From: a virus
IMG/VR virus record: IMGVR_UViG_3300045988_080466
Reading direction: 5' to 3' (one strand)
DNA length: 64,000 nucleotides
The translations under genes and the position numbers were made by a program. Below the pieces are notes generated by a model that had not been told where the DNA came from, searched no databases, and saw only the letters and a list, made by a program, of their open reading frames with translations. Below are positions 1 to 64,000 of the stretch, piece by piece (within the stretch, counting starts at the first letter, position 1; each line of letters opens with the position of its first letter).

Positions 1-172
1 AAGCCGCATACGGTTTTGCACCGCCTCTAATTGTTTTAGGCTCAATAATAGGGGTTGGAACTGAAAAGTAATTAGGGCTTAATCCGTTATCACTTCCAGC
101 ACTTGCGGCGATTGCCATTAATTCTTTGATTTCTGATGACTTTGCATTTGCAACTGTTAATTTTGCTTTCAT
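1..172 (-). CDS. hypothetical protein, N-terminal part only (gene runs off the left edge)
   Basis: Not in the ORF track because it is truncated. Minus-strand ATG at 172..170 opens MKAKLTVANAKSSEIKELMAIAASAGSDNGLSPNYFSVPTPIIEPK... with no stop down to position 1. Confidence 0.4.
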   Translation of the reverse strand, partial: MKAKLTVANAKSSEIKELMAIAASAGSDNGLSPNYFSVPTPIIEPKTIRGGAKPYAA

Positions 173-219
173 AATCTTTTTTTTGTTTAAAATTGTTACT
201 AAATAAAATTTCTATGTTT

Positions 220-238
220 AGGCGGATTTTCACCGCCT
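220..238 (-). terminator. GC-rich hairpin just 3' of CDS 246..476 (weak or bidirectional terminator candidate)
   Basis: aggcgg (220-225) pairs with ccgcct (233-238), 7-nt loop. Only a weak U-tract on the minus strand. Confidence 0.3.
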
Positions 239-245
239 TATGTTT

Positions 246-476
246 TTACATTCCGTAGTTAAGTTCATTACACATTATTACAGTGTTAAAAGCGAATTCA
301 AAGTAATGTGTATCCTGTACACGTGTTTCTTTCTTTGCTCTGTTATTGCTTTTAATGTATGCGACTTTCTTAACTTTTTTTGTTGTTGTTAAATTAATCT
401 TTTCCATGATTGTAAATCTTTTTAAATTAGTAATTTTCCGTTTGGAAAGAATGAATTTATTTTCATTTTTCTCCAA
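246..476 (-). CDS. hypothetical small basic protein (76 aa)
   Basis: ORF track. Lys-rich. Purine-rich ggag 5-8 nt upstream of the ATG. Hairpin directly downstream. Confidence 0.5.
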   Translation of the reverse strand: MEKNENKFILSKRKITNLKRFTIMEKINLTTTKKVKKVAYIKSNNRAKKETRVQDTHYFEFAFNTVIMCNELNYGM

Positions 477-477
477 C

Positions 478-669
478 TACCCTCGGGGGGCGTTAGAGGG
501 TACTCTACTCTCTCGCTCATAATTACTATACTTAACCACACAAAAATCATTTCCCAAATTTCTCTATATAAATCACTATATATTATTTGAATCCCGATTG
601 GGATAGGGGGGGGCTTTATTTAAGTACCTATATATAATGTACGCGCGTGCCTGTACCTAATTATATAAT
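478..669. promoter_or_regulatory. divergent intergenic control region with GC-rich hairpins, a G8 tract and a direct repeat
   Basis: Hairpin taccctc (478-484) / gagggta (496-502). Hairpin atccc (591-595) / gggat (600-604) followed by G8 (606-613). gtaccta..tatataat occurs twice (624-638, 653-669) flanking acgcgcgtgc (641-650). Confidence 0.4.
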
Positions 670-702
670 TAACATCTATTTAACTATTTTAAATACATCA
701 CA

Positions 703-734
703 TTTGGTAATGTGAAAAAATAGTATTAATTTTG
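703..734 (+). promoter_or_regulatory. Bacteroidota-type promoter (-33 TTTG / -7 TAnnTTTG) for the + strand early block
   Basis: TTTG at 703-706 and TAatTTTG at 727-734, 20-nt spacer. ATG of the first gene at 745. Confidence 0.5.
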
Positions 735-744
735 TAACATCAAA

Positions 745-1362
745 ATGAAAAATATGATTTATTTAATAAAGAATAGAAACTACTTAAAAATCGGATATTC
801 TAATAATATTGAAGAACGGTTAAAGAATTATAACATACATAATCCTAATTATGAATTATTAGCTATCCGAGACGGAACAAGAGAGTTTGAAACTTTCCTA
901 CATAATAGATTTAAAAACTTACAAGTAAAGGGAGAATGGTTTCTATACTCAGAAGATATAGTAAACGATTTCCTTAACTATACAGATTCAAACTTTAACT
1001 TCGCTGTGGCACATTCTCAATCACATATAAAGATATATGATTCTGGATTCAAGATGTTGAAGAAGTTAAAATCAAATACAGCATATAATATATTAATTTA
1101 CTTACATAGTATTTCAGAATATAATGAAGGAATAGTATATTTTAATAATGTTGAAAGAAAAAGATTAATGTCCTTATTAGGAATAAAAAGTAATGCAATT
1201 ACTAACGCTTTGCGTCTTTTAGAACAAAGTAAATTCTTATTAAGAACTCCAGAATATATATTACTAAATCCTCTTCCTGTTTGGAAAGGAGATGCAAAGA
1301 CAAGAGATAAGATATTAAAAGAAATAAAAACTACATTTTATATTAATAATGAATTACAGTGA
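745..1362 (+). CDS. T5orf172 / GIY-YIG-like domain protein with C-terminal HTH-like region
   Basis: N-terminus IYLIKNRNYLKIGYSNNIEERLKNYN...ELLAIRDG..EFETFLHNRFKNLQVKGEWF fits the T5orf172 pattern (KIGxS..R...Y, E..LH..F, GEWF). The C-terminal half RKRLMSLLGIKSNAITNALRLLEQSKFL looks like a winged helix. Confidence 0.6.
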   Translation: MKNMIYLIKNRNYLKIGYSNNIEERLKNYNIHNPNYELLAIRDGTREFETFLHNRFKNLQVKGEWFLYSEDIVNDFLNYTDSNFNFAVAHSQSHIKIYDSGFKMLKKLKSNTAYNILIYLHSISEYNEGIVYFNNVERKRLMSLLGIKSNAITNALRLLEQSKFLLRTPEYILLNPLPVWKGDAKTRDKILKEIKTTFYINNELQ

Positions 1363-1894
1363 AAAGTTAGCACGGTGGATGCTGGAAGATACTCTTACTC
1401 GTTATCCGGCATTTGATATGCAAAATGAAATTAAAGAACTTCTTGACTTGGGAGTATTAATGATATTCGTTTCTCCTGATAAGAAAAAAGTAGAATTGAA
1501 ACATAGAAATCTAAATCTTAAATATGTTCTCGAAAATGGAACAATAAGTAAGATTGAAACTTTAGATGCAGGCAGCCTTACTAAAAATCTAATTAGTCTT
1601 TTAGAAGGAAATCTAAATCAATTTAAAGAAGAAGATGAAAATATTTATACAGCCATTTATAAAAAGTACATCTCTGATATTGCAGAGATTTATAAGGGAC
1701 TGGAAGATAAATCTAAGACTCCCAACGAGCTTAATAAAATGATGATTAAACTTATGCAAAGCATAACCTCTGATTTTATAAAAGCCAAGGATACTTATTT
1801 GGAAGAAGTTTTTAAAAATAGTGGGATTCCACTTAATCAAGAAACATTAGATAGAGTTAAGAGAGTAATATCTTACAAAGGAGAAACTGAATGA
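1349..1894 (+). CDS. hypothetical protein (tandem paralog 1)
   Basis: ORF track. Overlaps neighbours by a few nt (operon packing). N-terminus is similar to the next gene. Confidence 0.65.
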   Translation: MNYSEKLARWMLEDTLTRYPAFDMQNEIKELLDLGVLMIFVSPDKKKVELKHRNLNLKYVLENGTISKIETLDAGSLTKNLISLLEGNLNQFKEEDENIYTAIYKKYISDIAEIYKGLEDKSKTPNELNKMMIKLMQSITSDFIKAKDTYLEEVFKNSGIPLNQETLDRVKRVISYKGETE

Positions 1895-2451
1895 CAGCAA
1901 AAGAAACAGCACTGTGGCTATTGGATGATTTATGTATCATACATACAGGATTTGACAAATTAGCTCTTAGAGAGCTAATAAATAAGTTAGATGATAGATT
2001 TATAAAAATAGATATGGAGAATAAAGAAGCAACTATACAAATTCCTTCTTCTAATTCTTACTACTTATTAAATTCAAAGACACTTACTAAAGTAGACCAA
2101 TACTTTGGAACTGGAAGAACAAATCTTCTTGTGTCATCCCTAGAACGGTTTCTTCATACCTATGATGATAATACAAAAATAAGAGAAGCTATCTTTGATA
2201 AGTTTCAAGAGAGAATAGATGCGATATATACTGGAATTTCAGAGTTTAAAAATATCGAAAGTTTGGAGGATGAATTTGTAGAACTTAAACAAGATATATT
2301 AAATTTAGAATCAGAAATTAATCAAACAAATATAATTAAGATATTACAAAATGCAGGATTCCTCATCTGCAATGGAACCAAAGAATCAATAATGAAAGCA
2401 ATAGATAATTATTTAGCAAACAATGAAAAAACAATTAACGACTTAGACTAA
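1891..2451 (+). CDS. hypothetical protein (tandem paralog 2)
   Basis: ATGA start/stop overlap with the previous gene. Same length class and a similar N-terminal pattern (..A.W.L.D........FD......EL...L). Confidence 0.65.
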   Translation: MTAKETALWLLDDLCIIHTGFDKLALRELINKLDDRFIKIDMENKEATIQIPSSNSYYLLNSKTLTKVDQYFGTGRTNLLVSSLERFLHTYDDNTKIREAIFDKFQERIDAIYTGISEFKNIESLEDEFVELKQDILNLESEINQTNIIKILQNAGFLICNGTKESIMKAIDNYLANNEKTINDLD

Positions 2452-2452
2452 T

Positions 2453-3007
2453 ATGAATCCAATTATAATTATACAAGCAGACCTTATAGAAGAACAAGAA
2501 TTTACTTTTGACAATTTCGATGAATTAAAAGGTTATCTTAAAGGCAAAACAATTTATGTGAGAGAGGAATCTTTACAAGAAGTTAGAGACATACTAGGGC
2601 TATTGGGCTTTAGACATGAAAAACAAATGGTAGAATATCGCGAGGATACCAGTAGAGTAATTGAAGTAGACAATACTACTTATACGATAGACTTTAGTAA
2701 GAATTATGAAGACTACGATATTAATGGAGAGGAGCTTATTGAAGACTATTATAAACTCAAAGAAGAACTTATCTATTCTATCATTCCTTGGCCCATTACT
2801 ATCTCGGAAGCGAGAGAAATGAATAATCTTAAACTCTCTAAGATTCAAGCACTAGCGGAGACTATGGTACAAATAGTACATAATCTTGAGCTTACAGAAG
2901 ACGATATGGAAGTAGAATGGATGTTTGGAAGACATGGAATTAAGGATGCTGCTCAATTCCTCGAAGACTTAGATATCCAGCACGATAATCTTAAATATAT
3001 ATGGTAG
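2453..3007 (+). CDS. hypothetical acidic protein
   Basis: ORF track. Starts 2 nt after the previous stop. Confidence 0.65.
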   Translation: MNPIIIIQADLIEEQEFTFDNFDELKGYLKGKTIYVREESLQEVRDILGLLGFRHEKQMVEYREDTSRVIEVDNTTYTIDFSKNYEDYDINGEELIEDYYKLKEELIYSIIPWPITISEAREMNNLKLSKIQALAETMVQIVHNLELTEDDMEVEWMFGRHGIKDAAQFLEDLDIQHDNLKYIW

Positions 3008-3246
3008 AAGGAATACGTAAGTGTATTATTGAATTAAAAAATCTTGAGCAAGGAATTGAATATGCAGTGGCTGACATTAATAAAAGAAATGCAGCCCTTG
3101 CATCTCAAGAACAGAATATAATTCAATTAACATCTGAATTAGAGACTCTTAGAAAAGAGAATGAATCTTTAAAGAAAGAAAACGAAGAACTAAAGAATAA
3201 AATAAAGGAATTAGAGAAAGATGAATCAGGAAATCAACCTAGTTGA
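3001..3246 (+). CDS. hypothetical coiled-coil protein
   Basis: ORF track. Heptad-like LTSELETLRKENESLKKENEELKNKIKELEK. Confidence 0.6.
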   Translation: MVEGIRKCIIELKNLEQGIEYAVADINKRNAALASQEQNIIQLTSELETLRKENESLKKENEELKNKIKELEKDESGNQPS

Positions 3247-3334
3247 GGAAGCTTTATATATAGATGCATACATAGTAGAAGAATGGATTTATTACCTTCC
3301 AGAAATGGAAACAATATATTTGAATTATGATTGA
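3221..3334 (+). CDS. possible 37-aa ORF bridging two genes
   Basis: Hand-read: ATG 3221, MNQEINLVEEALYIDAYIVEEWIYYLPEMETIYLNYD, stop 3332-3334. Fills an 80-nt gap and overlaps the ATG at 3327. Below the ORF-track length cutoff. Confidence 0.25.
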   Translation: MNQEINLVEEALYIDAYIVEEWIYYLPEMETIYLNYD

Positions 3335-3707
3335 AAATTTAAGAAAAATTATCCTTAATAGAATTGCTGAAGTAATCAAGAGAGTGGATTATGAAGGAGT
3401 ATATGCTGATGGCAAAAGACCTGCATTAGAAGAATTAGAAGTATTAAATAAACTATTACAAAATATCTCTGAAACTGATTTAGTAAATGTTCCAGATGAG
3501 GACATCAAAGAAGGAGATGTATATAAAATATCTGATGGTAATAGTCTTATTGCTGGATGTATTAGACTTCCAGAAGTCCCAACACCTTGTAGTAAATGTT
3601 CTAACTATCTTGAATCTTTACGGACAGGAAAAATGTTAGTATGTAACTGCACATTGGGATTGCCATCTATAACTTGTACTTATGAGTATAAAAGTAACAT
3701 CGAATAA
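3327..3707 (+). CDS. hypothetical protein, Cys-rich C-terminus
   Basis: ORF track. C-terminal CSKCSNYLESLRTGKMLVCNC suggests a small zinc-binding element. Confidence 0.6.
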   Translation: MIENLRKIILNRIAEVIKRVDYEGVYADGKRPALEELEVLNKLLQNISETDLVNVPDEDIKEGDVYKISDGNSLIAGCIRLPEVPTPCSKCSNYLESLRTGKMLVCNCTLGLPSITCTYEYKSNIE

Positions 3708-3882
3708 AGAAATAAGAGACACAGTTCTCGCAGGACTTAAAAGGAACAAGGATAAATATGGTAAGAAGTATTGTCCTTGTTCTTTAATAAGAGATGAAGA
3801 TACAGTATGTATGTGTAAAGAGTTTAGAGAAATGGAAGAAGGAACTTGCCATTGCCAACTCTATATAAAGACCAAGGACTAA
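3682..3882 (+). CDS. ferredoxin-thioredoxin reductase catalytic-subunit-like CxC protein
   Basis: KYCPCSLIRDEDTVCMCKEFREMEEGTCHCQLY. Three CxC pairs (CPC-x9-CMC-x10-CHC) resemble the CPC..CPC..CHC signature of the FTR catalytic chain. Confidence 0.5.
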   Translation: MSIKVTSNKEIRDTVLAGLKRNKDKYGKKYCPCSLIRDEDTVCMCKEFREMEEGTCHCQLYIKTKD

Positions 3883-4322
3883 TGGCTATATTTAATGGAA
3901 AAATAAAAACTCGATATGGAGAATATACAATGTCTACAAAATATAAAGCTTTGATATTACTATCTAAAAATGTAAATGTGAGTAAATGGTTTACAGATAC
4001 ATATAGTAATAGAGGATTTATATTTATGGACTTGGACTCTGATTTTGGAGATATACATGATGCATTAAACATTAATTGGCCTGATAGATATATCAGCGTT
4101 ATTCTTGTTGGAGATGCTGAAAACGATTACAAAGATAATTCTGAATTTAGAAAATTGTATGATAAGTATTTTAGATATGTTAGTGGTATTTATCTAAATA
4201 AAGGATTGTTAGGCCCGTCTCAATGGGAACGTGTTGAAGGAATGATAGTGAACAGTCCATATGTGCAAGGAGAAGTATTTGGGTGGTTTAATTGTGCAAT
4301 AAGTAGAGACAATGAGTTATAG
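3846..4322 (+). CDS. hypothetical protein
   Basis: ORF track. Same-strand operon packing. The antisense ORF 3824..4072 was judged spurious. Confidence 0.6.
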   Translation: MPLPTLYKDQGLMAIFNGKIKTRYGEYTMSTKYKALILLSKNVNVSKWFTDTYSNRGFIFMDLDSDFGDIHDALNINWPDRYISVILVGDAENDYKDNSEFRKLYDKYFRYVSGIYLNKGLLGPSQWERVEGMIVNSPYVQGEVFGWFNCAISRDNEL

Positions 4323-4560
4323 TAGTGCAATATATCCAAGTAAGTATCTTGAAATACAATTTACTTCTAGAAGACCTAAGAAATATGAAGTAACTCTTAC
4401 TGGACTTAGAGGATATGGAATTGATTATGGCATAATAGAACTCTTTACTAACCAATCAGTAGTATGTTCAGAGAATGACTTAGGACAAACCGTATTGGAT
4501 TTATTAAAGAAGAGTCCAAGTTTATGGGAGGATTCAATTATAAGTATAAGACAAATATAA
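4312..4560 (+). CDS. hypothetical protein
   Basis: ORF track. Overlaps the previous gene by 11 nt. Confidence 0.6.
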   Translation: MSYSSAIYPSKYLEIQFTSRRPKKYEVTLTGLRGYGIDYGIIELFTNQSVVCSENDLGQTVLDLLKKSPSLWEDSIISIRQI

Positions 4561-4564
4561 AATA

Positions 4565-4822
4565 ATGCAGACATTTGAATTAACATATCCAGTAAGTAAT
4601 ATAAACGGAGTATTTATAGAAGAGGAAGATTTTGAAAAAGACCCAGCAAGAATAGCTTTAAATATAGGACATGTTTCAGTGGTATTTCTTCCAGAACAAT
4701 ATAAGAGTACTTACATGAATACAAATCTTTGGCATAAACTAATGCCTTGTATAACTATTAATGGAGTCTTACATGCAAAGATATTTTTTTATTCACCCTC
4801 ATTTAATCTTGATTGGGAATGA
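4565..4822 (+). CDS. hypothetical protein
   Basis: ORF track. Tight spacing. Confidence 0.6.
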   Translation: MQTFELTYPVSNINGVFIEEEDFEKDPARIALNIGHVSVVFLPEQYKSTYMNTNLWHKLMPCITINGVLHAKIFFYSPSFNLDWE

Positions 4823-5007
4823 ACGAAGCAATAAACACATGGAATGCAAAACATCCAAATCAGTTACTAGTATTAAATAGATATGAAAATATATTTACCC
4901 TATGTCTTTATAATAAGAAGGAAGATGGAACTCATGAAAAAGAATTTTCAGTATCAGGAGATAGCTTTAGAAAGGCATGGGATGCATTTATTGAGGTAAC
5001 AGAATAA
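4813..5007 (+). CDS. hypothetical protein
   Basis: ORF track. Overlapping start/stop with its neighbours. Confidence 0.55.
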   Translation: MGMNEAINTWNAKHPNQLLVLNRYENIFTLCLYNKKEDGTHEKEFSVSGDSFRKAWDAFIEVTE

Positions 5008-5267
5008 TGGAATATGATATACGCGAATTTGAAATTCTTCATGAATTAGAAGGAGAAACTAAAATATTTGAGGATAAATATCCTACATATTTTCTTGTTA
5101 TATTATGTGAGAAAGATATAATGTTTCTTGGTAGATATACAGGAAAACTATTTTCTGAATTTAATAAATCAGAACCTATAGGTTATATAGGAAGAAGAAA
5201 TTCAGCACGAGAGGTTAGAGAAAGTGCAGAAAAAATGATAATACAAATAAAGGCGGGCACCAAATAG
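5007..5267 (+). CDS. hypothetical protein (last gene of the left + block)
   Basis: ORF track. ATG overlaps the previous stop (taATGg). Followed by a terminator hairpin. Confidence 0.6.
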   Translation: MEYDIREFEILHELEGETKIFEDKYPTYFLVILCEKDIMFLGRYTGKLFSEFNKSEPIGYIGRRNSAREVRESAEKMIIQIKAGTK

Positions 5268-5283
5268 GTACTCGCCTTTTCTA
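5250..5283. terminator. bidirectional intrinsic terminator between convergent blocks
   Basis: aaggcgggcacc (5250-5261) pairs with ggtactcgcctt (5267-5278), with one wobble and one mismatch. T-run follows. Sits between the convergent genes 5007..5267 (+) and 5284..5535 (-). Confidence 0.55.
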
Positions 5284-5535
5284 TTATATAAGAACTAATA
5301 AAAGTCCTGTTACTATTCCAATTGCATCTGCAAGGATGTCATACCAATCCCATTTATTACCCGGAGCTTTACTATCTCCATACTCTTTACCTAATGATAA
5401 ACCTACTGCTAGACCTATACCTAGCCAAATATTAATACTTCCAGCAATTAACATTACTAAAAGATTAACTAAACAATGTTTTAATTTGTCACTTTGTTTT
5501 AGGAAGTTTACTATTTTCTTCAGAATTTCCTTCAT
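5284..5535 (-). CDS. small membrane protein (2 predicted TM segments)
   Basis: Hydrophobic stretches LVNLLVMLIAGSINIWLGIGLAVGLSL and ILADAIGIVTGLLLVLI. Confidence 0.6.
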   Translation of the reverse strand: MKEILKKIVNFLKQSDKLKHCLVNLLVMLIAGSINIWLGIGLAVGLSLGKEYGDSKAPGNKWDWYDILADAIGIVTGLLLVLI

Positions 5536-5758
5536 TGTTACTAAATTTTTTCCAAATACCTGTTACTGAATCTATTCCTAATAAAGCCATAACACATATT
5601 AAAAATGTATCTATCATTAATGGTGCTTGTATGCACATTATAGTACAATATATAAGTACTACAACTGCAACAAACCACCCTATTACTCCACACACTCTTT
5701 TAGACGAGATTCCAGAATGTGAAGTAAACATTTGTCTTACGAAAGTTATGAATCTCAT
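5489..5758 (-). CDS. small membrane protein (holin-like topology, unproven)
   Basis: VCGVIGWFVAVVVLIYCTIMCI and FLICVMALLGIDSVTGI hydrophobic segments with a charged C-terminus. Overlaps the next gene by 47 nt. Confidence 0.55.
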   Translation of the reverse strand: MRFITFVRQMFTSHSGISSKRVCGVIGWFVAVVVLIYCTIMCIQAPLMIDTFLICVMALLGIDSVTGIWKKFSNNEGNSEENSKLPKTK

Positions 5759-5776
5759 TTATTCATAATTTATTTA

Positions 5777-5784
5777 TATATTTG
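5777..5784 (+). promoter_or_regulatory. -7 box TAtaTTTG upstream of zinc-ribbon gene
   Basis: TAnnTTTG match 29 nt upstream of the ATG at 5813. No clear -33 TTTG. Confidence 0.35.
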
Positions 5785-5812
5785 CATATTATTAATTTTA
5801 AAATCTAAGATT

Positions 5813-6034
5813 ATGCACATTAAATGTCCTAAATGTAAAAACACTAATTTTTGCATCAGCCAAGACACCATAGACGGTGTAGAATACAACGTTATAAGTT
5901 GTGTTATTGATGATTATATTATAAGTGTATATCCTAACTCAGATTCTAAACTTAAAGAACTTCAAGAGAAGATTGAGGATTTAGAAAGTACTATTAGTGA
6001 TTTAGAGGACCGAATTGAGCGTCTAGAACGATAG
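5813..6034 (+). CDS. zinc-ribbon + coiled-coil small protein (copy 1)
   Basis: Trimmed from track ORF 5732..6034 to the Met at 5813 (MHIKCPKCKNTNFC...). C-terminal LKELQEKIEDLESTISDLEDRIERLER. Paralogous in design to 8640..8864. Both are preceded by taagattATG. Confidence 0.55.
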   Translation: MHIKCPKCKNTNFCISQDTIDGVEYNVISCVIDDYIISVYPNSDSKLKELQEKIEDLESTISDLEDRIERLER

Positions 6035-6287
6035 TCTCACTTATATAAGCTTTAGGAATTACCACACAATCCTTGCATAATGAATCAGGTATATTAATAC
6101 CATAAATACTTGAAGCAAGTACAATAGCTTTATCATCTTCTTCTATGAAGTAACCTACTGTACTTGTTTCTATATCTCTATCTAAGTATCTAACATCTTC
6201 TGATAAACTGCATCCCTCTCTATCTGTCATGTACTTGCTATTCCATTTAATAAGTACTAAGTCTTTACGTTTTAATTCATTTTCCAT
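5994..6287 (-). CDS. hypothetical protein (MENEL-start gene 1)
   Basis: ORF track. Starts ATGGAAAATGAATTAAAA. Its 3' end overlaps the convergent gene 5813..6034 by 41 nt. Confidence 0.6.
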   Translation of the reverse strand: MENELKRKDLVLIKWNSKYMTDREGCSLSEDVRYLDRDIETSTVGYFIEEDDKAIVLASSIYGINIPDSLCKDCVVIPKAYISETIVLDAQFGPLNH

Positions 6288-6288
6288 A

Positions 6289-6852
6289 CTAACTCCCTAC
6301 AAACAATTTAACATTACCAGTTTCTATATCAAGTATCATCCTTTCCAGCCATAAATCTTCTATACGGTGTCCCCATATTCCATACTTACCTGGATTCTCC
6401 TTCTCTTCTTCGTAAATCCTTCTATATGCAAGAACTATTTCATTTATCAAATCATTCAAAACGATACATTTAACAGTGAATGTGTATGGATTCTTTAACG
6501 GATAATTAATAGTTACGTTTACTGTATGATTCTTGAAATAGCTATCAACATAACCAAAGAGGAAAATTCCACAGTCAATGGAGTATTTATGAATCTTTAT
6601 GCTAACACCTTTAGGAAGTAATTCGCGCTCCCTCTCTATTGTGAATTTAGACGGAAGTCTGTTTATTACTTCTTGCTCATTAAAATCCCTATCACTATAT
6701 ACATCTATATCAGATTCCTTATGAGTTACGCAAACGTAGTACATTAGCTTACGTTCGTTACCAACATTAACATCTAGTTCATGGAGTCTAATTTCAAAAT
6801 CTGGATTTAATTTTCTAACTTCATTTAAATGGCTTTTATCAATCATAATCAT
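6289..6852 (-). CDS. hypothetical protein
   Basis: ORF track. Stop lies 1 nt before the next gene's ATG. Confidence 0.65.
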   Translation of the reverse strand: MIMIDKSHLNEVRKLNPDFEIRLHELDVNVGNERKLMYYVCVTHKESDIDVYSDRDFNEQEVINRLPSKFTIERERELLPKGVSIKIHKYSIDCGIFLFGYVDSYFKNHTVNVTINYPLKNPYTFTVKCIVLNDLINEIVLAYRRIYEEEKENPGKYGIWGHRIEDLWLERMILDIETGNVKLFVGS

Positions 6853-7729
6853 TTAAAGCTATTGTATCAAGTGTAAAAGTTACATACCACCAATATAAAT
6901 CATCTGCATTATCTATCCCAACTTCTAGTAGCTGTGACCAATTTACTCCTTTATATTTCCTTAAGTTTTTAAGCACATTTAGAACATCTTCCATAGAATT
7001 AATAATACATCCTTCAGCCCCATTTGTTCCATTGCTAATTGTCATATAAACTTGTAATTTAGATTTACCTCTAGGAACAACGGCAAATGTTTCATAATGG
7101 TCTTTTATGTTCAAAATAATATCTTCTATATGTTCTAGAACATTGGCTTGTAAGGGTTCGCCAGTCAGGTTACACATTCTTAAGCCTTTGGGGGTTCTTT
7201 CATAATATAAATGCTTTAGGGACCCAAGTGTATCATACCAAGTTCCAGAGTTAAACAGTTTAATTACTTGTTTACGTTCCTCCTCATTATAAGGACTCCA
7301 CCTATTCCCAAATCCTCTACTGGTTCTATCATTGTATGTTTCTGTTCCCGATTGTACTATATAGTCAATGATATCATCCAAATTAGATTCTATTATTTCA
7401 GTAGCATAGTCTAAGGGATACTTTCCGTCAACTACTTTAGTAGTATCAGTATCAAGAATGGGATATTCTTCATATGAGAACAACAGTCCTCTAGTTTTAG
7501 GAGTAGAGAATATATGAGCATTAGTGTCAAATAAGAATCTATCAGCATAATGCTCTATTCCCGTTAATGTATCAATACAGAATTGTTTTATCTTGTCTCT
7601 TTGTGCCTTTAATGATTCCTCTATTTTATTGCAATCAAATTGCAAGTTTATAGAGTTTTCATCAAAATAGAAAATAAACCACTTGTAAGAATCTAAATCG
7701 TTCAAAGTTTTAACCTTTTCATTTTCCAT
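6839..7729 (-). CDS. hypothetical protein (MENE-start gene 2)
   Basis: ORF track, 296 aa. Start context aaacaaatgaactATGGAAAATGAA. Confidence 0.7.
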   Translation of the reverse strand: MENEKVKTLNDLDSYKWFIFYFDENSINLQFDCNKIEESLKAQRDKIKQFCIDTLTGIEHYADRFLFDTNAHIFSTPKTRGLLFSYEEYPILDTDTTKVVDGKYPLDYATEIIESNLDDIIDYIVQSGTETYNDRTSRGFGNRWSPYNEEERKQVIKLFNSGTWYDTLGSLKHLYYERTPKGLRMCNLTGEPLQANVLEHIEDIILNIKDHYETFAVVPRGKSKLQVYMTISNGTNGAEGCIINSMEDVLNVLKNLRKYKGVNWSQLLEVGIDNADDLYWWYVTFTLDTIALNDYD

Positions 7730-7769
7730 AGTTCATTTGTTTAATTATTAATTTATAATTATCTTTTTA

Positions 7770-7777
7770 TATATTTG
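7770..7777 (+). promoter_or_regulatory. -7 box TAtaTTTG
   Basis: TAnnTTTG match. The nearest upstream TTTG (7736-7739) is 30 nt away, longer than the canonical spacing. Confidence 0.3.
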
Positions 7778-7863
7778 TAACGTATATCTCCACCTTCCTA
7801 TCAAGTAATAACTGAACAAGTATCTACTAGATTAATTAGTTATTAACTTCTAAATGGAAAGTA

Positions 7864-7983
7864 ATGGAATATACGTTACAAACAATTTTGAAGAAGCCTG
7901 TTCTTGTACACGCATACAAACGTACAAGATTTGGCAAAGTCGAGTTCGTGAGAGAACATCGAAGAAGATTACCTCATAGGTAA
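7864..7983 (+). CDS. possible 39-aa highly basic peptide
   Basis: Hand-read: MEYTLQTILKKPVLVHAYKRTRFGKVEFVREHRRRLPHR. Lies between a -7 box and a strong terminator. An alternative overlapping frame, 7854..7979 (MESNGIYVTNNFEEACSC...), is also open. Confidence 0.35.
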   Translation: MEYTLQTILKKPVLVHAYKRTRFGKVEFVREHRRRLPHR

Positions 7984-8034
7984 ATTTAGTTGGTTTTAGT
8001 TACAAGATTATTTCAATCAAGTAGATGTAACAGT

Positions 8035-8065
8035 AAAGGTGGTACTGCAATACCACCTTTTTTTA
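8035..8065 (+). terminator. rho-independent terminator
   Basis: aaaggtggta (8035-8044) / taccaccttt (8051-8060), a perfect 10-bp stem with a 6-nt loop, running into a T7 tract. Confidence 0.7.
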
Positions 8066-8085
8066 TTAATCTTAGAAAATAATCA

Positions 8086-8093
8086 TATCTTTG
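8086..8093 (+). promoter_or_regulatory. -7 box TAtcTTTG with no ORF downstream
   Basis: TAnnTTTG match 20 nt after the terminator. Downstream 8094..8299 has no credible + strand ORF. Confidence 0.3.
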
Positions 8094-8202
8094 CATAGAT
8101 AATCATAAACATAGCCCCTCGCAAACATTATGAGATAATTAATAGTCCACGAGATTAATTAGTTATTCACGGTTCTAGCGGGAACTGGACTACTTTTATT
8201 TC
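8094..8202 (+). ncRNA. candidate small non-coding RNA
   Basis: Preceded by a -7 box. Interrupted stem: tagtcca (8143-8149) and gttc (8172-8175) pair with gaactggacta (8182-8192), followed by cttttatttc. The bulge carries the 16-mer agattaattagttatt (8152-8167), which is also found at 7829-7844. Confidence 0.25.
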
Positions 8203-8299
8203 TACAAAGTTACTAAAAATCAGTTACTTAACAAAATAGATAATGTTAAAATATATTACAACTCATTACGCCAATCTTTTAGTCTTATTGGTTCATTTC

Positions 8300-8569
8300 T
8301 TATATTCTTGGAAAGTCATCTATTATTGGTCCTCCACCTAATTCATTCAATATCTCTCTTGGAATATACTTAATAGGTTCCCAGTCAGACCTATCATTCT
8401 CTCTTCTAAAAGCATATTCGCTTTCCTTATCGTAACATACCATTATAGTACTGTTCCCGTTCCTAAACAGTGCCATAACATTAACCTGCTTATTTTCTAT
8501 AGTTATTGCTCCACATTTTAATATAGGATGCTTTTGCACTCTAGTCCATTTATTTAATTCATTTTCCAT
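8300..8569 (-). CDS. hypothetical protein (MENEL-start gene 3)
   Basis: ORF track. Start context aaacaaatgaattATGGAAAATGAATTAAA. Confidence 0.6.
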   Translation of the reverse strand: MENELNKWTRVQKHPILKCGAITIENKQVNVMALFRNGNSTIMVCYDKESEYAFRRENDRSDWEPIKYIPREILNELGGGPIIDDFPRI

Positions 8570-8575
8570 AATTCA

Positions 8576-8608
8576 TTTGTTTATTCGTTATTTTAATTAC
8601 TATCTTTG
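8576..8608 (+). promoter_or_regulatory. Bacteroidota-type promoter for 8640..8864
   Basis: TTTG at 8576-8579 and TAtcTTTG at 8601-8608, 21-nt spacer. ATG is 31 nt downstream. Confidence 0.5.
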
Positions 8609-8639
8609 TGGTATTGTTTAACCTTTAAATTGTAAGATT

Positions 8640-8864
8640 ATGCTTAAATGTCCAAACCCTAAATGTTTCAATTCTTCATCCTTTGAAGTAGATAATATAT
8701 CTATTAAAGGTACTAGACCAGGAGCTTATTTAGCTGTCAAGTGTAGCGAATGTGATTGCATTATCGGAATTATTGACAGTGACAATATACCATCCGAATT
8801 GGTGAAACTTAAAGAAGATATTCAGAGATTAGAAAATAAGATAAATACTATTGTCAATGAATAG
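8640..8864 (+). CDS. zinc-ribbon + coiled-coil small protein (copy 2)
   Basis: MLKCPNPKC...KCSECDC gives two Cys pairs. C-terminal LVKLKEDIQRLENKINTI. Same architecture as 5813..6034. Confidence 0.6.
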   Translation: MLKCPNPKCFNSSSFEVDNISIKGTRPGAYLAVKCSECDCIIGIIDSDNIPSELVKLKEDIQRLENKINTIVNE

Positions 8865-9015
8865 CTATACTTCCTAACTTAGGCACTATCATAATATCAC
8901 AATCTAGAAACTGTTGTTTATAAGCATTAACGTATTCTTCTAGTGTTGCTAAAGTGGCATCATATTGCACGTATGCCACTTTAGATTGTTGTTTGTTATT
9001 TAATTCATTTTCCAT
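8854..9015 (-). CDS. hypothetical 53-aa protein (MENEL-start gene 4)
   Basis: Hand-translated, below the track cutoff: MENELNNKQQSKVAYVQYDATLATLEEYVNAYKQQFLDCDIMIVPKLGSIAIH. Start context aaatgaactATGGAAAATGAATTAAA. The 3' end overlaps 8640..8864 by 11 nt. Confidence 0.45.
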   Translation of the reverse strand: MENELNNKQQSKVAYVQYDATLATLEEYVNAYKQQFLDCDIMIVPKLGSIAIH

Positions 9016-9027
9016 AGTTCATTTCAT

Positions 9028-9279
9028 TTATAAGTTATTCCACGTTTCAATATCTGAATGTTTGTTTACAAATGCAAGCTCTATATACATTAATATCCTA
9101 AATTCTTTATTGTCATCAACTGAATCTATATCTTCGACAGTATGTCTAAGGATATTATCTGATACAAGTTCGTTGTATAAACATATAATCTTATCATATT
9201 CTTTATCGCTATATAATTCGGCAAAGAGGGATAACCACCTTTTTTTCTGTTTTAATATTTTATATCTAGTGTCGTTCAT
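9028..9279 (-). CDS. hypothetical protein
   Basis: ORF track. Preferred over the antisense 8954..9289 because of strand context and less repetitive composition. Overlaps the end of the upstream gene by 14 nt. Confidence 0.5.
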   Translation of the reverse strand: MNDTRYKILKQKKRWLSLFAELYSDKEYDKIICLYNELVSDNILRHTVEDIDSVDDNKEFRILMYIELAFVNKHSDIETWNNL

Positions 9280-12229
9280 CTCTAGTTGAGTTTAGCCCAA
9301 ATATAATTGGGATAGATGCTTTATAAATGTTTGGATTATTCCAATCAATATTCATTTTTCCACTTTTATCTATAATACTTGGGTCAAATACTACAGATTT
9401 AGTCTTGGTAGGTAATCCTGATTCCTTCGTTAATCTATAAACAGGAGCATTTTCAAGCAGTAATCTTCTTGTTGCATCTCCTTTCATTTGTTCGATATTA
9501 TCAATAATAATTTCTTCATCTATATCTGGAGTCCGTTCTATCTTTCCAGCACGAATAGCTTCATTTATCATATTAGTGTTAGAGTGCTCTCCGTAATTTC
9601 CATACAATTCTTTATTTTTAAAATGTTTCCATACACTGTATGTTTTTGGCGCAGATAGTAAATATTCACCAGAAAGAACTCCGTTTAGTCCAGTTTGATT
9701 AGATAATTGAATGGCAGAATTTAATCCTCTTTCAGCCACTTTATTGATTGCCTTATTAGAAGATTCATTATCTGTGTGTCCTATCTGAATATTCTTAGTA
9801 TTATTATTTATCCGCAGTTCTGTACGTCCTACTCTTGAATAGCCGTTCTCGTCCTTTACAAAGTCTAATACATTTTGAACATTACTAGATATCTCACTAG
9901 GATTTAATACATTAAATCTTCCATTTGGAGCAGAATTAACAATGTCCCACTTTCTTTGGTTTATAGATTTTTGCAAATCTTGCAGACTTATTCTGGATAA
10001 ATCAACTCCAGCTTCTTGCAATTTAGTGGCTTGCATTTTTTGAACTCCAGAAAGATTGTTCATATTTATTGGGTCTCCTTTAACTCCACCCACATATTTT
10101 AAAAATCTGTCAGTTATATCTGATTTACCCTGAAATTGTGGAGCAACAATCCCTAATTTTCGGCTGTTAGTAAAATCTCTAACAACTTTACTACCTACTT
10201 GTTTTAATGCCTTTGCAGGCTTTTCAATAAAATTAGGTAAAGCTAACAATCCTGCACCCAAAGCTGCTTGCCCATAATTACCAGATGTAGTATCTTGGTA
10301 TATATCTTTAGCTGATTCTATATCTCCTAATGGAGTAGTTGCAGATAATATCTCTTTACCTATATTACCAACAGTTCTCCTTCCTCTATCTACAGCACCA
10401 GCAAGATTAATATTTCTAGGAGTAACTGTTACTTCTGGAAGAGTGACATTATTCATGCCATTCTCATTAGTAACTGGCAATACCATATTACCTTTCTTGT
10501 CATAACCTCCTATATATTTAATCCCACTAGAAGGATTTTGATATTTAATAATACCACCTATCTTTAAGTACTTATTAAGTGATAAAGTTCCATTCAAATT
10601 TCTTCTATAAGAATCTTTATCTGCACTATAATTATACTTTCCAGAATTATTTCCATGTAATCTATCTATAAAGTCATTAGTATCTTTAGCATCTAAAGCT
10701 TTATATCTATCATTCAATACTTTTACTTTATAATTAGCATAGTCTTTTAGATTATCAAAGTCTATATAATCAAATCCGTCTTTGTATCTGCTCTTCTTAT
10801 ATTTGGGAGCTATTGAATCACCTGGATGTTTAATTCCACTTAAGTTAAACCCTCTTTCACCTCTAGGGTCTAATCCATAATTACTTTCCAATGCTGCTTG
10901 CCTTACTAAGTTATTAAGATTAGTAGTGGGCAATCCATTTTCTTCTAATGCTTCTTTAAAGATAGGAGTCATTACACTTGCAAACTCCTCAAACTTATTC
11001 CCTGTACTCCCGAATTTATGGGAATAATCTAGGGAAGGCTTCTTTCCTTCTAAGAGCTTACTAACAAATGGATTTACGTTACCAAGAAGCATAGAAGCAA
11101 CAGCACTAGGAGCATATTCTTTAGCAACATCTACAACATTAATAGGCTCTTTAGGTTCTTCTTTAGGAAGAACTTCTTTAACTTTATTAATAACTTTGGT
11201 TACTAATCCATCCTTCGCCTTAATAGTTCCTCCACTTTCTAATTGCTCGCTTCGCGGAGTTACTGAAGTTTCTGGTTTAGGTTTGTAAGACTTATATCTA
11301 CTCCAATCAAAACCAATCAGCTCTTCATTATGAGCATCTGATTTCTCTTGTCTAAATCGTCTTAATATCCTAGCTCTTAACTCTCCTGCATTTTGCAGCT
11401 TTGGAATCTTCATTCCTACTTGAGCTTTAGCTATTTGATTATAGACGTTAGATAATGCTTTCTTATAATTGGGGTCAGTTGCATATCCACCTTTAACTAC
11501 TCTATCAATAAAGTCTCCAGTGAAGGCATTATATCTTTTATTATTTAATAATGATACATGATAATTAGCATAATCATCTATATCTTTAAAGTCTCTAAAG
11601 CTATCATTTACATGGATACTCTTTCCATTAATTACCTCTCTGGTTTTTCTAATAGTTCCTTTCCCCTTTATTCCTCCAAAGTTGAATTTTCCTGATTGAC
11701 TTTTTCCCCAATTACTTTCCAAAGCTGACTGGGCTACTAAGTACTTTGCATATTTAGTATCTAAACCTCTAGCTTTAAGTGCATTTTCAAATGCAGGAGT
11801 CATTGTCTTTATAAATTCATCCTTTGACTTTATATTGATAGGTGCAGATTCTTTATTTTCTACAACAGGAGTTTCTTCCTTAGAAGTGGGAAGAGGTTCT
11901 GTATTTACCTTCTCTTCAACAACTGGCTCTTCTTTTTTCTCCTCTGCTTTAGCCATTACATTCTGCCTATTAGTTTCCAATCTACTTATCGGAAGTTCTT
12001 TAATTTCAACAGTAGCTACAGGCTGTTCAAATACTGGGCCTTCATAAGGAGCTATACTATTATATGTAGTAAATATATTTCCTCCTAACTGTCGTTTAAG
12101 AGTAGTGGGTTTTTTTAAATCAGATGTGGGAGTTGTCGATTTAACAACTTTCTTTCTCATGTCTCGTTTAGTCCCTGTTAGAATTTTATGATTCTTTACT
12201 AACGAAGACTCTTTAAATTTCATCGCCAT
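9266..12229 (-). CDS. large protein with two GH73-type N-acetylglucosaminidase (FlgJ-like) modules; probable virion-associated peptidoglycan hydrolase
   Basis: Two copies of the glucosaminidase signature: LVAQSALESNWGKSQSGKFNFGGIKG (about 11400-11830) and LVRQAALESNYGLDPRGERGFNLSGIKH (about 10590-11010). Each is followed by DYANY(H/K)V..LN. 987 aa. Confidence 0.65.
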   Translation of the reverse strand: MAMKFKESSLVKNHKILTGTKRDMRKKVVKSTTPTSDLKKPTTLKRQLGGNIFTTYNSIAPYEGPVFEQPVATVEIKELPISRLETNRQNVMAKAEEKKEEPVVEEKVNTEPLPTSKEETPVVENKESAPINIKSKDEFIKTMTPAFENALKARGLDTKYAKYLVAQSALESNWGKSQSGKFNFGGIKGKGTIRKTREVINGKSIHVNDSFRDFKDIDDYANYHVSLLNNKRYNAFTGDFIDRVVKGGYATDPNYKKALSNVYNQIAKAQVGMKIPKLQNAGELRARILRRFRQEKSDAHNEELIGFDWSRYKSYKPKPETSVTPRSEQLESGGTIKAKDGLVTKVINKVKEVLPKEEPKEPINVVDVAKEYAPSAVASMLLGNVNPFVSKLLEGKKPSLDYSHKFGSTGNKFEEFASVMTPIFKEALEENGLPTTNLNNLVRQAALESNYGLDPRGERGFNLSGIKHPGDSIAPKYKKSRYKDGFDYIDFDNLKDYANYKVKVLNDRYKALDAKDTNDFIDRLHGNNSGKYNYSADKDSYRRNLNGTLSLNKYLKIGGIIKYQNPSSGIKYIGGYDKKGNMVLPVTNENGMNNVTLPEVTVTPRNINLAGAVDRGRRTVGNIGKEILSATTPLGDIESAKDIYQDTTSGNYGQAALGAGLLALPNFIEKPAKALKQVGSKVVRDFTNSRKLGIVAPQFQGKSDITDRFLKYVGGVKGDPINMNNLSGVQKMQATKLQEAGVDLSRISLQDLQKSINQRKWDIVNSAPNGRFNVLNPSEISSNVQNVLDFVKDENGYSRVGRTELRINNNTKNIQIGHTDNESSNKAINKVAERGLNSAIQLSNQTGLNGVLSGEYLLSAPKTYSVWKHFKNKELYGNYGEHSNTNMINEAIRAGKIERTPDIDEEIIIDNIEQMKGDATRRLLLENAPVYRLTKESGLPTKTKSVVFDPSIIDKSGKMNIDWNNPNIYKASIPIIFGLNSTRDERH

Positions 12230-12298
12230 ATTCTTTTAATCCATTTGTATTGAAAGAGTTTTCTTTTCTTATCCCATACGAATTTCATACTTTAAATT

Positions 12299-12685
12299 TT
12301 AGTTAGGTTGTCCGTAATTTTCATCTAACCATTTTCTAAAAGATTGAGCATCGAAGTTTTCTAATGATTTAATAACTCCTCCTTTTGCATGTTTCCACTT
12401 AGCTGCATTACGAGCAAAATTAGCTCTTTTCTTTTGCAATGGAGTTGCATTTGGATTGTTGAGTACAGACTTAGCATGTTCTTGAACACTCTGTCCTGCC
12501 TTCTTTGCTGATGCTGTAAACTTACCTTTGTTTTCAGGTTTTATATGGATTCCACTTCCACTTTTATGTTTCGGAATCAATCTACCTCCCTTTTTAAAAT
12601 AATCTGCTTGTTCGTAGCTAAGTGAATTTACATAGGCTACGGCTGCTTTGTGCAGTCTGTCCAATAAAGTTTTATTCTCTCCCAT
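12299..12685 (-). CDS. hypothetical lysine-rich basic protein
   Basis: ORF track. FKKGGRLIPKHKSGSGIHIKPENKGKFTASAKKAGQSVQEHA...KKRANFARNAAKWKH. First gene downstream of the minus-strand promoter at 12721..12752. Confidence 0.65.
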   Translation of the reverse strand: MGENKTLLDRLHKAAVAYVNSLSYEQADYFKKGGRLIPKHKSGSGIHIKPENKGKFTASAKKAGQSVQEHAKSVLNNPNATPLQKKRANFARNAAKWKHAKGGVIKSLENFDAQSFRKWLDENYGQPN

Positions 12686-12709
12686 AGTATAATAAAATAA
12701 TTATTTCAT

Positions 12710-12740
12710 TTTGTAGACTACAAAAATATAGCTAAATTTG
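12710..12740 (+). promoter_or_regulatory. Bacteroidota-type promoter heading the long + strand late block
   Basis: TTTG at 12710-12713 and TAaaTTTG at 12733-12740, 19-nt spacer. Confidence 0.5.
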
Positions 12741-12752
12741 CACAATAACAAA
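12721..12752 (-). promoter_or_regulatory. Bacteroidota-type promoter for the minus-strand block, interleaved with the + promoter
   Basis: On the minus strand, TTTG is the reverse complement of caaa at 12749-12752 and TAttTTTG is the reverse complement of 12721-12728, 20-nt spacer. The ATG at 12685 is 36 nt downstream. Palindrome ttgtagactacaa at 12711-12723. Confidence 0.5.
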
Positions 12753-12849
12753 TGAAAGTATGAATTATATGAAATAATGTGGAAAATTTAAGTAAAGATT
12801 TTTAAAACTATTTAACTATTTAAGAATTTAAAGAAACAGAACAATTAGT

Positions 12850-13551
12850 ATGTTAGATTTTATTAAAAAGGTGTTCAATTTTATAAATGGCTTGAATCCT
12901 ACAGTTAAAACCATAATCATAATGGGACTACTGTTTTGGTGTACACAAGTATGTTTAGTAAATCAAAGTAGGCTATTTATAACTGACTACATCGAGTCTG
13001 TTGAGTACAATAACAGAAAATCTGAGGAGTATTCTCTAAAAGTCTCTCCCAAAATTAGGAGACAAGTAGAGAACATTAGGAACAAAGATACAGATGCTTC
13101 AAACGTTCTTCTATTATCTTTTCACAATACCAAGAAAAGTTTACAGGGTTTTTCTTATATGTATTTAACGGCATTAACTGACTCTCCAAGGGGTATAGAT
13201 GATGAAAGTTGCCTTGACATATGGACAAATCTTCCGTATTTACAGTTCTCGGACGAAGTAGAAAAGATTAGAAGAGCCAGCTATTTAAGAATAGATTCGC
13301 TGGAATCTGCAAAAGAAAAGTTTCCGCAATTGTACAAGAAACTAAAGATGAGCGGAGCTTGTGCCGCAGCACTTTACCCGATTGAGGGTATAGATAGCGA
13401 AGGTTTTATAGAACCTGTTGGAATGATTGTCGTGATGTACGACGAACCAAAACGCTATTATTTAGGATATTATAATGAATGTATTGCCCCTTATATTCAA
13501 GTACTTTCCACGCTATTAAATTATAATACAACGTACAAAAATAAACAATGA
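12850..13551 (+). CDS. hypothetical protein with N-terminal TM segment
   Basis: ORF track. TVKTIIIMGLLFWCTQVCLV is a hydrophobic segment. Confidence 0.65.
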   Translation: MLDFIKKVFNFINGLNPTVKTIIIMGLLFWCTQVCLVNQSRLFITDYIESVEYNNRKSEEYSLKVSPKIRRQVENIRNKDTDASNVLLLSFHNTKKSLQGFSYMYLTALTDSPRGIDDESCLDIWTNLPYLQFSDEVEKIRRASYLRIDSLESAKEKFPQLYKKLKMSGACAAALYPIEGIDSEGFIEPVGMIVVMYDEPKRYYLGYYNECIAPYIQVLSTLLNYNTTYKNKQ

Positions 13552-13554
13552 ATT

Positions 13555-14457
13555 ATGCAAGTCGATAAGAAAAATGGTAATGTATGTTACAATGATGAAG
13601 CACACATCTATTGGAACGAGAATGATGAATCTAGATATATATCAGTTACTACACTAATACACTCTTTTACTCAACCTTTTGATAAGGAATTTTGGAGTGC
13701 CTATAAAGCATTAGAAAAACTTATTCCAAAAGAAAATTGGGCAATAGAAAAGAAATCACTTTTATCTACTAAAAGATTTGATACATCTATATTGGATTTA
13801 TATAATATTGATGCTGGAGTATTTAGTGATACGCAACAAGATATACTAGACGAATGGGATAAGGCTAATAAAGACTCTTGTGAACGAGGTACTGCAATTC
13901 ATGCAGAATTAGAAAATCAATATTACAAGAAGCCGAAGGATATAAGCCTTAAAAAGTACGGACTCGGAGGTAAATTCGAGTGTAAGAAAGGGTACACAGA
14001 ATTAGATATGAAACAGGGAGTTTATCCTGAATATCTAATATCATACGAATCAAAAGACGGAATGTTAAAAATTGCTGGACAGATAGACTTATTAATAAAA
14101 GATGGTAATGACATCTATATTGTGGACTATAAAACCAACAAGAAAATTGACCAGAAATCTGGATTCGATACATCGACAAAGAAAAATGCAACAATGCTTT
14201 ACCCACTTACTAATCTAATGGATTGTAATTATATGCATTACACTATGCAATTAAGCACATATGCTTATATGTTACAGCAATTAAATCCAGAGTTTGTAGT
14301 AAAGCAATTAATATTAGTGCATTATGACCATGATGGCAACGAAACTACATATAATCTCGATTATCTAAAAGAAGATGTAGAGAGAATGTTTAGCTTCCAT
14401 AAGAAAAACATGATTAAGGAAAAACAACGAGCTAAAAGACAAAGGATAGAATATTAA
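13555..14457 (+). CDS. PD-(D/E)XK (RecB/Cas4-like) nuclease
   Basis: ERGTAIHAELE, GQIDLLIKDGNDIYIVDYKTNKK (D...D-Y-K core) and QLSTYAYML (QxxxY) occur in the canonical order. Confidence 0.7.
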   Translation: MQVDKKNGNVCYNDEAHIYWNENDESRYISVTTLIHSFTQPFDKEFWSAYKALEKLIPKENWAIEKKSLLSTKRFDTSILDLYNIDAGVFSDTQQDILDEWDKANKDSCERGTAIHAELENQYYKKPKDISLKKYGLGGKFECKKGYTELDMKQGVYPEYLISYESKDGMLKIAGQIDLLIKDGNDIYIVDYKTNKKIDQKSGFDTSTKKNATMLYPLTNLMDCNYMHYTMQLSTYAYMLQQLNPEFVVKQLILVHYDHDGNETTYNLDYLKEDVERMFSFHKKNMIKEKQRAKRQRIEY

Positions 14458-14570
14458 TCTTAGTAGAGAAGAATAAATTTAAGGAGCATTTTTAAAGCCT
14501 TATATAACGCTTTAAATGTTAAGCAATGTAATAGAGATTCGAACGGATTAATATATCCTTATTTATAGAC

Positions 14571-14837
14571 ATGAATGTAGGACATATTGTAACTGGACAC
14601 TTAAATGAAGTTCTCAATTTGAAACAAGATATTTCAAAAAAGAGACTAGAGATATGTAAAACATGTCCCTTATTTACTCCTAAACTAGGAGGAATGTGTA
14701 ATAGAAGATTATGGTATAATGCCCAGACGGGAGATGTAAGTACAGTTAAATTAGATGGATATGTGCGAGGATGTGGATGTAGACTAAAAGCAAAAACCAC
14801 AATGTCAAGAGAATCTTGCCCCGCAGGAAAATGGTAA
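14571..14837 (+). CDS. small Cys-rich (metal-binding?) protein
   Basis: CKTCPLF...GMCNRR...GCGCRLKAKT...CPAGKW. Preferred over the antisense ORF 14519..14800. Confidence 0.55.
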   Translation: MNVGHIVTGHLNEVLNLKQDISKKRLEICKTCPLFTPKLGGMCNRRLWYNAQTGDVSTVKLDGYVRGCGCRLKAKTTMSRESCPAGKW

Positions 14838-14860
14838 AAATTTTAAAATGTAAATGAATT

Positions 14861-15481
14861 ATGGCACACAACCCAGCAGAATACGAAAAAGTAAAAATAG
14901 CACAAGAATTAGTAGGATTAGACTCAGGAGACCAACACTTTGTAATGTCAGCTGAAGAAAACGTTCAAGAGAGAATGGCAAGAGACGCAGCTGTTAGATT
15001 TAATGACAGTGTTGATGAGTACACAGCTAAAATGGATAACTATATTAGAGACGTAGAAGAAAAGGCAAAGAGTATTGCTGAAAACATGAATGGATTAGAA
15101 ATCCTTCCAGTCTTTAACTATATGATAGTAAGACCTTATGACCAGAATCCTTATCAAAAAATTAAGGTTTCATCTTCTGGACTTATCTATGACTTGGGTG
15201 GTCACAAACCTGAATTTAAAAATCCTGATAACGGACAACTGGAAGAAGAAGAAAACTTCATTGTTGTAGGTAAAGTAATTGAAGTAGGTCCTGAAACTAA
15301 GTACGTTAGAGAAGGAGATGATGTATTCTTTACTAAACCTTCACAGACTCCTATACCATTCTTCAAGATGGGACTTGTCTATGTAAGTGAACAACGTGTT
15401 CTTGCAGTAGTAAATGAAAAACTTAAAGCTCGTTTCATGAGAGCATCAGAAGGAAAACTTAAAGCATACAATAAATTTTAA
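14861..15481 (+). CDS. GroES / gp31-like co-chaperonin domain protein with ~85-aa N-terminal extension
   Basis: C-terminal ~115 aa is collinear with GroES: MIVRP.., SSSGLIY (cf. TASGIVLP), VGKVIEVGP (cf. GEVVAVGP), VREGDDVFF (cf. VKVGDKVLF), SEQRVLAVV (cf. RESDILAVI). Confidence 0.5.
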   Translation: MAHNPAEYEKVKIAQELVGLDSGDQHFVMSAEENVQERMARDAAVRFNDSVDEYTAKMDNYIRDVEEKAKSIAENMNGLEILPVFNYMIVRPYDQNPYQKIKVSSSGLIYDLGGHKPEFKNPDNGQLEEEENFIVVGKVIEVGPETKYVREGDDVFFTKPSQTPIPFFKMGLVYVSEQRVLAVVNEKLKARFMRASEGKLKAYNKF

Positions 15482-15483
15482 TT

Positions 15484-15729
15484 ATGGAAGAGAAAATATA
15501 CTTTTTGCCTGGCGATGTGGTAACACTACGTCAGGCAATTCCTTATAAGCCAACTATGATTGTTGTGAAGAAGGAAACTAAGATAATCAGCCCACGTAAA
15601 TCAGCAGGTATTGACAAATTTACAGGGGGAAAGGAAGATTGCCTGAAAGGAATTAAATGTAGATGGTTCACATCTAATGGTGAATTACAAGAAGCAGTAT
15701 TTAATACCAAGGATTTAATAAAACTATAA
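15484..15729 (+). CDS. hypothetical protein
   Basis: ORF track. 2-nt intergenic gaps on both sides. Confidence 0.6.
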   Translation: MEEKIYFLPGDVVTLRQAIPYKPTMIVVKKETKIISPRKSAGIDKFTGGKEDCLKGIKCRWFTSNGELQEAVFNTKDLIKL

Positions 15730-15730
15730 A

Positions 15731-17014
15731 ATGGTTTCTAGAAGAAAACTCAACCAACAGACCAAAAGAAACTCCCAAAATGCTACGGCAGCTTTAGCAA
15801 ATTTTAAGCCTGCCGCTCCTGCAACACCTTCTTACCCTAATTTAGGAACGAGGGTAGGACAGCAACCTCAAGGACTCTCCTTAAGTGAGAGAGATGAAAT
15901 GAGGACTAGGCTAAATAATACTAATGGGAGAAAGATGATTCAAGATACAAATACCAAATTTAGGAACGAGGGTAGGACAGCAACCCAATCTTCTAACTTT
16001 ACTGGTTCATTCAATAATGCATTTGCGGCAGCCAGAAAACAAGGATTAAAACAGTTCCAGTGGAATGGTAAGTTATATGGAACACAATTAGCATCTGCAC
16101 AACAGGCAGCTCAACAAACTAAACAAGCTCCTACTCAAACAGCTAAACCGAACGCTCCTGAATCTACATACCTTGATTCTATGCGGAGAGGTTCTCTTCC
16201 ACAAGTAAATGTAGTAGCACAAAGAGCCGCAACTACTCCTATGCCAGCACCAGTACAAGCAGTTCAAAATGAACCAAGCGCAGATGCTTTAGGTTGGGGA
16301 ACTGGTCAAGGACCTTATCGTTCAGCAGGAACTATTGCTCCTACACGTGGTTTTGATAATAGAGGTGCTTATTCTACAACAGGCGGTTCGCTTACAAATA
16401 CACTAAGTAGTAATCCCACTTATGAAACTTCTCCTCAAATAAGAAGATATACTCCTTCTTATAGATTTCCTGGAGTTCAGAGTAATAAAAAAGGTGGAAA
16501 ACTTGGAGACAAACAACAAGAATTTGTAGCTTACTTGATTCAAGCATCTGGAGTAGAGACCGAAGATGAATTAAATGACTATATTCAAGACTTAGGACAA
16601 GAAGGATTACAAAGAGAATTAGCAAAATTTGAAGAACTTATGACACAAGGAACTGAACAAGTACAAGCAGCAGCTAAGGGTGCAAAATTAAATTATATCA
16701 AATCATTAAGAGGACAATGTCCAGAGGGATTTGAAATGCAATATTTTAAGAAAGGTGGAGTAATGTGTAGCCAATGCATTAAGAAAGCAAAAGCACAGAA
16801 AGCTCCGACTAAAGCAGAGCAAGGAACTAAAGTAGTTCAAGACTTTAAAGCTGACATGAAGAAATGTGGCGGAAAGATGAAAGGCAAAATGAAGAAAAAA
16901 GAAGACGGAGGAAAAGTAAAGACTATTCCCGGAGTTATAGATACTAAAGAAAACAAACTATCTCCAAAAGGTAAAGTACAAATAAAGAAACATTACTTTG
17001 GAGGAAAACTCTAA
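15731..17014 (+). CDS. hypothetical low-complexity Q/A/K-rich protein (possible internal virion/ejected protein)
   Basis: ORF track, 427 aa. Q/A/T/P-rich first two-thirds, Lys-rich tail. KKGGK-type motifs (NKKGGKL, FKKGGVM, YFGGKL). Confidence 0.65.
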   Translation: MVSRRKLNQQTKRNSQNATAALANFKPAAPATPSYPNLGTRVGQQPQGLSLSERDEMRTRLNNTNGRKMIQDTNTKFRNEGRTATQSSNFTGSFNNAFAAARKQGLKQFQWNGKLYGTQLASAQQAAQQTKQAPTQTAKPNAPESTYLDSMRRGSLPQVNVVAQRAATTPMPAPVQAVQNEPSADALGWGTGQGPYRSAGTIAPTRGFDNRGAYSTTGGSLTNTLSSNPTYETSPQIRRYTPSYRFPGVQSNKKGGKLGDKQQEFVAYLIQASGVETEDELNDYIQDLGQEGLQRELAKFEELMTQGTEQVQAAAKGAKLNYIKSLRGQCPEGFEMQYFKKGGVMCSQCIKKAKAQKAPTKAEQGTKVVQDFKADMKKCGGKMKGKMKKKEDGGKVKTIPGVIDTKENKLSPKGKVQIKKHYFGGKL

Positions 17015-17021
17015 ATAACTT

Positions 17022-17609
17022 ATGCAGAAAATATTTCTATATGATAATGTAAATAATAGAATAGAGTTAAATGTTCCGGAAATTTTACTCATTCGTGAGT
17101 TTAAAGCCCTAATGGATAAAAAAAGAAATATTACTCCCAAGGATAAAGAAGGAAAACTTGGAACTCAAGCATTTAAAGAATTTACATATATATGGTTGGC
17201 ATTAGATTGGTTATCTCCTTATGCTGATTATGCAGAACAAGAGAGACACCAAGAAGCTTTAAAGGACGCAGGACTTACTCAAGCAGAATTCGATGACCCA
17301 ATATTCAGGGCAGCTTGTAGAAAATACAGAGCTTTACAAGAAGAAACTCGTTCAATAAAGATGCTAAAAGCAGCTCAAAACACGGTTGATAAATTTATTG
17401 ACTATTTCAATAACATAGACCCAGAGGAGAGAGAATTACAATCTGGCAAACCTATCTTTAAAGTAAAAGATATTATGACAGAAATCTCTAGTTTATCTAA
17501 AGTTAATGATGAACTAAAGGCATTAGAAGGTCAGGTTAAGAAAGAACTCGTTGAAGATTCTTCTTTACGTGGAGGTGCTACTGATGGATTTATACCTAAA
17601 GACTTTTAA
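17022..17609 (+). CDS. hypothetical protein; position compatible with a small terminase subunit (unsupported by motifs)
   Basis: ORF track. Lies immediately upstream of TerL (2-nt gap). No motif recognised. Confidence 0.6.
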   Translation: MQKIFLYDNVNNRIELNVPEILLIREFKALMDKKRNITPKDKEGKLGTQAFKEFTYIWLALDWLSPYADYAEQERHQEALKDAGLTQAEFDDPIFRAACRKYRALQEETRSIKMLKAAQNTVDKFIDYFNNIDPEERELQSGKPIFKVKDIMTEISSLSKVNDELKALEGQVKKELVEDSSLRGGATDGFIPKDF

Positions 17610-17611
17610 TT

Positions 17612-19915
17612 ATGGCTAGAGGAAGAAAAAAGAAAGTTGTTGAAGAACCTACTTTAGATATCCTTCCGGAAAGAGTCCAACGAATATTACAAGAAGTAAA
17701 ACAGAAAGAGGACCAAGAGTTCAAGGATGAAATTACTTCTCTAATAAAGGCTAGAAAAGGAGAATGGGATGTCACTATAAATGATGATATCCCATTTTTT
17801 GATTCCAATCTATCCTACGAACTTACAGGATATAAACCTATCGATGATAAACATGGGTTGGACTTTGACCCAGCTTGGTATACTGAAGCTAAGGATACAT
17901 TTATGAGAACAGGACATTACTGTACTTATAGATTTGGAACCAAGCCTTATAATGACTTCTGGACGCAAGAATATATAAGATGTAGAGATGGAATGACAGT
18001 TAATGGATATACAATTACTGGTGATAATTATTTTTTCTTGAATTATTATCAATTAATGGACTTGACATCAGCTGACAAAGCCGGTGGTGGTAGACTTTAT
18101 GACTTCCCAAGATTTTTTGTAAAACAGTATGAATATTTCCATTACGTTGAATTATGTAAGAGATTAAGAAAAAATGCCATAGGACTTAAAGCCCGTGGAG
18201 TTGGATTCTCTGAAATTGGTGCTGCAATTGCAGTAAACACATATAATTGTAGAAGAAACTCTGTTATAGTTATTGCAGCTCAACTTGAAAATTATCTTAC
18301 TAAGACTCTTAGTAAATGTTGGAAACAGTTGGACTTTTTAAATGACTATACTGATGGAGGATTTTTCAAACTAAGGCAAGTAGAAGATACAGCTCTTAGT
18401 AAGAAAGCATCTGTTTATAAAGTAATAAATGGACAGAAAGTAGAAGCTGGATGGATGTCAGAAATCACTGGTATCAATGCTGATAAGCCAAATAAGATTC
18501 GTGGTGACCGTACCGACTTATTAATATATGAAGAAAGTGGTTCTTGGCCTCAATGGAAAAGAGCTTTCGAACAGGGAGACGCTCTTGTAGGTATTCAGGG
18601 AGCAAAGTTCGGAATTAAAATGGCTTGGGGAACAGGTGGAGATAAAGGTCCTTCACTTGAAGGATTAGCTAAAGCATATGAGGAACCCGATACATATGAT
18701 GCTCTTCCTTACAGACATAGATATACTCCAACTGGTGAAGAAGTTATTACAGCTTACTTTATTCCTGCTTATACTATCATTAATAGACCAGGACTTATTG
18801 ATAAAAGAGGTTGGACAGACCCAGTTAAAGGTAGGGCTTATTATGAAAAGGAAAGAGACAAGAAAGCAGCTGACCCTGAAACTTTAATTATACACTGTGC
18901 TGAATATTGCTTTACAGCAGACGAAGCTCTAGCTTTAGAAGGTACTAATAAATTTAATAAGGTACTTATTTCAGAACAGATTGCAAGAATTAGAGTTGAC
19001 AAACAAGGTCAGAAAATTAGTGTAGGTTCTCTTGAATATAAGTTTAATGGCCCAGTACAAAAAGAAAATATAGTTGGCTTTAAATGGATAGAAAACTCTG
19101 CTCATGGTAAAGTACATATATTGGAACATCCTATTTGGACTATTGATGATAAACAACCTAAGATGAGGGATATGTATGTGGCTGGAATAGACAGTATTGA
19201 TATTGGACAGAAGGAAACTTCGGATGCTACTAAAGACCCTTCTGATTTTTGTATTGTAATTAAGAAAAGAATTAGAGGTCTTACTGACCCTATGTATGTT
19301 GCCTATTATAAGGACAGACCTCAAGACGTAAGAGATGCATATAAAATTGCACTCAAACTTATGGAGTATTACAATTGTCAATGTGTAATTGAAGCATCTA
19401 AAGTTGCCATGATTACATGGGCTAGAGAAAATAAATGTCTTAATAGGTTTATGAGAAGACCTAGGGCTACTATGCCTGATGTTCAAAATGGACAAAGTAA
19501 ACAGTACGGTGCTCCAGCAACAGTGGCAGTTATTGATTTACAGACTGACTTAATTGCAGACTTTGTAAATGACTATTGTCATACAATATGGTTCCCAGAA
19601 ATGCTTGATGAACTTAATCGTTATACTGATGAGAATAAGCGAAAGTTCGATATTGTGGCGGCTATGGGTATGGCTGAACTTGGTGACCAAGAATTACAAG
19701 GAATAATACCTAAAGCTGTTGAAAATGTAGATGATGCATTTCAAGACTTTGGATATTATAGAGACGAGAATGGAATTAAAAGGTGGGGAACTATTCCTAA
19801 AGAGAAACCTAATATTCCTAAATATGATTTATTCCCTTATCATTATGACAACGACAGAACTAGAAGCAGCAATCCTCGACATAATCCGCAGATGCTACAA
19901 AATGGAATATACTAG
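17612..19915 (+). CDS. terL: terminase large subunit
   Basis: 767 aa. ATPase Walker A-like LKARGVGFSEIGAAIAV and Walker B-like TDLLIYEESG. C-terminal nuclease-size domain. Followed by the portal gene. Confidence 0.85.
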   Translation: MARGRKKKVVEEPTLDILPERVQRILQEVKQKEDQEFKDEITSLIKARKGEWDVTINDDIPFFDSNLSYELTGYKPIDDKHGLDFDPAWYTEAKDTFMRTGHYCTYRFGTKPYNDFWTQEYIRCRDGMTVNGYTITGDNYFFLNYYQLMDLTSADKAGGGRLYDFPRFFVKQYEYFHYVELCKRLRKNAIGLKARGVGFSEIGAAIAVNTYNCRRNSVIVIAAQLENYLTKTLSKCWKQLDFLNDYTDGGFFKLRQVEDTALSKKASVYKVINGQKVEAGWMSEITGINADKPNKIRGDRTDLLIYEESGSWPQWKRAFEQGDALVGIQGAKFGIKMAWGTGGDKGPSLEGLAKAYEEPDTYDALPYRHRYTPTGEEVITAYFIPAYTIINRPGLIDKRGWTDPVKGRAYYEKERDKKAADPETLIIHCAEYCFTADEALALEGTNKFNKVLISEQIARIRVDKQGQKISVGSLEYKFNGPVQKENIVGFKWIENSAHGKVHILEHPIWTIDDKQPKMRDMYVAGIDSIDIGQKETSDATKDPSDFCIVIKKRIRGLTDPMYVAYYKDRPQDVRDAYKIALKLMEYYNCQCVIEASKVAMITWARENKCLNRFMRRPRATMPDVQNGQSKQYGAPATVAVIDLQTDLIADFVNDYCHTIWFPEMLDELNRYTDENKRKFDIVAAMGMAELGDQELQGIIPKAVENVDDAFQDFGYYRDENGIKRWGTIPKEKPNIPKYDLFPYHYDNDRTRSSNPRHNPQMLQNGIY

Positions 19916-20156
19916 CAAACTTATAGTGAAAGAACTTCCAGAAGGAGGTTATTCAGCTATATTTGCGATGAATAATATTGATAAACCGTTAGTAATCTCT
20001 GGACAATTAGGGGCTTGCGACTTTTTGAAATATATAGAACAAGAACTTAAAGACAAATGTCTTTGGAGAGTTGAATATTCATTAGGATATCAATCATTCC
20101 CAGAGCCTTGTCCAGAATCACCTGAACAAACAAAATGTAAAAATGAAAGATACTAA
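19902..20156 (+). CDS. hypothetical small protein between TerL and portal
   Basis: Track ORF 19731..20156 trimmed to the internal Met at 19902 (MEYTSKLIVKELPEGG...), so that only 14 nt overlap TerL. Confidence 0.5.
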   Translation: MEYTSKLIVKELPEGGYSAIFAMNNIDKPLVISGQLGACDFLKYIEQELKDKCLWRVEYSLGYQSFPEPCPESPEQTKCKNERY

Positions 20157-22329
20157 AAAGAATGAAGAGTTGATGGAAGCTACCAACAGGGCAATCAGCG
20201 AGCTGGTTTATCCTAAGTACAGGTTGCAAAAAGCATACAACTACTATAACTGCAAAAGAGATGCTGAGCAGTACAGATTTCTTGAAGAAAATTATGGTAT
20301 AGGTCAACCTACATCAGTAGAATTCATACCTCTTATTAGGAAACATGTGGATGCTTTAGTAGGAGAGTTTCTAGGAACTCCAATTCTTCCTAAAGTATCT
20401 TGCAAAGACTCTGCAACGATAAGTGCTATCACTCGTGAAAAAGAAATTGCAATTTCCTCTGAAGTATATGGTCTTCTACAAAAACACTTAAAGAACTCTA
20501 TGCTTAGCTTTATTGACGGAAGAGATATTACAGATAAAGCCATAGAACAACAAATACAAAAGTTGATTGATGATTTAGACCAATCATTTATTTCCCAATA
20601 TGAAATGGCAGCTCAAAATGTCATTGAGTATATTATGCAAAGTAGGGACACTGACCTTATGACTAAACTAAGAATATTGTTTTTAGATTTACTAATAACT
20701 GGTTATGCTTTCTACAGAGTAAAGCCATCTACAAGTAAGGGAAATATTGATATAGAGGTACTTAATCCTTTAAATACATTTATTGATAGAAATCCTGAAT
20801 CTATATATATTAAAGATTCTTATAGAGTTGTTGTAAGAAAATGGCTTACTAAGAATCAAATCTTAAATATATATGGTAGAGATTTATCAAGAGATGATAT
20901 TGCTAAAATTAAAGACTCATGGCATCAAAGCTTTGATACTTCTCATTATTACGTAAGGTCATTTGCTGATGTAAAAAGTGGTGCTCCTATGACAGACGGA
21001 CTTGAAGCAGGAAGAGAAATAGTTCCTGGATTTCCAGATGAAGCTATTCAATCTTACAATTATAAACTAATTCCTGTTTATGAAGTAGAATGGACTGAGA
21101 CTGATAAAGATTACAATCTACAAAGATATGAAACTGTTCGTATAGGACAGGAGATTTATATCTTAAAAGGTAAAAATGAGGAAGTAATAAGAAGTAAAGA
21201 TAATCCTTCTTATTGTAGTTTATCAGTAAATGGAGTCTACTTTAATGATAGAAATAATGAGCCATTCTCTTTAGTATTAGCTTGTGCTAATCTACAAGAT
21301 AGATATGACTTATTACATTTCTATAGAGACAATTTAATTGCAAATAGTGGTACTACTGGAGATTGGTTAGACTTATCAGTGCTCCCAACAGCTCTCGGAG
21401 TTAAACTTCCTGAAAGAATCCAGAAATGGATTGCTTACAAAAAATCAGGAGTTGCAATTATTGATACATCTCAAGAAGGAAGACAATTTAATAGTAATAC
21501 TACATTCTCTGGATTTGATGATACGGTTAAAGCCCAAACTATTCAAGGTATTCAGATTGCAATTGATGCTACTGAACAGACTACAAGTTCTATTACTGGA
21601 GTTTTTAGAGAGCGTTTAAATGGAATCCAACAAAAGGATGCTGTTACTAATGTGCAGACAAGTGTTAATAATTCATTTATTATTACTAAAAAGTACTACC
21701 AACAAATGGATTTAGTAACTAATGAACTTCTTCTTGACTGCTTGAATATAGCTAAGATTGTATATAAGAATGGATTGAAGGGAACTTTAATTCTTGGAGA
21801 TAAATATCAAAGAGTCTTTACTGCACTTCCAAAATACTTTACTGTTAGTGATTATGATATTCATATTGTAACAAGCACTGATGTTATTAAAGACATGGAA
21901 TCTATTAAAGCTATTATTCCTGAATTTATTAAGAGTGGAACTCTAGAACCAGGAATAATCTTTGAAGCATTAACTGCCAAGAGCTTAACTGAACTTAAAT
22001 ATAAAGTACAGAAAGCACTTAAAGTACAGAAGGATGAAAATGGCCAGATGCAGCAACTTATGCAGCAGAATGAACAACTTCAACAGCAAGTACAACAACT
22101 TCAACAACAACTTCAACAAGCTCAAAATAAGGTTGAATCTCTTAATGAAGCTAAGTTACAAATTGAAGATAGAAAGGCTAAAGCTGATGAACAAATCGGA
22201 TGGTATACAGCTAAGACTGATAGAAGGTCTAAAGATTCTAAAGCTGAAAACGACGATAAAAGAACTGAAATTGAGTACGCTCAATTATATGATGGCAATT
22301 CTAATAATAACGAAGTAAGAAATATATAA
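20143..22329 (+). CDS. portal protein
   Basis: 728 aa directly after TerL. N-terminal KAYNYYNCKRDAEQYRFLEENYG is typical of portal N-termini. C-terminal Q-rich coiled coil. Call rests on size and synteny. Confidence 0.7.
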   Translation: MKDTKKNEELMEATNRAISELVYPKYRLQKAYNYYNCKRDAEQYRFLEENYGIGQPTSVEFIPLIRKHVDALVGEFLGTPILPKVSCKDSATISAITREKEIAISSEVYGLLQKHLKNSMLSFIDGRDITDKAIEQQIQKLIDDLDQSFISQYEMAAQNVIEYIMQSRDTDLMTKLRILFLDLLITGYAFYRVKPSTSKGNIDIEVLNPLNTFIDRNPESIYIKDSYRVVVRKWLTKNQILNIYGRDLSRDDIAKIKDSWHQSFDTSHYYVRSFADVKSGAPMTDGLEAGREIVPGFPDEAIQSYNYKLIPVYEVEWTETDKDYNLQRYETVRIGQEIYILKGKNEEVIRSKDNPSYCSLSVNGVYFNDRNNEPFSLVLACANLQDRYDLLHFYRDNLIANSGTTGDWLDLSVLPTALGVKLPERIQKWIAYKKSGVAIIDTSQEGRQFNSNTTFSGFDDTVKAQTIQGIQIAIDATEQTTSSITGVFRERLNGIQQKDAVTNVQTSVNNSFIITKKYYQQMDLVTNELLLDCLNIAKIVYKNGLKGTLILGDKYQRVFTALPKYFTVSDYDIHIVTSTDVIKDMESIKAIIPEFIKSGTLEPGIIFEALTAKSLTELKYKVQKALKVQKDENGQMQQLMQQNEQLQQQVQQLQQQLQQAQNKVESLNEAKLQIEDRKAKADEQIGWYTAKTDRRSKDSKAENDDKRTEIEYAQLYDGNSNNNEVRNI

Positions 22330-22332
22330 TAT

Positions 22333-23088
22333 ATGACTCCTGTATTTAATGTATGTAAATCTAATACTTGCGGATTAACAATCACTGGTCTCTCAAGAGA
22401 GGCCGGTGAGTATCTGCCAGAAGATTCTACTGAAAACATAATTAACACTTTTAAGTACAGTGAAACTGTAACTGTAAATGTTATACAATTAGATAAGATA
22501 GACGAACCTGAATTTATTAAATCTACTGTTGTGCCTCATTTAACTAACACTGATGAAGTAAAAGTAGACATATCTAAAGATGGTAACTACCGTATCTCAC
22601 ATATCATAATTCCCACTACAGAGTGGTTGCAAAAAGAAATAGATAATCCTAACAGTTCTTTATCTTCTTATGCAGTTGTGTATGTTTCTGACGGTTCTAC
22701 AATATATAAGTACATAAATGAAGGGCTTGTTGAATGTCCTGCACTCGAACTTGCTGAAAGAAATCCTGACGGGACTACAATTTCCATAAGTGAAAAAAAT
22801 ACCTTTTCCATTTGTTATTTATCCAAATGTTTTGTTACTTTGTGCAATGAAATTTTAAACATGAACCTTCTTAAATGTAAGAGTAAAAATGCAGATTTGG
22901 ACAACCTAATATTTAAGAGAGATTTTGTTTGGATGACTATTAACGTAATTAAATACTCCGTTAGCCTTGGTCAATATGCAGAAGCCCAAAGAATATTAGA
23001 ACAAGTAAATACTTGCAATGGTTTTTGTGATTCAATTAATAACAAATATAAAACTTTAAACAGAAGTTCTGGATGTGGATGCAATTAG
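22333..23088 (+). CDS. hypothetical virion protein, Cys-rich C-terminus
   Basis: ORF track. Ends ...NTCNGFCDSINNKYKTLNRSSGCGCN. Confidence 0.65.
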   Translation: MTPVFNVCKSNTCGLTITGLSREAGEYLPEDSTENIINTFKYSETVTVNVIQLDKIDEPEFIKSTVVPHLTNTDEVKVDISKDGNYRISHIIIPTTEWLQKEIDNPNSSLSSYAVVYVSDGSTIYKYINEGLVECPALELAERNPDGTTISISEKNTFSICYLSKCFVTLCNEILNMNLLKCKSKNADLDNLIFKRDFVWMTINVIKYSVSLGQYAEAQRILEQVNTCNGFCDSINNKYKTLNRSSGCGCN

Positions 23089-23254
23089 TTTACTTAAACA
23101 GAAAATAATTGAGGATTATAATTCTTACGTGAAAAAACTATATAAGGGATACCGAGAAGACTATTCTTTAATTTTGCACGAAATAAGTTTTATAGAGACT
23201 CATACTAAATTAGATAACTGTGACTTTATTTATCAACAACTAATGTTAGCATAA
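23075..23254 (+). CDS. possible 59-aa ORF with GTG start
   Basis: Hand-read frame VDAISLLKQKIIEDYNSYVKKLYKGYREDYSLILHEISFIETHTKLDNCDFIYQQLMLA. Fills the otherwise empty 23089-23257 gap. The start codon is uncertain. Confidence 0.3.
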   Translation: MDAISLLKQKIIEDYNSYVKKLYKGYREDYSLILHEISFIETHTKLDNCDFIYQQLMLA

Positions 23255-23257
23255 TAT

Positions 23258-24118
23258 ATGTCAGAATATAAAGTACTAGAAGAAGGAGTTCTACTTGATG
23301 ACTGGATGGATGATAATCCAGAACAGCCATATATTCCTAAGAAAACCCCTAGCTGTAATTGCAACACTTGTCCAGACGAAGACGGGCATCTACTAAAGGA
23401 TAACTTCCTTGGGGAGTTCTTAACTGAAGCTGATAAGAGAAGAGCTAGAGAGAACCTAGGGCTCAAAGATATGGAAGGCGATGCAGCCAACATTACTTAT
23501 AAGACAGATACTGACCCTGATATAGAGTCGGTTAAAGATGCCTTAGATAAGTTGTTCTATGTTCCAATAACTATTAGCTCATTTACTGTTTCTCCTAATG
23601 AAGCAGAAACAGGTTCAGAAGTTAATACCCTTACATATAACTGGAAATATAATAAAGAGATTAAACAACAATACTTTGACGGAGAAGAAATTAATGCTTC
23701 ACTTAGAACTAAAACTATAACTGGAGCATTTAAGACTACAACATCTAAAACCTTAACTGCATCGGACGGAACAGAATCCAAATCCAGTACTGCATCTTTA
23801 GTATTCAAGGATGGTAGATATTATGGGGCAAGTGCAACAGACCCAACAGTTTCTGATATGATTTCTTCTTTTACAAGAAGTTTGAATCTTACTAGAGGAA
23901 ACAGTTTTACAGTTAATGCTAGAGAAGGTCAATATATCTATCTTCTAGTCCCATACTCTTTAAAGGATATTTCTTTTTCAGTAGGTGGATTTGAAGGAGG
24001 ATTTTTTATAGTAGACGATAATTACCAATTCACTAGATATGAGGGAACTACTATAAGATGTGTTCTCTTTAGAAGTGATAATCCGGGCTTAGGAAGTACA
24101 ACAGTAACTATTAAATAA
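23258..24118 (+). CDS. hypothetical tail/fibre-associated protein
   Basis: ORF track. The beta-rich middle region (ITISSFTVSPNEAETGSEVNTLTYNWKYN) looks Ig-like. Sits at the head of the fibre gene run. Confidence 0.6.
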   Translation: MSEYKVLEEGVLLDDWMDDNPEQPYIPKKTPSCNCNTCPDEDGHLLKDNFLGEFLTEADKRRARENLGLKDMEGDAANITYKTDTDPDIESVKDALDKLFYVPITISSFTVSPNEAETGSEVNTLTYNWKYNKEIKQQYFDGEEINASLRTKTITGAFKTTTSKTLTASDGTESKSSTASLVFKDGRYYGASATDPTVSDMISSFTRSLNLTRGNSFTVNAREGQYIYLLVPYSLKDISFSVGGFEGGFFIVDDNYQFTRYEGTTIRCVLFRSDNPGLGSTTVTIK

Positions 24119-24119
24119 C

Positions 24120-27100
24120 ATGGCAGTAGAGTTAATTAGCGAAATAGTTCAAAAAGGTGGTCAGGATTTCGCTCTAGTTGATGCCAATAACATTCGTGGA
24201 GGTTTCTACCAAGTAACCGAAATGAGCGAAAGAGATGCAATACCAGACAAAAGAAAAAAGAATGGTATGCTTTGTTTCGTACTCAATGACCCTGACAAGG
24301 TCTTTACATACCAATGGCTTAATGGTTATTGGATTAAAGCACAACTTGGCGGCGGAGGTGGTGGGGATGGAGACACTAGAGTTGAAATAGTATCAACGCC
24401 AGAAGAGCTAGCAAACAGAGTAGACTTGGAAAGAGCTGGACAAATCGTATATATCGAGAGTACAGATGAAGTTCTATTCTGGTCTAATAAAGATAAATGG
24501 AGCTCTTTTGACCATATTAAAATACAAGATACAGAACCAGTTGACGATGATGCAGTATGGATAAATACTAGTCAGAAATCACTACCTCAGTATACAAATC
24601 CAGATTTGGCTACTATAATAGAGGCAGTTGAAGCACTTAGAAAACTGGTAAATAAGCATGAATATGCATTTACACATGAGATGTCAAGTGGGGGTTTTGA
24701 AAATAGTGCAAGACTCGATATGATGAAAGCTGCTTCACCTTTGGAACCAGGAACGGAAACAGAATCGACAGCAGCAGAAGAATATCCAGAATACACTGAA
24801 TATGAAACTCCAAATTTAAAGCACTTAGCTATTAAAGCAGGAACTTACTCAAGCCTGCTTGAGAATACAAGAAACTTTGTAAATAACGAATTACTATGGT
24901 GTACAGACACTAAACAATTATATATTATGAGTAATGGTAGTTTAAATTGGATTAATAAAAGCGGAAGTGGAGGTGGTGGAACCGAGTGGGACCCATCTGT
25001 TCTCGACAAACTGGATACCATTGGATTTGTTACCCCTAGTGGTCAAACATATAGGGTTAAGATTGAGAATGATGGAAAAATGGTTATCTATAAAAAGGAA
25101 ATGGATACACCACAGACTAAACCAACAGGAGGTCAAGAAGACCCTTCGGGCTGGGTTTATGTTACATCACTATTCTTACAGAAGCTATATATAAATTCTA
25201 TATACTGTGGGGGATTAGCATCTGACGAACATAGTTACAACTATTGTTCACATCATTTTGTTGAACTCTCAAATCTAACTAATGAAGATATAAACTTGAA
25301 TGGTCTTTCCTTGCAATATGCAACAGAAGGAACTCAATGGCAAGTACTTCCATTATGGGGAACAATTAAAGCGCAGTCTACATTCTTAATTAGAGGTGCC
25401 CAGTGTTCAGTAATGGATGCAAATACTACTAAGATTAAAGTAAAAACATACGATATGGAATGGAGAGATTCAGGCGGAAATCTAATGAAGTTTGATAACA
25501 ACAAATCCAAATTCTATCTTACTTGGGGAACTACTCCTTCAACAGTAAGAAATCCATATTCAAATGCTGACGGAAACTACAGAGTATCATTGGGATATAT
25601 TGACTTAGTTGGATTTAATAAAGAAAATGCAGAATCCTCTGATACAATTGATGCAAGTGAAAACAAACCATATACATATTTAAGTACTGATAAACTCTTT
25701 ACTAAATATTATGCAATGGACCCAGTAAGTCAGGCTACTAAAGCATTGAATAAAAGAAATAATGCTAATGATTGGTATTTTGTCGACCTTACAAAAGAGT
25801 TAGTTCCGAGCATTGAAGCTTTCACTCCAAGGGCTTCATTTGAAAATAAAACAATATTCTACAATAAATCTAAACTAGTAAGTTTAAAACCTAACCTAAT
25901 ATCTTGTACCTTTGGTAGACAAGCAACTGCTCCAAATGCCACAAGATGTTTTAATTGGGTGTCAGTAGGATACTTTGACGAGTATCTATGGCATAGACCA
26001 AAAGGAAGTAGTGACGAAGGCCCTTGGACTAAAGTAGAATCATTTAAAAACGAAACAGGTATTAGAAAATACTATAATCGTATTAGAATGGAAGCTACTG
26101 ATGGAACTCCATTTACTACTCATAAAGTTATTCTTAAGAACTTATCAGTAGGAACTTATGAGTATAGAGTAGGTAGAGCTGATGCAAATGGTAATCCAAG
26201 TGAATTTGCTAGTGATTCTTTAACATTTGCAGTAAGAGGTACTGATGATATAAAAAACAATTTTACGTTTGTTCAGGTAAGTGACCAACAGGGATTTAAC
26301 TGGGATGAATATAATGTTTGGAGAATATCAGCTGAATATATAAAGAATAATGTTCCAGAAGCGCAGTTCACTATTAATACTGGTGATATGACACAAAATG
26401 GAAATAGAATCAATGAATGGATTGACTATTATAATGCTCGTAAATCCCTATGGGGAGTTGAAGAAATGGTGACTGTTGGTAATAATGACTTATGTCCTGC
26501 CAACATGTATGTATTAGGAAATGGCGGAGACAGTTCCAAAATTAATCCTTCTAATATGTCGTTCTTCTACACATTCGAAATTGATGAAACTAATCCACCT
26601 GTATTTACTATTGAAGGTAAAGAAGTATTCGTTGATTCTCTTTACTCATTTAATTATGGTAATGTACACTTTATGTGTGTGAACTCTGAAATTACTGATT
26701 TAACTGAAACTAATATTTATGGATTAAGTACTGGAAAGATAACCTATCCGTACATTAAACAATGGTGTAAAAAGGACATTGATGCTAATGCTTCTGCTGC
26801 TTGGCAAATTGCTTATTGTCATGAAATGCCATTTACTATTATTACTCAAAATGTTATTCAACAGTTCTACTGGAATGACACAGAAAATAATAAAGTGGAA
26901 AGAAGTGGTAGCCATTTAAATTACAATGTCCCTAATGAAGATAAATACTGGTTTAGTAAGTTCTGCCAAGAAAACAATGTAAGACTTGTTCTTGGTGGAC
27001 ATAAACATACGTACAGCGTTAGTTGGCCGCTTAAAGAGAATTTCTCACAAGATGGAACTCCTATAAGCATGAAGCCAATTATTCAAGTAACTCAATCTGA

Positions 27101-27593
27101 TTTAACTACTTACTTCAATAGTGATAGTTTATATGAAGAAACAGAGGGAGACTTAGCTGGACAAAAATTCCCTGTTGCATGGAAAACCGATGATAACTAT
27201 AAGCAACATAAACACTTATGTACATTTGAGCTAGTTGATAACATCACTGCTCCTGTGTATGCAATGTGTCAAGCTACTGGTTATAAACATACATCTAACA
27301 AAGAGTTGCCTGCACCTAATATACCTTGGTTGAGACACTATTTCCCTGCTACCGTTAAAGTTGTAGACCAGACTAACATTACTGCAACAGTAAATGCTGG
27401 ACAGAGATACCCATTCTATATTATATGGAATATTACTCCTACACAAATAACAGGTACAGTTAAGAAGATTAATTATGTATTTACCTCTGCAGGTAAGTTT
27501 AATATCAATATTCAAAGTAGTGTTAATCCACCAGAAGCTATTGGTGGTAATGGGGAAGAAAACAACGGAAATGATTTAATTATCATAAAATAA
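24120..27593 (+). CDS. tail protein with lamin-tail-domain (LTD) and purple-acid-phosphatase-like metallophosphoesterase domain
   Basis: LTD-like HHFVELSNLTNEDINLNGLSLQY (about 25185-25400). Metallophosphatase motif series FVQVSDQQG, TGDMTQNG, VGNNDL, AYCHEMPF, GGHKHTYS (about 26265-27020). Poly-Gly linkers GGGGGGDGD and GSGGGG. Confidence 0.65.
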   Translation: MAVELISEIVQKGGQDFALVDANNIRGGFYQVTEMSERDAIPDKRKKNGMLCFVLNDPDKVFTYQWLNGYWIKAQLGGGGGGDGDTRVEIVSTPEELANRVDLERAGQIVYIESTDEVLFWSNKDKWSSFDHIKIQDTEPVDDDAVWINTSQKSLPQYTNPDLATIIEAVEALRKLVNKHEYAFTHEMSSGGFENSARLDMMKAASPLEPGTETESTAAEEYPEYTEYETPNLKHLAIKAGTYSSLLENTRNFVNNELLWCTDTKQLYIMSNGSLNWINKSGSGGGGTEWDPSVLDKLDTIGFVTPSGQTYRVKIENDGKMVIYKKEMDTPQTKPTGGQEDPSGWVYVTSLFLQKLYINSIYCGGLASDEHSYNYCSHHFVELSNLTNEDINLNGLSLQYATEGTQWQVLPLWGTIKAQSTFLIRGAQCSVMDANTTKIKVKTYDMEWRDSGGNLMKFDNNKSKFYLTWGTTPSTVRNPYSNADGNYRVSLGYIDLVGFNKENAESSDTIDASENKPYTYLSTDKLFTKYYAMDPVSQATKALNKRNNANDWYFVDLTKELVPSIEAFTPRASFENKTIFYNKSKLVSLKPNLISCTFGRQATAPNATRCFNWVSVGYFDEYLWHRPKGSSDEGPWTKVESFKNETGIRKYYNRIRMEATDGTPFTTHKVILKNLSVGTYEYRVGRADANGNPSEFASDSLTFAVRGTDDIKNNFTFVQVSDQQGFNWDEYNVWRISAEYIKNNVPEAQFTINTGDMTQNGNRINEWIDYYNARKSLWGVEEMVTVGNNDLCPANMYVLGNGGDSSKINPSNMSFFYTFEIDETNPPVFTIEGKEVFVDSLYSFNYGNVHFMCVNSEITDLTETNIYGLSTGKITYPYIKQWCKKDIDANASAAWQIAYCHEMPFTIITQNVIQQFYWNDTENNKVERSGSHLNYNVPNEDKYWFSKFCQENNVRLVLGGHKHTYSVSWPLKENFSQDGTPISMKPIIQVTQSDLTTYFNSDSLYEETEGDLAGQKFPVAWKTDDNYKQHKHLCTFELVDNITAPVYAMCQATGYKHTSNKELPAPNIPWLRHYFPATVKVVDQTNITATVNAGQRYPFYIIWNITPTQITGTVKKINYVFTSAGKFNINIQSSVNPPEAIGGNGEENNGNDLIIIK

Positions 27594-30500
27594 TGTCAGG
27601 TAAAAGTGTAAGTATAAAAAACAAAACTACTAATGAATGGGAAATCGTCGCAGGTAGCGACGCTTCCCAAATTAGTACTTCTAATCCTGACGTGCTAGTA
27701 TCTGGAGAAGTAAATATCTCTGTTGACCAAGCACTCAGTAGAACCAACAAAAAGATAGAAACACTTCAACGTAATGTTTCGTGGCTTGCGGAACATGGCG
27801 GAGGAGGCGGTGGTGGGGGAGGAGATTTCACATCCTCTATTAAATTAACTAACGGTGGTATTACAACATCTGAAGGAGTTAATATTCTATATTCTACCAC
27901 TAAAGAAGTTAAACTAGATTACTTAATCACAGCATTAAAGAACAACCAAAAATTTACTATAACTGTTTCTCTAGACGGAAATAGTGTTATTTCAGGACAA
28001 GAAGGATGGTCTGGAACTCCGGGAAGTTTGCTTATTAAAAACATATCCCAGTACTCATCATCAAATAGTCACTCGATAGTAGTTACTGCAACCGATGCAG
28101 AAGGAATTAACGCTACTCCTTATATGTTAACTGTAATTGAATCATCTATTAATTTATCAAGTAGTGTTTCATCAGTTACTGCAACAATTGGATTGGCATA
28201 TAAAATAACATATACAGTTACTAATAAAGTACTGGCTGCAGACACATCTTTGATTGTTAACAATGTCACTAATGGTGTTTCTAAAACATTTGAGCTTGGT
28301 AAGTTTACATCTACTGAACCTTTGTTATATGATGTTGATTTCTTCAGCTTATTCACAGGAACTCCAACGGCAGGTTCTTCTTACACTATTGAAGCATTTG
28401 CACAAACATCTATTGACGGAAAAACTATTACTTCTGATAAAGTAACTAATAAAGTTGTAGTAGAAGACGGAACTTCTCTTGTAGTACTTGTTGATGGTAT
28501 TACAACTAAAGAAGAAGTAACAGCAGGAACACCTGCAACAGAGTTCCCTCAAGGTGGTAATATCTCATTCTCATTCACTCCTTATCTATCAGGTATTAGC
28601 ATTATTTACTATGCTGTTAGAATGAAGAGAGGAAACATCGTAAGAGATATTGGAACATTTGAGCCTGATGCAGAAAACCCATTCAATGAAAACCAATATG
28701 TGCAAAGAGGTAAACAACAAATCTTTAGTTGGGCTGTTGCACAGAATGACGATTACTTAGGTGATTGGGACATTACATTGAGATGCTGGTCTGAAAAGGG
28801 TTCTCCTATGACAGATACACAACTTGCTTGTGTTGTTGTAAAATCTGCACAATCTTTAATTGCTGACCAAAACCCTAGAAATACTAGATATGCAAGTTGG
28901 AGTATTAAGAATGAGTTTCCGACAGCTCCCACTGCAACTACATGGATGTCAAAAGAATTAAACTATATATCTCCGGGAACAACAGACCCGATTGTAGTAA
29001 ATACTCCTTTAAATGTATATAATACTAATGGAGAACTATCTGGATTCTTATCTAGCAATGGACAAACAAAACTAAGACTCAGTGGTGAATCTTACGGTAT
29101 AGTAGATTTACAACCATTTAAGGATGAAATAAGTGATAATAATAACTGGTCAAGACTAGGATTTACATTCTCTGTAACTCTAAAAACTGACCTACACCCG
29201 TTCTCTGATAGAACTATATTCTTTATAGGAAATTACAGTTCTGACGGAACATTCTCCGAAGGTATTAAAGTTGGATTGGAAGACATTGTATGGTCTTACA
29301 CTGACGGAAATATCAAGGAAACAATTTCTTGCAAGCTACAACAGAATGTTATTAATACTCTTGACTTTATAGTTGATAAGAATAATAGCGAAGTTAAAAT
29401 CTTTATCAATGGAGTACTTAATGCTGCAAGGGAAATCAAATCTGACTTTACTTGGAAAACTACAAGTAAGTTCTATTTGGCTTGCGATGCTGACGCAAAT
29501 GGAAATATAGGTAACTTTGCCGATGTTGAACTTTACGATATGAGATTCTTTAGAAGTGCATTAAACGATAAACAGATTGTAATTAATGCTTTAAATGCAA
29601 GAGCTAACGCTTCACTTATGTCGGACGGTACAGTAGATTTCTCTCTGTATAACTCTTGGAAATCAAAGAACTTCTTTAGTACATCAGAATCAACAGCATC
29701 TTCAACTTTATGGGACGACCAGAACAATACATATGCAAACATCAATTTCGATGCTTTAATTAGTGACTCTAATAAGAAGCCGCCTCTTCCAGTAGTTTAT
29801 ATTGACTGTGGTGGTTCTGGATTTACTAAAGCTGTATATGAAGCTGTAGGTGCAAACCCAACAGAATATACTGGTTGCACATTTAATTACTTTGACCCTA
29901 ATTCTACTAAGAGCTCGGCCGTATCTACCGGAGAATTATCAGTACAGATTCAGGGTACATCATCTACTGGTTATAGAAGTAAGAACTTAGAAATAATATT
30001 CAGAAAAGAACTATATGATGATTTAGGTGGTTTAATCGGCCCAGAGCTATTCCAGCCAAATAATACATGGATGCCTGAAAGTCAATTTACATTGAAAGCT
30101 GACGTAGTTGACTCTGCTCATGCTAACAATGCTTCTATTGGTAAATGGATTAATGATAATGCAGACTTACTGTTTGATAAAACTCCACCAATGGAACAAC
30201 TTGAATCAAGACGTCCTGTTGATACTAGAGATAAAACAGTTACACATCAAAATGTAACAATTAAACATACACTTGAAGGATTCCCTTGTATCTTACTTAT
30301 TAAGTTTGATGGAACTGATACTCAGGAAATGTTAGGTATTTACTCCTTTAACTTAGGACGTAATGCTTACTTTAACATGGGATTCAAGTTTTTTAAATCA
30401 TTCTCAAGAAGAATCAAGGATTCATCTGGACAGTATCAAGAAAACCCAGTTCCTGCTTTCATTACTACTTACGAAACATATAAAGATAATGAAAATTTTG

Positions 30501-33500
30501 GAACTATTGACCAAAGACAAATATACTCTTATGAGTTCTCTGAAAATGCTAACATCATTATCAAAGACGATGGAACTAAGCAGATGACTGCTCTGTTCAT
30601 GCAGGACGACTTATCTATCTTGCAGCATGTTGGAGAATTTAGGTATAATGGAGCAAATGGAGATAACTCCGATGTATCTGATAACAATATTTGGCAAAGA
30701 CTTCAATTACTATTTACCGACTTAGCCAGTATGACTGGTGAAGCTGTTGATAAGTATAGATGGAATGTCCAAACAAAAGGCTACGAAAAAACAGGAGACC
30801 AATATGCAGCCCAACAATCTTGGTCAGCCCTAGCTGATGATTTAACTAATAGGCTAAATATTAGAAATGCTTATTCTTACTATATAGTTTGTATAGCATT
30901 TGGACTTGTGGACTCTCTTGGTAAAAATATGACACTTCGTTCTTGGAACGTTGGAGGAAGCCTTACTGATGAAAATATGAACAAATGGTGGCCTTGTTTT
31001 TACGACATGGATACGGCATTTGGTCTATCTAATACAGGTGAAGAAAATGTACCTAAGACAGCATATCTTGATACCTTTGCTAATGCTAAAGTAGAATCTG
31101 GAGTTAACTCTCTGGTAATTACTCAAAATTCAGCAGACGGAGGATATGATACATACTCTGCAAGATTATGGGATGTTCTTAGAGACACAAGATTTATAAA
31201 TACAGGGGTTTATTCAGGAGCAGGATATGATGCTTTATGGGAAACTTGGCGTTCAGTAGGAACACTTCTTAAAGAAGCTAACTACTTCGTTGATAACTAT
31301 TTCAGCATCCAAATGAAGAACTGTGGTGAGCTTCTATATAATTATGACTACAAAGTTAAGTATTTAACTAGATATTCAAAGGATGAAGGTAGTGCCGCTT
31401 CTTATGCTAATATTGAGTTCTTACATGGACCTCGTGTTGAATTTGTAAGAGACTGGCTAAAGAAAAGATACTACTTTATGGATGGTGTGTTCCAATATTC
31501 AAATAGTGCACTCATCCAGCCATATAATGAAAAGGGTGCTTTTAAATGTGGTGGTGCGGAAGGACAAGCTCCTACACTCACAGTAAAATCTAACTGCCCG
31601 TTAATCTTTACGGTAAACATTGGACAGACATCTGCGGGAGATATTAGATATTTTATTGATGAGAATATCCCAACAACTATTACTCTATCACCTATATCTT
31701 CTTTTAATACGCAGATTACTATTAATGGTATTTCTCAAATCAGTCAGCTTGACGGATTGAAATATATGAGATTCCAAGGATTTATGTCTACATTGAGACT
31801 GCCAAGTTTTGCAAATGTAGATATATCAGGAGTAAAGACATTGTCAAGTGCTCCAATTCTATTTGAAACAGCATTTATTAATGACCAAGATTTCTCTGAT
31901 GTAAGACATATTGACCTTAGTAATACATCCTTCTGGTCTGGAAACAGTGGTGTAAGTACATTTACAGTAAACATTGAAAAGTATACGAAACTAAAAGATT
32001 TGAATATCTCTGGTTCTTGTGTAACTTCTCTATCTTTACCAAATGCTTCACTTGCTTCCCTTAATATTACTAACTCAGATGTAGAAAAGATTACATTACA
32101 GTCTCAACCATTCTTGAGTTCTATCGACTTTACAGGATGTAAGAAATTAAAAACTGTAATTATTGATTCTTGTACTAAGATAGAATCACTTACTCTATCA
32201 AGTTTAAGTGACTTGGATTCTGTAACCATTACAGGATGTCCTAATTTGAAATCTATTGTTTGTACTAACAATACTGCGCTATCAGTATTTAATGTATCTA
32301 ACTCTAACAATGTAGAAACAATAAACCTATCTAATTGTAATAGTAGGTCTCTACAAATATATATTGTAGGTGCGGCTAAGATTAAAACACTAAATCTTTC
32401 TGGAACTACAACTCCAGAGCCAATTCAGTTAGCACAAGGTCTGAACACAATTACTTCTTTAGACATTAGTAATAGTTCTGTATCTGCTTTCCAATTTGGT
32501 AATGACCCTATCCCTACTTATAAAGGTGATAATATCTTAGATTTAAGTCCATTTAATCTTACTTCATTATCTTTAAGAAATGCAGGTTTAGTTAAATACA
32601 TTAAATTTGATAATAATAAAACTAAGCCATTTACTGTTGGTAATTCTTTCTTCGTTGGATGTTCTTCTCTTATAAGAGTATTCGGACATTTGGCACTTAG
32701 TGGGCAGAGTATATTTAGTAACTGTAACAAGTTCTTTATACATGACATGCCAGATACTATTCCGACTCCAATGATTAGTCCTACTGAATGGTTCGGCCCA
32801 GATACGAGCACAGAAGATGGAAAAACTCAATGGAAAGCTAACACAAATCTAGATACAAACTTTACTATCTCAACCACTGCTTTAAACAGTGTGTTTAGTA
32901 CTACTGCTTGTACTCTATATGATGTGTATTATATACTTAATAGATGTCAGAATGTTACAAGTTTGAATGGTACGTTTGTTGCTTGTAGACAAGTTACTAC
33001 TTCAGTTCCTAACTCTTTTAACAGAAATATGTTCAAGTACTGCGGTAAAGTAACAACCATAGATAGCTTATTCTGGGATTGTGGAGACTTAACTAGTATA
33101 TATTTTAGCCCTACACATGATGACGATGGAAACATTACAGCATACGATGGACTGTTCTCACCGCTTGTGAGTTGTACTAATATGAACAACTCATTCCAAG
33201 CAGGCGGTCAGAAGTATATGGATGAATATCTATTTGCCCCAGTAAATGCAAATGGAGATACTCTAAAACTAACTTCAATCAGTTGGGCTATCTACCACGA
33301 GACATTTATTAAAAATGCTAGTGCTCCTAAAGAAGAAATTTTAAGTTCTGATTATATATATGCCAAGGCAAGTAAGCTGTTAAAATATTTGCCAGAACTT
33401 AACAATATAGGTTATCTGTATGCAAGTACTTATTCTAAAATTGAGTTTGATTTAGATACATATACAGAGAATGGAAAGACAGCTTCATACTGTCCTCTAT

Positions 33501-35578
33501 TCTATAATAACTCCAAATTGGTTTCAATAAGTCAATGCTTCAATTGTTACGGTAAAGGTTCTTTATTGAATGTATTTGGCGGAGATGAAGTATTTAACTC
33601 TATGAGAAATAACTTCCCTCAATCATTACAATATATTAGAGGTTCATTTAACTGTGCTAAAGAAGGAAGCAATACAGTAACTTGGCCTATAAAGAACTCA
33701 ATGTTTAGTAAGATTAAGTCTACAATCAAGTTTATTGGGCCGGTTGATGAAGGTAACTTTACAACAAGTGCAGGTAGCTTTGCTGGAGCAGGTATTGTTA
33801 AATCATACATTCCAGACTTAGTTGGAGATAAGTTCCCTTATGATGTATTTAGAGGTTGTACTAACCTAACAGAAGCTCCGGCTTTCTTTGCTAGAATGGC
33901 GTTTCCTTCTGATACAACAACTGAAATTCCGGGAACTACATTTAATGACTGTACCAAACTTACTAATATTTCTTACATGTTCTACAATATGAGTAATGTA
34001 AAATACTCACTTACAAGTAGAGGATTTAAGAATTGTAGGATAGTAAATGCCACAGCTTGTTTTATGGAAGATACATCTAACTATTGTAAAATAGGAAAAG
34101 TTCCTTATGGTTTATTCTATCAAGAAACGGATGTAAGAAAACAATTTATTGGTTGGAATCATACAGACGCTGCAGCTTCTGGAATTACTGAAACATTTGG
34201 TATTACAGAAAGTGGAGAATGGATTCCTGATGATGAATTGCCAACTCAATTACCTGCAACTAAAACATATGAGTTTACAAGAAAACAATTAAATAGAACT
34301 ATAAGAACCTTAGATGGATGTCTAAGAGGATTTAGAAGTCCAGATGCATCTCAATACTTAATTGATTGGGGAAATCTAGAATATGGAGATTCAGGGGATT
34401 TAGTAGCAATTAATGAAGACTATAACCCAGTTGAGTTTATAAAGAACTCTGCTTATGACCCAAGAGAACAGGTTCCTAATCCTGCTTACAATCCTGAAAA
34501 TCCAGGAGCTGAGCCAGAGTTTATTCCTAATCCAAATAGAGATATTCGTAGAGTATTGAAGAATACTAACTATGACCCCTATGAAGAAATGTGGAATTAT
34601 TGGGCAGTTGACGGTAGGGTTGGAATGAAGGGAATTATAGAAAACAGTAATTTATATAGAGATGTATTAAATGGCACTGTAACTACACTTCCAACAACCA
34701 TTCCAGATACTATGGAAGATGAAAACAATAGTAGGTCATGTATAACTCCTGCTTCTTACACAGCTAAAAGACTAGTTATGAACTACATTTGTCCTCCAGA
34801 TTTATTTAGATATTGTGAAAACAGTGCAGCACTGAATGTGAATAACATATTTATGCAAAGTGGGATTTCTTCAGACGTCACTGGTAATTATCAATCTTAT
34901 GGTCTATGTGGTAGAATCCCGCCAAGATTGTTTGAGCCAATATCTAATGTGACTAAGCTAGAAGGTATATTTTATTATTGTTTTATGGTTAATCCATATA
35001 CTTGGCCTGATACTACAAATGCTGGAACAATGTATCCACCGAACCTATTCTCAACATTGAGAAATTTAACTTCTATTAAGTTGTTATTCTCATACAATGA
35101 GATACCTTCTAATATTGCTCTATCTTCTTCACTATTTGTGAATAATTTGAGTCTTTCAGACTTAGATAGAACTTGGATGTGTTGCAGATGGTATTCAGAT
35201 GCTACATTGCCTGCACAAGTCCCTACTGATTTATTTTCTAGAAATGGAGCTTTAGGAAACCTAAGAGGTACATTCTCAATTTCATCTCTGAGTGTAGATA
35301 GTAGTGATAATGTAACAGCTAGTTTATATACTTATGGAAGAAACCCAATAAAGATAGACAGTACGTTAGTAACAAGAGCAAAACATGCAAATGTATCAAA
35401 CGTATCTTATATGTTTGGTGGTTGTAAGACAACTCAAGGAACTGTACCTGAGCTATGGAATTGGCTAAACAAACTATCTCTTAAATATAGAACACAACCA
35501 TTCTATCAAATGTCTAAAGCATTAATAACAAATAGTGCTGGCATACCTGCAGAATGGTCAATAGGTATGAATGATTAA
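27593..35578 (+). CDS. giant (2661 aa) modular tail fibre/adhesin: LamG-like + CotH-kinase-like + LRR + BspA-type LRR regions
   Basis: Gly9 hinge at about 27796-27825. LamG-like VELYDMRFFRSALNDKQIV (about 29000-29590). CotH-like QIQGTSSTGYRSKNLEIIF, FTLKADVVDSAHANN, SLGKNMTLRSW, WWPCFYDMDTAFG (about 29750-31500). LRRs LNISGS..LNITNS..FTGCKKLKTV..ITGCPNLKSI (about 31730-32620). BspA-like F(x)xC(x)xL repeats to about 35100. Confidence 0.7.
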   Translation: MSGKSVSIKNKTTNEWEIVAGSDASQISTSNPDVLVSGEVNISVDQALSRTNKKIETLQRNVSWLAEHGGGGGGGGGDFTSSIKLTNGGITTSEGVNILYSTTKEVKLDYLITALKNNQKFTITVSLDGNSVISGQEGWSGTPGSLLIKNISQYSSSNSHSIVVTATDAEGINATPYMLTVIESSINLSSSVSSVTATIGLAYKITYTVTNKVLAADTSLIVNNVTNGVSKTFELGKFTSTEPLLYDVDFFSLFTGTPTAGSSYTIEAFAQTSIDGKTITSDKVTNKVVVEDGTSLVVLVDGITTKEEVTAGTPATEFPQGGNISFSFTPYLSGISIIYYAVRMKRGNIVRDIGTFEPDAENPFNENQYVQRGKQQIFSWAVAQNDDYLGDWDITLRCWSEKGSPMTDTQLACVVVKSAQSLIADQNPRNTRYASWSIKNEFPTAPTATTWMSKELNYISPGTTDPIVVNTPLNVYNTNGELSGFLSSNGQTKLRLSGESYGIVDLQPFKDEISDNNNWSRLGFTFSVTLKTDLHPFSDRTIFFIGNYSSDGTFSEGIKVGLEDIVWSYTDGNIKETISCKLQQNVINTLDFIVDKNNSEVKIFINGVLNAAREIKSDFTWKTTSKFYLACDADANGNIGNFADVELYDMRFFRSALNDKQIVINALNARANASLMSDGTVDFSLYNSWKSKNFFSTSESTASSTLWDDQNNTYANINFDALISDSNKKPPLPVVYIDCGGSGFTKAVYEAVGANPTEYTGCTFNYFDPNSTKSSAVSTGELSVQIQGTSSTGYRSKNLEIIFRKELYDDLGGLIGPELFQPNNTWMPESQFTLKADVVDSAHANNASIGKWINDNADLLFDKTPPMEQLESRRPVDTRDKTVTHQNVTIKHTLEGFPCILLIKFDGTDTQEMLGIYSFNLGRNAYFNMGFKFFKSFSRRIKDSSGQYQENPVPAFITTYETYKDNENFGTIDQRQIYSYEFSENANIIIKDDGTKQMTALFMQDDLSILQHVGEFRYNGANGDNSDVSDNNIWQRLQLLFTDLASMTGEAVDKYRWNVQTKGYEKTGDQYAAQQSWSALADDLTNRLNIRNAYSYYIVCIAFGLVDSLGKNMTLRSWNVGGSLTDENMNKWWPCFYDMDTAFGLSNTGEENVPKTAYLDTFANAKVESGVNSLVITQNSADGGYDTYSARLWDVLRDTRFINTGVYSGAGYDALWETWRSVGTLLKEANYFVDNYFSIQMKNCGELLYNYDYKVKYLTRYSKDEGSAASYANIEFLHGPRVEFVRDWLKKRYYFMDGVFQYSNSALIQPYNEKGAFKCGGAEGQAPTLTVKSNCPLIFTVNIGQTSAGDIRYFIDENIPTTITLSPISSFNTQITINGISQISQLDGLKYMRFQGFMSTLRLPSFANVDISGVKTLSSAPILFETAFINDQDFSDVRHIDLSNTSFWSGNSGVSTFTVNIEKYTKLKDLNISGSCVTSLSLPNASLASLNITNSDVEKITLQSQPFLSSIDFTGCKKLKTVIIDSCTKIESLTLSSLSDLDSVTITGCPNLKSIVCTNNTALSVFNVSNSNNVETINLSNCNSRSLQIYIVGAAKIKTLNLSGTTTPEPIQLAQGLNTITSLDISNSSVSAFQFGNDPIPTYKGDNILDLSPFNLTSLSLRNAGLVKYIKFDNNKTKPFTVGNSFFVGCSSLIRVFGHLALSGQSIFSNCNKFFIHDMPDTIPTPMISPTEWFGPDTSTEDGKTQWKANTNLDTNFTISTTALNSVFSTTACTLYDVYYILNRCQNVTSLNGTFVACRQVTTSVPNSFNRNMFKYCGKVTTIDSLFWDCGDLTSIYFSPTHDDDGNITAYDGLFSPLVSCTNMNNSFQAGGQKYMDEYLFAPVNANGDTLKLTSISWAIYHETFIKNASAPKEEILSSDYIYAKASKLLKYLPELNNIGYLYASTYSKIEFDLDTYTENGKTASYCPLFYNNSKLVSISQCFNCYGKGSLLNVFGGDEVFNSMRNNFPQSLQYIRGSFNCAKEGSNTVTWPIKNSMFSKIKSTIKFIGPVDEGNFTTSAGSFAGAGIVKSYIPDLVGDKFPYDVFRGCTNLTEAPAFFARMAFPSDTTTEIPGTTFNDCTKLTNISYMFYNMSNVKYSLTSRGFKNCRIVNATACFMEDTSNYCKIGKVPYGLFYQETDVRKQFIGWNHTDAAASGITETFGITESGEWIPDDELPTQLPATKTYEFTRKQLNRTIRTLDGCLRGFRSPDASQYLIDWGNLEYGDSGDLVAINEDYNPVEFIKNSAYDPREQVPNPAYNPENPGAEPEFIPNPNRDIRRVLKNTNYDPYEEMWNYWAVDGRVGMKGIIENSNLYRDVLNGTVTTLPTTIPDTMEDENNSRSCITPASYTAKRLVMNYICPPDLFRYCENSAALNVNNIFMQSGISSDVTGNYQSYGLCGRIPPRLFEPISNVTKLEGIFYYCFMVNPYTWPDTTNAGTMYPPNLFSTLRNLTSIKLLFSYNEIPSNIALSSSLFVNNLSLSDLDRTWMCCRWYSDATLPAQVPTDLFSRNGALGNLRGTFSISSLSVDSSDNVTASLYTYGRNPIKIDSTLVTRAKHANVSNVSYMFGGCKTTQGTVPELWNWLNKLSLKYRTQPFYQMSKALITNSAGIPAEWSIGMND

Positions 35579-35598
35579 TAATTTTAAAACGATATAAT

Positions 35599-35862
35599 AT
35601 GTACGGATACGGAAAAGTAGCAAACAGAGAAGGAAAAATATCTTCTGTCCAAGTAAGTATCTTGCAGAATGTTCCTGCCGGAGATTTCTTCCCCGGTGTG
35701 ATATTTCTGATAAAGAATATTACTGATGATAATATAACAGCAGAGATTAGACCTGCAGGACAGGACAATTTCATAGAAACAGTACTATATCCCGGATGGA
35801 ACCCTGAGATGTGTGAAGAAATAAGAGACGCAGAAGAAGGAACATTACAATATGGGTACTAA
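35599..35862 (+). CDS. hypothetical small protein
   Basis: ORF track. Lies between the two giant genes and overlaps the next by 11 nt. Confidence 0.55.
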   Translation: MYGYGKVANREGKISSVQVSILQNVPAGDFFPGVIFLIKNITDDNITAEIRPAGQDNFIETVLYPGWNPEMCEEIRDAEEGTLQYGY

Positions 35863-38800
35863 TATTACTGGTATTGGTAATGCCAATGCCATAGGATTTA
35901 AGTCTAGAGTTACAGGTGGGGCATACTTCCCACCTGAACTTAAAGACGCTCTTGTAGGGGTGTGGTCAGCCTACGGTAAATCGAATGATAGTACTGACCG
36001 TAACATTATCAAGAATAAAATAAAAGATAAAGGCGGAGACTTTGAGCTGCTAAACTTTAACTACAAAGAAGGAAGTGGATATGGTAAGTATGGGACTGAT
36101 TTTCTAAATTGGAATGTTGAAACTTCATCAGTTACTGCATCTTCAAATAAGATAGAAGTCATTAAAGAAAGTAATATGTACAAGATGTACCGTTATTCAA
36201 GTATGACTAAAAATCTTCCCTCCTTTAAGGTAAAAATATCTAATCTGCAAAAAGGATATATAAGATACTATTATCGCAAGCAAACCGGAATCGAAGCATA
36301 TATTGATTTCCACCAAAATGGAATATATGAATTACCCGCATCCTATAAAGTAGATGAAGGAGGAACAGGAACAAATGGAGGATTTAACTCAAACGCAGCC
36401 GTCCTAAATGTGGGGGTGACTATTGAACAAATCCCAGAGTTTAAAGGAGCTGTTGTTACTGACGGAATTGATGATTTAATTATTTCCACAAAAACTGCGA
36501 CAGAGATGGGCATTACTAATGAGGTCACAGTGGTTAGTATGATTCACCAAATAGGAGGTATTAATTCTTCAGCTGTAAATTATGGTTACACTAATTATTT
36601 TAGAGGCATAAATCATAGTACATTAAGAAACAATGCAACAGGATTAAATAAAACTGGTATCTATGGTTATTCTGCAACTAATTATACTCCTACTATAATC
36701 AATAATATATTAGGGGACAAGAATGATTATACAACCAACAGTGCCGGATTTTCACAATCAACGTATAATAATGTTTTTAGTGTAGAAGGATATAAAGTAT
36801 CTAGTATGATTGCCGAAACTAGTCAAGTTGCTTGGTACTGGACATTTATAGCTAACAAAGTTCTTACAGAGGATGAAATTAATCTTGTTATCGAGAAATA
36901 TAACCTTGATAGACCTGGGGAAATAGTTACACCTCAAGTTTATTACAACATAAAGAAACAGAAGATTTCTAATGATAATCACTCTGCATTTGATGATAAA
37001 CTAATTGACTATTCTGGAAATGGTTATGATGCTAAGTTGTATAACTTTGGCTGGAAAGAAGATAGTGGAATTGGGAAATATGAAACTGATTTTACTGATT
37101 GGAAAAAGAGTTTTAAAGTAACATCTTTTGATAGTGAATCTATTAAGTTTACTAGCGATGTTTCTTGGGTATTACTGTATCATCCATCTAGTATTGGAGA
37201 AGATATTCCCTCTTTCAAAGTTCGTATAAAACTTTATGGAAAAGGCACTTTATATTATAACTATATAACTCAAGAAGGGAAATACACTAATGTAGCTGTA
37301 AAATCAGAGATTTTTGAAACACCGATTTGTTATAACACAAAATATACAGGTGAAAAGGGAGTAAACGTTGGATTTACTCTTGGCGTTATCTCTGGTGAAT
37401 GTAGTGGTACTATTACACAAATTCCAGAGTATGAAAATGCATTAGTATTAGATGGTGTAGACGATTATGGAAAAGTAACAGGACTTCCTATTTTAAAGGA
37501 TTATACCTTTTTGGTAGATAGACAAATAATAAATATTGGCGATGTGCAAAGAATAGTTGCTTCTAAATCTGAAAGTGCAACGGATACAGCTAAGCAAGGA
37601 GCATTTCTATTTGAATATTTAAGTAAAAATTCCATTAGTACTTGGAGCTATTATGAAAATAATCCTCTAGTAGCTAATGCTGACTTTAATAGGGATATAA
37701 GCTATCAATCAAAATATATTTACAATGGTAAAGAATTAACAATTGGAGGAGCTGGAGATAGTGATAAATTATGGCTAGGAACAATTCGAGATAATGATTC
37801 TCGTTTCTTTAATGGAGCTATTTATCTTCTTATGCTATTCCCTTACTCTATGAGTGAGTTCTTAATAGAAAGACAAATAGAGAAAGTAAAAGGAGGAACA
37901 TTATATCCTAATCAAGTTGAGTTTAGACCTATAATTCCAGAGGATGAAAACATTACTAAAATTGATTATTTTGTTGTTAATTCTGGTACATGGACAGTAA
38001 TTAAACCTGGAGACTATGTAGACGTAGGAGCTAGGATTGTTCTTAATGTATATACAAAACTTCCTTATAAAATAGCGGGAGCATCTTCAACAGCTTTTAC
38101 TGGTATGACTGTCGGACCTTCAACAGCATTAAATATATGGGATGTTAAGGGTTATATAAAGGATAAGACTCCACAGAAAATCAAATTGACTCTTGCAGTT
38201 AATGAAGATATTGTTCAATGGAATCCTACAATTTCAGCTAATATTCCAGACTCTTACGATGCAGTAACAGAATGGTTTGCCAATGGTTGGGAGACTAAGA
38301 TTGCTGTAGGTGATTGGATTAAAAAGTCTGATAGAATATTCTTTAAATTAAAACTTAAAGAACCTCTACATGAAATAGGTAAAGTTACATTTGGTGGTTC
38401 TGAATGTCAGGCTACTAAAGCAAGTAATTGGTCAGAATCTAATAATCTATGGGAGATTGTAACATATTCTTCTGTTGGAGATTTATCGCAAGTATTTAAT
38501 GTACAAGTAGACGAGTACATCAGATACGAGGACATTGTACAGCCTTATCCAATTCTATTGAGATTCAATGATGAAAACGGTAATGGAGTATCTTGGGGAG
38601 GAAAGTTCAGAGTTGGTTCTACTATTACTAGAATAGGTAGTATTGCTGACCCTGAAAGCAATCTATTAAATGGTTTATATTCTATTTCAGGATTGTCTTT
38701 AAATGGTAAAGCTGTTACTAGTAGTACTAGTATCGTTGAAAAGCAAATGGTATTTAAAACTACTGCAACTTATCTTTTTGATAATAATGAACCTAAATGT

Positions 38801-41800
38801 ATTCTTTCTCCTAGACTATTGAGAATACCTAACTCTAGTTACAAGATTCTAAGACACATTCCCGATATATCCGGTCATGGTAATCATGGAGTTATTCATA
38901 ACTCGGCTTATGCAGGAATGAGTGGAGCGAATGGATATGGAACTAATCTAGGTAATTGGAGTATTAATAGTGCTAATACTGGTAAGATAATAACTCAAAG
39001 AGAAGAATATTTAGAATATGAAGTATTAAGTGCAGATAAGAATATATTATTTTATAATACAAAAATAAAAAATGATACATTTGTAATATATACTAGTGTT
39101 AGTACTAATATTGTATATTCAAAAGAATCTGATATTATTGCTAATATTCCTGCTAATACTCCTACTAAAGTAGTTTGTCCTAAAATTGGTACTATTCTGT
39201 TAAAAACAAATGAAACACCTACTGTTGGAAATATAATTACTGTTAAACAAGATGGAATATATGAAGGAGCATACTGTTTCGATGGCGTAGATGACTTTGT
39301 TATTATTCCTACTACGGTCGGTGGTAAGCAGGTGTTGATGAAGGTGAATTGGCAAAGTGATGTGGGAGCTGTGACACTATACGACCAAAGGCTTAATCTA
39401 TCTGATTATGAATTTGCTATCTATAACGGTAATAGAGACCTTGATGACAATCCTATTATGGCTTATCAGGGAAGAAACAATGGGCAAACATACATTGATG
39501 GAATCTTGAATAGTAATATTAAGGCTTCGGAATTGAAGGCTATTACTCATAATATAACTATTACAAATGAGTTAAGTTTGGGAACAAATAATACCTATCC
39601 TGTTATTGGTTCAACTAGGTCGAATACTCACTTCGCTCAAATGTCTCTCTATGACTTCATGCTCTTCGATGAAATCTCAACAGAAGCTAAGATTAAAGAG
39701 CTGAACGAGTATGTAGGAATAGAAGGAAATGTATTCGAGTTTAATCCTACGTTTACAATAGACCTTCCTATGGCAATTAAGTCTATAAAGGTATATCAAG
39801 GAGGAAATGAAATAAGTCCAGGTTATCTATATCCTAATAAAGATACTGAGTTTGAAGTATATGTATCGCTTAATGATGGTAAATATGCTGTTGATACTAT
39901 TACAGTAGACGGTGTAGAAATCACTAAGGATAGAGTAGTTGGAGAATATAACATATTTAAGTTTACTCTTAATGGTTCTTCTGAACAGAAGATTACAATC
40001 CATTCCTATGAATATATAATGTATGAGGATATTATACAGCCGTATCCAAGTTTTGTTAAGTTAGAAAATCTAGATAGAACTCATACTTATACTTGGGGAG
40101 ATAAACTAAGAATAGGAGATACTATTAGGTATAATTCTTCTAAAAATTTACTGGAGGGAGCTTATACTTTAAGGGGTCAACTAGAGTGTAACGGTGTATA
40201 TGTATTCGATAATAACCAACAAATCGTTGTTACTAAGGAGATGGTATTTGCTTGGTCACATAGTCCCGTTTGGACTATTGGGAACAGTGCTCCTAAATGT
40301 GTATTCTCTCCAAGTAAGTTAAGGATTCCAAATTCTAGCTACAAGTACTTAGGTTATATACCTGATATTTCTGGAAATGGAAACAATGGAACATTTACTA
40401 ACTTTGCTTTCTCTGGTATGTCTGGAGCTAACGGATATCTAGAAGATTTTACTATCATGAAAGACCATGGTACTAGTGGCATAGTTCGCACCGAGAGTAA
40501 GATATATCTTAATGAGTCGTTTAATTATAAAGAGGGATTTTGGCTAGGATATACAAACAATCCTTCCCCTGCTTATAAAGTTAAAGTATCTGGAATACCC
40601 GAAACTGGTATGCTTACATATACAGGAGGTATTTGGTTAAATCTAGTAAATGGAATAAACGAATTGCCTGCAAGAACAAATACTGCAGAAAATCACGGTT
40701 TTGTGGTTCAATCTCCAGGCCTAGACTGGTCAAAATTAGTTATTGAACAAATAGGAAACTATGAAGGTTCTATATGTTTTGACGGAATTGATGATTATGT
40801 AGATATTCCTTCCTTATCAATAGGAGGAAAGCAGGTATTAATGAAGACAAACTGGTTAAAATCTCCTACGTTATTGTATGACCAGAGAGCGTCGGGAAGC
40901 TTTGCTATTCTTACAACTAAGGAGGATGACGCAACTAATCCAAGAATAGCGTACCAAGCACGTAATCAAGATGGCAAGACTTACATAGATGGGATAGAGA
41001 ATAATTATATTGAAACTTACTCTCTAAAAGGTATAACACATAATATTACAGTGACAAACCCTTCGGCAGGAAGTGGAGTAGTACCTGTAATAGGTGCCAA
41101 TACTGGTAAGTCAAGCGGTTTTGCCAAAATGGCTCTTTATGATTTCATGTTGTTTGACGAGGTAAGTACTAACGAAGAAATAAAGCAACTCAATGATATA
41201 GTAGGAATTGAGGGAAATTATGTACAAAGACCTCCTTACTATTGGGACGCTTATGGCAAGACTAACTCTGATGAAGATAGGAGTACTATTCAACAAAGAG
41301 GAACAGCAGTAGGAGACTATGATTTAACTAATCATAATCATGCTTACGATAAAATGTCAGGTTATGGAGGTTATAATTTAGGTAGATTTGATAAGTCTTG
41401 GGCTAGTTCTAGTTCTTCTAATACTAGTATTAAAGTTGTTCAACGAAATCCTTATGATATTACTTTAAAGAAGTTAGGAGGAAATAGTGATTGGGAATTT
41501 AATAACACAGAATTAAAAATTATATCTAATCCTGTATCTGTTAAATTTAAATCTGATAAAAATATAAGATTTACGTGCGATTATCATTATTATCCTGTTG
41601 GAGAAAATAGTGAAGGTATTCCTTTAAGAATAACTTCTAAAGACTTAATTGCTAATGAAGATACCATTATCACAATTTCACCAATTAGTCAAGAGAATAT
41701 AGATAAATATAATATTGATGTAAATAGAGGATACTATCTTATTTATTTTCAATTATCATCTACTCTTGCAGTTAACGAAGAAGTAACTATCGAAATGCTT

Positions 41801-42334
41801 CCTCTTTATCCTAATGCTTTATTATATGATGGAGTAGATGATTATTCAGAAAACACTAGTATTCCGGCATTTACTGATTATACTTATATCATTAAGTATG
41901 AGGATTTTAATAATCCAAATACTGGAAGTTGTATTCAAAGAAAAGGCAGCATTAAGGCAGGTGGAGGAGCATTTGTTCAAGACCATATCTATAGAGGTAC
42001 AAAATATCAATATAATTTTGGAATTAGTAGCAATATTCATAAAGATGATTCCATCGCATTTTGTACTAGAACAAATTATAATGGCACTGCAATTCCGTCT
42101 GGAAACAATACTGATGATACAGGTTTTACTATCGGAAAATTCGATGGATATCGTAAAATGGTATTTTATAAAGAAATGTTGTATCCTAGGACCGTTAATA
42201 TGCTAACCATTAATATGATAAAGAATATGATGGCGGAAGATGGAATAATAGATATACAAGGTAAATTATTTACTGATAAATTTACAGGAGATTTTAATTT
42301 AGACTTTAATAAAGACTTTTTAATAGGTAACTAA
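35852..42334 (+). CDS. giant (2160 aa) tail fibre with five LamG/ConA-like modules and a ~400-aa internal duplication
   Basis: Five occurrences of the module anchor DG(I/V)DD (DGIDDLII, DGVDDYGKV, DGVDDFVII, DGIDDYVDI, DGVDDYSEN). Module-end motif (S/A)LYDFMLFDE(I/V)ST..(I/K)K(E/Q)LN..VGIEGN occurs twice. Confidence 0.7.
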   Translation: MGTNITGIGNANAIGFKSRVTGGAYFPPELKDALVGVWSAYGKSNDSTDRNIIKNKIKDKGGDFELLNFNYKEGSGYGKYGTDFLNWNVETSSVTASSNKIEVIKESNMYKMYRYSSMTKNLPSFKVKISNLQKGYIRYYYRKQTGIEAYIDFHQNGIYELPASYKVDEGGTGTNGGFNSNAAVLNVGVTIEQIPEFKGAVVTDGIDDLIISTKTATEMGITNEVTVVSMIHQIGGINSSAVNYGYTNYFRGINHSTLRNNATGLNKTGIYGYSATNYTPTIINNILGDKNDYTTNSAGFSQSTYNNVFSVEGYKVSSMIAETSQVAWYWTFIANKVLTEDEINLVIEKYNLDRPGEIVTPQVYYNIKKQKISNDNHSAFDDKLIDYSGNGYDAKLYNFGWKEDSGIGKYETDFTDWKKSFKVTSFDSESIKFTSDVSWVLLYHPSSIGEDIPSFKVRIKLYGKGTLYYNYITQEGKYTNVAVKSEIFETPICYNTKYTGEKGVNVGFTLGVISGECSGTITQIPEYENALVLDGVDDYGKVTGLPILKDYTFLVDRQIINIGDVQRIVASKSESATDTAKQGAFLFEYLSKNSISTWSYYENNPLVANADFNRDISYQSKYIYNGKELTIGGAGDSDKLWLGTIRDNDSRFFNGAIYLLMLFPYSMSEFLIERQIEKVKGGTLYPNQVEFRPIIPEDENITKIDYFVVNSGTWTVIKPGDYVDVGARIVLNVYTKLPYKIAGASSTAFTGMTVGPSTALNIWDVKGYIKDKTPQKIKLTLAVNEDIVQWNPTISANIPDSYDAVTEWFANGWETKIAVGDWIKKSDRIFFKLKLKEPLHEIGKVTFGGSECQATKASNWSESNNLWEIVTYSSVGDLSQVFNVQVDEYIRYEDIVQPYPILLRFNDENGNGVSWGGKFRVGSTITRIGSIADPESNLLNGLYSISGLSLNGKAVTSSTSIVEKQMVFKTTATYLFDNNEPKCILSPRLLRIPNSSYKILRHIPDISGHGNHGVIHNSAYAGMSGANGYGTNLGNWSINSANTGKIITQREEYLEYEVLSADKNILFYNTKIKNDTFVIYTSVSTNIVYSKESDIIANIPANTPTKVVCPKIGTILLKTNETPTVGNIITVKQDGIYEGAYCFDGVDDFVIIPTTVGGKQVLMKVNWQSDVGAVTLYDQRLNLSDYEFAIYNGNRDLDDNPIMAYQGRNNGQTYIDGILNSNIKASELKAITHNITITNELSLGTNNTYPVIGSTRSNTHFAQMSLYDFMLFDEISTEAKIKELNEYVGIEGNVFEFNPTFTIDLPMAIKSIKVYQGGNEISPGYLYPNKDTEFEVYVSLNDGKYAVDTITVDGVEITKDRVVGEYNIFKFTLNGSSEQKITIHSYEYIMYEDIIQPYPSFVKLENLDRTHTYTWGDKLRIGDTIRYNSSKNLLEGAYTLRGQLECNGVYVFDNNQQIVVTKEMVFAWSHSPVWTIGNSAPKCVFSPSKLRIPNSSYKYLGYIPDISGNGNNGTFTNFAFSGMSGANGYLEDFTIMKDHGTSGIVRTESKIYLNESFNYKEGFWLGYTNNPSPAYKVKVSGIPETGMLTYTGGIWLNLVNGINELPARTNTAENHGFVVQSPGLDWSKLVIEQIGNYEGSICFDGIDDYVDIPSLSIGGKQVLMKTNWLKSPTLLYDQRASGSFAILTTKEDDATNPRIAYQARNQDGKTYIDGIENNYIETYSLKGITHNITVTNPSAGSGVVPVIGANTGKSSGFAKMALYDFMLFDEVSTNEEIKQLNDIVGIEGNYVQRPPYYWDAYGKTNSDEDRSTIQQRGTAVGDYDLTNHNHAYDKMSGYGGYNLGRFDKSWASSSSSNTSIKVVQRNPYDITLKKLGGNSDWEFNNTELKIISNPVSVKFKSDKNIRFTCDYHYYPVGENSEGIPLRITSKDLIANEDTIITISPISQENIDKYNIDVNRGYYLIYFQLSSTLAVNEEVTIEMLPLYPNALLYDGVDDYSENTSIPAFTDYTYIIKYEDFNNPNTGSCIQRKGSIKAGGGAFVQDHIYRGTKYQYNFGISSNIHKDDSIAFCTRTNYNGTAIPSGNNTDDTGFTIGKFDGYRKMVFYKEMLYPRTVNMLTINMIKNMMAEDGIIDIQGKLFTDKFTGDFNLDFNKDFLIGN
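38516..39730 (+). repeat. intragenic duplicated module, copy A
   Basis: YIRYEDIVQPYP ... PKCILSPRLLRIPNSSYKILRHIPDISGHGNHG ... CFDGVDDFVIIPTTVGGKQVLMKVNW ... LYDFMLFDEISTEAKIKELNEYVGIEGN. Confidence 0.75.
40013..41218 (+). repeat. intragenic duplicated module, copy B
   Basis: YIMYEDIIQPYP ... PKCVFSPSKLRIPNSSYKYLGYIPDISGNGNNG ... CFDGIDDYVDIPSLSIGGKQVLMKTNW ... LYDFMLFDEVSTNEEIKQLNDIVGIEGN. Collinear with copy A at a 1497-nt period. Confidence 0.75.
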
Positions 42335-42336
42335 CA

Positions 42337-44364
42337 ATGGCAAATTGGAGTAATTTAAAAACAGCAATATCAAATGTTGTTAAAAGTAACGGAATCCAAG
42401 GGATTACCGGAGATTCACTACAATCTGTAATGTTAAATATGGTTACAAAACTAGGAGAGAATTATATGTTTGCAGGGGTAGCTACCCCTGCTACAACTCC
42501 TGGGACTCCAGATGGTAATGTATTCTATATTACTACACAAGCTGGAACTTATGCCAACTTTAATAATACAGTAGTGGCAGATGGAGAACTAGCAATTCTT
42601 ATGTGGAATGGTGCTTGGACAAAACAGAGTATGGCAATAGCCACTCAAGCAAAGATGGAAGAAATTGACCAACATGTAACGGAAGTTGATGCTAAACTTA
42701 ATGAAATGCAAAAAGGTATGGAAGATGTATATGCCTATGGAGTCGAATGGGATTCTACTGTGGCAGACCCTACTCTCACAAGAATTGGGAATCTTACTCT
42801 TCATAAATCGTTACCTATTCAGTCTCAATTAAAAGGCTGCGTAGCTAACGGAGGAGTAATCAATTATTATCTTCATCCAGATGATTGGTCAAAGAAAGAA
42901 GATGGCACACCATCAGTATTAGATGGAACTGACGGAACTGTCAGAGTTAAAGTACCTCGATTCTGGGGAAAATCTGGAGTTGTAGGAACAAAAAGATGGG
43001 TTAAGATTTCTACTGTATGTATTGATGATACTTGGACAGAGATTCCAGCAATGTTAATAGATGCATATAGGTCTACAACAGATAACACTGTAACAGCAAC
43101 ACCTAAGTTGGTATCAGTTGTGAATACTACTGCTGCATTTAGAGGTGGAGGAAATAGAACAGCTTATGATACTTATTTAGAAACAGACCCAGTAAGAACA
43201 GATTTAGGAAAACCAAGAACAGCAATGACTAGAGCAGTTGCACGTACTTGGGCAACAAACGCGGGTTCAGAACTACTGAACTACGAATACTACAAATGGA
43301 TAATGTTTTGGTTACCTGTGATTGAGTACGCTACATTTAATATGCAAGCTAACTTCAATTCAGATTTAACTTCCGAAGGATTTCATCAAGGAGGATTAAG
43401 CGCAGGTGTAACAAACATGTCAAATTGGGAGTTTTACAATGGAAATTATTCAGTATGTCCTTGCGGATATGCCAATGAATTAGGAAATTTTACAGGAGCT
43501 AAGGTTATTCCTCAAGCTGATTGGGTTTATGAATCCACAGGTTTAACTAATATGGCTTCTTATTCAAGAGATACTGCTCAAGCAGATATGACAGCAGAAA
43601 CAAATAAAGTCACAATTACAAACGTTAAAGGTACTAATAGATATATGTATAGAACTTGGGGTTACCAAAATGGAGAAACCGTTTATACTATATCAGGATT
43701 AGCAGAGGGACAAGATGTAATATTCTATGTAGGAGGTACAACAGTAGCAACAGCTACAGCCGATGGAGATATTACAGTAAATTGGCCTACAAACAATCTG
43801 GGAGATAGATGCATTAAATCATCTTTTACTGGAAGTTGTAATATTGTGATTTCTATTAAGAGTGCATCTAACGTAAATGTAACAGTTAGCCGTCCAGCTA
43901 TGAGTATTGCAAGATATAGAGGATTTGAAAATATCTTTGGAGACCTGTGGACAAATATGGAAGGCATAATTATACAAGGTTATACAGACGAAGGAACAAG
44001 CACTTATAACTGGAAAAATGTATATACAACTACTAATCCAGAAAATTATGGAGAAACAGAAACTCAAAAAGCTAAAATGAAATTAATCTCTAGTAGAGAA
44101 ATTCATGCAGATGGATATACTAAGGATTTTGACCTCCAAACAACAGGAGAAATAGTACCATGTGCTGTTGGTGGTGGAAGTACTACCTATATGTGCGACT
44201 ATCATTACACTGGTAATAAAGACGCAAGTCTAAGGACACTCTTGCTTGGCGGCCGCGCTGATTCTGGCGGTGCTTCCGGCCCTGGTTGCTTCTATTCTGG
44301 TGTTGGGGTCGGCCTTTCCAGCGCCGCTGTGGGTTTCCGTACTCTAAATAAAATTGAAAAATAA
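42337..44364 (+). CDS. DGR target protein: fibre-like receptor-binding candidate with C-terminal variable region
   Basis: 675 aa, 2 nt after the giant fibre gene. The last 42 codons contain the VR. C-terminus ...GGRADSGGASGPGCFYSGVGVGLSSAAVGFRTLNKIEK ends with the GFR typical of C-type-lectin/FGE-fold DGR targets. Confidence 0.8.
   Translation: MANWSNLKTAISNVVKSNGIQGITGDSLQSVMLNMVTKLGENYMFAGVATPATTPGTPDGNVFYITTQAGTYANFNNTVVADGELAILMWNGAWTKQSMAIATQAKMEEIDQHVTEVDAKLNEMQKGMEDVYAYGVEWDSTVADPTLTRIGNLTLHKSLPIQSQLKGCVANGGVINYYLHPDDWSKKEDGTPSVLDGTDGTVRVKVPRFWGKSGVVGTKRWVKISTVCIDDTWTEIPAMLIDAYRSTTDNTVTATPKLVSVVNTTAAFRGGGNRTAYDTYLETDPVRTDLGKPRTAMTRAVARTWATNAGSELLNYEYYKWIMFWLPVIEYATFNMQANFNSDLTSEGFHQGGLSAGVTNMSNWEFYNGNYSVCPCGYANELGNFTGAKVIPQADWVYESTGLTNMASYSRDTAQADMTAETNKVTITNVKGTNRYMYRTWGYQNGETVYTISGLAEGQDVIFYVGGTTVATATADGDITVNWPTNNLGDRCIKSSFTGSCNIVISIKSASNVNVTVSRPAMSIARYRGFENIFGDLWTNMEGIIIQGYTDEGTSTYNWKNVYTTTNPENYGETETQKAKMKLISSREIHADGYTKDFDLQTTGEIVPCAVGGGSTTYMCDYHYTGNKDASLRTLLLGGRADSGGASGPGCFYSGVGVGLSSAAVGFRTLNKIEK
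44239..44337 (+). repeat. DGR variable repeat (VR)
   Basis: 99 nt aligning without gaps to 44451-44549. There are 28 differences, all opposite template adenines. It is a local GC spike (ggcggccgcgctg...). Confidence 0.9.
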
Positions 44365-44450
44365 TTTCTCATAACATATAACAGATAGGGCACTATTTAC
44401 CTTTTTTACCGGGTTGCAAGGGCAGCGAAAGTTTACTGTGAAAAACAAAA

Positions 44451-44549
44451 CTCTTACTTAGCAGCAACGCTAATAATGGCAGTAATTCCAGCCCTAGTTA
44501 CTTCAATTCTAATAATGGAGTCAGCAATTCCAGCACCAATGTAGGTTTA
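44451..44549 (+). repeat. DGR template repeat (TR), non-coding
   Basis: Intergenic, between the target and the RT. 31 adenines, of which 28 are substituted in VR. Reads as 9 AAY codons in the target frame. The 5' boundary is uncertain (A-rich 44441-44450). Confidence 0.9.
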
Positions 44550-44694
44550 TTATATATTTTGATTTTGATAATTTTGTTTTTATTATTTTGTCTAAATAGT
44601 GTCCTTGCCTCTTGGCAAAAAATAACGTAGTATTTAATATAACTGGTGTTAGTAGGTTAATTCTCGAACACTCCTTGCATAAATATATAAGACT

Positions 44695-45939
44695 TTGAAA
44701 AGAATAGGATATTTGCATGAGCAGGTATGTAGCCTGTCTAATATAGAACTTGCTGATAGAAAAGCAAGAAGACACAAATCAGTCAGATGGGGAATCCTGA
44801 AACACGATAAGCATCATGAGAGGGAAAATGAAAAGTTGGCAACCGTTTTGAAGAACTTGACATATCACACTTCAAAATATAGCACGTTTAAAATCTATGA
44901 GCCTAAGGAGAGATTAATCTTTAGGCTTCCATATTATCCTGATAGAATTACGCATCATGCGATAATGAATATAACAGAACCGATATGGGTAAATATATTT
45001 ATCAAACATACATATTCTTGTATAAAAGACAGAGGAATACATGATGTTGCAAAAGACTTAAAGTACGTTTTGCAAAAATATCCAGAAGAAACTAAGTATT
45101 GTTTGAAAATTGATGTGAAGAAATTTTATCCGTCTATTAACCATGACATACTGTACGAAATACTCCAAAAGAAAATAAAAGACCCTAAATTGTTGAGTCT
45201 ACTAAAGGAGATAATATATTCGGCAGACGGAGTACCCATTGGAAACTATTTGTCTCAATTCTTTGCAAATTTATATCTTGCTTATTTTGACCATTGGGTC
45301 AAAGAAGAGCTTAAATGTAAATTCTATTTCAGATATGCAGATGATATAGTAGTATTAAGTGACAATAAAGAATTTTTGAGAACAGTTCTATTGTCAATGA
45401 AATTATATCTGCGAAATGTCTTAAAATTAGAACTTAAACAAAATTATCAAATTTTTCCCGTAAACAGTAGAGGAATAGACTTTGTAGGTTACAAGTTTTT
45501 CCATACTCATGTACTGCTCAGAAAATCTATCAAAGTTAGATTATTCAAGTTAATTAAAGGGTACAAGGATAAGAAAATTGATAGAAACGAGCTAAGAAGG
45601 AGAATGCAATCGTATTTTGGATGGTTAAAGTTCTGTAATTCTAAAAATCTACTCCATAAAATTCAGTTAGAGACTGGATTGAGATTTTCTAACTGGAATG
45701 GGAAGAAGGTAAATATTTCAAGATTCTATGGTAAGTATATTCATATAGTTGACATCATATTGTATAGTAATAGATCCAGAGTCAACTTTGTATATAATTA
45801 TAAGTCATATTATTTTGAGAGTAAGAATAAACGATTGCTTTATTCTATACGTAGATATTCATTACCTGTAAATTTTAAAATAACACCATATGTTAGACCC
45901 AAGAAGAATAGAAGCAAACCTGCAACCCGAACCGATTGA
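44695..45939 (+). CDS. DGR reverse transcriptase
   Basis: KIDVKKFYPSINHD (motif A), GVPIGNYLSQFFANLYL (DGR-type IGxxxSQ motif B), FRYADDIVVL (YADD at about 45334-45345). TTG start per the ORF track. About 100 aa of extra C-terminal sequence. Confidence 0.9.
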   Translation: MKRIGYLHEQVCSLSNIELADRKARRHKSVRWGILKHDKHHERENEKLATVLKNLTYHTSKYSTFKIYEPKERLIFRLPYYPDRITHHAIMNITEPIWVNIFIKHTYSCIKDRGIHDVAKDLKYVLQKYPEETKYCLKIDVKKFYPSINHDILYEILQKKIKDPKLLSLLKEIIYSADGVPIGNYLSQFFANLYLAYFDHWVKEELKCKFYFRYADDIVVLSDNKEFLRTVLLSMKLYLRNVLKLELKQNYQIFPVNSRGIDFVGYKFFHTHVLLRKSIKVRLFKLIKGYKDKKIDRNELRRRMQSYFGWLKFCNSKNLLHKIQLETGLRFSNWNGKKVNISRFYGKYIHIVDIILYSNRSRVNFVYNYKSYYFESKNKRLLYSIRRYSLPVNFKITPYVRPKKNRSKPATRTD

Positions 45940-46264
45940 ATTGCTTGGAAATGGTACATATTACTATAACTATGATATTAAATCAGAAATAGTATACGTT
46001 CCTCACATGGACGGAAGTACAACGGAAGAAATTAGATGGAATTACATTCAGATACATTTAAGTGGAACACCAGAATATAAGGCATGTGCTAGAGCTATTA
46101 TTAGACAATATATTGATGAAGAATCAGAGTTCTCCATAATTAATGACTTTAATGCACACCAATTAGGAATTAGAAAAGATGAAAAAGCATACTCTGAATA
46201 CATAGAGTATATTAATTTAGTTTCAGAAATCAAATCAAAAATTAAGTCGGACTTTAATAAATAA
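45890..46264 (+). CDS. hypothetical acidic protein
   Basis: ORF track. Overlaps the RT 3' end by 50 nt, so the true start may be the internal Met (MDGSTTEE). Confidence 0.5.
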   Translation: MLDPRRIEANLQPEPIELLGNGTYYYNYDIKSEIVYVPHMDGSTTEEIRWNYIQIHLSGTPEYKACARAIIRQYIDEESEFSIINDFNAHQLGIRKDEKAYSEYIEYINLVSEIKSKIKSDFNK

Positions 46265-46268
46265 AATT

Positions 46269-46673
46269 ATGGATTACGCAATTGTAACAAAAGAATGGAT
46301 GACACAACGTGGTTTAATCATAGAACCACACATGAGAACAAGTGTAGATAACAACAAAGTAGTATTACACAAATCGTGGCTAAGACCTTTCTTAGAAGAT
46401 GAAGGTATTGAGCTTTACTATCATGACGACCCTGCTTTTATAGCACTATTAGCATCTGCAGAATGGACATCTCCTGAGGGAGAAATCGAACCTGTGTCTA
46501 TGGGAGAAGGAACAAAAGAAAGTCCTTACACATATGATGGAGTAATGTCTTTAGTAAAGGGTAACTATTACTCACAAGATGGAGTTACATATCTATGTAC
46601 AAGAAGTCTTTATGAAGAAAACAGCACTGCTCTTAAAGATTTAATAGGAATGTATGTAAAGGAAGCTGCCTAA
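46269..46673 (+). CDS. hypothetical protein
   Basis: ORF track. Followed by a long terminator hairpin. Confidence 0.6.
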   Translation: MDYAIVTKEWMTQRGLIIEPHMRTSVDNNKVVLHKSWLRPFLEDEGIELYYHDDPAFIALLASAEWTSPEGEIEPVSMGEGTKESPYTYDGVMSLVKGNYYSQDGVTYLCTRSLYEENSTALKDLIGMYVKEAA

Positions 46674-46703
46674 ATGGCATCTTTCTCATTTGAAAAATAA
46701 TTT

Positions 46704-46776
46704 TTAACACTCGTAGCTAAATTACAAGAATTTTTAAAGAAATTTAATAATTTAGTTGCGAGTGTTAATTTTTATT
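46704..46776 (+). terminator. long-stem intrinsic terminator
   Basis: 21-nt arms ttaacactcgtagctaaatta (46704-46724) and taatttagttgcgagtgttaa (46748-46768) with 2 mismatches, followed by a T-run. Confidence 0.6.
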
Positions 46777-46778
46777 TA

Positions 46779-46786
46779 TATCTTTG
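46779..46786 (+). promoter_or_regulatory. -7 box TAtcTTTG immediately after the terminator
   Basis: TAnnTTTG match. A GTTG lies 20 nt upstream as an imperfect -33. The ATG at 46914 is about 127 nt downstream. Confidence 0.45.
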
Positions 46787-46913
46787 TGCTGTTACAAATG
46801 GAGAAAGACCGAGACGTCTAAAATTATAATTAGGTCGATTGAAAGGAGTAATAAGTAACTGATAATAAAAAAAGTTACTTTAGTTCATTTATTAATTTAA
46901 AAAATTTTTAAAC

Positions 46914-47798
46914 ATGGCAGAGTTTTTAACAATGGAAGATGCCGAAAACAAATTCGGTACGAAAGGGAGAACAAATGCGGGCCTAACCCTAGGTATTATT
47001 GGTACAGCACTAGCTGCACTTGGTAATAACGGAGGAGGCTGTGGAAACAACGGTGGTATTTTAGGTGGACTCTTCGGAGGAAACAATGGCTCTTGTTGCG
47101 CTATGCAACAAGCAGAACAGGCTAAAACGTTAGCAATGGTTCAAGGACAACAGGCAGATAATTTATCTTGGGCAAATAGAGTACAATCTATGCAAGACGA
47201 CATCAACCTATATACTTACATCAATGCGGCTGATACAGGACTTCGTAATCAAAACTACGAAGGAAGAATCACCGACCAGGGAGAAAAATGTAATATGTAT
47301 ATAGACCTTATAACAAGAGACAACGCACAGAATCTGAGATTGTGTGATGAACTCTATAAGAGAAGAGAACAAGATGTCCAAGAAAAGTCTGATTTGTTCG
47401 CAAGATTAAGTACTAGAATCAGTGATTTAGAGAAGAAAGAAGCTGCTACATCAGCTGCATTACCTCTAATGTTCGAACTTGCAAAAGAAAAGTCAGAAAG
47501 ATATTCTGATGCTTGCTGCTGCAAGAGCGAAAAAGATTTACTTAAAACTGCTAGTGCTCTTCAAACTGAAGGTATGGCTGTAGCTAACAACTTACAAAGA
47601 CAACTTGACCATAAAATTACTGGAGAATTAAAATATTCTTATAGTAACTTATGTGCTCCTGTTCCTAGTATAGCTCCTCTTTATTGTAGTCCGTTTACGC
47701 AATATGGTACAGGCATGTACGCTGGTACAGCTGCTTCTAACTGGAACGCAGTGAATACAGCTATTAATGGAGCTTGTCCTTCTTGCCAAGCACAATAA
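46914..47798 (+). CDS. hypothetical membrane-anchored Gly/Cys-rich coiled-coil protein
   Basis: N-terminal LTLGIIGTALAALG hydrophobic segment, then GNNGGGCGNNGGILGGLFGGNNGSCC. Central coiled coil. Cys clusters (ACCCK, CAPVPS..YCSP, CPSCQ). Has its own promoter and terminator. Confidence 0.65.
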   Translation: MAEFLTMEDAENKFGTKGRTNAGLTLGIIGTALAALGNNGGGCGNNGGILGGLFGGNNGSCCAMQQAEQAKTLAMVQGQQADNLSWANRVQSMQDDINLYTYINAADTGLRNQNYEGRITDQGEKCNMYIDLITRDNAQNLRLCDELYKRREQDVQEKSDLFARLSTRISDLEKKEAATSAALPLMFELAKEKSERYSDACCCKSEKDLLKTASALQTEGMAVANNLQRQLDHKITGELKYSYSNLCAPVPSIAPLYCSPFTQYGTGMYAGTAASNWNAVNTAINGACPSCQAQ

Positions 47799-47805
47799 GA
47801 TATTG

Positions 47806-47843
47806 AAAGGAGATTATGTAACAGTAGTCTCCTTTCTTTTTTT
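47806..47843 (+). terminator. rho-independent terminator
   Basis: aaaggaga (47806-47813) / tctccttt (47828-47835), followed by c and T7. Confidence 0.7.
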
Positions 47844-47853
47844 ATAACCTAAA

Positions 47854-48339
47854 ATGCTCAAAATTATGACTACAAAAATAACTCCATTTGGAACCGAAGA
47901 TAACGGGAGTCAAATATTAGAGTTTAATGTTTCTATACCTAAGGGAGCAAATACAAGTATAGCTCCTAACTCTACACTAACAGTAACACAAAGATTCGCA
48001 GAAGTCTATAATCAAGCCACTTCTGGTGCTGCTTCTTATAGACAAGTCACTAAACTAGATGTGGTTCATAACCTACAATATGTTGATTGTAAGGGTGCAC
48101 CAAAAGTTATCACAAACGTCACTTCAACTATTATCGATACTCCGGCAACTTCCGCTACTCCAGAAACTCTGACACCAGAGATTTTCAAAGTAGTTGATGT
48201 TTTAATTCCAAGAGGAAAGACAATAGTAACACAAGATTTAATTAACGATTTACCTACAACTACGCCACAGTTGGCTCATTGTGCTTATTCTGTATTCGTT
48301 ATACAGATGGCAGCATCTGCTCCAGCACCAGCGCAGTAA
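47854..48339 (+). CDS. hypothetical protein
   Basis: ORF track. T/S/A/P-rich. Confidence 0.6.
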   Translation: MLKIMTTKITPFGTEDNGSQILEFNVSIPKGANTSIAPNSTLTVTQRFAEVYNQATSGAASYRQVTKLDVVHNLQYVDCKGAPKVITNVTSTIIDTPATSATPETLTPEIFKVVDVLIPRGKTIVTQDLINDLPTTTPQLAHCAYSVFVIQMAASAPAPAQ

Positions 48340-48355
48340 CTAATTAATTTATGAC

Positions 48356-48799
48356 ATGTTTGGCGATACTTTTAGTAACAATAGCTTGGGTGATTTACAG
48401 AAGACTTACTACCAACAACTGGAAACGTTGAACAGGATGCAACAGCAGCAACAAGCGACTAACACTTCTATATTAGAAGAGATTAATAAATCAGTCGGGA
48501 TGCTTAGTTCTGAGGAACAATCAGTATTGGCTAATTCACATGATTATCAATTAGCAAAACAAACCTATGAAGCCGGTTTTATGGCTTACTTAGGAAATAA
48601 ATTCGCTGGAGAATACGTAAGTAGTCCGGATGGAAAAATTGCTGCTGAAAATCTATTGAGTGCAATTAATAAGTCCAAGGAAAAAATTGCAATAGAATTA
48701 AAGAAAAAACAAGAAAAACTTGATACAATGCTTAATCTATTGGAAAATGACCCAGAAATAAAGAAGAGATATGATGAACTTATGATGAATAAACAATAA
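48356..48799 (+). CDS. hypothetical protein
   Basis: ORF track. Confidence 0.6.
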   Translation: MFGDTFSNNSLGDLQKTYYQQLETLNRMQQQQQATNTSILEEINKSVGMLSSEEQSVLANSHDYQLAKQTYEAGFMAYLGNKFAGEYVSSPDGKIAAENLLSAINKSKEKIAIELKKKQEKLDTMLNLLENDPEIKKRYDELMMNKQ

Positions 48800-48803
48800 T
48801 ACT

Positions 48804-49124
48804 ATGGTTAGTGACAAAGAAATATTAATGCAAGCTGCTGAGAAATATGCAAAGGATATCGCGAGTAATTTCTTCGGATTATCCACTATTCCAGTACAAA
48901 CTGCTATCACCTATGTTGTAAGAAATTGGGTTGATAAACACAACGCTCTAATTGACTTATTTGTTGATATTGACGGAAATATAAATACGAAGATTCTAGG
49001 AGATGCTGCAAAATCAGTATTGAAAGAGAACGACGGTTTCAAAATTGGAAAAGTAAAATTCACTGAAGCCGATGTAGATGATTTATTTAGTACTTTCAAT
49101 GACATCAAGTCTAGAAATATATAA
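48804..49124 (+). CDS. hypothetical protein
   Basis: ORF track. Terminator downstream. Confidence 0.6.
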   Translation: MVSDKEILMQAAEKYAKDIASNFFGLSTIPVQTAITYVVRNWVDKHNALIDLFVDIDGNINTKILGDAAKSVLKENDGFKIGKVKFTEADVDDLFSTFNDIKSRNI

Positions 49125-49128
49125 TAAG

Positions 49129-49167
49129 ATACCATCGGCATTAATTTGTCGGTGGTATTTTCGTTTT
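49129..49167 (+). terminator. rho-independent terminator
   Basis: ataccatcg (49129-49137) / cggtggtat (49150-49158), 9 bp including one G-U pair, followed by tttcgtttt. Confidence 0.55.
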
Positions 49168-49184
49168 AATATACTTAATAAATC

Positions 49185-52100
49185 ATGGAAAACGTTAGAG
49201 TAGACTCTCTCTTGGGAAACAAAAAAGTAATAGTTGGAAATCCCTATTCTGACATTGTACTAGAAACTCTAGGTAAAGTATATATAAAGTCAGGAAGAAA
49301 TTGTAAACTATTGGATGATGTTATAAAAGAATTAGCCACAATTACTGAGAAACCTCAGGAAGAAGTGTATGCTAAGACTATCATAGTAAATAGCGTCGAT
49401 GAGCTAGAGTCTCTCGATTATCCGGGAGATGGCTATTTAATTTACAATTCTCTTAATAAGTCTTTATATATCTCATATGAAGATAAATACATAGCTTTAA
49501 TTGAATCTGTTGCAGATACGTCAGAGAACTATGTAAAGAAAACAGGAGATTCAATGTCTGGGCAGCTGGAAATAACAGTGGATGCTTTTCCACCTCTTAT
49601 TGTTCATTCTAAAAAGTTAGTTAGTAATTTTAATGCCAATTACCTTGAAGGTTATGCAGCAAAGGATTTAGCTAAGAAGAAAGTTGATGAAATTATTTCT
49701 GGAGACTGGACGTTTACTGGAAGCAATATATCTAAAGCAAATTGGAGATTTTACAGAGACATAATAGTCGACGGAAGTATAACTTCTCCATTTTTCTCAT
49801 CTGGATTCTCGGGCTCTGGTTGGAGAATTGACGCAACAACAAATACCCTTACCATCGACTACTTGGTAGTAAGAAAAGCCATGCAAGTATATGAAATGGT
49901 GGTAAATAAAATTACAGCAACTAACGGTTCTCTTTGGGTATCTAATGCAAGCAAAGTAGAAAACTTTGTCTTAGCTTATGAAACTACTACAACAGAGTTC
50001 CTAAACGAATTTAATGAAGCATATAAGAACGCTTCTGGCGGAACAGATTTTACAGAACTGGACGACCTTGCTCGGTCACTACTCACTTCATTACTGTCCC
50101 AACGGACTGATATTATCTTTACTGATAAAAATGTGAGGGCTTATATGGTAGGAGACTCTTCGTGGCAATGTCCGGCTATTTTGACCCATATAACAGATGC
50201 CTATGCATTGGCAAATTCTACACTGTTTACAAACATAAATCAACTATGGGATAAGTCGTTCTTAGATAGCATCAACATAGAAGACCCTCAAACTCCAGAA
50301 ACACTGGCAGTCAATAATTCGGCTCAAGCAATTGACCTATTTAGTGAGTCTGGGCCCGAATCTTATATGGATATTGTATCAGATGATAACAAATCCATTA
50401 TTAAGAAACCGCTGTATTATAGTTATTTCTATGGTACAGAGAATATCTATGTAGTTGATTTTGACGATGATGAAATCCCAGTCTTTAAACCGGGAGACAT
50501 TGTTAGATGTCAAAAATGGGACAATCAAAATATTAAATATTATGATGCCATAGTACTTGCTCCAATAGGATTACATTCTTTCGCTATTCAATTAGCTAAA
50601 TCTGTGTTTGATAAATATACAGAAGTATCCTATGACGAGAAGGGAAACATATCTGAAATCGTAGAGAAATATAATGATAATCTTTATGATAGAACTGACT
50701 GGACTCCATCTGATGATGATTTAGATTATGAAGGAGAGCCAGTCCAAGAAGAAGAAATAAAAAAGAAGCTGGCAACAGTAGAAATAGGAGATAGTTTAGT
50801 ACAAGTTGGAAATATAAAACCTGACTCTGGAAGACAAAATGCTATTTATCTAACTTCTTCTGACGACCAAGCACCTTATATAAATATACTATCAGATTTA
50901 AATAGACCTGACTATTCTGTACTTTATAAGATTCCTAAATACGATGAAGAGGGAAATCCTATTACTAAAAAGGATGAAGAAGGAAACTTTGTAGAATACG
51001 AATTTGAATATACAAAAACAACTAAAGTAAGAATAGGAAATCTTGGAGGAATTATTGATTATACATTCCCTGCTGATAAACAGCCAAGAGGATATGGCCT
51101 TTATGGACAGAATGTGTATCTTACTGGTAACTTTTATTTGAATAATGGAAAATCAGTAGTAGATGTCTCACAAGATGGAGTATTTCTTAAATACAAAGAA
51201 GCTGGATTATCTATTGCTGATGACCCTAAAACAGGTGACCCTATAATCTCTTTGGAAGCTAACAAGGTATGGATTGGAGATTCCAAAGGACAAATCGGAA
51301 CTTTGTTTAAAGTAGAAGATGGTAAAGCATATATAAACACTGACTTTATTAAAGCCCAAAAGATTGAGGTGCAGGAAATATGGAATTATTCTTTTGATGA
51401 AACTACATCTCAGCAAGTTGAATTACCACTATTTGAGGGGACTTATACTCCAGTTATGTATGAAAGTAGTATAGGAACTATGACTCCGGACCCTCCTTAT
51501 GGAATGGCAGATTCATCAGCATGGACGGGAACAATATCTAAACATGACGGAAGTGGAGTATTTAAAGATTCATCATTATATCCAGGTTCAGCCTGCTTTA
51601 TGGAGTCAGTGAACGGAGAACAAGTTCACATAATGACCCCAATATTATCTTTAAAAAATGGAACTTTAGACGGAAAATTATCTTACTGTAACATTGGAGT
51701 AAATATGGGAGATTTCATTGGAGAAGGCATGGGTGAAATAAAGGTTACAGCTCATAGTGTAGATACAGGCGAATCTTGGGATGTTCCATTCAAAATGGCT
51801 AGTAGAGGAACCTTAGACTATGAATTAAGTGCGATAGAAACTACTGCTGCTACTAATAATTTAATATTTGCTATATCATTGATTCCAGCTTCAAAGGAAA
51901 CTGCACGAAGAATAATAGTAAACATATCAGTTAGTTATTACTACCACGAAGGAGCATTGAACTGGGCTTTATGGAAAAATGGGTCTGGTAGTTTAGCGAG
52001 AGAAAAAATCAACTGGAATAAAGATGGAGAACTTACTGTAAATGGTGACTTTAGGTCTTCCAATGGCCAAACTACCATTTTAATGGGAAATAATTCTAAA

Positions 52101-52592
52101 TCAGCATATTTGAGTATGTTTTCTAATGCTACTGAAGAGCATCCATTATTATATATAAGATATAGAAATGTGGGTTCTGGAAATTCTGTAACTGTGGAAG
52201 TCGATAGTGAGTATACTCATGATGATATATATTATTCAAGAGCAAGATTAACTTGTGAAGGTTTAACTTTTGGATATACACAAAAAGGATATTTAGATTC
52301 TATTATTACATCAGGAATGGGATATACGTATATATCTATGGATAAATATAATGGGTTCCAGATGTCTAATTCAAATTTTAGCTTTGCTGCAGCTCCTGTA
52401 GTTCAGGGTGTCAGTATTGTTATGGGAGGAAAGGCATTTACTATTAGACCTGATGGAGGAGGGATTTGCTTCAACTATGGTGCTTATCCTGGCACCGGCG
52501 GTCATGCTTGGCCTACTAGTATAGACCAAGTTAGTGTTGGGGGAGTATATATTCATACTTCCGATGGAAGTTTACACGTAAAACAATCATGA
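49185..52592 (+). CDS. tail fibre / tail spike-like protein (1135 aa)
   Basis: YVKKTGDSMSGQLEI matches the widespread phage tail-fibre motif (GD/GGxMTGxL). Long beta-rich body. Confidence 0.6.
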   Translation: MENVRVDSLLGNKKVIVGNPYSDIVLETLGKVYIKSGRNCKLLDDVIKELATITEKPQEEVYAKTIIVNSVDELESLDYPGDGYLIYNSLNKSLYISYEDKYIALIESVADTSENYVKKTGDSMSGQLEITVDAFPPLIVHSKKLVSNFNANYLEGYAAKDLAKKKVDEIISGDWTFTGSNISKANWRFYRDIIVDGSITSPFFSSGFSGSGWRIDATTNTLTIDYLVVRKAMQVYEMVVNKITATNGSLWVSNASKVENFVLAYETTTTEFLNEFNEAYKNASGGTDFTELDDLARSLLTSLLSQRTDIIFTDKNVRAYMVGDSSWQCPAILTHITDAYALANSTLFTNINQLWDKSFLDSINIEDPQTPETLAVNNSAQAIDLFSESGPESYMDIVSDDNKSIIKKPLYYSYFYGTENIYVVDFDDDEIPVFKPGDIVRCQKWDNQNIKYYDAIVLAPIGLHSFAIQLAKSVFDKYTEVSYDEKGNISEIVEKYNDNLYDRTDWTPSDDDLDYEGEPVQEEEIKKKLATVEIGDSLVQVGNIKPDSGRQNAIYLTSSDDQAPYINILSDLNRPDYSVLYKIPKYDEEGNPITKKDEEGNFVEYEFEYTKTTKVRIGNLGGIIDYTFPADKQPRGYGLYGQNVYLTGNFYLNNGKSVVDVSQDGVFLKYKEAGLSIADDPKTGDPIISLEANKVWIGDSKGQIGTLFKVEDGKAYINTDFIKAQKIEVQEIWNYSFDETTSQQVELPLFEGTYTPVMYESSIGTMTPDPPYGMADSSAWTGTISKHDGSGVFKDSSLYPGSACFMESVNGEQVHIMTPILSLKNGTLDGKLSYCNIGVNMGDFIGEGMGEIKVTAHSVDTGESWDVPFKMASRGTLDYELSAIETTAATNNLIFAISLIPASKETARRIIVNISVSYYYHEGALNWALWKNGSGSLAREKINWNKDGELTVNGDFRSSNGQTTILMGNNSKSAYLSMFSNATEEHPLLYIRYRNVGSGNSVTVEVDSEYTHDDIYYSRARLTCEGLTFGYTQKGYLDSIITSGMGYTYISMDKYNGFQMSNSNFSFAAAPVVQGVSIVMGGKAFTIRPDGGGICFNYGAYPGTGGHAWPTSIDQVSVGGVYIHTSDGSLHVKQS

Positions 52593-52897
52593 AATTAAAT
52601 GTAAAAGAACGAGTGGCAATATTACAAATGCTTCCAGAAACTGGAAGTCTTGTAGAAATGGTAGATATAATGGAAATTGTGAAAAAGGTAAGATTAGAAG
52701 AGGAAGAAAAGAACAACATAGAGTTTAAAGAAACTAAGAATTCTTTATCTTGGAACGCAGTTAAAGATTTAGGAAAGGATATTGAATTTAAACATGAAGA
52801 AATATCTATTTTAAAAGCTGCTGTGAGAAGACTTGACGAAGAGAAAAGAATCAATGTATCCAATCTCGATATCTGCTTAAAAATAAATAGTTTATGA
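52589..52897 (+). CDS. hypothetical protein upstream of endolysin
   Basis: ORF track. ATGA overlaps on both sides. No TM segment. Confidence 0.55.
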   Translation: MKLNVKERVAILQMLPETGSLVEMVDIMEIVKKVRLEEEEKNNIEFKETKNSLSWNAVKDLGKDIEFKHEEISILKAAVRRLDEEKRINVSNLDICLKINSL

Positions 52898-53484
52898 AAA
52901 TTTTACTAGACAACGGTCACGGAGAGAATACTCCCGGAAAGAGAAGTCCAGATGGCAAACTTAGAGAGTATCTTTATGCAAGAGAGATAGCTTCTATGGT
53001 TTACGATGAACTTTATAATAGAGATTATGATGTCGAACTTCTTGTTCCAGAGACAACTGATATTTCCCTTTCAGAAAGATGTAAACGAGCTAATAAGTTT
53101 GCTAAAGAATTAGGAAATAAAAATGTCTTGTTAGTGTCTATTCATTGTAATGCTGCTGGTAATGGCAGTGCATGGATGGGTGCTAAAGGATGGAGTATCT
53201 TTGTTTCAAATAATGCTTCTACTAATAGTAAATTACTAGCTGACTGTTTGTATGATGCAGCTGAACAGCAAAAACTTAGATTAAGAACCGAAAGACCTGG
53301 ACAGAAATACTGGCAACAGAGCCTTGCTATATGCAGAGATACTAACTGCCCAGCGGTTTTAACAGAAAACTTGTTTCAAGATAATAAAGAAGATGTGGAA
53401 TTTCTTCTTAGTAAGGAGGGAAAGGAAGCTATCGCTAAACTTCACGTAGACGGAATCATCAGATACATTTCCAAAATTTCATAG
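52894..53484 (+). CDS. N-acetylmuramoyl-L-alanine amidase (Amidase_3 family) endolysin
   Basis: KILLDNGHGENTPGKRSPDG, EYLYAREIA, LSERCKRAN, LLVSIHCNAAGNG, PAVLTENLFQDNKEDVEFL follow the Amidase_3 motif order. Confidence 0.85.
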   Translation: MKILLDNGHGENTPGKRSPDGKLREYLYAREIASMVYDELYNRDYDVELLVPETTDISLSERCKRANKFAKELGNKNVLLVSIHCNAAGNGSAWMGAKGWSIFVSNNASTNSKLLADCLYDAAEQQKLRLRTERPGQKYWQQSLAICRDTNCPAVLTENLFQDNKEDVEFLLSKEGKEAIAKLHVDGIIRYISKIS

Positions 53485-53554
53485 GTTAAAGTTATTAAAA
53501 AATGTAAAATTAGAAAATTTTAGTATTTCACTTTATGTGGAATAAAAAAATGAC

Positions 53555-53562
53555 TATATTTG
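53555..53562 (+). promoter_or_regulatory. -7 box TAtaTTTG upstream of the scaffold/capsid genes
   Basis: TAnnTTTG match 24 nt upstream of the ATG at 53587. Only TTTA is found at the -33 position. Confidence 0.4.
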
Positions 53563-53586
53563 CAAATAACTTTAAAAGAATGATAT

Positions 53587-54723
53587 ATGGAAAAGGGAAT
53601 TGAGGATTTAGACTTTAACGAAGAAGATTACGGTATAGCACAGGAACCGTCGAACCCTAATGGTTACGTACCAGATTATGAATCATTAGAGCCAGAGAAA
53701 CCTTGGATGGGGGATGAAAATCAACCACAGCCAGCAGATGGTACAAAACCAGAACCTGCTGCTGCACAAGAACCAGTACAAGAAGATGATATTATCATTT
53801 CTATGCTTAAACAAATAGGCATTTCAGACCCTTCAAAAATTAAATTTGAAAATGATGAGGGTGAAATTGAGGAAGTTTCTTGGGATTCATTATCCGCAGA
53901 GGAAAAAATGAATATCTTAACACCAGAATCTCCTGACCCGAACTTTGGTCTGGAAGACCCCGAAATTAACTTTATTAACTTGTTACGTGACGCGGGAATT
54001 ACTCCAGAGGAGTACATTAACTATCAGAGAGAACAGGCTATTGAAGAATACAGACAAGCATTAGAAGGTAATCCACAATACGAAGTTGAGAGGTTAACAG
54101 ACGAAGACTTATATGCTTTAGACTTACAATCAAGAGTTCCAGATATGACAGACGAAGAAGTTGCCATAGCTCTAGAACACGAGAAAGCTAATCCTGAACT
54201 TTTTGAAAAGAAAATGCAAGGAATTAGAGCTGAGTATAAAGCACTAGAAGACGAAAGAAGACAAAATGAGGAACTTCTCGAACAACAACAGAAGCAAGAA
54301 CAATTTGAAGCCTTCCAATCTGATGTACTTGATGCAATTGAGTCTTTAGATGAAGTTGGAGGTGTAAAATTAAATTTGGACGAAGATGACATGGAAGAAG
54401 TTGCAAACTTCATATTATCGCTAGATTCGGCAGGAGTTAGTTATTTAGGAAAAGCATTAGACGACCCACAAACTTTAGCAAGAATGGCTTGGTTTGCATT
54501 GAAGGGAGACGAAGCTTTTGCAACTATCACTGATTATTACGATAAGGAGATAGCAAAAGAAAAACGTTCAGCCTACGAAGCTGGATATGAAGATGCAAAG
54601 AAAGGAATACAACCAAAGAGTACTAGAAAACCTACTGTTGTAGTTGCTCCTAAACCTGCATCTGAACCCAAACCCGGGGGCACTAATCCCCATGAAAAAA
54701 CAATTGATGATATAGATTTTTAA
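53587..54723 (+). CDS. putative head scaffolding protein
   Basis: 378 aa, strongly acidic (E/D-rich) with helical/coiled-coil character, immediately upstream of the putative MCP. Call rests on position and composition only. Confidence 0.5.
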   Translation: MEKGIEDLDFNEEDYGIAQEPSNPNGYVPDYESLEPEKPWMGDENQPQPADGTKPEPAAAQEPVQEDDIIISMLKQIGISDPSKIKFENDEGEIEEVSWDSLSAEEKMNILTPESPDPNFGLEDPEINFINLLRDAGITPEEYINYQREQAIEEYRQALEGNPQYEVERLTDEDLYALDLQSRVPDMTDEEVAIALEHEKANPELFEKKMQGIRAEYKALEDERRQNEELLEQQQKQEQFEAFQSDVLDAIESLDEVGGVKLNLDEDDMEEVANFILSLDSAGVSYLGKALDDPQTLARMAWFALKGDEAFATITDYYDKEIAKEKRSAYEAGYEDAKKGIQPKSTRKPTVVVAPKPASEPKPGGTNPHEKTIDDIDF

Positions 54724-54733
54724 TTAAAAAAGT

Positions 54734-56155
54734 ATGATAGTAGCGAATTTTGTATCAAACAGACCGACAATGTCGGAAACTAGAACTTATGAGGATTTCT
54801 ATAAGTTCTTAGGAACTAGACCAACTAAATTAGGTGTTGTTTCAAGACTTTACCCAGAACTTACAGCTTCTTACCTAACAGAATCTCTAAGAAACATTTT
54901 CTACCAAGATGTAAAATCTGGTAATAAATATCAAAGCATTGACTCAATGTACTTTGAATGGGAAGTTGAAACCAACTACATTAAGAGAGTTGAGTTTGCA
55001 GATGTACCAACAGAAGATGGTTCAAACGGTTCAGAAATTGTAATGGCTTTCAAAGAAAGATATTACGAAAAGTATGACATCTTCAAGATTGATAAAACAA
55101 TGCAGCAATGTATTGTAGTGAGCAGACCAGTTAGAAAAGCTGATAACTATTGGGAAGTAGTTGTTAGACTTATTGATAGTGACTATTCTAGCGTTCTTGA
55201 CTTTAGTGGTTGCCAAGTAGGTGATACTACTAGATTCCAATCTAACGCAATGCCTGAAATGCACGAAGAAGGATATGTTAAATATCAATCTAACATTGAA
55301 AAACACAGAAACTTCATCACAACTCACAGATGTGACGACAGTTATTCTGCACTTTATGCAGCTCATGAAAACGTATTCATCAGTATTGCAGAAGGAAAAG
55401 ATACTGGTAGCTTGAAAGAAACATTATATAAGATGGACAAGAAAGAAAAAGTTCTTCTTGATAACTTCTTATATGTAAGAAACAACGGTCTATTATTCAA
55501 CAAATGTAATGTTGACGTAAATGGTAAACCGACTATTGTTGACCCAGATACTCAAAGACCAATCTACATTGGTGACGGTATCATCCCACAAGTAGAAAGA
55601 TTCGCATCTAAATATGCGTTCGCAAAACTTTCTATCGACGTATTCCAAACTGTAATTGCTACAATGAATGAAAAAGCAACTCAGCCAACTGGAAACAAAT
55701 ACGTATTTATTTGCAATGAAAGAATGTGGTTCTTAATCCAGAACGTTCTCGGAGATTTCTTAGCTAAATACAAAACTATTGGTACTTACCTATGGTCTAA
55801 AGCAGCTAACGATTACATCAAAGTTGGTGCTGCATTTGATAGCTATACATTCGGTGGAAACACTATCTCCTTCAAAGTTGATAGAACATTCTCTAGAGAA
55901 TATGGTATGGAAAAAGCATATTGTCTATGCTTAGACCTAACTGCTGATTCTACTGGAAATGAACCTCCAATCCAAATGTTCACACTAAAAGGTGGAGACT
56001 TCATCACTAATAAATATCCAGGTGTAGGTGGATTAGACGGATTAAGTTCAGGAATTGTATCAAGTCCTGTTGCTGCTTCTAAGCTAATTAACTGGGGATA
56101 TTCTGGTGTTGGCGTATTCAACCCATATAGAAGCTTCATTTTAAGAGAACTTTAA
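54734..56155 (+). CDS. putative major capsid protein
   Basis: 473 aa after the scaffold-like gene, followed by a strong terminator (typical of a highly expressed late gene). Size fits the HK97-fold MCPs of crAss-like phages. No motif-level proof. Confidence 0.6.
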   Translation: MIVANFVSNRPTMSETRTYEDFYKFLGTRPTKLGVVSRLYPELTASYLTESLRNIFYQDVKSGNKYQSIDSMYFEWEVETNYIKRVEFADVPTEDGSNGSEIVMAFKERYYEKYDIFKIDKTMQQCIVVSRPVRKADNYWEVVVRLIDSDYSSVLDFSGCQVGDTTRFQSNAMPEMHEEGYVKYQSNIEKHRNFITTHRCDDSYSALYAAHENVFISIAEGKDTGSLKETLYKMDKKEKVLLDNFLYVRNNGLLFNKCNVDVNGKPTIVDPDTQRPIYIGDGIIPQVERFASKYAFAKLSIDVFQTVIATMNEKATQPTGNKYVFICNERMWFLIQNVLGDFLAKYKTIGTYLWSKAANDYIKVGAAFDSYTFGGNTISFKVDRTFSREYGMEKAYCLCLDLTADSTGNEPPIQMFTLKGGDFITNKYPGVGGLDGLSSGIVSSPVAASKLINWGYSGVGVFNPYRSFILREL

Positions 56156-56172
56156 TAAATAGTCAAGATATA

Positions 56173-56209
56173 GTAAGGGAGTTGAAATAGCACTCCCTTA
56201 CATTTTTTA
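56173..56209 (+). terminator. rho-independent terminator after the capsid gene
   Basis: gtaagggagt (56173-56182) / actcccttac (56192-56201), a perfect 10-bp stem, followed by attttttat. Confidence 0.75.
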
Positions 56210-56234
56210 TATATTATAAACCTTATGAATTAAT

Positions 56235-57167
56235 ATGAGTACTGATAATGCAAACAAACTAATGCAAAGTCCTGCTGAAAATTTTATCATTCTTAGAAGT
56301 GTATATGGTAAAGTAGGCATGAAATATTACATCCAACCTAGTAAAGACCCAAGAACTGGACAGTATCCACCTTGTGTAAAACCTGTAAATAGTGTTGGAG
56401 ACATGATTCTTTCAGACCCAGAAAGAAATAGCGGTAAAGTCTTTATTAAAGAAACTGAAACGTTCGTTATTGAAGATGGGACTACATTTGATTTAAATAA
56501 CCCTTATGACGCTGCTAAATGGGAAGCAATTAAAAATTGCATCTTTATTGCTCAATCAAGAGATAGCACTGACTCAAAAGGTGTAAACGTATTTGATGGT
56601 CCGGGTGTAAAGGGAACTCTACGTCCAAGACAAGGTATTGCTGAAATCTATATCGAAAGACCTGGATATGAAGCTGCTAAAAGAGTTTCTAAGAAAAAGA
56701 AAATTCACGATGCTGGAACTTATATTCTTGATGACCCAAGAGGTGATGAAGGAAGAGTTCAAATGGCTAGACTACTTGGAAAACACATGCGTAATGTATC
56801 AAGCGCTGATGTTACTGACTTCTTACTAAGCATTGCTGAAAAAGACCCTGACAGAATTATTAACCTATATACAGGAGATGATATTCATGTTAGACTTCTA
56901 TTTATGGACGCAAAAGACAAACACGTCATTATAGTTAAACAAAAACTATATATGTACGGAGATAGCGTTTGTTTGGGGGCAACTGATGATGCAGCTATTA
57001 CTTGGATGAAAGACCCACGTAATAGAAGAGTGCTCGAGTTAATTAAGAAGGACACATATCCTGACTTATACGAAGACTATAAAGGATACGAGGAAGAACC
57101 AGAAGGCAATCCAGCCGAAGAGTTCGCAGCTTTAGACGCTCCGAAGGCTCCTAGGTCTAAAAAATAA
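56235..57167 (+). CDS. hypothetical virion protein
   Basis: ORF track, 310 aa. Confidence 0.65.
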   Translation: MSTDNANKLMQSPAENFIILRSVYGKVGMKYYIQPSKDPRTGQYPPCVKPVNSVGDMILSDPERNSGKVFIKETETFVIEDGTTFDLNNPYDAAKWEAIKNCIFIAQSRDSTDSKGVNVFDGPGVKGTLRPRQGIAEIYIERPGYEAAKRVSKKKKIHDAGTYILDDPRGDEGRVQMARLLGKHMRNVSSADVTDFLLSIAEKDPDRIINLYTGDDIHVRLLFMDAKDKHVIIVKQKLYMYGDSVCLGATDDAAITWMKDPRNRRVLELIKKDTYPDLYEDYKGYEEEPEGNPAEEFAALDAPKAPRSKK

Positions 57168-57188
57168 AACTATAAAAATAATTCTACT

Positions 57189-58157
57189 ATGACAGCAAAA
57201 CAGGCATGGGAATACATGTTAATTGAAATTAATAAAGTTACTTCCCCTACTATGCTGATAGAGGATTTCAATCATCTGATTAATAGAGGCATATATCAAT
57301 TCCTCAATAAGAGGTACATTATGTACGATATGAATCAGCAAACTTCTGATGATTTAAGGGTATTGAAGGCTTCGGCAACATTGTCGCCGGAGCTCCCATA
57401 TTCTGATTTAGCTTTAAAGGGAGAGGACTTGGAAATGATTTCACAATTATGTGGAGCTTCTTATGAAGTAACACTTCCAAGTGACTATTTTCATATGCTA
57501 GGTTGTATTTGCCTTTATGAAATAGTTAATCCAAAGAAAGGCTGTGAAGGAAAATCCAAATATGTTAAATTTCCTGCAAGGAGATTGACCGCTGATATGG
57601 AACCCCAAATCATTAATAACTCTTACTTTAAGCCCTCTTATAAGACTCCATATTACTATATAAACAACATTAATACTTCAACAGAAGTTCCAACCTATCC
57701 TTATAAAGATAATCGTGGAACTGATATGAATGGAACTTATAAAGTAACCTCGCTCTTAGGAGATGCAGAAGGCGACAATAGCAATCTTCCAAGAACTATA
57801 ATAATAGGAGGTGAGTCTGTAAGTACAGTTGATAGAGAAATTGCTGTTAGATATGGAAATGCTTCTACAGTAAGAATGGAAATAAAATGCGGAGAGTCTA
57901 CCGCTTATAAACTTGTGAAAGTTAGAATAGACTACATTAAAGTTCCTCAAACGGTTATACTTACTAAAGAACAGCTAGACTTTACAGAGGACACATCTCA
58001 AATATTAGAATTTCCAGATTACATATGCTTAGAGATTCTCAAAGAGTTGGTATCTATTGTATTGGAGAACTCCGGTGACCCTAGAATACAAACATATAGT
58101 CCAGTTAATCCGCCACTAGCACCTCCAACTCAGCTGCTGGCACAAACTAAAAAATAA
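57189..58157 (+). CDS. hypothetical virion protein
   Basis: ORF track, 322 aa. Confidence 0.65.
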   Translation: MTAKQAWEYMLIEINKVTSPTMLIEDFNHLINRGIYQFLNKRYIMYDMNQQTSDDLRVLKASATLSPELPYSDLALKGEDLEMISQLCGASYEVTLPSDYFHMLGCICLYEIVNPKKGCEGKSKYVKFPARRLTADMEPQIINNSYFKPSYKTPYYYINNINTSTEVPTYPYKDNRGTDMNGTYKVTSLLGDAEGDNSNLPRTIIIGGESVSTVDREIAVRYGNASTVRMEIKCGESTAYKLVKVRIDYIKVPQTVILTKEQLDFTEDTSQILEFPDYICLEILKELVSIVLENSGDPRIQTYSPVNPPLAPPTQLLAQTKK

Positions 58158-58165
58158 ATTAAAGT

Positions 58166-59341
58166 ATGTTTCAATTTACGACAACAACCTTAATCAACGA
58201 CGCTCTAGATTATACAACAAAGTTACCAAGATGGGAAGTAAAAGGTGAAACTCTCCAAATTAAGAGAGTTGGAAGTTTCAAGAAGGCTAACGTTGTTGCA
58301 ATGTATAAGAGAGCGTATTCTGCTCCTGTTTTAGCAAAGGCTGTTTTAGATATGACTACTATTACTCAAGCATCTGGAGTATTCAGAATCGCTATGTATA
58401 TTAGACTATCTGGAAATCAGAACTCTTACTATTCAAATGACTTTGTATTCAAAGGTAAACCTCTATACATTGAGTTTGAAAAGAAAACTGGAGATTCAGC
58501 AGCTCAATTAGCAACTAAAGTTGCAAATCAAATTAAGAAATATCAACGTGCTTACGACTTCAAACATTTTAATGTTTCAGTAAGCGGTAATAACCTGATT
58601 ATCGAAGCTGTTGACGAGTATCAAAGATTCACTAAAATGGATATTGAATACTTCGACCCAGATTTAAGAGAAATTGCATGTACTTGTGCAGAAGGTGCAT
58701 TTGCTGTAATTGCATCTGCAAAAGAAGCTGGTGCAGAAGGATTTGATAGCAAAAACATCCTAACTCAGGGAAGAGAAGGATTTGGAACTTATCAAAACAT
58801 CATTAAAGACCTTAGAATCCCTACTCTAGATGTAAGAAGATATGAAGCTCCGTTACAAGACGAAGTTCCTATCATCAATGGTAAGTATAGTCAATATACT
58901 ATCTATTACAAAGTAGATAGAGGACTCATGGGTGGAGCTGCTGTTGGACAGCAAGTAACATCTCAAACTACTCACGTATTCTACGTACATGATTCTGTAG
59001 CTGCTGAATTTGAAGCTGCATTAGCAACTTTAGGAACAGTAACAGAAGAAAAGAAACGTATCGTAATTACAGGTGGGATTATAGATATTACTGATATGGT
59101 AAAAGCAGGAACTAAGAAAGAACTTACTCCAACTATTGATGGTGGAAGTACAGTAGCTTACGTTTCAGCTACAACAACAGCAGATTGGCTAACAGTTACT
59201 CCTGGAACTACTAAAGTAGGTTTCACAGGAACAACTAATGATTCTGATGCTGCAAGAAGTGCAAAAGCAACTGTAACAGTATCAGCTAAAAACGGAGTTA
59301 GTGCTTCTAAAGAAATCACTATCACTCAGTTAAATGCCTAA
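58166..59341 (+). CDS. head-associated protein with C-terminal BACON/Ig-like domain
   Basis: C-terminal ~75 aa GSTVAYVSATTTADWLTVTPGTTKVGFTGTTNDSDAARSAKATVTVSAKNGVSASKEITITQ fits the BACON pattern (W-L-T-V, N..ARSA.VTV, I.V.Q). Confidence 0.55.
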   Translation: MFQFTTTTLINDALDYTTKLPRWEVKGETLQIKRVGSFKKANVVAMYKRAYSAPVLAKAVLDMTTITQASGVFRIAMYIRLSGNQNSYYSNDFVFKGKPLYIEFEKKTGDSAAQLATKVANQIKKYQRAYDFKHFNVSVSGNNLIIEAVDEYQRFTKMDIEYFDPDLREIACTCAEGAFAVIASAKEAGAEGFDSKNILTQGREGFGTYQNIIKDLRIPTLDVRRYEAPLQDEVPIINGKYSQYTIYYKVDRGLMGGAAVGQQVTSQTTHVFYVHDSVAAEFEAALATLGTVTEEKKRIVITGGIIDITDMVKAGTKKELTPTIDGGSTVAYVSATTTADWLTVTPGTTKVGFTGTTNDSDAARSAKATVTVSAKNGVSASKEITITQLNA

Positions 59342-59359
59342 TAACTAATCTTTATATTT

Positions 59360-59400
59360 AAAGGCGGCGTCCGTTAGAGGTCGTCGCCTTTATTTGTTTT
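59360..59400 (+). terminator. rho-independent terminator
   Basis: aaaggcggcg (59360-59369) / cgtcgccttt (59382-59391), one G-U pair, followed by atttgtttt. Confidence 0.6.
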
Positions 59401-59406
59401 AGCCCT

Positions 59407-60078
59407 ATGATATACAACAAATTAGCATCAGCAATATATAATGATATAGTATCAGGCTTACGCGGAATGCATGGGACAGCTACTATGTCAATCGAACAAT
59501 TAGAAGATGACATAATAGATGAAAGATTGCAGATAATTAAAGAATATTCACTAAAAGGAATTCTTCCAAAGAACGATTTACTTTTATCATTAAATTGTAT
59601 AGATGTAGATTGTAAATCATTAGAAAGATGTAATTGTGGAACAACTGGAGAAACACCAGTGGCTCACTTTGAAATTCCACAGCTTCTTAATGACTATGGA
59701 GAATTAGCTATTGATTATATAGGTAGCACAGACAGACTACTTCCCTTTATATATTACACTTCTTCATCTGCATGGATGTATCATCAATACAGAAAAAGAG
59801 GAAGAAATAAACCTTATGTTTATATAGATGTTACTCCAAACGAAAATAATATGTATGATTGCTTTATCTTTAATGCTCCACTTATTAAGCAAGTAAGTGT
59901 TGTGGCAATCTTTAAAGACCCAAGACAGTTAGAGAACTTCGGCTGCTGTGATTTAGAAGGAATTGATAACTTTACATTTATTAATACGGAGATTAAGAAA
60001 AGATTAACGGAGAAGAAGTTACGTTATTACAGACAATTGGCTTCTCCAGTATTACCTAATGACCAAACACCTGCATAA
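59407..60078 (+). CDS. hypothetical virion/connector protein
   Basis: ORF track. Confidence 0.65.
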   Translation: MIYNKLASAIYNDIVSGLRGMHGTATMSIEQLEDDIIDERLQIIKEYSLKGILPKNDLLLSLNCIDVDCKSLERCNCGTTGETPVAHFEIPQLLNDYGELAIDYIGSTDRLLPFIYYTSSSAWMYHQYRKRGRNKPYVYIDVTPNENNMYDCFIFNAPLIKQVSVVAIFKDPRQLENFGCCDLEGIDNFTFINTEIKKRLTEKKLRYYRQLASPVLPNDQTPA

Positions 60079-60764
60079 TGGTAAATTTTCATCAAGCAAT
60101 GTTCCAAGCTAATTTATTATATGGAGTAGAAATGCTCCCTCAAGACTTTGAGGAATTTGGTTTAATAGCTTGGAACCTAATAGGAAACAAAAATGTAAGA
60201 TTATACAGATATTGTACTAAGATAGAATGTCCGGACTATACAGTGGAACTTCCCTGTAATTGTGACATTATTGAAGCAGTTACTTATGCTTCTGAAGATT
60301 GGAAGTATGTAACTAACTATTCTCCTAATGGAGATTACACTTCTCAATTTGTAGAGAATTACATAGAAGGAAGAAAAATGTATGAAGACCCTTTATATAT
60401 GAGTGGTAAATATGCAAAGTTTGAAAGAGTAGGAGATACTCTTTACTTTGATAAGAACTATGGAACTGTATACATCCTTTATAAAGGAGTTATACTAGAT
60501 GATGAAGGTCTTCCTATGTTATCTGAAAAAGAAAGTTTAGCTATTGCAACATTTGTTGCCTATAGAAAGAAATATAAAGAAGGATTAATGACTAACAATG
60601 CGAATATCCTTCAGACAGCACAATTAATGCTTCAAGATTGGCTTAAGTATTGTGATGCTGCTAGAGTTCCAGAATATCTAAATCAAAATGAGATGAATGA
60701 TATACTGGATGCCAAAACGAACTGGAATAGAAAAAGACATAATTTCTCATATAAACCTGTTTAA
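60078..60764 (+). CDS. hypothetical virion/connector protein
   Basis: ORF track. ATG overlaps the previous stop. Confidence 0.65.
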   Translation: MVNFHQAMFQANLLYGVEMLPQDFEEFGLIAWNLIGNKNVRLYRYCTKIECPDYTVELPCNCDIIEAVTYASEDWKYVTNYSPNGDYTSQFVENYIEGRKMYEDPLYMSGKYAKFERVGDTLYFDKNYGTVYILYKGVILDDEGLPMLSEKESLAIATFVAYRKKYKEGLMTNNANILQTAQLMLQDWLKYCDAARVPEYLNQNEMNDILDAKTNWNRKRHNFSYKPV

Positions 60765-60769
60765 CAATT

Positions 60770-61210
60770 ATGAAATATTCGACTGGATGTGCGTTCAATA
60801 TGGACGAAATGTTTATGAATTTTCCATATAACAAATTGGAAATGTCATGTGAAGATTGTAAGAGAATAAATAAAAACCCTCACAGGGATGTATTAGTAAA
60901 GAAAATATTTAGAGAGTGTGTAAAGGAAGTACTTAATGATATTGTGGATAACAATGTTACTTTCGTACTTCCTACACAAGGAAGATTTGCAGAAATGCAT
61001 GTCAAAAGAACATACGGAGAAGACTTTAAAAAGGCTAGGCGACATGGTAAATGGAGAGATGTAGATTTTTTAAAGTCAGGATTCTCTGGAAATGAAATAG
61101 TTCTCAACATAAAGAGTGGAAACTTAGTAAAGTCTAAAACTGTATATGTTGATAAAAATATAAAGAATAAGATTATAGAGAATACTAACGAAGGTAAACA
61201 ATACTGTTAA
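60770..61210 (+). CDS. hypothetical protein
   Basis: ORF track. Confidence 0.6.
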   Translation: MKYSTGCAFNMDEMFMNFPYNKLEMSCEDCKRINKNPHRDVLVKKIFRECVKEVLNDIVDNNVTFVLPTQGRFAEMHVKRTYGEDFKKARRHGKWRDVDFLKSGFSGNEIVLNIKSGNLVKSKTVYVDKNIKNKIIENTNEGKQYC

Positions 61211-61213
61211 ATT

Positions 61214-61789
61214 ATGCAACTTAAAGAAATTAAAGATTACTACGAGTCACTTTGTGAGAAGTTTCCAGATGTTTCTGAAAAGGACATTAAAAGAATTTTG
61301 AACTATGGTTGGAAATCACTATATTTGCATAATCTTTACGGTGGAGATACCTTAATTACTGATGATTCGTTGTGGTGCTATATAGGAACACTTAGAAGAG
61401 ATTCTATAAAACACTTTGAATACTACATCAAGAAATTAACTGTAAAATTAAGGGTTCTCTATAAACGTAAGAACATACAATGGGACGGATATTACTATTT
61501 TGCATTGACTGACTCTCAATATGAGGATTTCCTCAAACAGCACAATTCAAGAGGCAGAAAGAAGAAAATATTTAATTATGGGAATCAAGTACTATATCAA
61601 ATATTAGATGAGTGCAAGATAAGAGAGCATAATCGGAAGTATATATTCAGAGTTCCCTTTGTTACCCTTGTAGGGAATGTTACATATAGAGAAAACTTTA
61701 CATCTAAAGATGCGGAGTTAATTATAACAAGAGAACCTTTAAAATTTAAAGATATATTAGTATACAATAATAATTATGAATTTTTGTAA
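61214..61789 (+). CDS. hypothetical protein
   Basis: ORF track. Confidence 0.6.
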   Translation: MQLKEIKDYYESLCEKFPDVSEKDIKRILNYGWKSLYLHNLYGGDTLITDDSLWCYIGTLRRDSIKHFEYYIKKLTVKLRVLYKRKNIQWDGYYYFALTDSQYEDFLKQHNSRGRKKKIFNYGNQVLYQILDECKIREHNRKYIFRVPFVTLVGNVTYRENFTSKDAELIITREPLKFKDILVYNNNYEFL

Positions 61790-61791
61790 AC

Positions 61792-64000
61792 ATGAGCAAA
61801 CAGGAAACAGTTAATACATTTGATGGTGGTCTTGTGATGGATTTAAATCCTATGACTACACCCAACAATGTTGTAACTGACTGCCTTAATTCTACTATGA
61901 TTACCTATGACGGAAACGAGTTCATTCTCCAAAACGATATGGGTAACGGAAGGGTAGAGACTGCTAAGTTAGATGCAGGATATATTCCAGTAGGTATTAA
62001 GGAATACGGTGGGATTATATATGTCGCATCTGTAAATCCTCTTACTAATAAATGCCAACTCGGTTCATTTCCATCTCCAGAAAGAAATTTCACTACTGAT
62101 GAAATATCTAAGAGTCCTATTATTCTACAAACATCAGACTTCTTTACTAAAGGTCTGAATACAATGTATGTAAGAAAGGAGTTACTTGACGGAGAGGAGA
62201 ATAAACTAAGACCAGGAGACAAGTTTATTATAGGAAGTACTGGAATTAATGACAGTCTAAACGACATATTATCAGATTATAAAACAAAAGGAAAAAGAAT
62301 ATTAAGACTTCACTTAGCTATATTGGACGATGATAACAATATATCTTATATAGAAGATGAAGTAAATCACGTAGATGGATATTGGATATATCCTCTTAGT
62401 GGTGATGAAGTTGATGATACTGAATTACTTGCTGGACAAAATCCTAAATATCCTTATAATGTATATAAGAATAAAGTATCTGGAAAACTTCTACTGATTG
62501 CAGAGCTTGAAACTCCCAAAACTTTCAATACGTCCGTTGACGTTTATAAAGTTGAGGATGATAAAGTAAGTATGATGGTTCCCATTTCTTGGGATGAGGA
62601 TGAAGAAGAAAAAGCTAAACTTCTTGGAGTTAAAGTAGAATGTGAACACGAGGGAGAAGGAAATTTGACTAGATTCGTGGATTTTGATAAGGATAATTAT
62701 GAATTTAGAATAGAGGATTTAGTTAAAGATGATAAACTCTTTACTTATGCCTTTACTCCATATACTTCATTCGGAACTATTGATTACCTATCTAAGAGAG
62801 GTTCTATGAACCTTAGTTATATTGGAACAGGTAAAATAGATTTAGTGGAATGGAGATATTATGTAGACCAAAATTCTATTTCAATATCTTGGGGACTTGA
62901 AGCATATCCTAGGTATGGGTATCAAATTACAGAAGTTAATATGGACTTCCGTGATGTTACAGACCCAAATACTCCTAACGTTTATAGAACTAGACAGAGA
63001 AGGTCGTATAATGGAAACTTTACAGAATACATTACGTTCGATGAATCTAATGTTTATTTTGAAAACTCCTATATGTCTCTTACAAAAGGAAAGCTATATG
63101 TAGTAAGAATAGAAGCTGTTAGTACGAATAGCTTAGACCCTACTAATAAAATATCAAACATTACATATAGGTTGATGTATACTTCGAGTACATTCAATGA
63201 ATCCTTTATTGCTAATAAAGTCGATGATTTCTCTTCATTGGAAATTAATTGTGATTTAGATATTGATGTTAACCAAAAAATAGGAGAGAAAACATCTAGT
63301 TCTAATACTTTAATGGCAGAACTTGTAAAAAGTTCAGCAGAAGTTACTCCGAAGGATATGATGTCCTTTATATATACTTCATTTGAAGAAGAACAAGAAA
63401 TCGTTGCAGTTCCTATACTTAAAAAGAACAGTGATAAGAATTTCTTCATTGGAGACATTGGAGAATCTGATGTTGCTTTAGAAATTGATGTTAAATCACA
63501 AGGAATTGATATTACTGATTATGAGCCTAAATTAATGGGTTCTACTGGACTTGAAGAATATTACAATTCTATTCTTCCAAATGTTGGAACAGGTTCTGTT
63601 ACTTCAAGCAGTGCAATTACTCGTAGTGAATTGCTTAAGGATGATTCTATGAAATTTGAAGTTACGGGTAGAACTACTGGAAGTACTTGGAAAGGAACAC
63701 TAAGAGGTTCTAACATTAAGAAAATAACCAGTGACTTGAAATATACCAGAGAATCTGGAAGTGTTAGACGTATTGCCCCATATATGGATTTGGAAAACTT
63801 TAGACAATCTGATATTAGTCCTTTATTCGGACATGAAATCAGTACTCCTACTGCTGCATCTCCGCACTTCCACTTCAATAAAATGATTGCAATGATTTCT
63901 GGTAGAAAAAAGAAAAGTAGCTCTCAAAGATATCGTTCTGGAGTAGCTACATATAGTAATGGCTGGTCATTAACTGATGTAACCTCTGGTAAAGACACTC
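61792..64000 (+). CDS. large tail/structural protein, N-terminal 736 codons only (open at the right edge)
   Basis: Not in the ORF track because there is no stop in the window. ATG at 61792, 2 nt after the previous stop. I read the frame codon by codon to 64000 without a stop: MSKQETVNTFDGGLVMDLNPMTTPNNVVTDCLNSTMITYDGNEFILQNDMGNGRVE... Confidence 0.7.
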   Translation, partial: MSKQETVNTFDGGLVMDLNPMTTPNNVVTDCLNSTMITYDGNEFILQNDMGNGRVETAKLDAGYIPVGIKEYGGIIYVASVNPLTNKCQLGSFPSPERNFTTDEISKSPIILQTSDFFTKGLNTMYVRKELLDGEENKLRPGDKFIIGSTGINDSLNDILSDYKTKGKRILRLHLAILDDDNNISYIEDEVNHVDGYWIYPLSGDEVDDTELLAGQNPKYPYNVYKNKVSGKLLLIAELETPKTFNTSVDVYKVEDDKVSMMVPISWDEDEEEKAKLLGVKVECEHEGEGNLTRFVDFDKDNYEFRIEDLVKDDKLFTYAFTPYTSFGTIDYLSKRGSMNLSYIGTGKIDLVEWRYYVDQNSISISWGLEAYPRYGYQITEVNMDFRDVTDPNTPNVYRTRQRRSYNGNFTEYITFDESNVYFENSYMSLTKGKLYVVRIEAVSTNSLDPTNKISNITYRLMYTSSTFNESFIANKVDDFSSLEINCDLDIDVNQKIGEKTSSSNTLMAELVKSSAEVTPKDMMSFIYTSFEEEQEIVAVPILKKNSDKNFFIGDIGESDVALEIDVKSQGIDITDYEPKLMGSTGLEEYYNSILPNVGTGSVTSSSAITRSELLKDDSMKFEVTGRTTGSTWKGTLRGSNIKKITSDLKYTRESGSVRRIAPYMDLENFRQSDISPLFGHEISTPTAASPHFHFNKMIAMISGRKKKSSSQRYRSGVATYSNGWSLTDVTSGKDT

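Follow-up and report, generated by a model that had tools for sequence, protein, structure and literature searches.

Roughly one in four known DGRs lacks an Avd gene, and crAss-like phages and Hankyphage, which carry such systems, are among the most abundant phage groups of the human gut. For crAss-like phages, the order target gene (TG)–variable repeat (VR)–template repeat (TR)–RT without avd is the published norm (PMC7290462). The RT of crAssphage LMMB was assigned by its authors to lineage 3 (PMC7290462), a lineage from which avd is absent according to Wu et al. (PMC5758913). The locus described here belongs to a 64-kb stretch of viral DNA, referred to below as the window, and is an active-type DGR of a large crAss-like gut phage. 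It shares with LMMB (Morozova et al. 2020) the TG-VR-TR-RT order, the lack of avd and an RT with 55% identity along its entire length, including the tail; the RNA elements P1 and P2, with compensatory changes, are also common to LMMB and the crAss-like DGRs. LMMB differs in its target, a 486-aa tail-collar fibre instead of a 675-aa tail protein, in the ATG rather than TTG start of its RT, and in having no acidic gene downstream. RTs of 414 aa, as found here, have been reported in zeta crAss-like phages (2025 paper). In contrast to the present analysis, publications on crAss-like DGRs describe the C-terminus of these enzymes merely as a variable thumb.

The DGR of Bordetella phage BPP-1 resembles the window locus in the fold and motifs of the RT core (identity 32%, Foldseek E 1.4e-21), in the adenine-specific changes from TR to VR, and in a VR that lies 3'-terminally in a gene of the tail-fibre type. 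The order of elements in the Bordetella Sp RNA is similar too: a long-range duplex around the TR comes first, then a short hairpin and adenosines, and a single-stranded stretch leads to a 3' stem-loop. In contrast to BPP-1, the window has no Avd gene, no Avd-binding stem-loop and no GC-rich IMH or hairpin after the VR, and its RT carries what is predicted to be an extra C-terminal OB-like domain. Hankyphage (Bacteroides phage p00) is similarly organised as VR-TR-RT without a true Avd, and its 434-aa RT has a clear phrog_19665-type domain (residues ~338-421) after the thumb, although its RT core is just 31% identical to that of the window.

The best explanation of the window locus, to which we assign a probability of about 0.7, is a DGR of an Avd-less branch, the RT of which consists of a bRT-like core (residues 1 to ~324) fused to a phrog_19665-type domain, called X below. 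It is this identity of the tail that seems to be new.

Repeats and target gene

The TR (44450..44548, + strand) and the VR (44238..44336, +) form a direct repeat of 99 nt, the differences of which are confined to template adenines, as in other DGRs. All 27 mismatches are observed at TR adenines, 27 of the 31 TR A being changed, and 24 of the 27 changes affect codon positions 1 or 2. The VR corresponds to the final 43 codons of the target gene (42337..44364, +), which codes for a 675-aa tail protein with the VR at its C-terminus and matches phrog_5302 'tail protein' (E 5.9e-81). A lectin fold has been reported for zeta crAss-like DGR targets (zeta crAss-like phage paper, 2025). The closest relative, L003, has a TR identical to that of the window at 89 of 99 positions, and its own VR differs from its own TR at 23 positions, all of them TR adenines. 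Ongoing mutagenic retrohoming may be indicated indirectly by a relative whose RT is 89% identical: its VR has an A-only pattern of its own, and between the two loci the VRs differ at more positions (19) than the TRs (10). The similarity of the repeats ends at 44336/44548, as abruptly as the preliminary description of this locus had stated. Its failure to find an IMH or hairpin after the VR was reproduced: the search for inverted repeats and terminator-like hairpins downstream of the VR returned none, and no GC-rich IMH was found there.

Cassette layout and absence of Avd

The target stop (44364) and the RT start are separated by 330 nt, and the longest ORF inside this gap, on the minus strand, is 84 aa long, which agrees with the earlier statement that the gap has no ORF of Avd size. 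The Avd search proposed for the neighbourhood gave no match to Avd or to other Pfam families, HRDC and MSL included, in the neighbouring ORFs or among the 33 small ORFs of the window, and no Avd was detected in sister loci, where 52 neighbouring ORFs were covered. The cassette thus contains no basic four-helix-bundle protein of ~110-130 aa (PF05635), and X itself is beta-rich. The gene order target-TR-RT without avd, HRDC or MSL matches the core order of lineage 3 / architecture A1 (Wu et al. 2018). The compact architecture had been singled out as noteworthy; it is in fact already published, as the norm of crAss-like phages (PMC7290462) and of lineage 3 (PMC5758913), and is hence not unique to the window.

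Reverse transcriptase core

The RT ORF (44695-45939, +) encodes 414 aa from a TTG start. Its stop-to-stop segment opens at 44683, with four non-start codons ahead of this TTG, which takes the position of the ATG in relatives of the LMMB type and is shared as TTG by some 20 related loci. The TTG start, together with the motifs PIGNYLSQ (45238-45258) and YADD (45334-45345), was correctly recognised from the start, and the RT is placed in the DGR class by IGxxxSQ, YxDD, a bRT-like fold and RVT_1 (E 7.6e-18). The core (residues 1-324; 44695..45666, +) comprises an N-terminal extension, fingers, palm and thumb, as delimited by RVT_1, by phrog_1423 (E 1.9e-113, residues 1-349) and by Foldseek, for which the best PDB match is Bordetella bRT (8ub7_A, with the values given above). 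The 328 aa of bRT (PDB 8ub7) are aligned over 335 columns, which is about the length of the core (residues 1 to ~324).

A similar boundary is obtained from sister systems. The 49 related RTs that are 54-59% identical to that of the window align with it over residues 1 to ~324 only; their ORFs are 316-361 aa long and most end at or just past the NSKNLL motif. The window RT extends 93 residues past ...NSKNLL (residue 321), so the extension of about 100 aa beyond the thumb is real.

The C-terminal domain

The X domain (residues ~328-397; 45676..45885, +), located from AF2, hhalign and Foldseek, has a predicted beta-alpha-beta-beta-beta-alpha-beta order and an OB-like topology. Averaged over 10-residue blocks, the AF2 pLDDT ranges from 79 to 92 for residues 321-400; it falls below 50 for residues 404-414. 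These belong to the basic C-terminal end PYVRPKKNRSKPATRTD, which together with the stop codon (45886..45939, +; AF2 and ORF list) overlaps the next gene. According to the predicted structure, the tail folds with good confidence into an OB-like beta-barrel, a domain separate and distinct from the thumb; four of the five OB strands are present in the window tail, the last strand of the family being missing. The tail is as basic as had been described (pI 10.5). It is kept in all of the best 120 homologues and in 31 crAss-clade loci, and from these sequences is common to the whole crAss RT clade, not unique to the window. The preliminary description had conceded that the extension could be a normal part of the thumb in its clade: it is indeed normal in the crAss RT clade, but the structure prediction gives a folded domain and not thumb.

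The OB-like label derives from the topology and from PDB Foldseek matches of the family model to OB-containing proteins (E 0.12-0.7); the weak matches include phage SSBs and the OB domains of RPA, HIN and RuvBL. Since Foldseek of phrog_19665 against the PDB gave nothing below E 0.1, 'OB-like' is used as a label only. Together with the basic charge, this topology and the weak OB/SSB matches suggest that the tail may bind nucleic acids. No family was found in Pfam, NCBIfam, PADLOC or PDB sequences for the tail, for phrog_19665 or for the downstream gene product. Five tail-only matches in a set of 5.8 billion proteins were considered as free-standing homologues and rejected: they are short fragments starting at an internal RT Met, i.e., split or deleted gene calls.

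Proposed relationship to phrog_19665

The phrog_19665 family comprises proteins of ~100 aa without a Pfam entry. Profile comparison of the tail with this family by hhalign gave E 2.6e-4 and P 7.7e-4 over 71 columns. The score of 25.1 compares with 10.4 ± 2 in 400 column shuffles, the maximum of which was 21.2, so that none of the 400 reached it; the hhalign probability is 25-42% and the sequence identity 14-16%. HMM-to-sequence matches between tail and family (E 0.4-6) are sub-significant singly, and are reciprocal and in one register. The family was not reported by hmmscan of the RT against PHROGs, and BLAST with the tail only gave nothing significant against the X domains of Hankyphage, ANMV-1 and L127, which lie outside the crAss clade; BLAST alignments of the window RT with fused RTs reach ~30 residues into X.

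Predicted structures point in the same direction. Secondary-structure order and lengths agree between RT residues 337-395 and residues 19-94 of the family model, with a common order strand-turn-beta1-beta2-beta3-helix-beta4. The two top Foldseek matches of the family model in BFVD are RTs (E 3.5e-7 and 1.4e-4), and its Foldseek match to the cr7_1 crAss RT (BFVD) has TMq 0.58 and an rmsd of 2.6 Å over 80 columns (E 0.01). A relationship between the tail and phrog_19665 is therefore proposed from profile, predicted fold and position together, no single test being decisive.

The distribution of the two is strictly complementary. A phrog_19665 gene stands beside the RT in 49 of 49 tail-less viral loci and in none of 31 tail-bearing ones. 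In a search that started from the family, the RT overlapped the phrog_19665 gene by at least 8 nt in all three prophage contexts. Among 59 loci of GTDB genomes, the RT ORF ends within 60 nt of the gene in 46, and the RT is upstream or fused in 10 more (56/59 in all). The gene also follows the RT in Bacteroidota prophages, and lies 3 nt after it in the archaeal virus ANMV-1. In these split systems (the 49 IMG/VR phage loci, the Bacteroidota prophages and ANMV-1), unlike in the window, the partner is a separate gene, found 2-8 nt after the RT or overlapping it, between VR and TR, or one gene downstream; the likeness lies in the RT core (54-59% identical), the common RT-17-like spacer elements and the absence of Avd. 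Fusions are observed as well. In Hankyphage the phrog_19665 domain is fused in frame (RT residues 338-421), and in-frame RT-phrog_19665 fusions in three bacterial loci have kept the initiator Met of the partner. The Hankyphage X is full length and readily recognised, whereas in the window X has diverged much further and the last strand is missing.

As far as gene neighbourhoods and sequence comparison go, every member of this RT branch has a phrog_19665 module, either next to the RT as a gene of its own or joined to it. The separate gene, set against the RT in sister DGRs, can be read as an obligate RT partner of the lineage. Linkage, complementary distribution and fusions thus indicate that the tail is a fused, lineage-specific RT partner, likely a stand-in for Avd. 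The suggestion made earlier, that the tail might substitute for an accessory nucleic-acid-binding factor, fares well as regards a fused RT partner; nucleic-acid binding by the tail is suggested by topology, charge and the weak OB/SSB matches.

Spacer RNA

A 12-bp duplex, P1, encloses the TR. Its 5' arm GGGCACTATTTA (44388..44399, +), upstream of the TR, pairs with the 3' arm TAAATAGTGTCC (44593..44604, +), as indicated by covariation. Both sides have changed in 9 of the 12 pairs across 15 crAss-clade loci; 90.6% of the cells are paired, compared to 40-56% in slid controls, and none of 500 shuffles reached the observed values. A cross-locus control within the crAss clade also supports P1. By a simple helix search it did not rise above the cross-locus background in tail-less relatives, so P1 is claimed for the crAss clade only. 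The hairpin P2 (TTGCC-TCTT-GGCAA; 44605..44618, +) abuts P1; in the 15 loci all its positions are paired (100%) and one pair covaries from G-C to A-U, and it is kept in tail-less relatives too, with loop insertions in some. In the MAFFT alignment, L001 and L026 are off by one column and L057 is misplaced; these rows were left as 'unpaired', which makes the counts conservative.

The TR is joined to the P1 3' arm by an A/U-rich linker (44549..44592, +; from sequence and fold), in which weak A-U pairing was seen and no G+C-containing stem-loop, whereas the Bordetella RNA has its Avd-binding stem-loop at this place (Handa et al.). P2 is followed by AAAAUAACGUAG (44619-44630, +). The disposition known from Bordetella as 'cPRT Stop', a duplex of sequences on either side of the TR, a neighbouring stem-loop and then adenosines, can be recognised here in the 12-bp P1, the abutting P2 and the AAAA that follows. 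Folding of the TR-spacer RNA, as had been advised, yielded a mixed answer: the stability of the 44365-44700 fold does not exceed that of shuffled sequences (z -0.21), so the structural claim relies on the covariation of the P1 duplex and P2 hairpin and not on energy.

P2, an A-rich strand and a GUGUUAGUAGG...CGAA element make up an RT-17-like spacer RNA (44601..44695, +). It matches the full model (1-95) of RF03020 (RT-17) with 29 bits and E 0.001, below the gathering score of 40.4, and it is thus best called RT-17-like from its sequence, not a certified RT-17 member. Rfam RT-17/RT-18 (RF03020, RF03021) similarly have CCUUGCC-loop-GGCAAAA ... UGGUAG ... CGAA directly upstream of RT genes; unlike the window, the RT-17 model has no long-range duplex enclosing the TR.

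Proposed mechanism and alternative explanations

The DGR would rewrite the C-terminal, receptor-binding tip of the tail protein. In the proposed scheme, the transcript would fold so that the P1 arms 44388-44399 and 44593-44604 pair and the TR becomes the enclosed loop, and P2, the A-run and the RT-17-like 3' element would dock on the RT, by analogy with the 'cPRT Stop', thumb ring and RT-binding stem-loop of Bordetella. X, tethered to the thumb, may hold single-stranded RNA or nascent cDNA, the grapple role played elsewhere by the Avd pentamer. The cDNA would be cis-primed from the spacer, with adenines miscopied, and would then replace the VR. On a slightly better than even estimate, X/phrog_19665 is a fifth, unrecognised class of DGR accessory, an OB-like nucleic-acid-binding module replacing Avd in the Avd-less branch.

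The same OB-like topology of the family model, with its weak Foldseek matches to phage SSBs and to RPA, HIN and RuvBL OB domains, could also fit a partner acting after reverse transcription, which, as an SSB-like binder of single-stranded DNA, would shield the cDNA or bring it to the VR. To our knowledge, no dedicated factor has been described for the cDNA-integration step of DGRs, which counts in favour of such a role. We nevertheless consider it unlikely: the overlap of the partner gene with the RT stop and its repeated fusion at the thumb end speak for an action inside the RT-RNA particle at a 1:1 ratio; a lineage with neither Avd nor the Avd-binding stem-loop needs some factor to fill that role; and every SSB/OB match from Foldseek has an E of at least 0.02. 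It is also conceivable that the tail is a clade-specific thumb decoration without accessory function, its likeness to phrog_19665 being convergent or due to chance. About 20% of DGR RTs have motif-less C-terminal extensions (Wu et al., PMC5758913), the zeta crAss-like phage paper reads the differences as thumb variability, and the sequence identity of tail and family is just 14-16%. This is hard to reconcile with a bRT that stops where the tail starts, a tail predicted to fold as its own domain, a profile score reached by none of the shuffled controls, a perfectly complementary distribution (49/49 vs 0/31), and clear phrog_19665 fusions, placed alike, in Hankyphage and three bacterial loci; we regard it as very improbable.

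A further alternative concerns the acidic gene downstream of the RT. This gene, famY (45890..46264, +; 124 aa, pI 4.9), overlaps the RT by 50 nt and matches phrog_11557 (E 5.1e-13). It had been named as an ORF that might turn out to be an Avd or another accessory homologue; it is no Avd, but it is a conserved, RT-linked gene, following the RT in 54 of 82 loci (28/33 tail-bearing, 26/49 tail-less), so the cassette may not be free of accessory genes. From this linkage, famY is a candidate second accessory gene. Could it be the true accessory, alone or with X? In crAss-like phages and in unrelated ones it lies directly after the RT, the stop codon of which it often overlaps, and its pI is comparable to that of the CH1 class (pI 4.7, 160-169 aa), found only in avd-less DGRs (Wu et al., PMC5758913), to which it may correspond. 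On the other hand, 23 tail-less loci and the LMMB-type crAss phages lack it although their DGRs are complete, its members have 120-139 aa rather than the 160-169 aa of CH1, and no fusion with an RT was seen. A primary role of famY is thus a tentative, minority possibility. Finally, an ordinary Avd might be encoded elsewhere and act in trans, given that the window covers 64 kb of a genome of probably 140-190 kb and that the zeta crAss-like phages Lera and ct1yV3 carry avd beside a different RT type. Such an Avd is most improbable, however, considering that none occurs among the 33 small window ORFs, that searches of whole genomes with avd-less DGRs by Wu et al. found no avd (PMC5758913), and that no Avd-binding stem-loop follows the TR.

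Implications and broader comparison

If X does replace Avd, the same module would serve crAss-like phages and Hankyphage in fused form and the archaeal virus ANMV-1 as well. A fused helper would suggest how many Avd-less retroelements may function, and a candidate for the missing partner would make the Avd-less DGR question accessible to experiment, Hankyphage being genetically tractable. Annotation would be affected too, since small ORFs near such RTs have been labelled "Avd" from size and charge alone. DGR-based directed-evolution tools currently require bRT plus Avd, and an RT with a built-in helper in one polypeptide would be attractive for this purpose. Beyond DGRs, the group II intron RTs that carry DNA-binding/endonuclease (D/En) domains at their C-terminus differ in that no relationship of X to D/En was found in sequence or fold, and in that the window has no intron RNA or maturase context. 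They are the next-best structural matches after bRT, and share with the window RT a bRT-like core followed, after the thumb, by a domain that handles nucleic acids or, for X, may do so.

The DGR cassette and its phage context

The target of the diversity-generating retroelement (DGR) is a 675-aa tail protein (42337-44364, phrog_5302). In the ORF map, a 330-nt gap separates its stop from the reverse transcriptase (RT) ORF, which spans 44695-45939 and encodes 414 aa. The variable repeat (VR, 44238-44336, within the last 43 codons of the target) and the template repeat (TR, 44450-44548, in the gap) form a 99-nt direct repeat. All 27 mismatches fall at adenines of the downstream copy, TR, and 27 of the 31 TR adenines differ from VR. 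The RT ORF matches Pfam RVT_1 and the phage RT family phrog_1423, and the best solved-structure match of its AlphaFold2 model (mean pLDDT 85) is the Bordetella phage enzyme bRT (8ub7_A, 328 aa; 32% identity, E 1.4e-21). The cassette is a DGR, and the RT coordinates and motifs (PIGNYLSQ, YADD) of the preliminary description are correct. The TTG start of the RT at 44695 is also borne out: no other start codon lies between the preceding stop (segment from 44683) and the conserved N-terminus MKRIGYL; ATG occupies this position in LMMB-type relatives, and TTG is kept in about 20 related loci.

At both the DNA and the protein level, the region groups with crAss-like phages, including CrAssphage LMMB and cr7_1. 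Related IMG/VR contigs span 97-187 kb, and Pfam CrAss_Ring families are found elsewhere in the window. The claimed absence of an Avd accessory gene stands: the longest ORF in the gap is 84 aa, and Pfam detected nothing Avd-like in the two ORFs downstream of the RT, in 33 small ORFs of the window (64 kb) or in 52 neighbour ORFs from related loci. A target-VR-TR-RT order without avd was described for crAssphage LMMB, whose RT was placed in "lineage 3" (PMC7290462). Wu et al. reported lineage 3 without avd, as well as unexplained C-terminal extensions on about 20% of DGR RTs (PMC5758913), and 414-aa RTs are listed for zeta crAss-like phages in a 2025 publication, where differences in length are put down to variability of the thumb (PMC12386605). 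In view of these earlier publications, the compact Avd-less architecture is real and already known.

The RT tail is an added domain

The RT runs 93 residues beyond the ...NSKNLL motif (residue 321), in line with the extension of about 100 aa first noticed. This tail is not a peculiarity of the present RT, since it is found in all top-120 homologues (58-89% identical, mostly 395-430 aa) and in the LMMB RT. It is confidently folded in the AlphaFold2 model (mean pLDDT 79-92 per 10-residue block, residues 321-400), with strand 337-338, helix 341-344, strands 348-356, 361-367 and 370-376, helix 379-386 and strand 392-395, followed by a basic, disordered C-terminal end. The reading of this extension as a longer thumb is contradicted by 49 phage RTs (54-59% identical) which match the window RT over residues 1-~324 only; their ORFs are all 316-361 aa long, and most stop at or shortly past the NSKNLL motif. 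The tail has therefore been added to a bRT-like enzyme that is complete without it.

Two proteins, P0003 and P0005, join the RT N-terminus straight to the tail, with the catalytic core absent; they are either RT deletion derivatives or assembly artefacts. The RT genes of several relatives (L014-L018, L020, L021, L030, L031, L032, L057) contain 3-6 in-frame stops when read with the standard code but can be aligned over their whole length. Stop-codon recoding has been reported in some crAss-like phages, and these stops fit it. This explains the cr7_1 RT annotation of only 319 aa and the tail-only 'proteins' found in databases.

A free-standing partner family in tail-less loci

Loci with tail-less RTs carry, on the RT strand, an ORF family of ~96-140 aa, located 2-8 nt after the RT, between VR and TR, or one gene downstream. 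By six-frame HMM search it is present in 49/49 tail-less versus 0/31 tail-bearing loci, and the window has no free-standing member. This partner family is phrog_19665, which has no relative in Pfam, NCBIfam, PADLOC or PDB. A search with the family by itself gave 1,374 matches (E <= 0.001), the best 120 of which are ~100 aa long, without Pfam domain and mostly unnamed or 'hypothetical'; most of the records that bear a name, here and in the genome scan, are from Bacteroidota. The linkage to the RT is the same whether the search starts from the family or from the RT. When it was begun from the family, the RT overlapped the family gene by at least 8 nt in 3/3 prophage contexts, and in GTDB loci an RT ORF ended at most 60 nt from it in 46 of 59, with 10 more having the RT upstream or fused. 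The archaeal virus ANMV-1 has a 98-aa family ORF (41% identity) beginning 3 nt past its DGR RT.

Fused forms are also observed. In Hankyphage p00, a tblastn query with a family member matches within the annotated RT, and translation reveals a complete copy of the family after the thumb, at RT residues ~338-434 (...KLTGKDMRSFKDLNV...FPFETTIKTE...KYIFT). Three bacterial loci (L127, L128, L145) contain in-frame RT::partner fusions that keep the partner's initiator Met, evidently recent stop-codon losses. In BFVD, the top two structural matches to the family model are likewise RTs (E 3.5e-7 and 1.4e-4).

Small ORFs lie between target and RT in Hankyphage (L083, BK010646.1; 1470-1664) and ANMV-1 (L084; 1678-1872). 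The original papers on these viruses proposed them as 'Avd' by size and charge alone; the conserved RT partner is a distinct gene or domain in each of the two genomes. Tail-less RTs of the L033-L054 type (e.g. L034, L041), whose partner lies one gene downstream, end in ...KTFPYEIKFxRAK. This C-terminus is similar to the crAss tail in its last strand and basic end (...LPVNFKITPYVRPKK) and may be left over from an earlier fusion. Upstream of the RT, 20 tail-less loci within L033-L082 have tandem small genes (~135-156 aa; e.g. L040 119-1010, L045 2029-2885) ending in ...GSRLC-type motifs, which look like multiple small DGR target proteins.

Relationship between the tail and the family

The evidence for homology between the window's tail and phrog_19665 is cumulative. 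Profile-profile comparison aligned 67-71 columns end to end (E 2.6e-4, P 7.7e-4); none of 400 column-shuffled controls reached its score of 25.1 (mean 10.4, sd ~2, maximum 21.2). Reciprocal HMM matches are weak, share a single register and are almost confined to the targets of the other profile. Tail and family model (pLDDT 89) agree in the order of their elements, and in BFVD the model matches the cr7_1 crAss RT, which carries the same tail type as the window (TMq 0.58, rmsd 2.6 Å, 80 columns, E 0.01). BLAST alignments of the window RT with the L127 and Hankyphage fusions run ~30 residues past the junction, where RFSNWNGKKVNISRFYGKYIHIV pairs by eye with KFSELN...GEKIAIKKILNKEISVV; the tail lies at the site of the undisputed fusions. 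Tail and free gene are also distributed in a perfectly complementary manner across tail-bearing and tail-less loci. As evidence against homology, tail-only BLAST and hmmscan gave no significant match to the family, and the family's last strand is absent from the crAss tail. Taken together, we give homology a probability of about 0.9, and the best-supported interpretation of the tail is a lineage-specific RT partner fused onto the RT. Its domain identity and its free-standing and fused relatives are apparently undescribed in the literature searched.

In the family model the elements run beta1-beta2-beta3-helix-beta4-beta5, as they do in an OB fold. The model's PDB matches are all weak (E at least 0.12) and mostly OB-containing (RuvBL domain II, HIN-200, RPA, DUF35), and BFVD returned phage single-stranded-DNA-binding proteins at E ~0.02. 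The tail is basic (pI 10.5 in the window; tails average 9.8, free family proteins 7.9). From these features of model and composition, tail and family can reasonably be predicted to bind nucleic acid.

RNA between target and RT

The preliminary description suggested looking for spacer structure by folding. The folded stability of 44365-44700 is unexceptional (z -0.21), and structure emerged from comparison of loci. A long-range duplex, P1, pairs GGGCACTATTTA (44388-44399), upstream of TR, with TAAATAGTGTCC (44593-44604), downstream of it. Both sides change in 9 of 12 pairs across 15 crAss-clade loci, 90.6% of cells are paired versus 40-56% in slid controls, 0/500 shuffles match, and the 3' arm of each locus pairs best with the upstream region of the same locus. 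A hairpin, P2 (TTGCC-TCTT-GGCAA, 44605-44618), abuts P1 and is followed by AAAAUAACGUAG; it is 100% paired, with one covarying pair. Rfam RT-17 is matched along its entire model by 44601-44695, at 29 bits and so below the 40.4 threshold. Locus L007 was left out of this analysis; where the contig begins, its 5' flank (1-~60 of the region compared) changes sharply to G+C-rich sequence unlike that of a phage, which probably marks a chimeric assembly end.

The Bordetella Sp RNA has its elements in the same order: a long-range duplex around TR, a short hairpin, adenosines, a single strand and a 3' stem-loop. There, the duplex and hairpin together with A-minor adenosines make up the "cPRT Stop", and bRT is held by the 3' stem-loop (bioRxiv 10.1101/2023.10.23.563531). 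In contrast, the Bordetella stem-loop just after TR, which grips Avd, is missing in the window, where 44549-44592 is A/U-rich and unstructured. As initially noted, no GC-rich IMH or hairpin follows VR. Repeat similarity ends at 44336/44548.

The tail had been proposed as a substitute for an accessory factor. This idea is the best-supported reading, in the more precise form of a fused lineage-specific partner in a lineage devoid of both Avd and its RNA handle; the tail may perform Avd's job of holding the RNA, or act on the cDNA. Its domain identity makes an Avd-independent mechanism directly testable.

Neighbouring genes

The acidic 124-aa ORF at 45890-46264, which overlaps the RT end by 50 nt, had been named as a possible Avd or other accessory homologue. 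Pfam detected nothing Avd-like in it; it belongs instead to a conserved RT-following family, phrog_11557, found directly after the RT in 28/33 tail-bearing and 26/49 tail-less loci (54/82), including crAss-like and unrelated smaller phages. Searches of Pfam, NCBIfam, PADLOC and PDB gave nothing that matches the family. The gene could be an additional accessory factor and might represent CH1, an accessory class described by Wu et al.

Further downstream, the gap between ORFs 46269-46673 and 46914-47798 contains a 41-nt imperfect inverted repeat (46695-46777, 76% complementary, with 1 nt between its arms), which may serve in regulation or as a terminator. ORF 46914-47798 (294 aa), without family match, has a Gly/Asn-rich, Cys-containing N-terminal stretch (GGGCGNNGGILGGLFGGNNGSCC). 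Upstream of the target, a 2160-aa ORF (35852-42334) has two long repeated internal modules (e.g. ...LRIPNSSYK.L..IPDISG.GN.G...MSGANGY...) and is preceded by a 2661-aa ORF (27593-35578); both presumably encode giant tail-fibre proteins.
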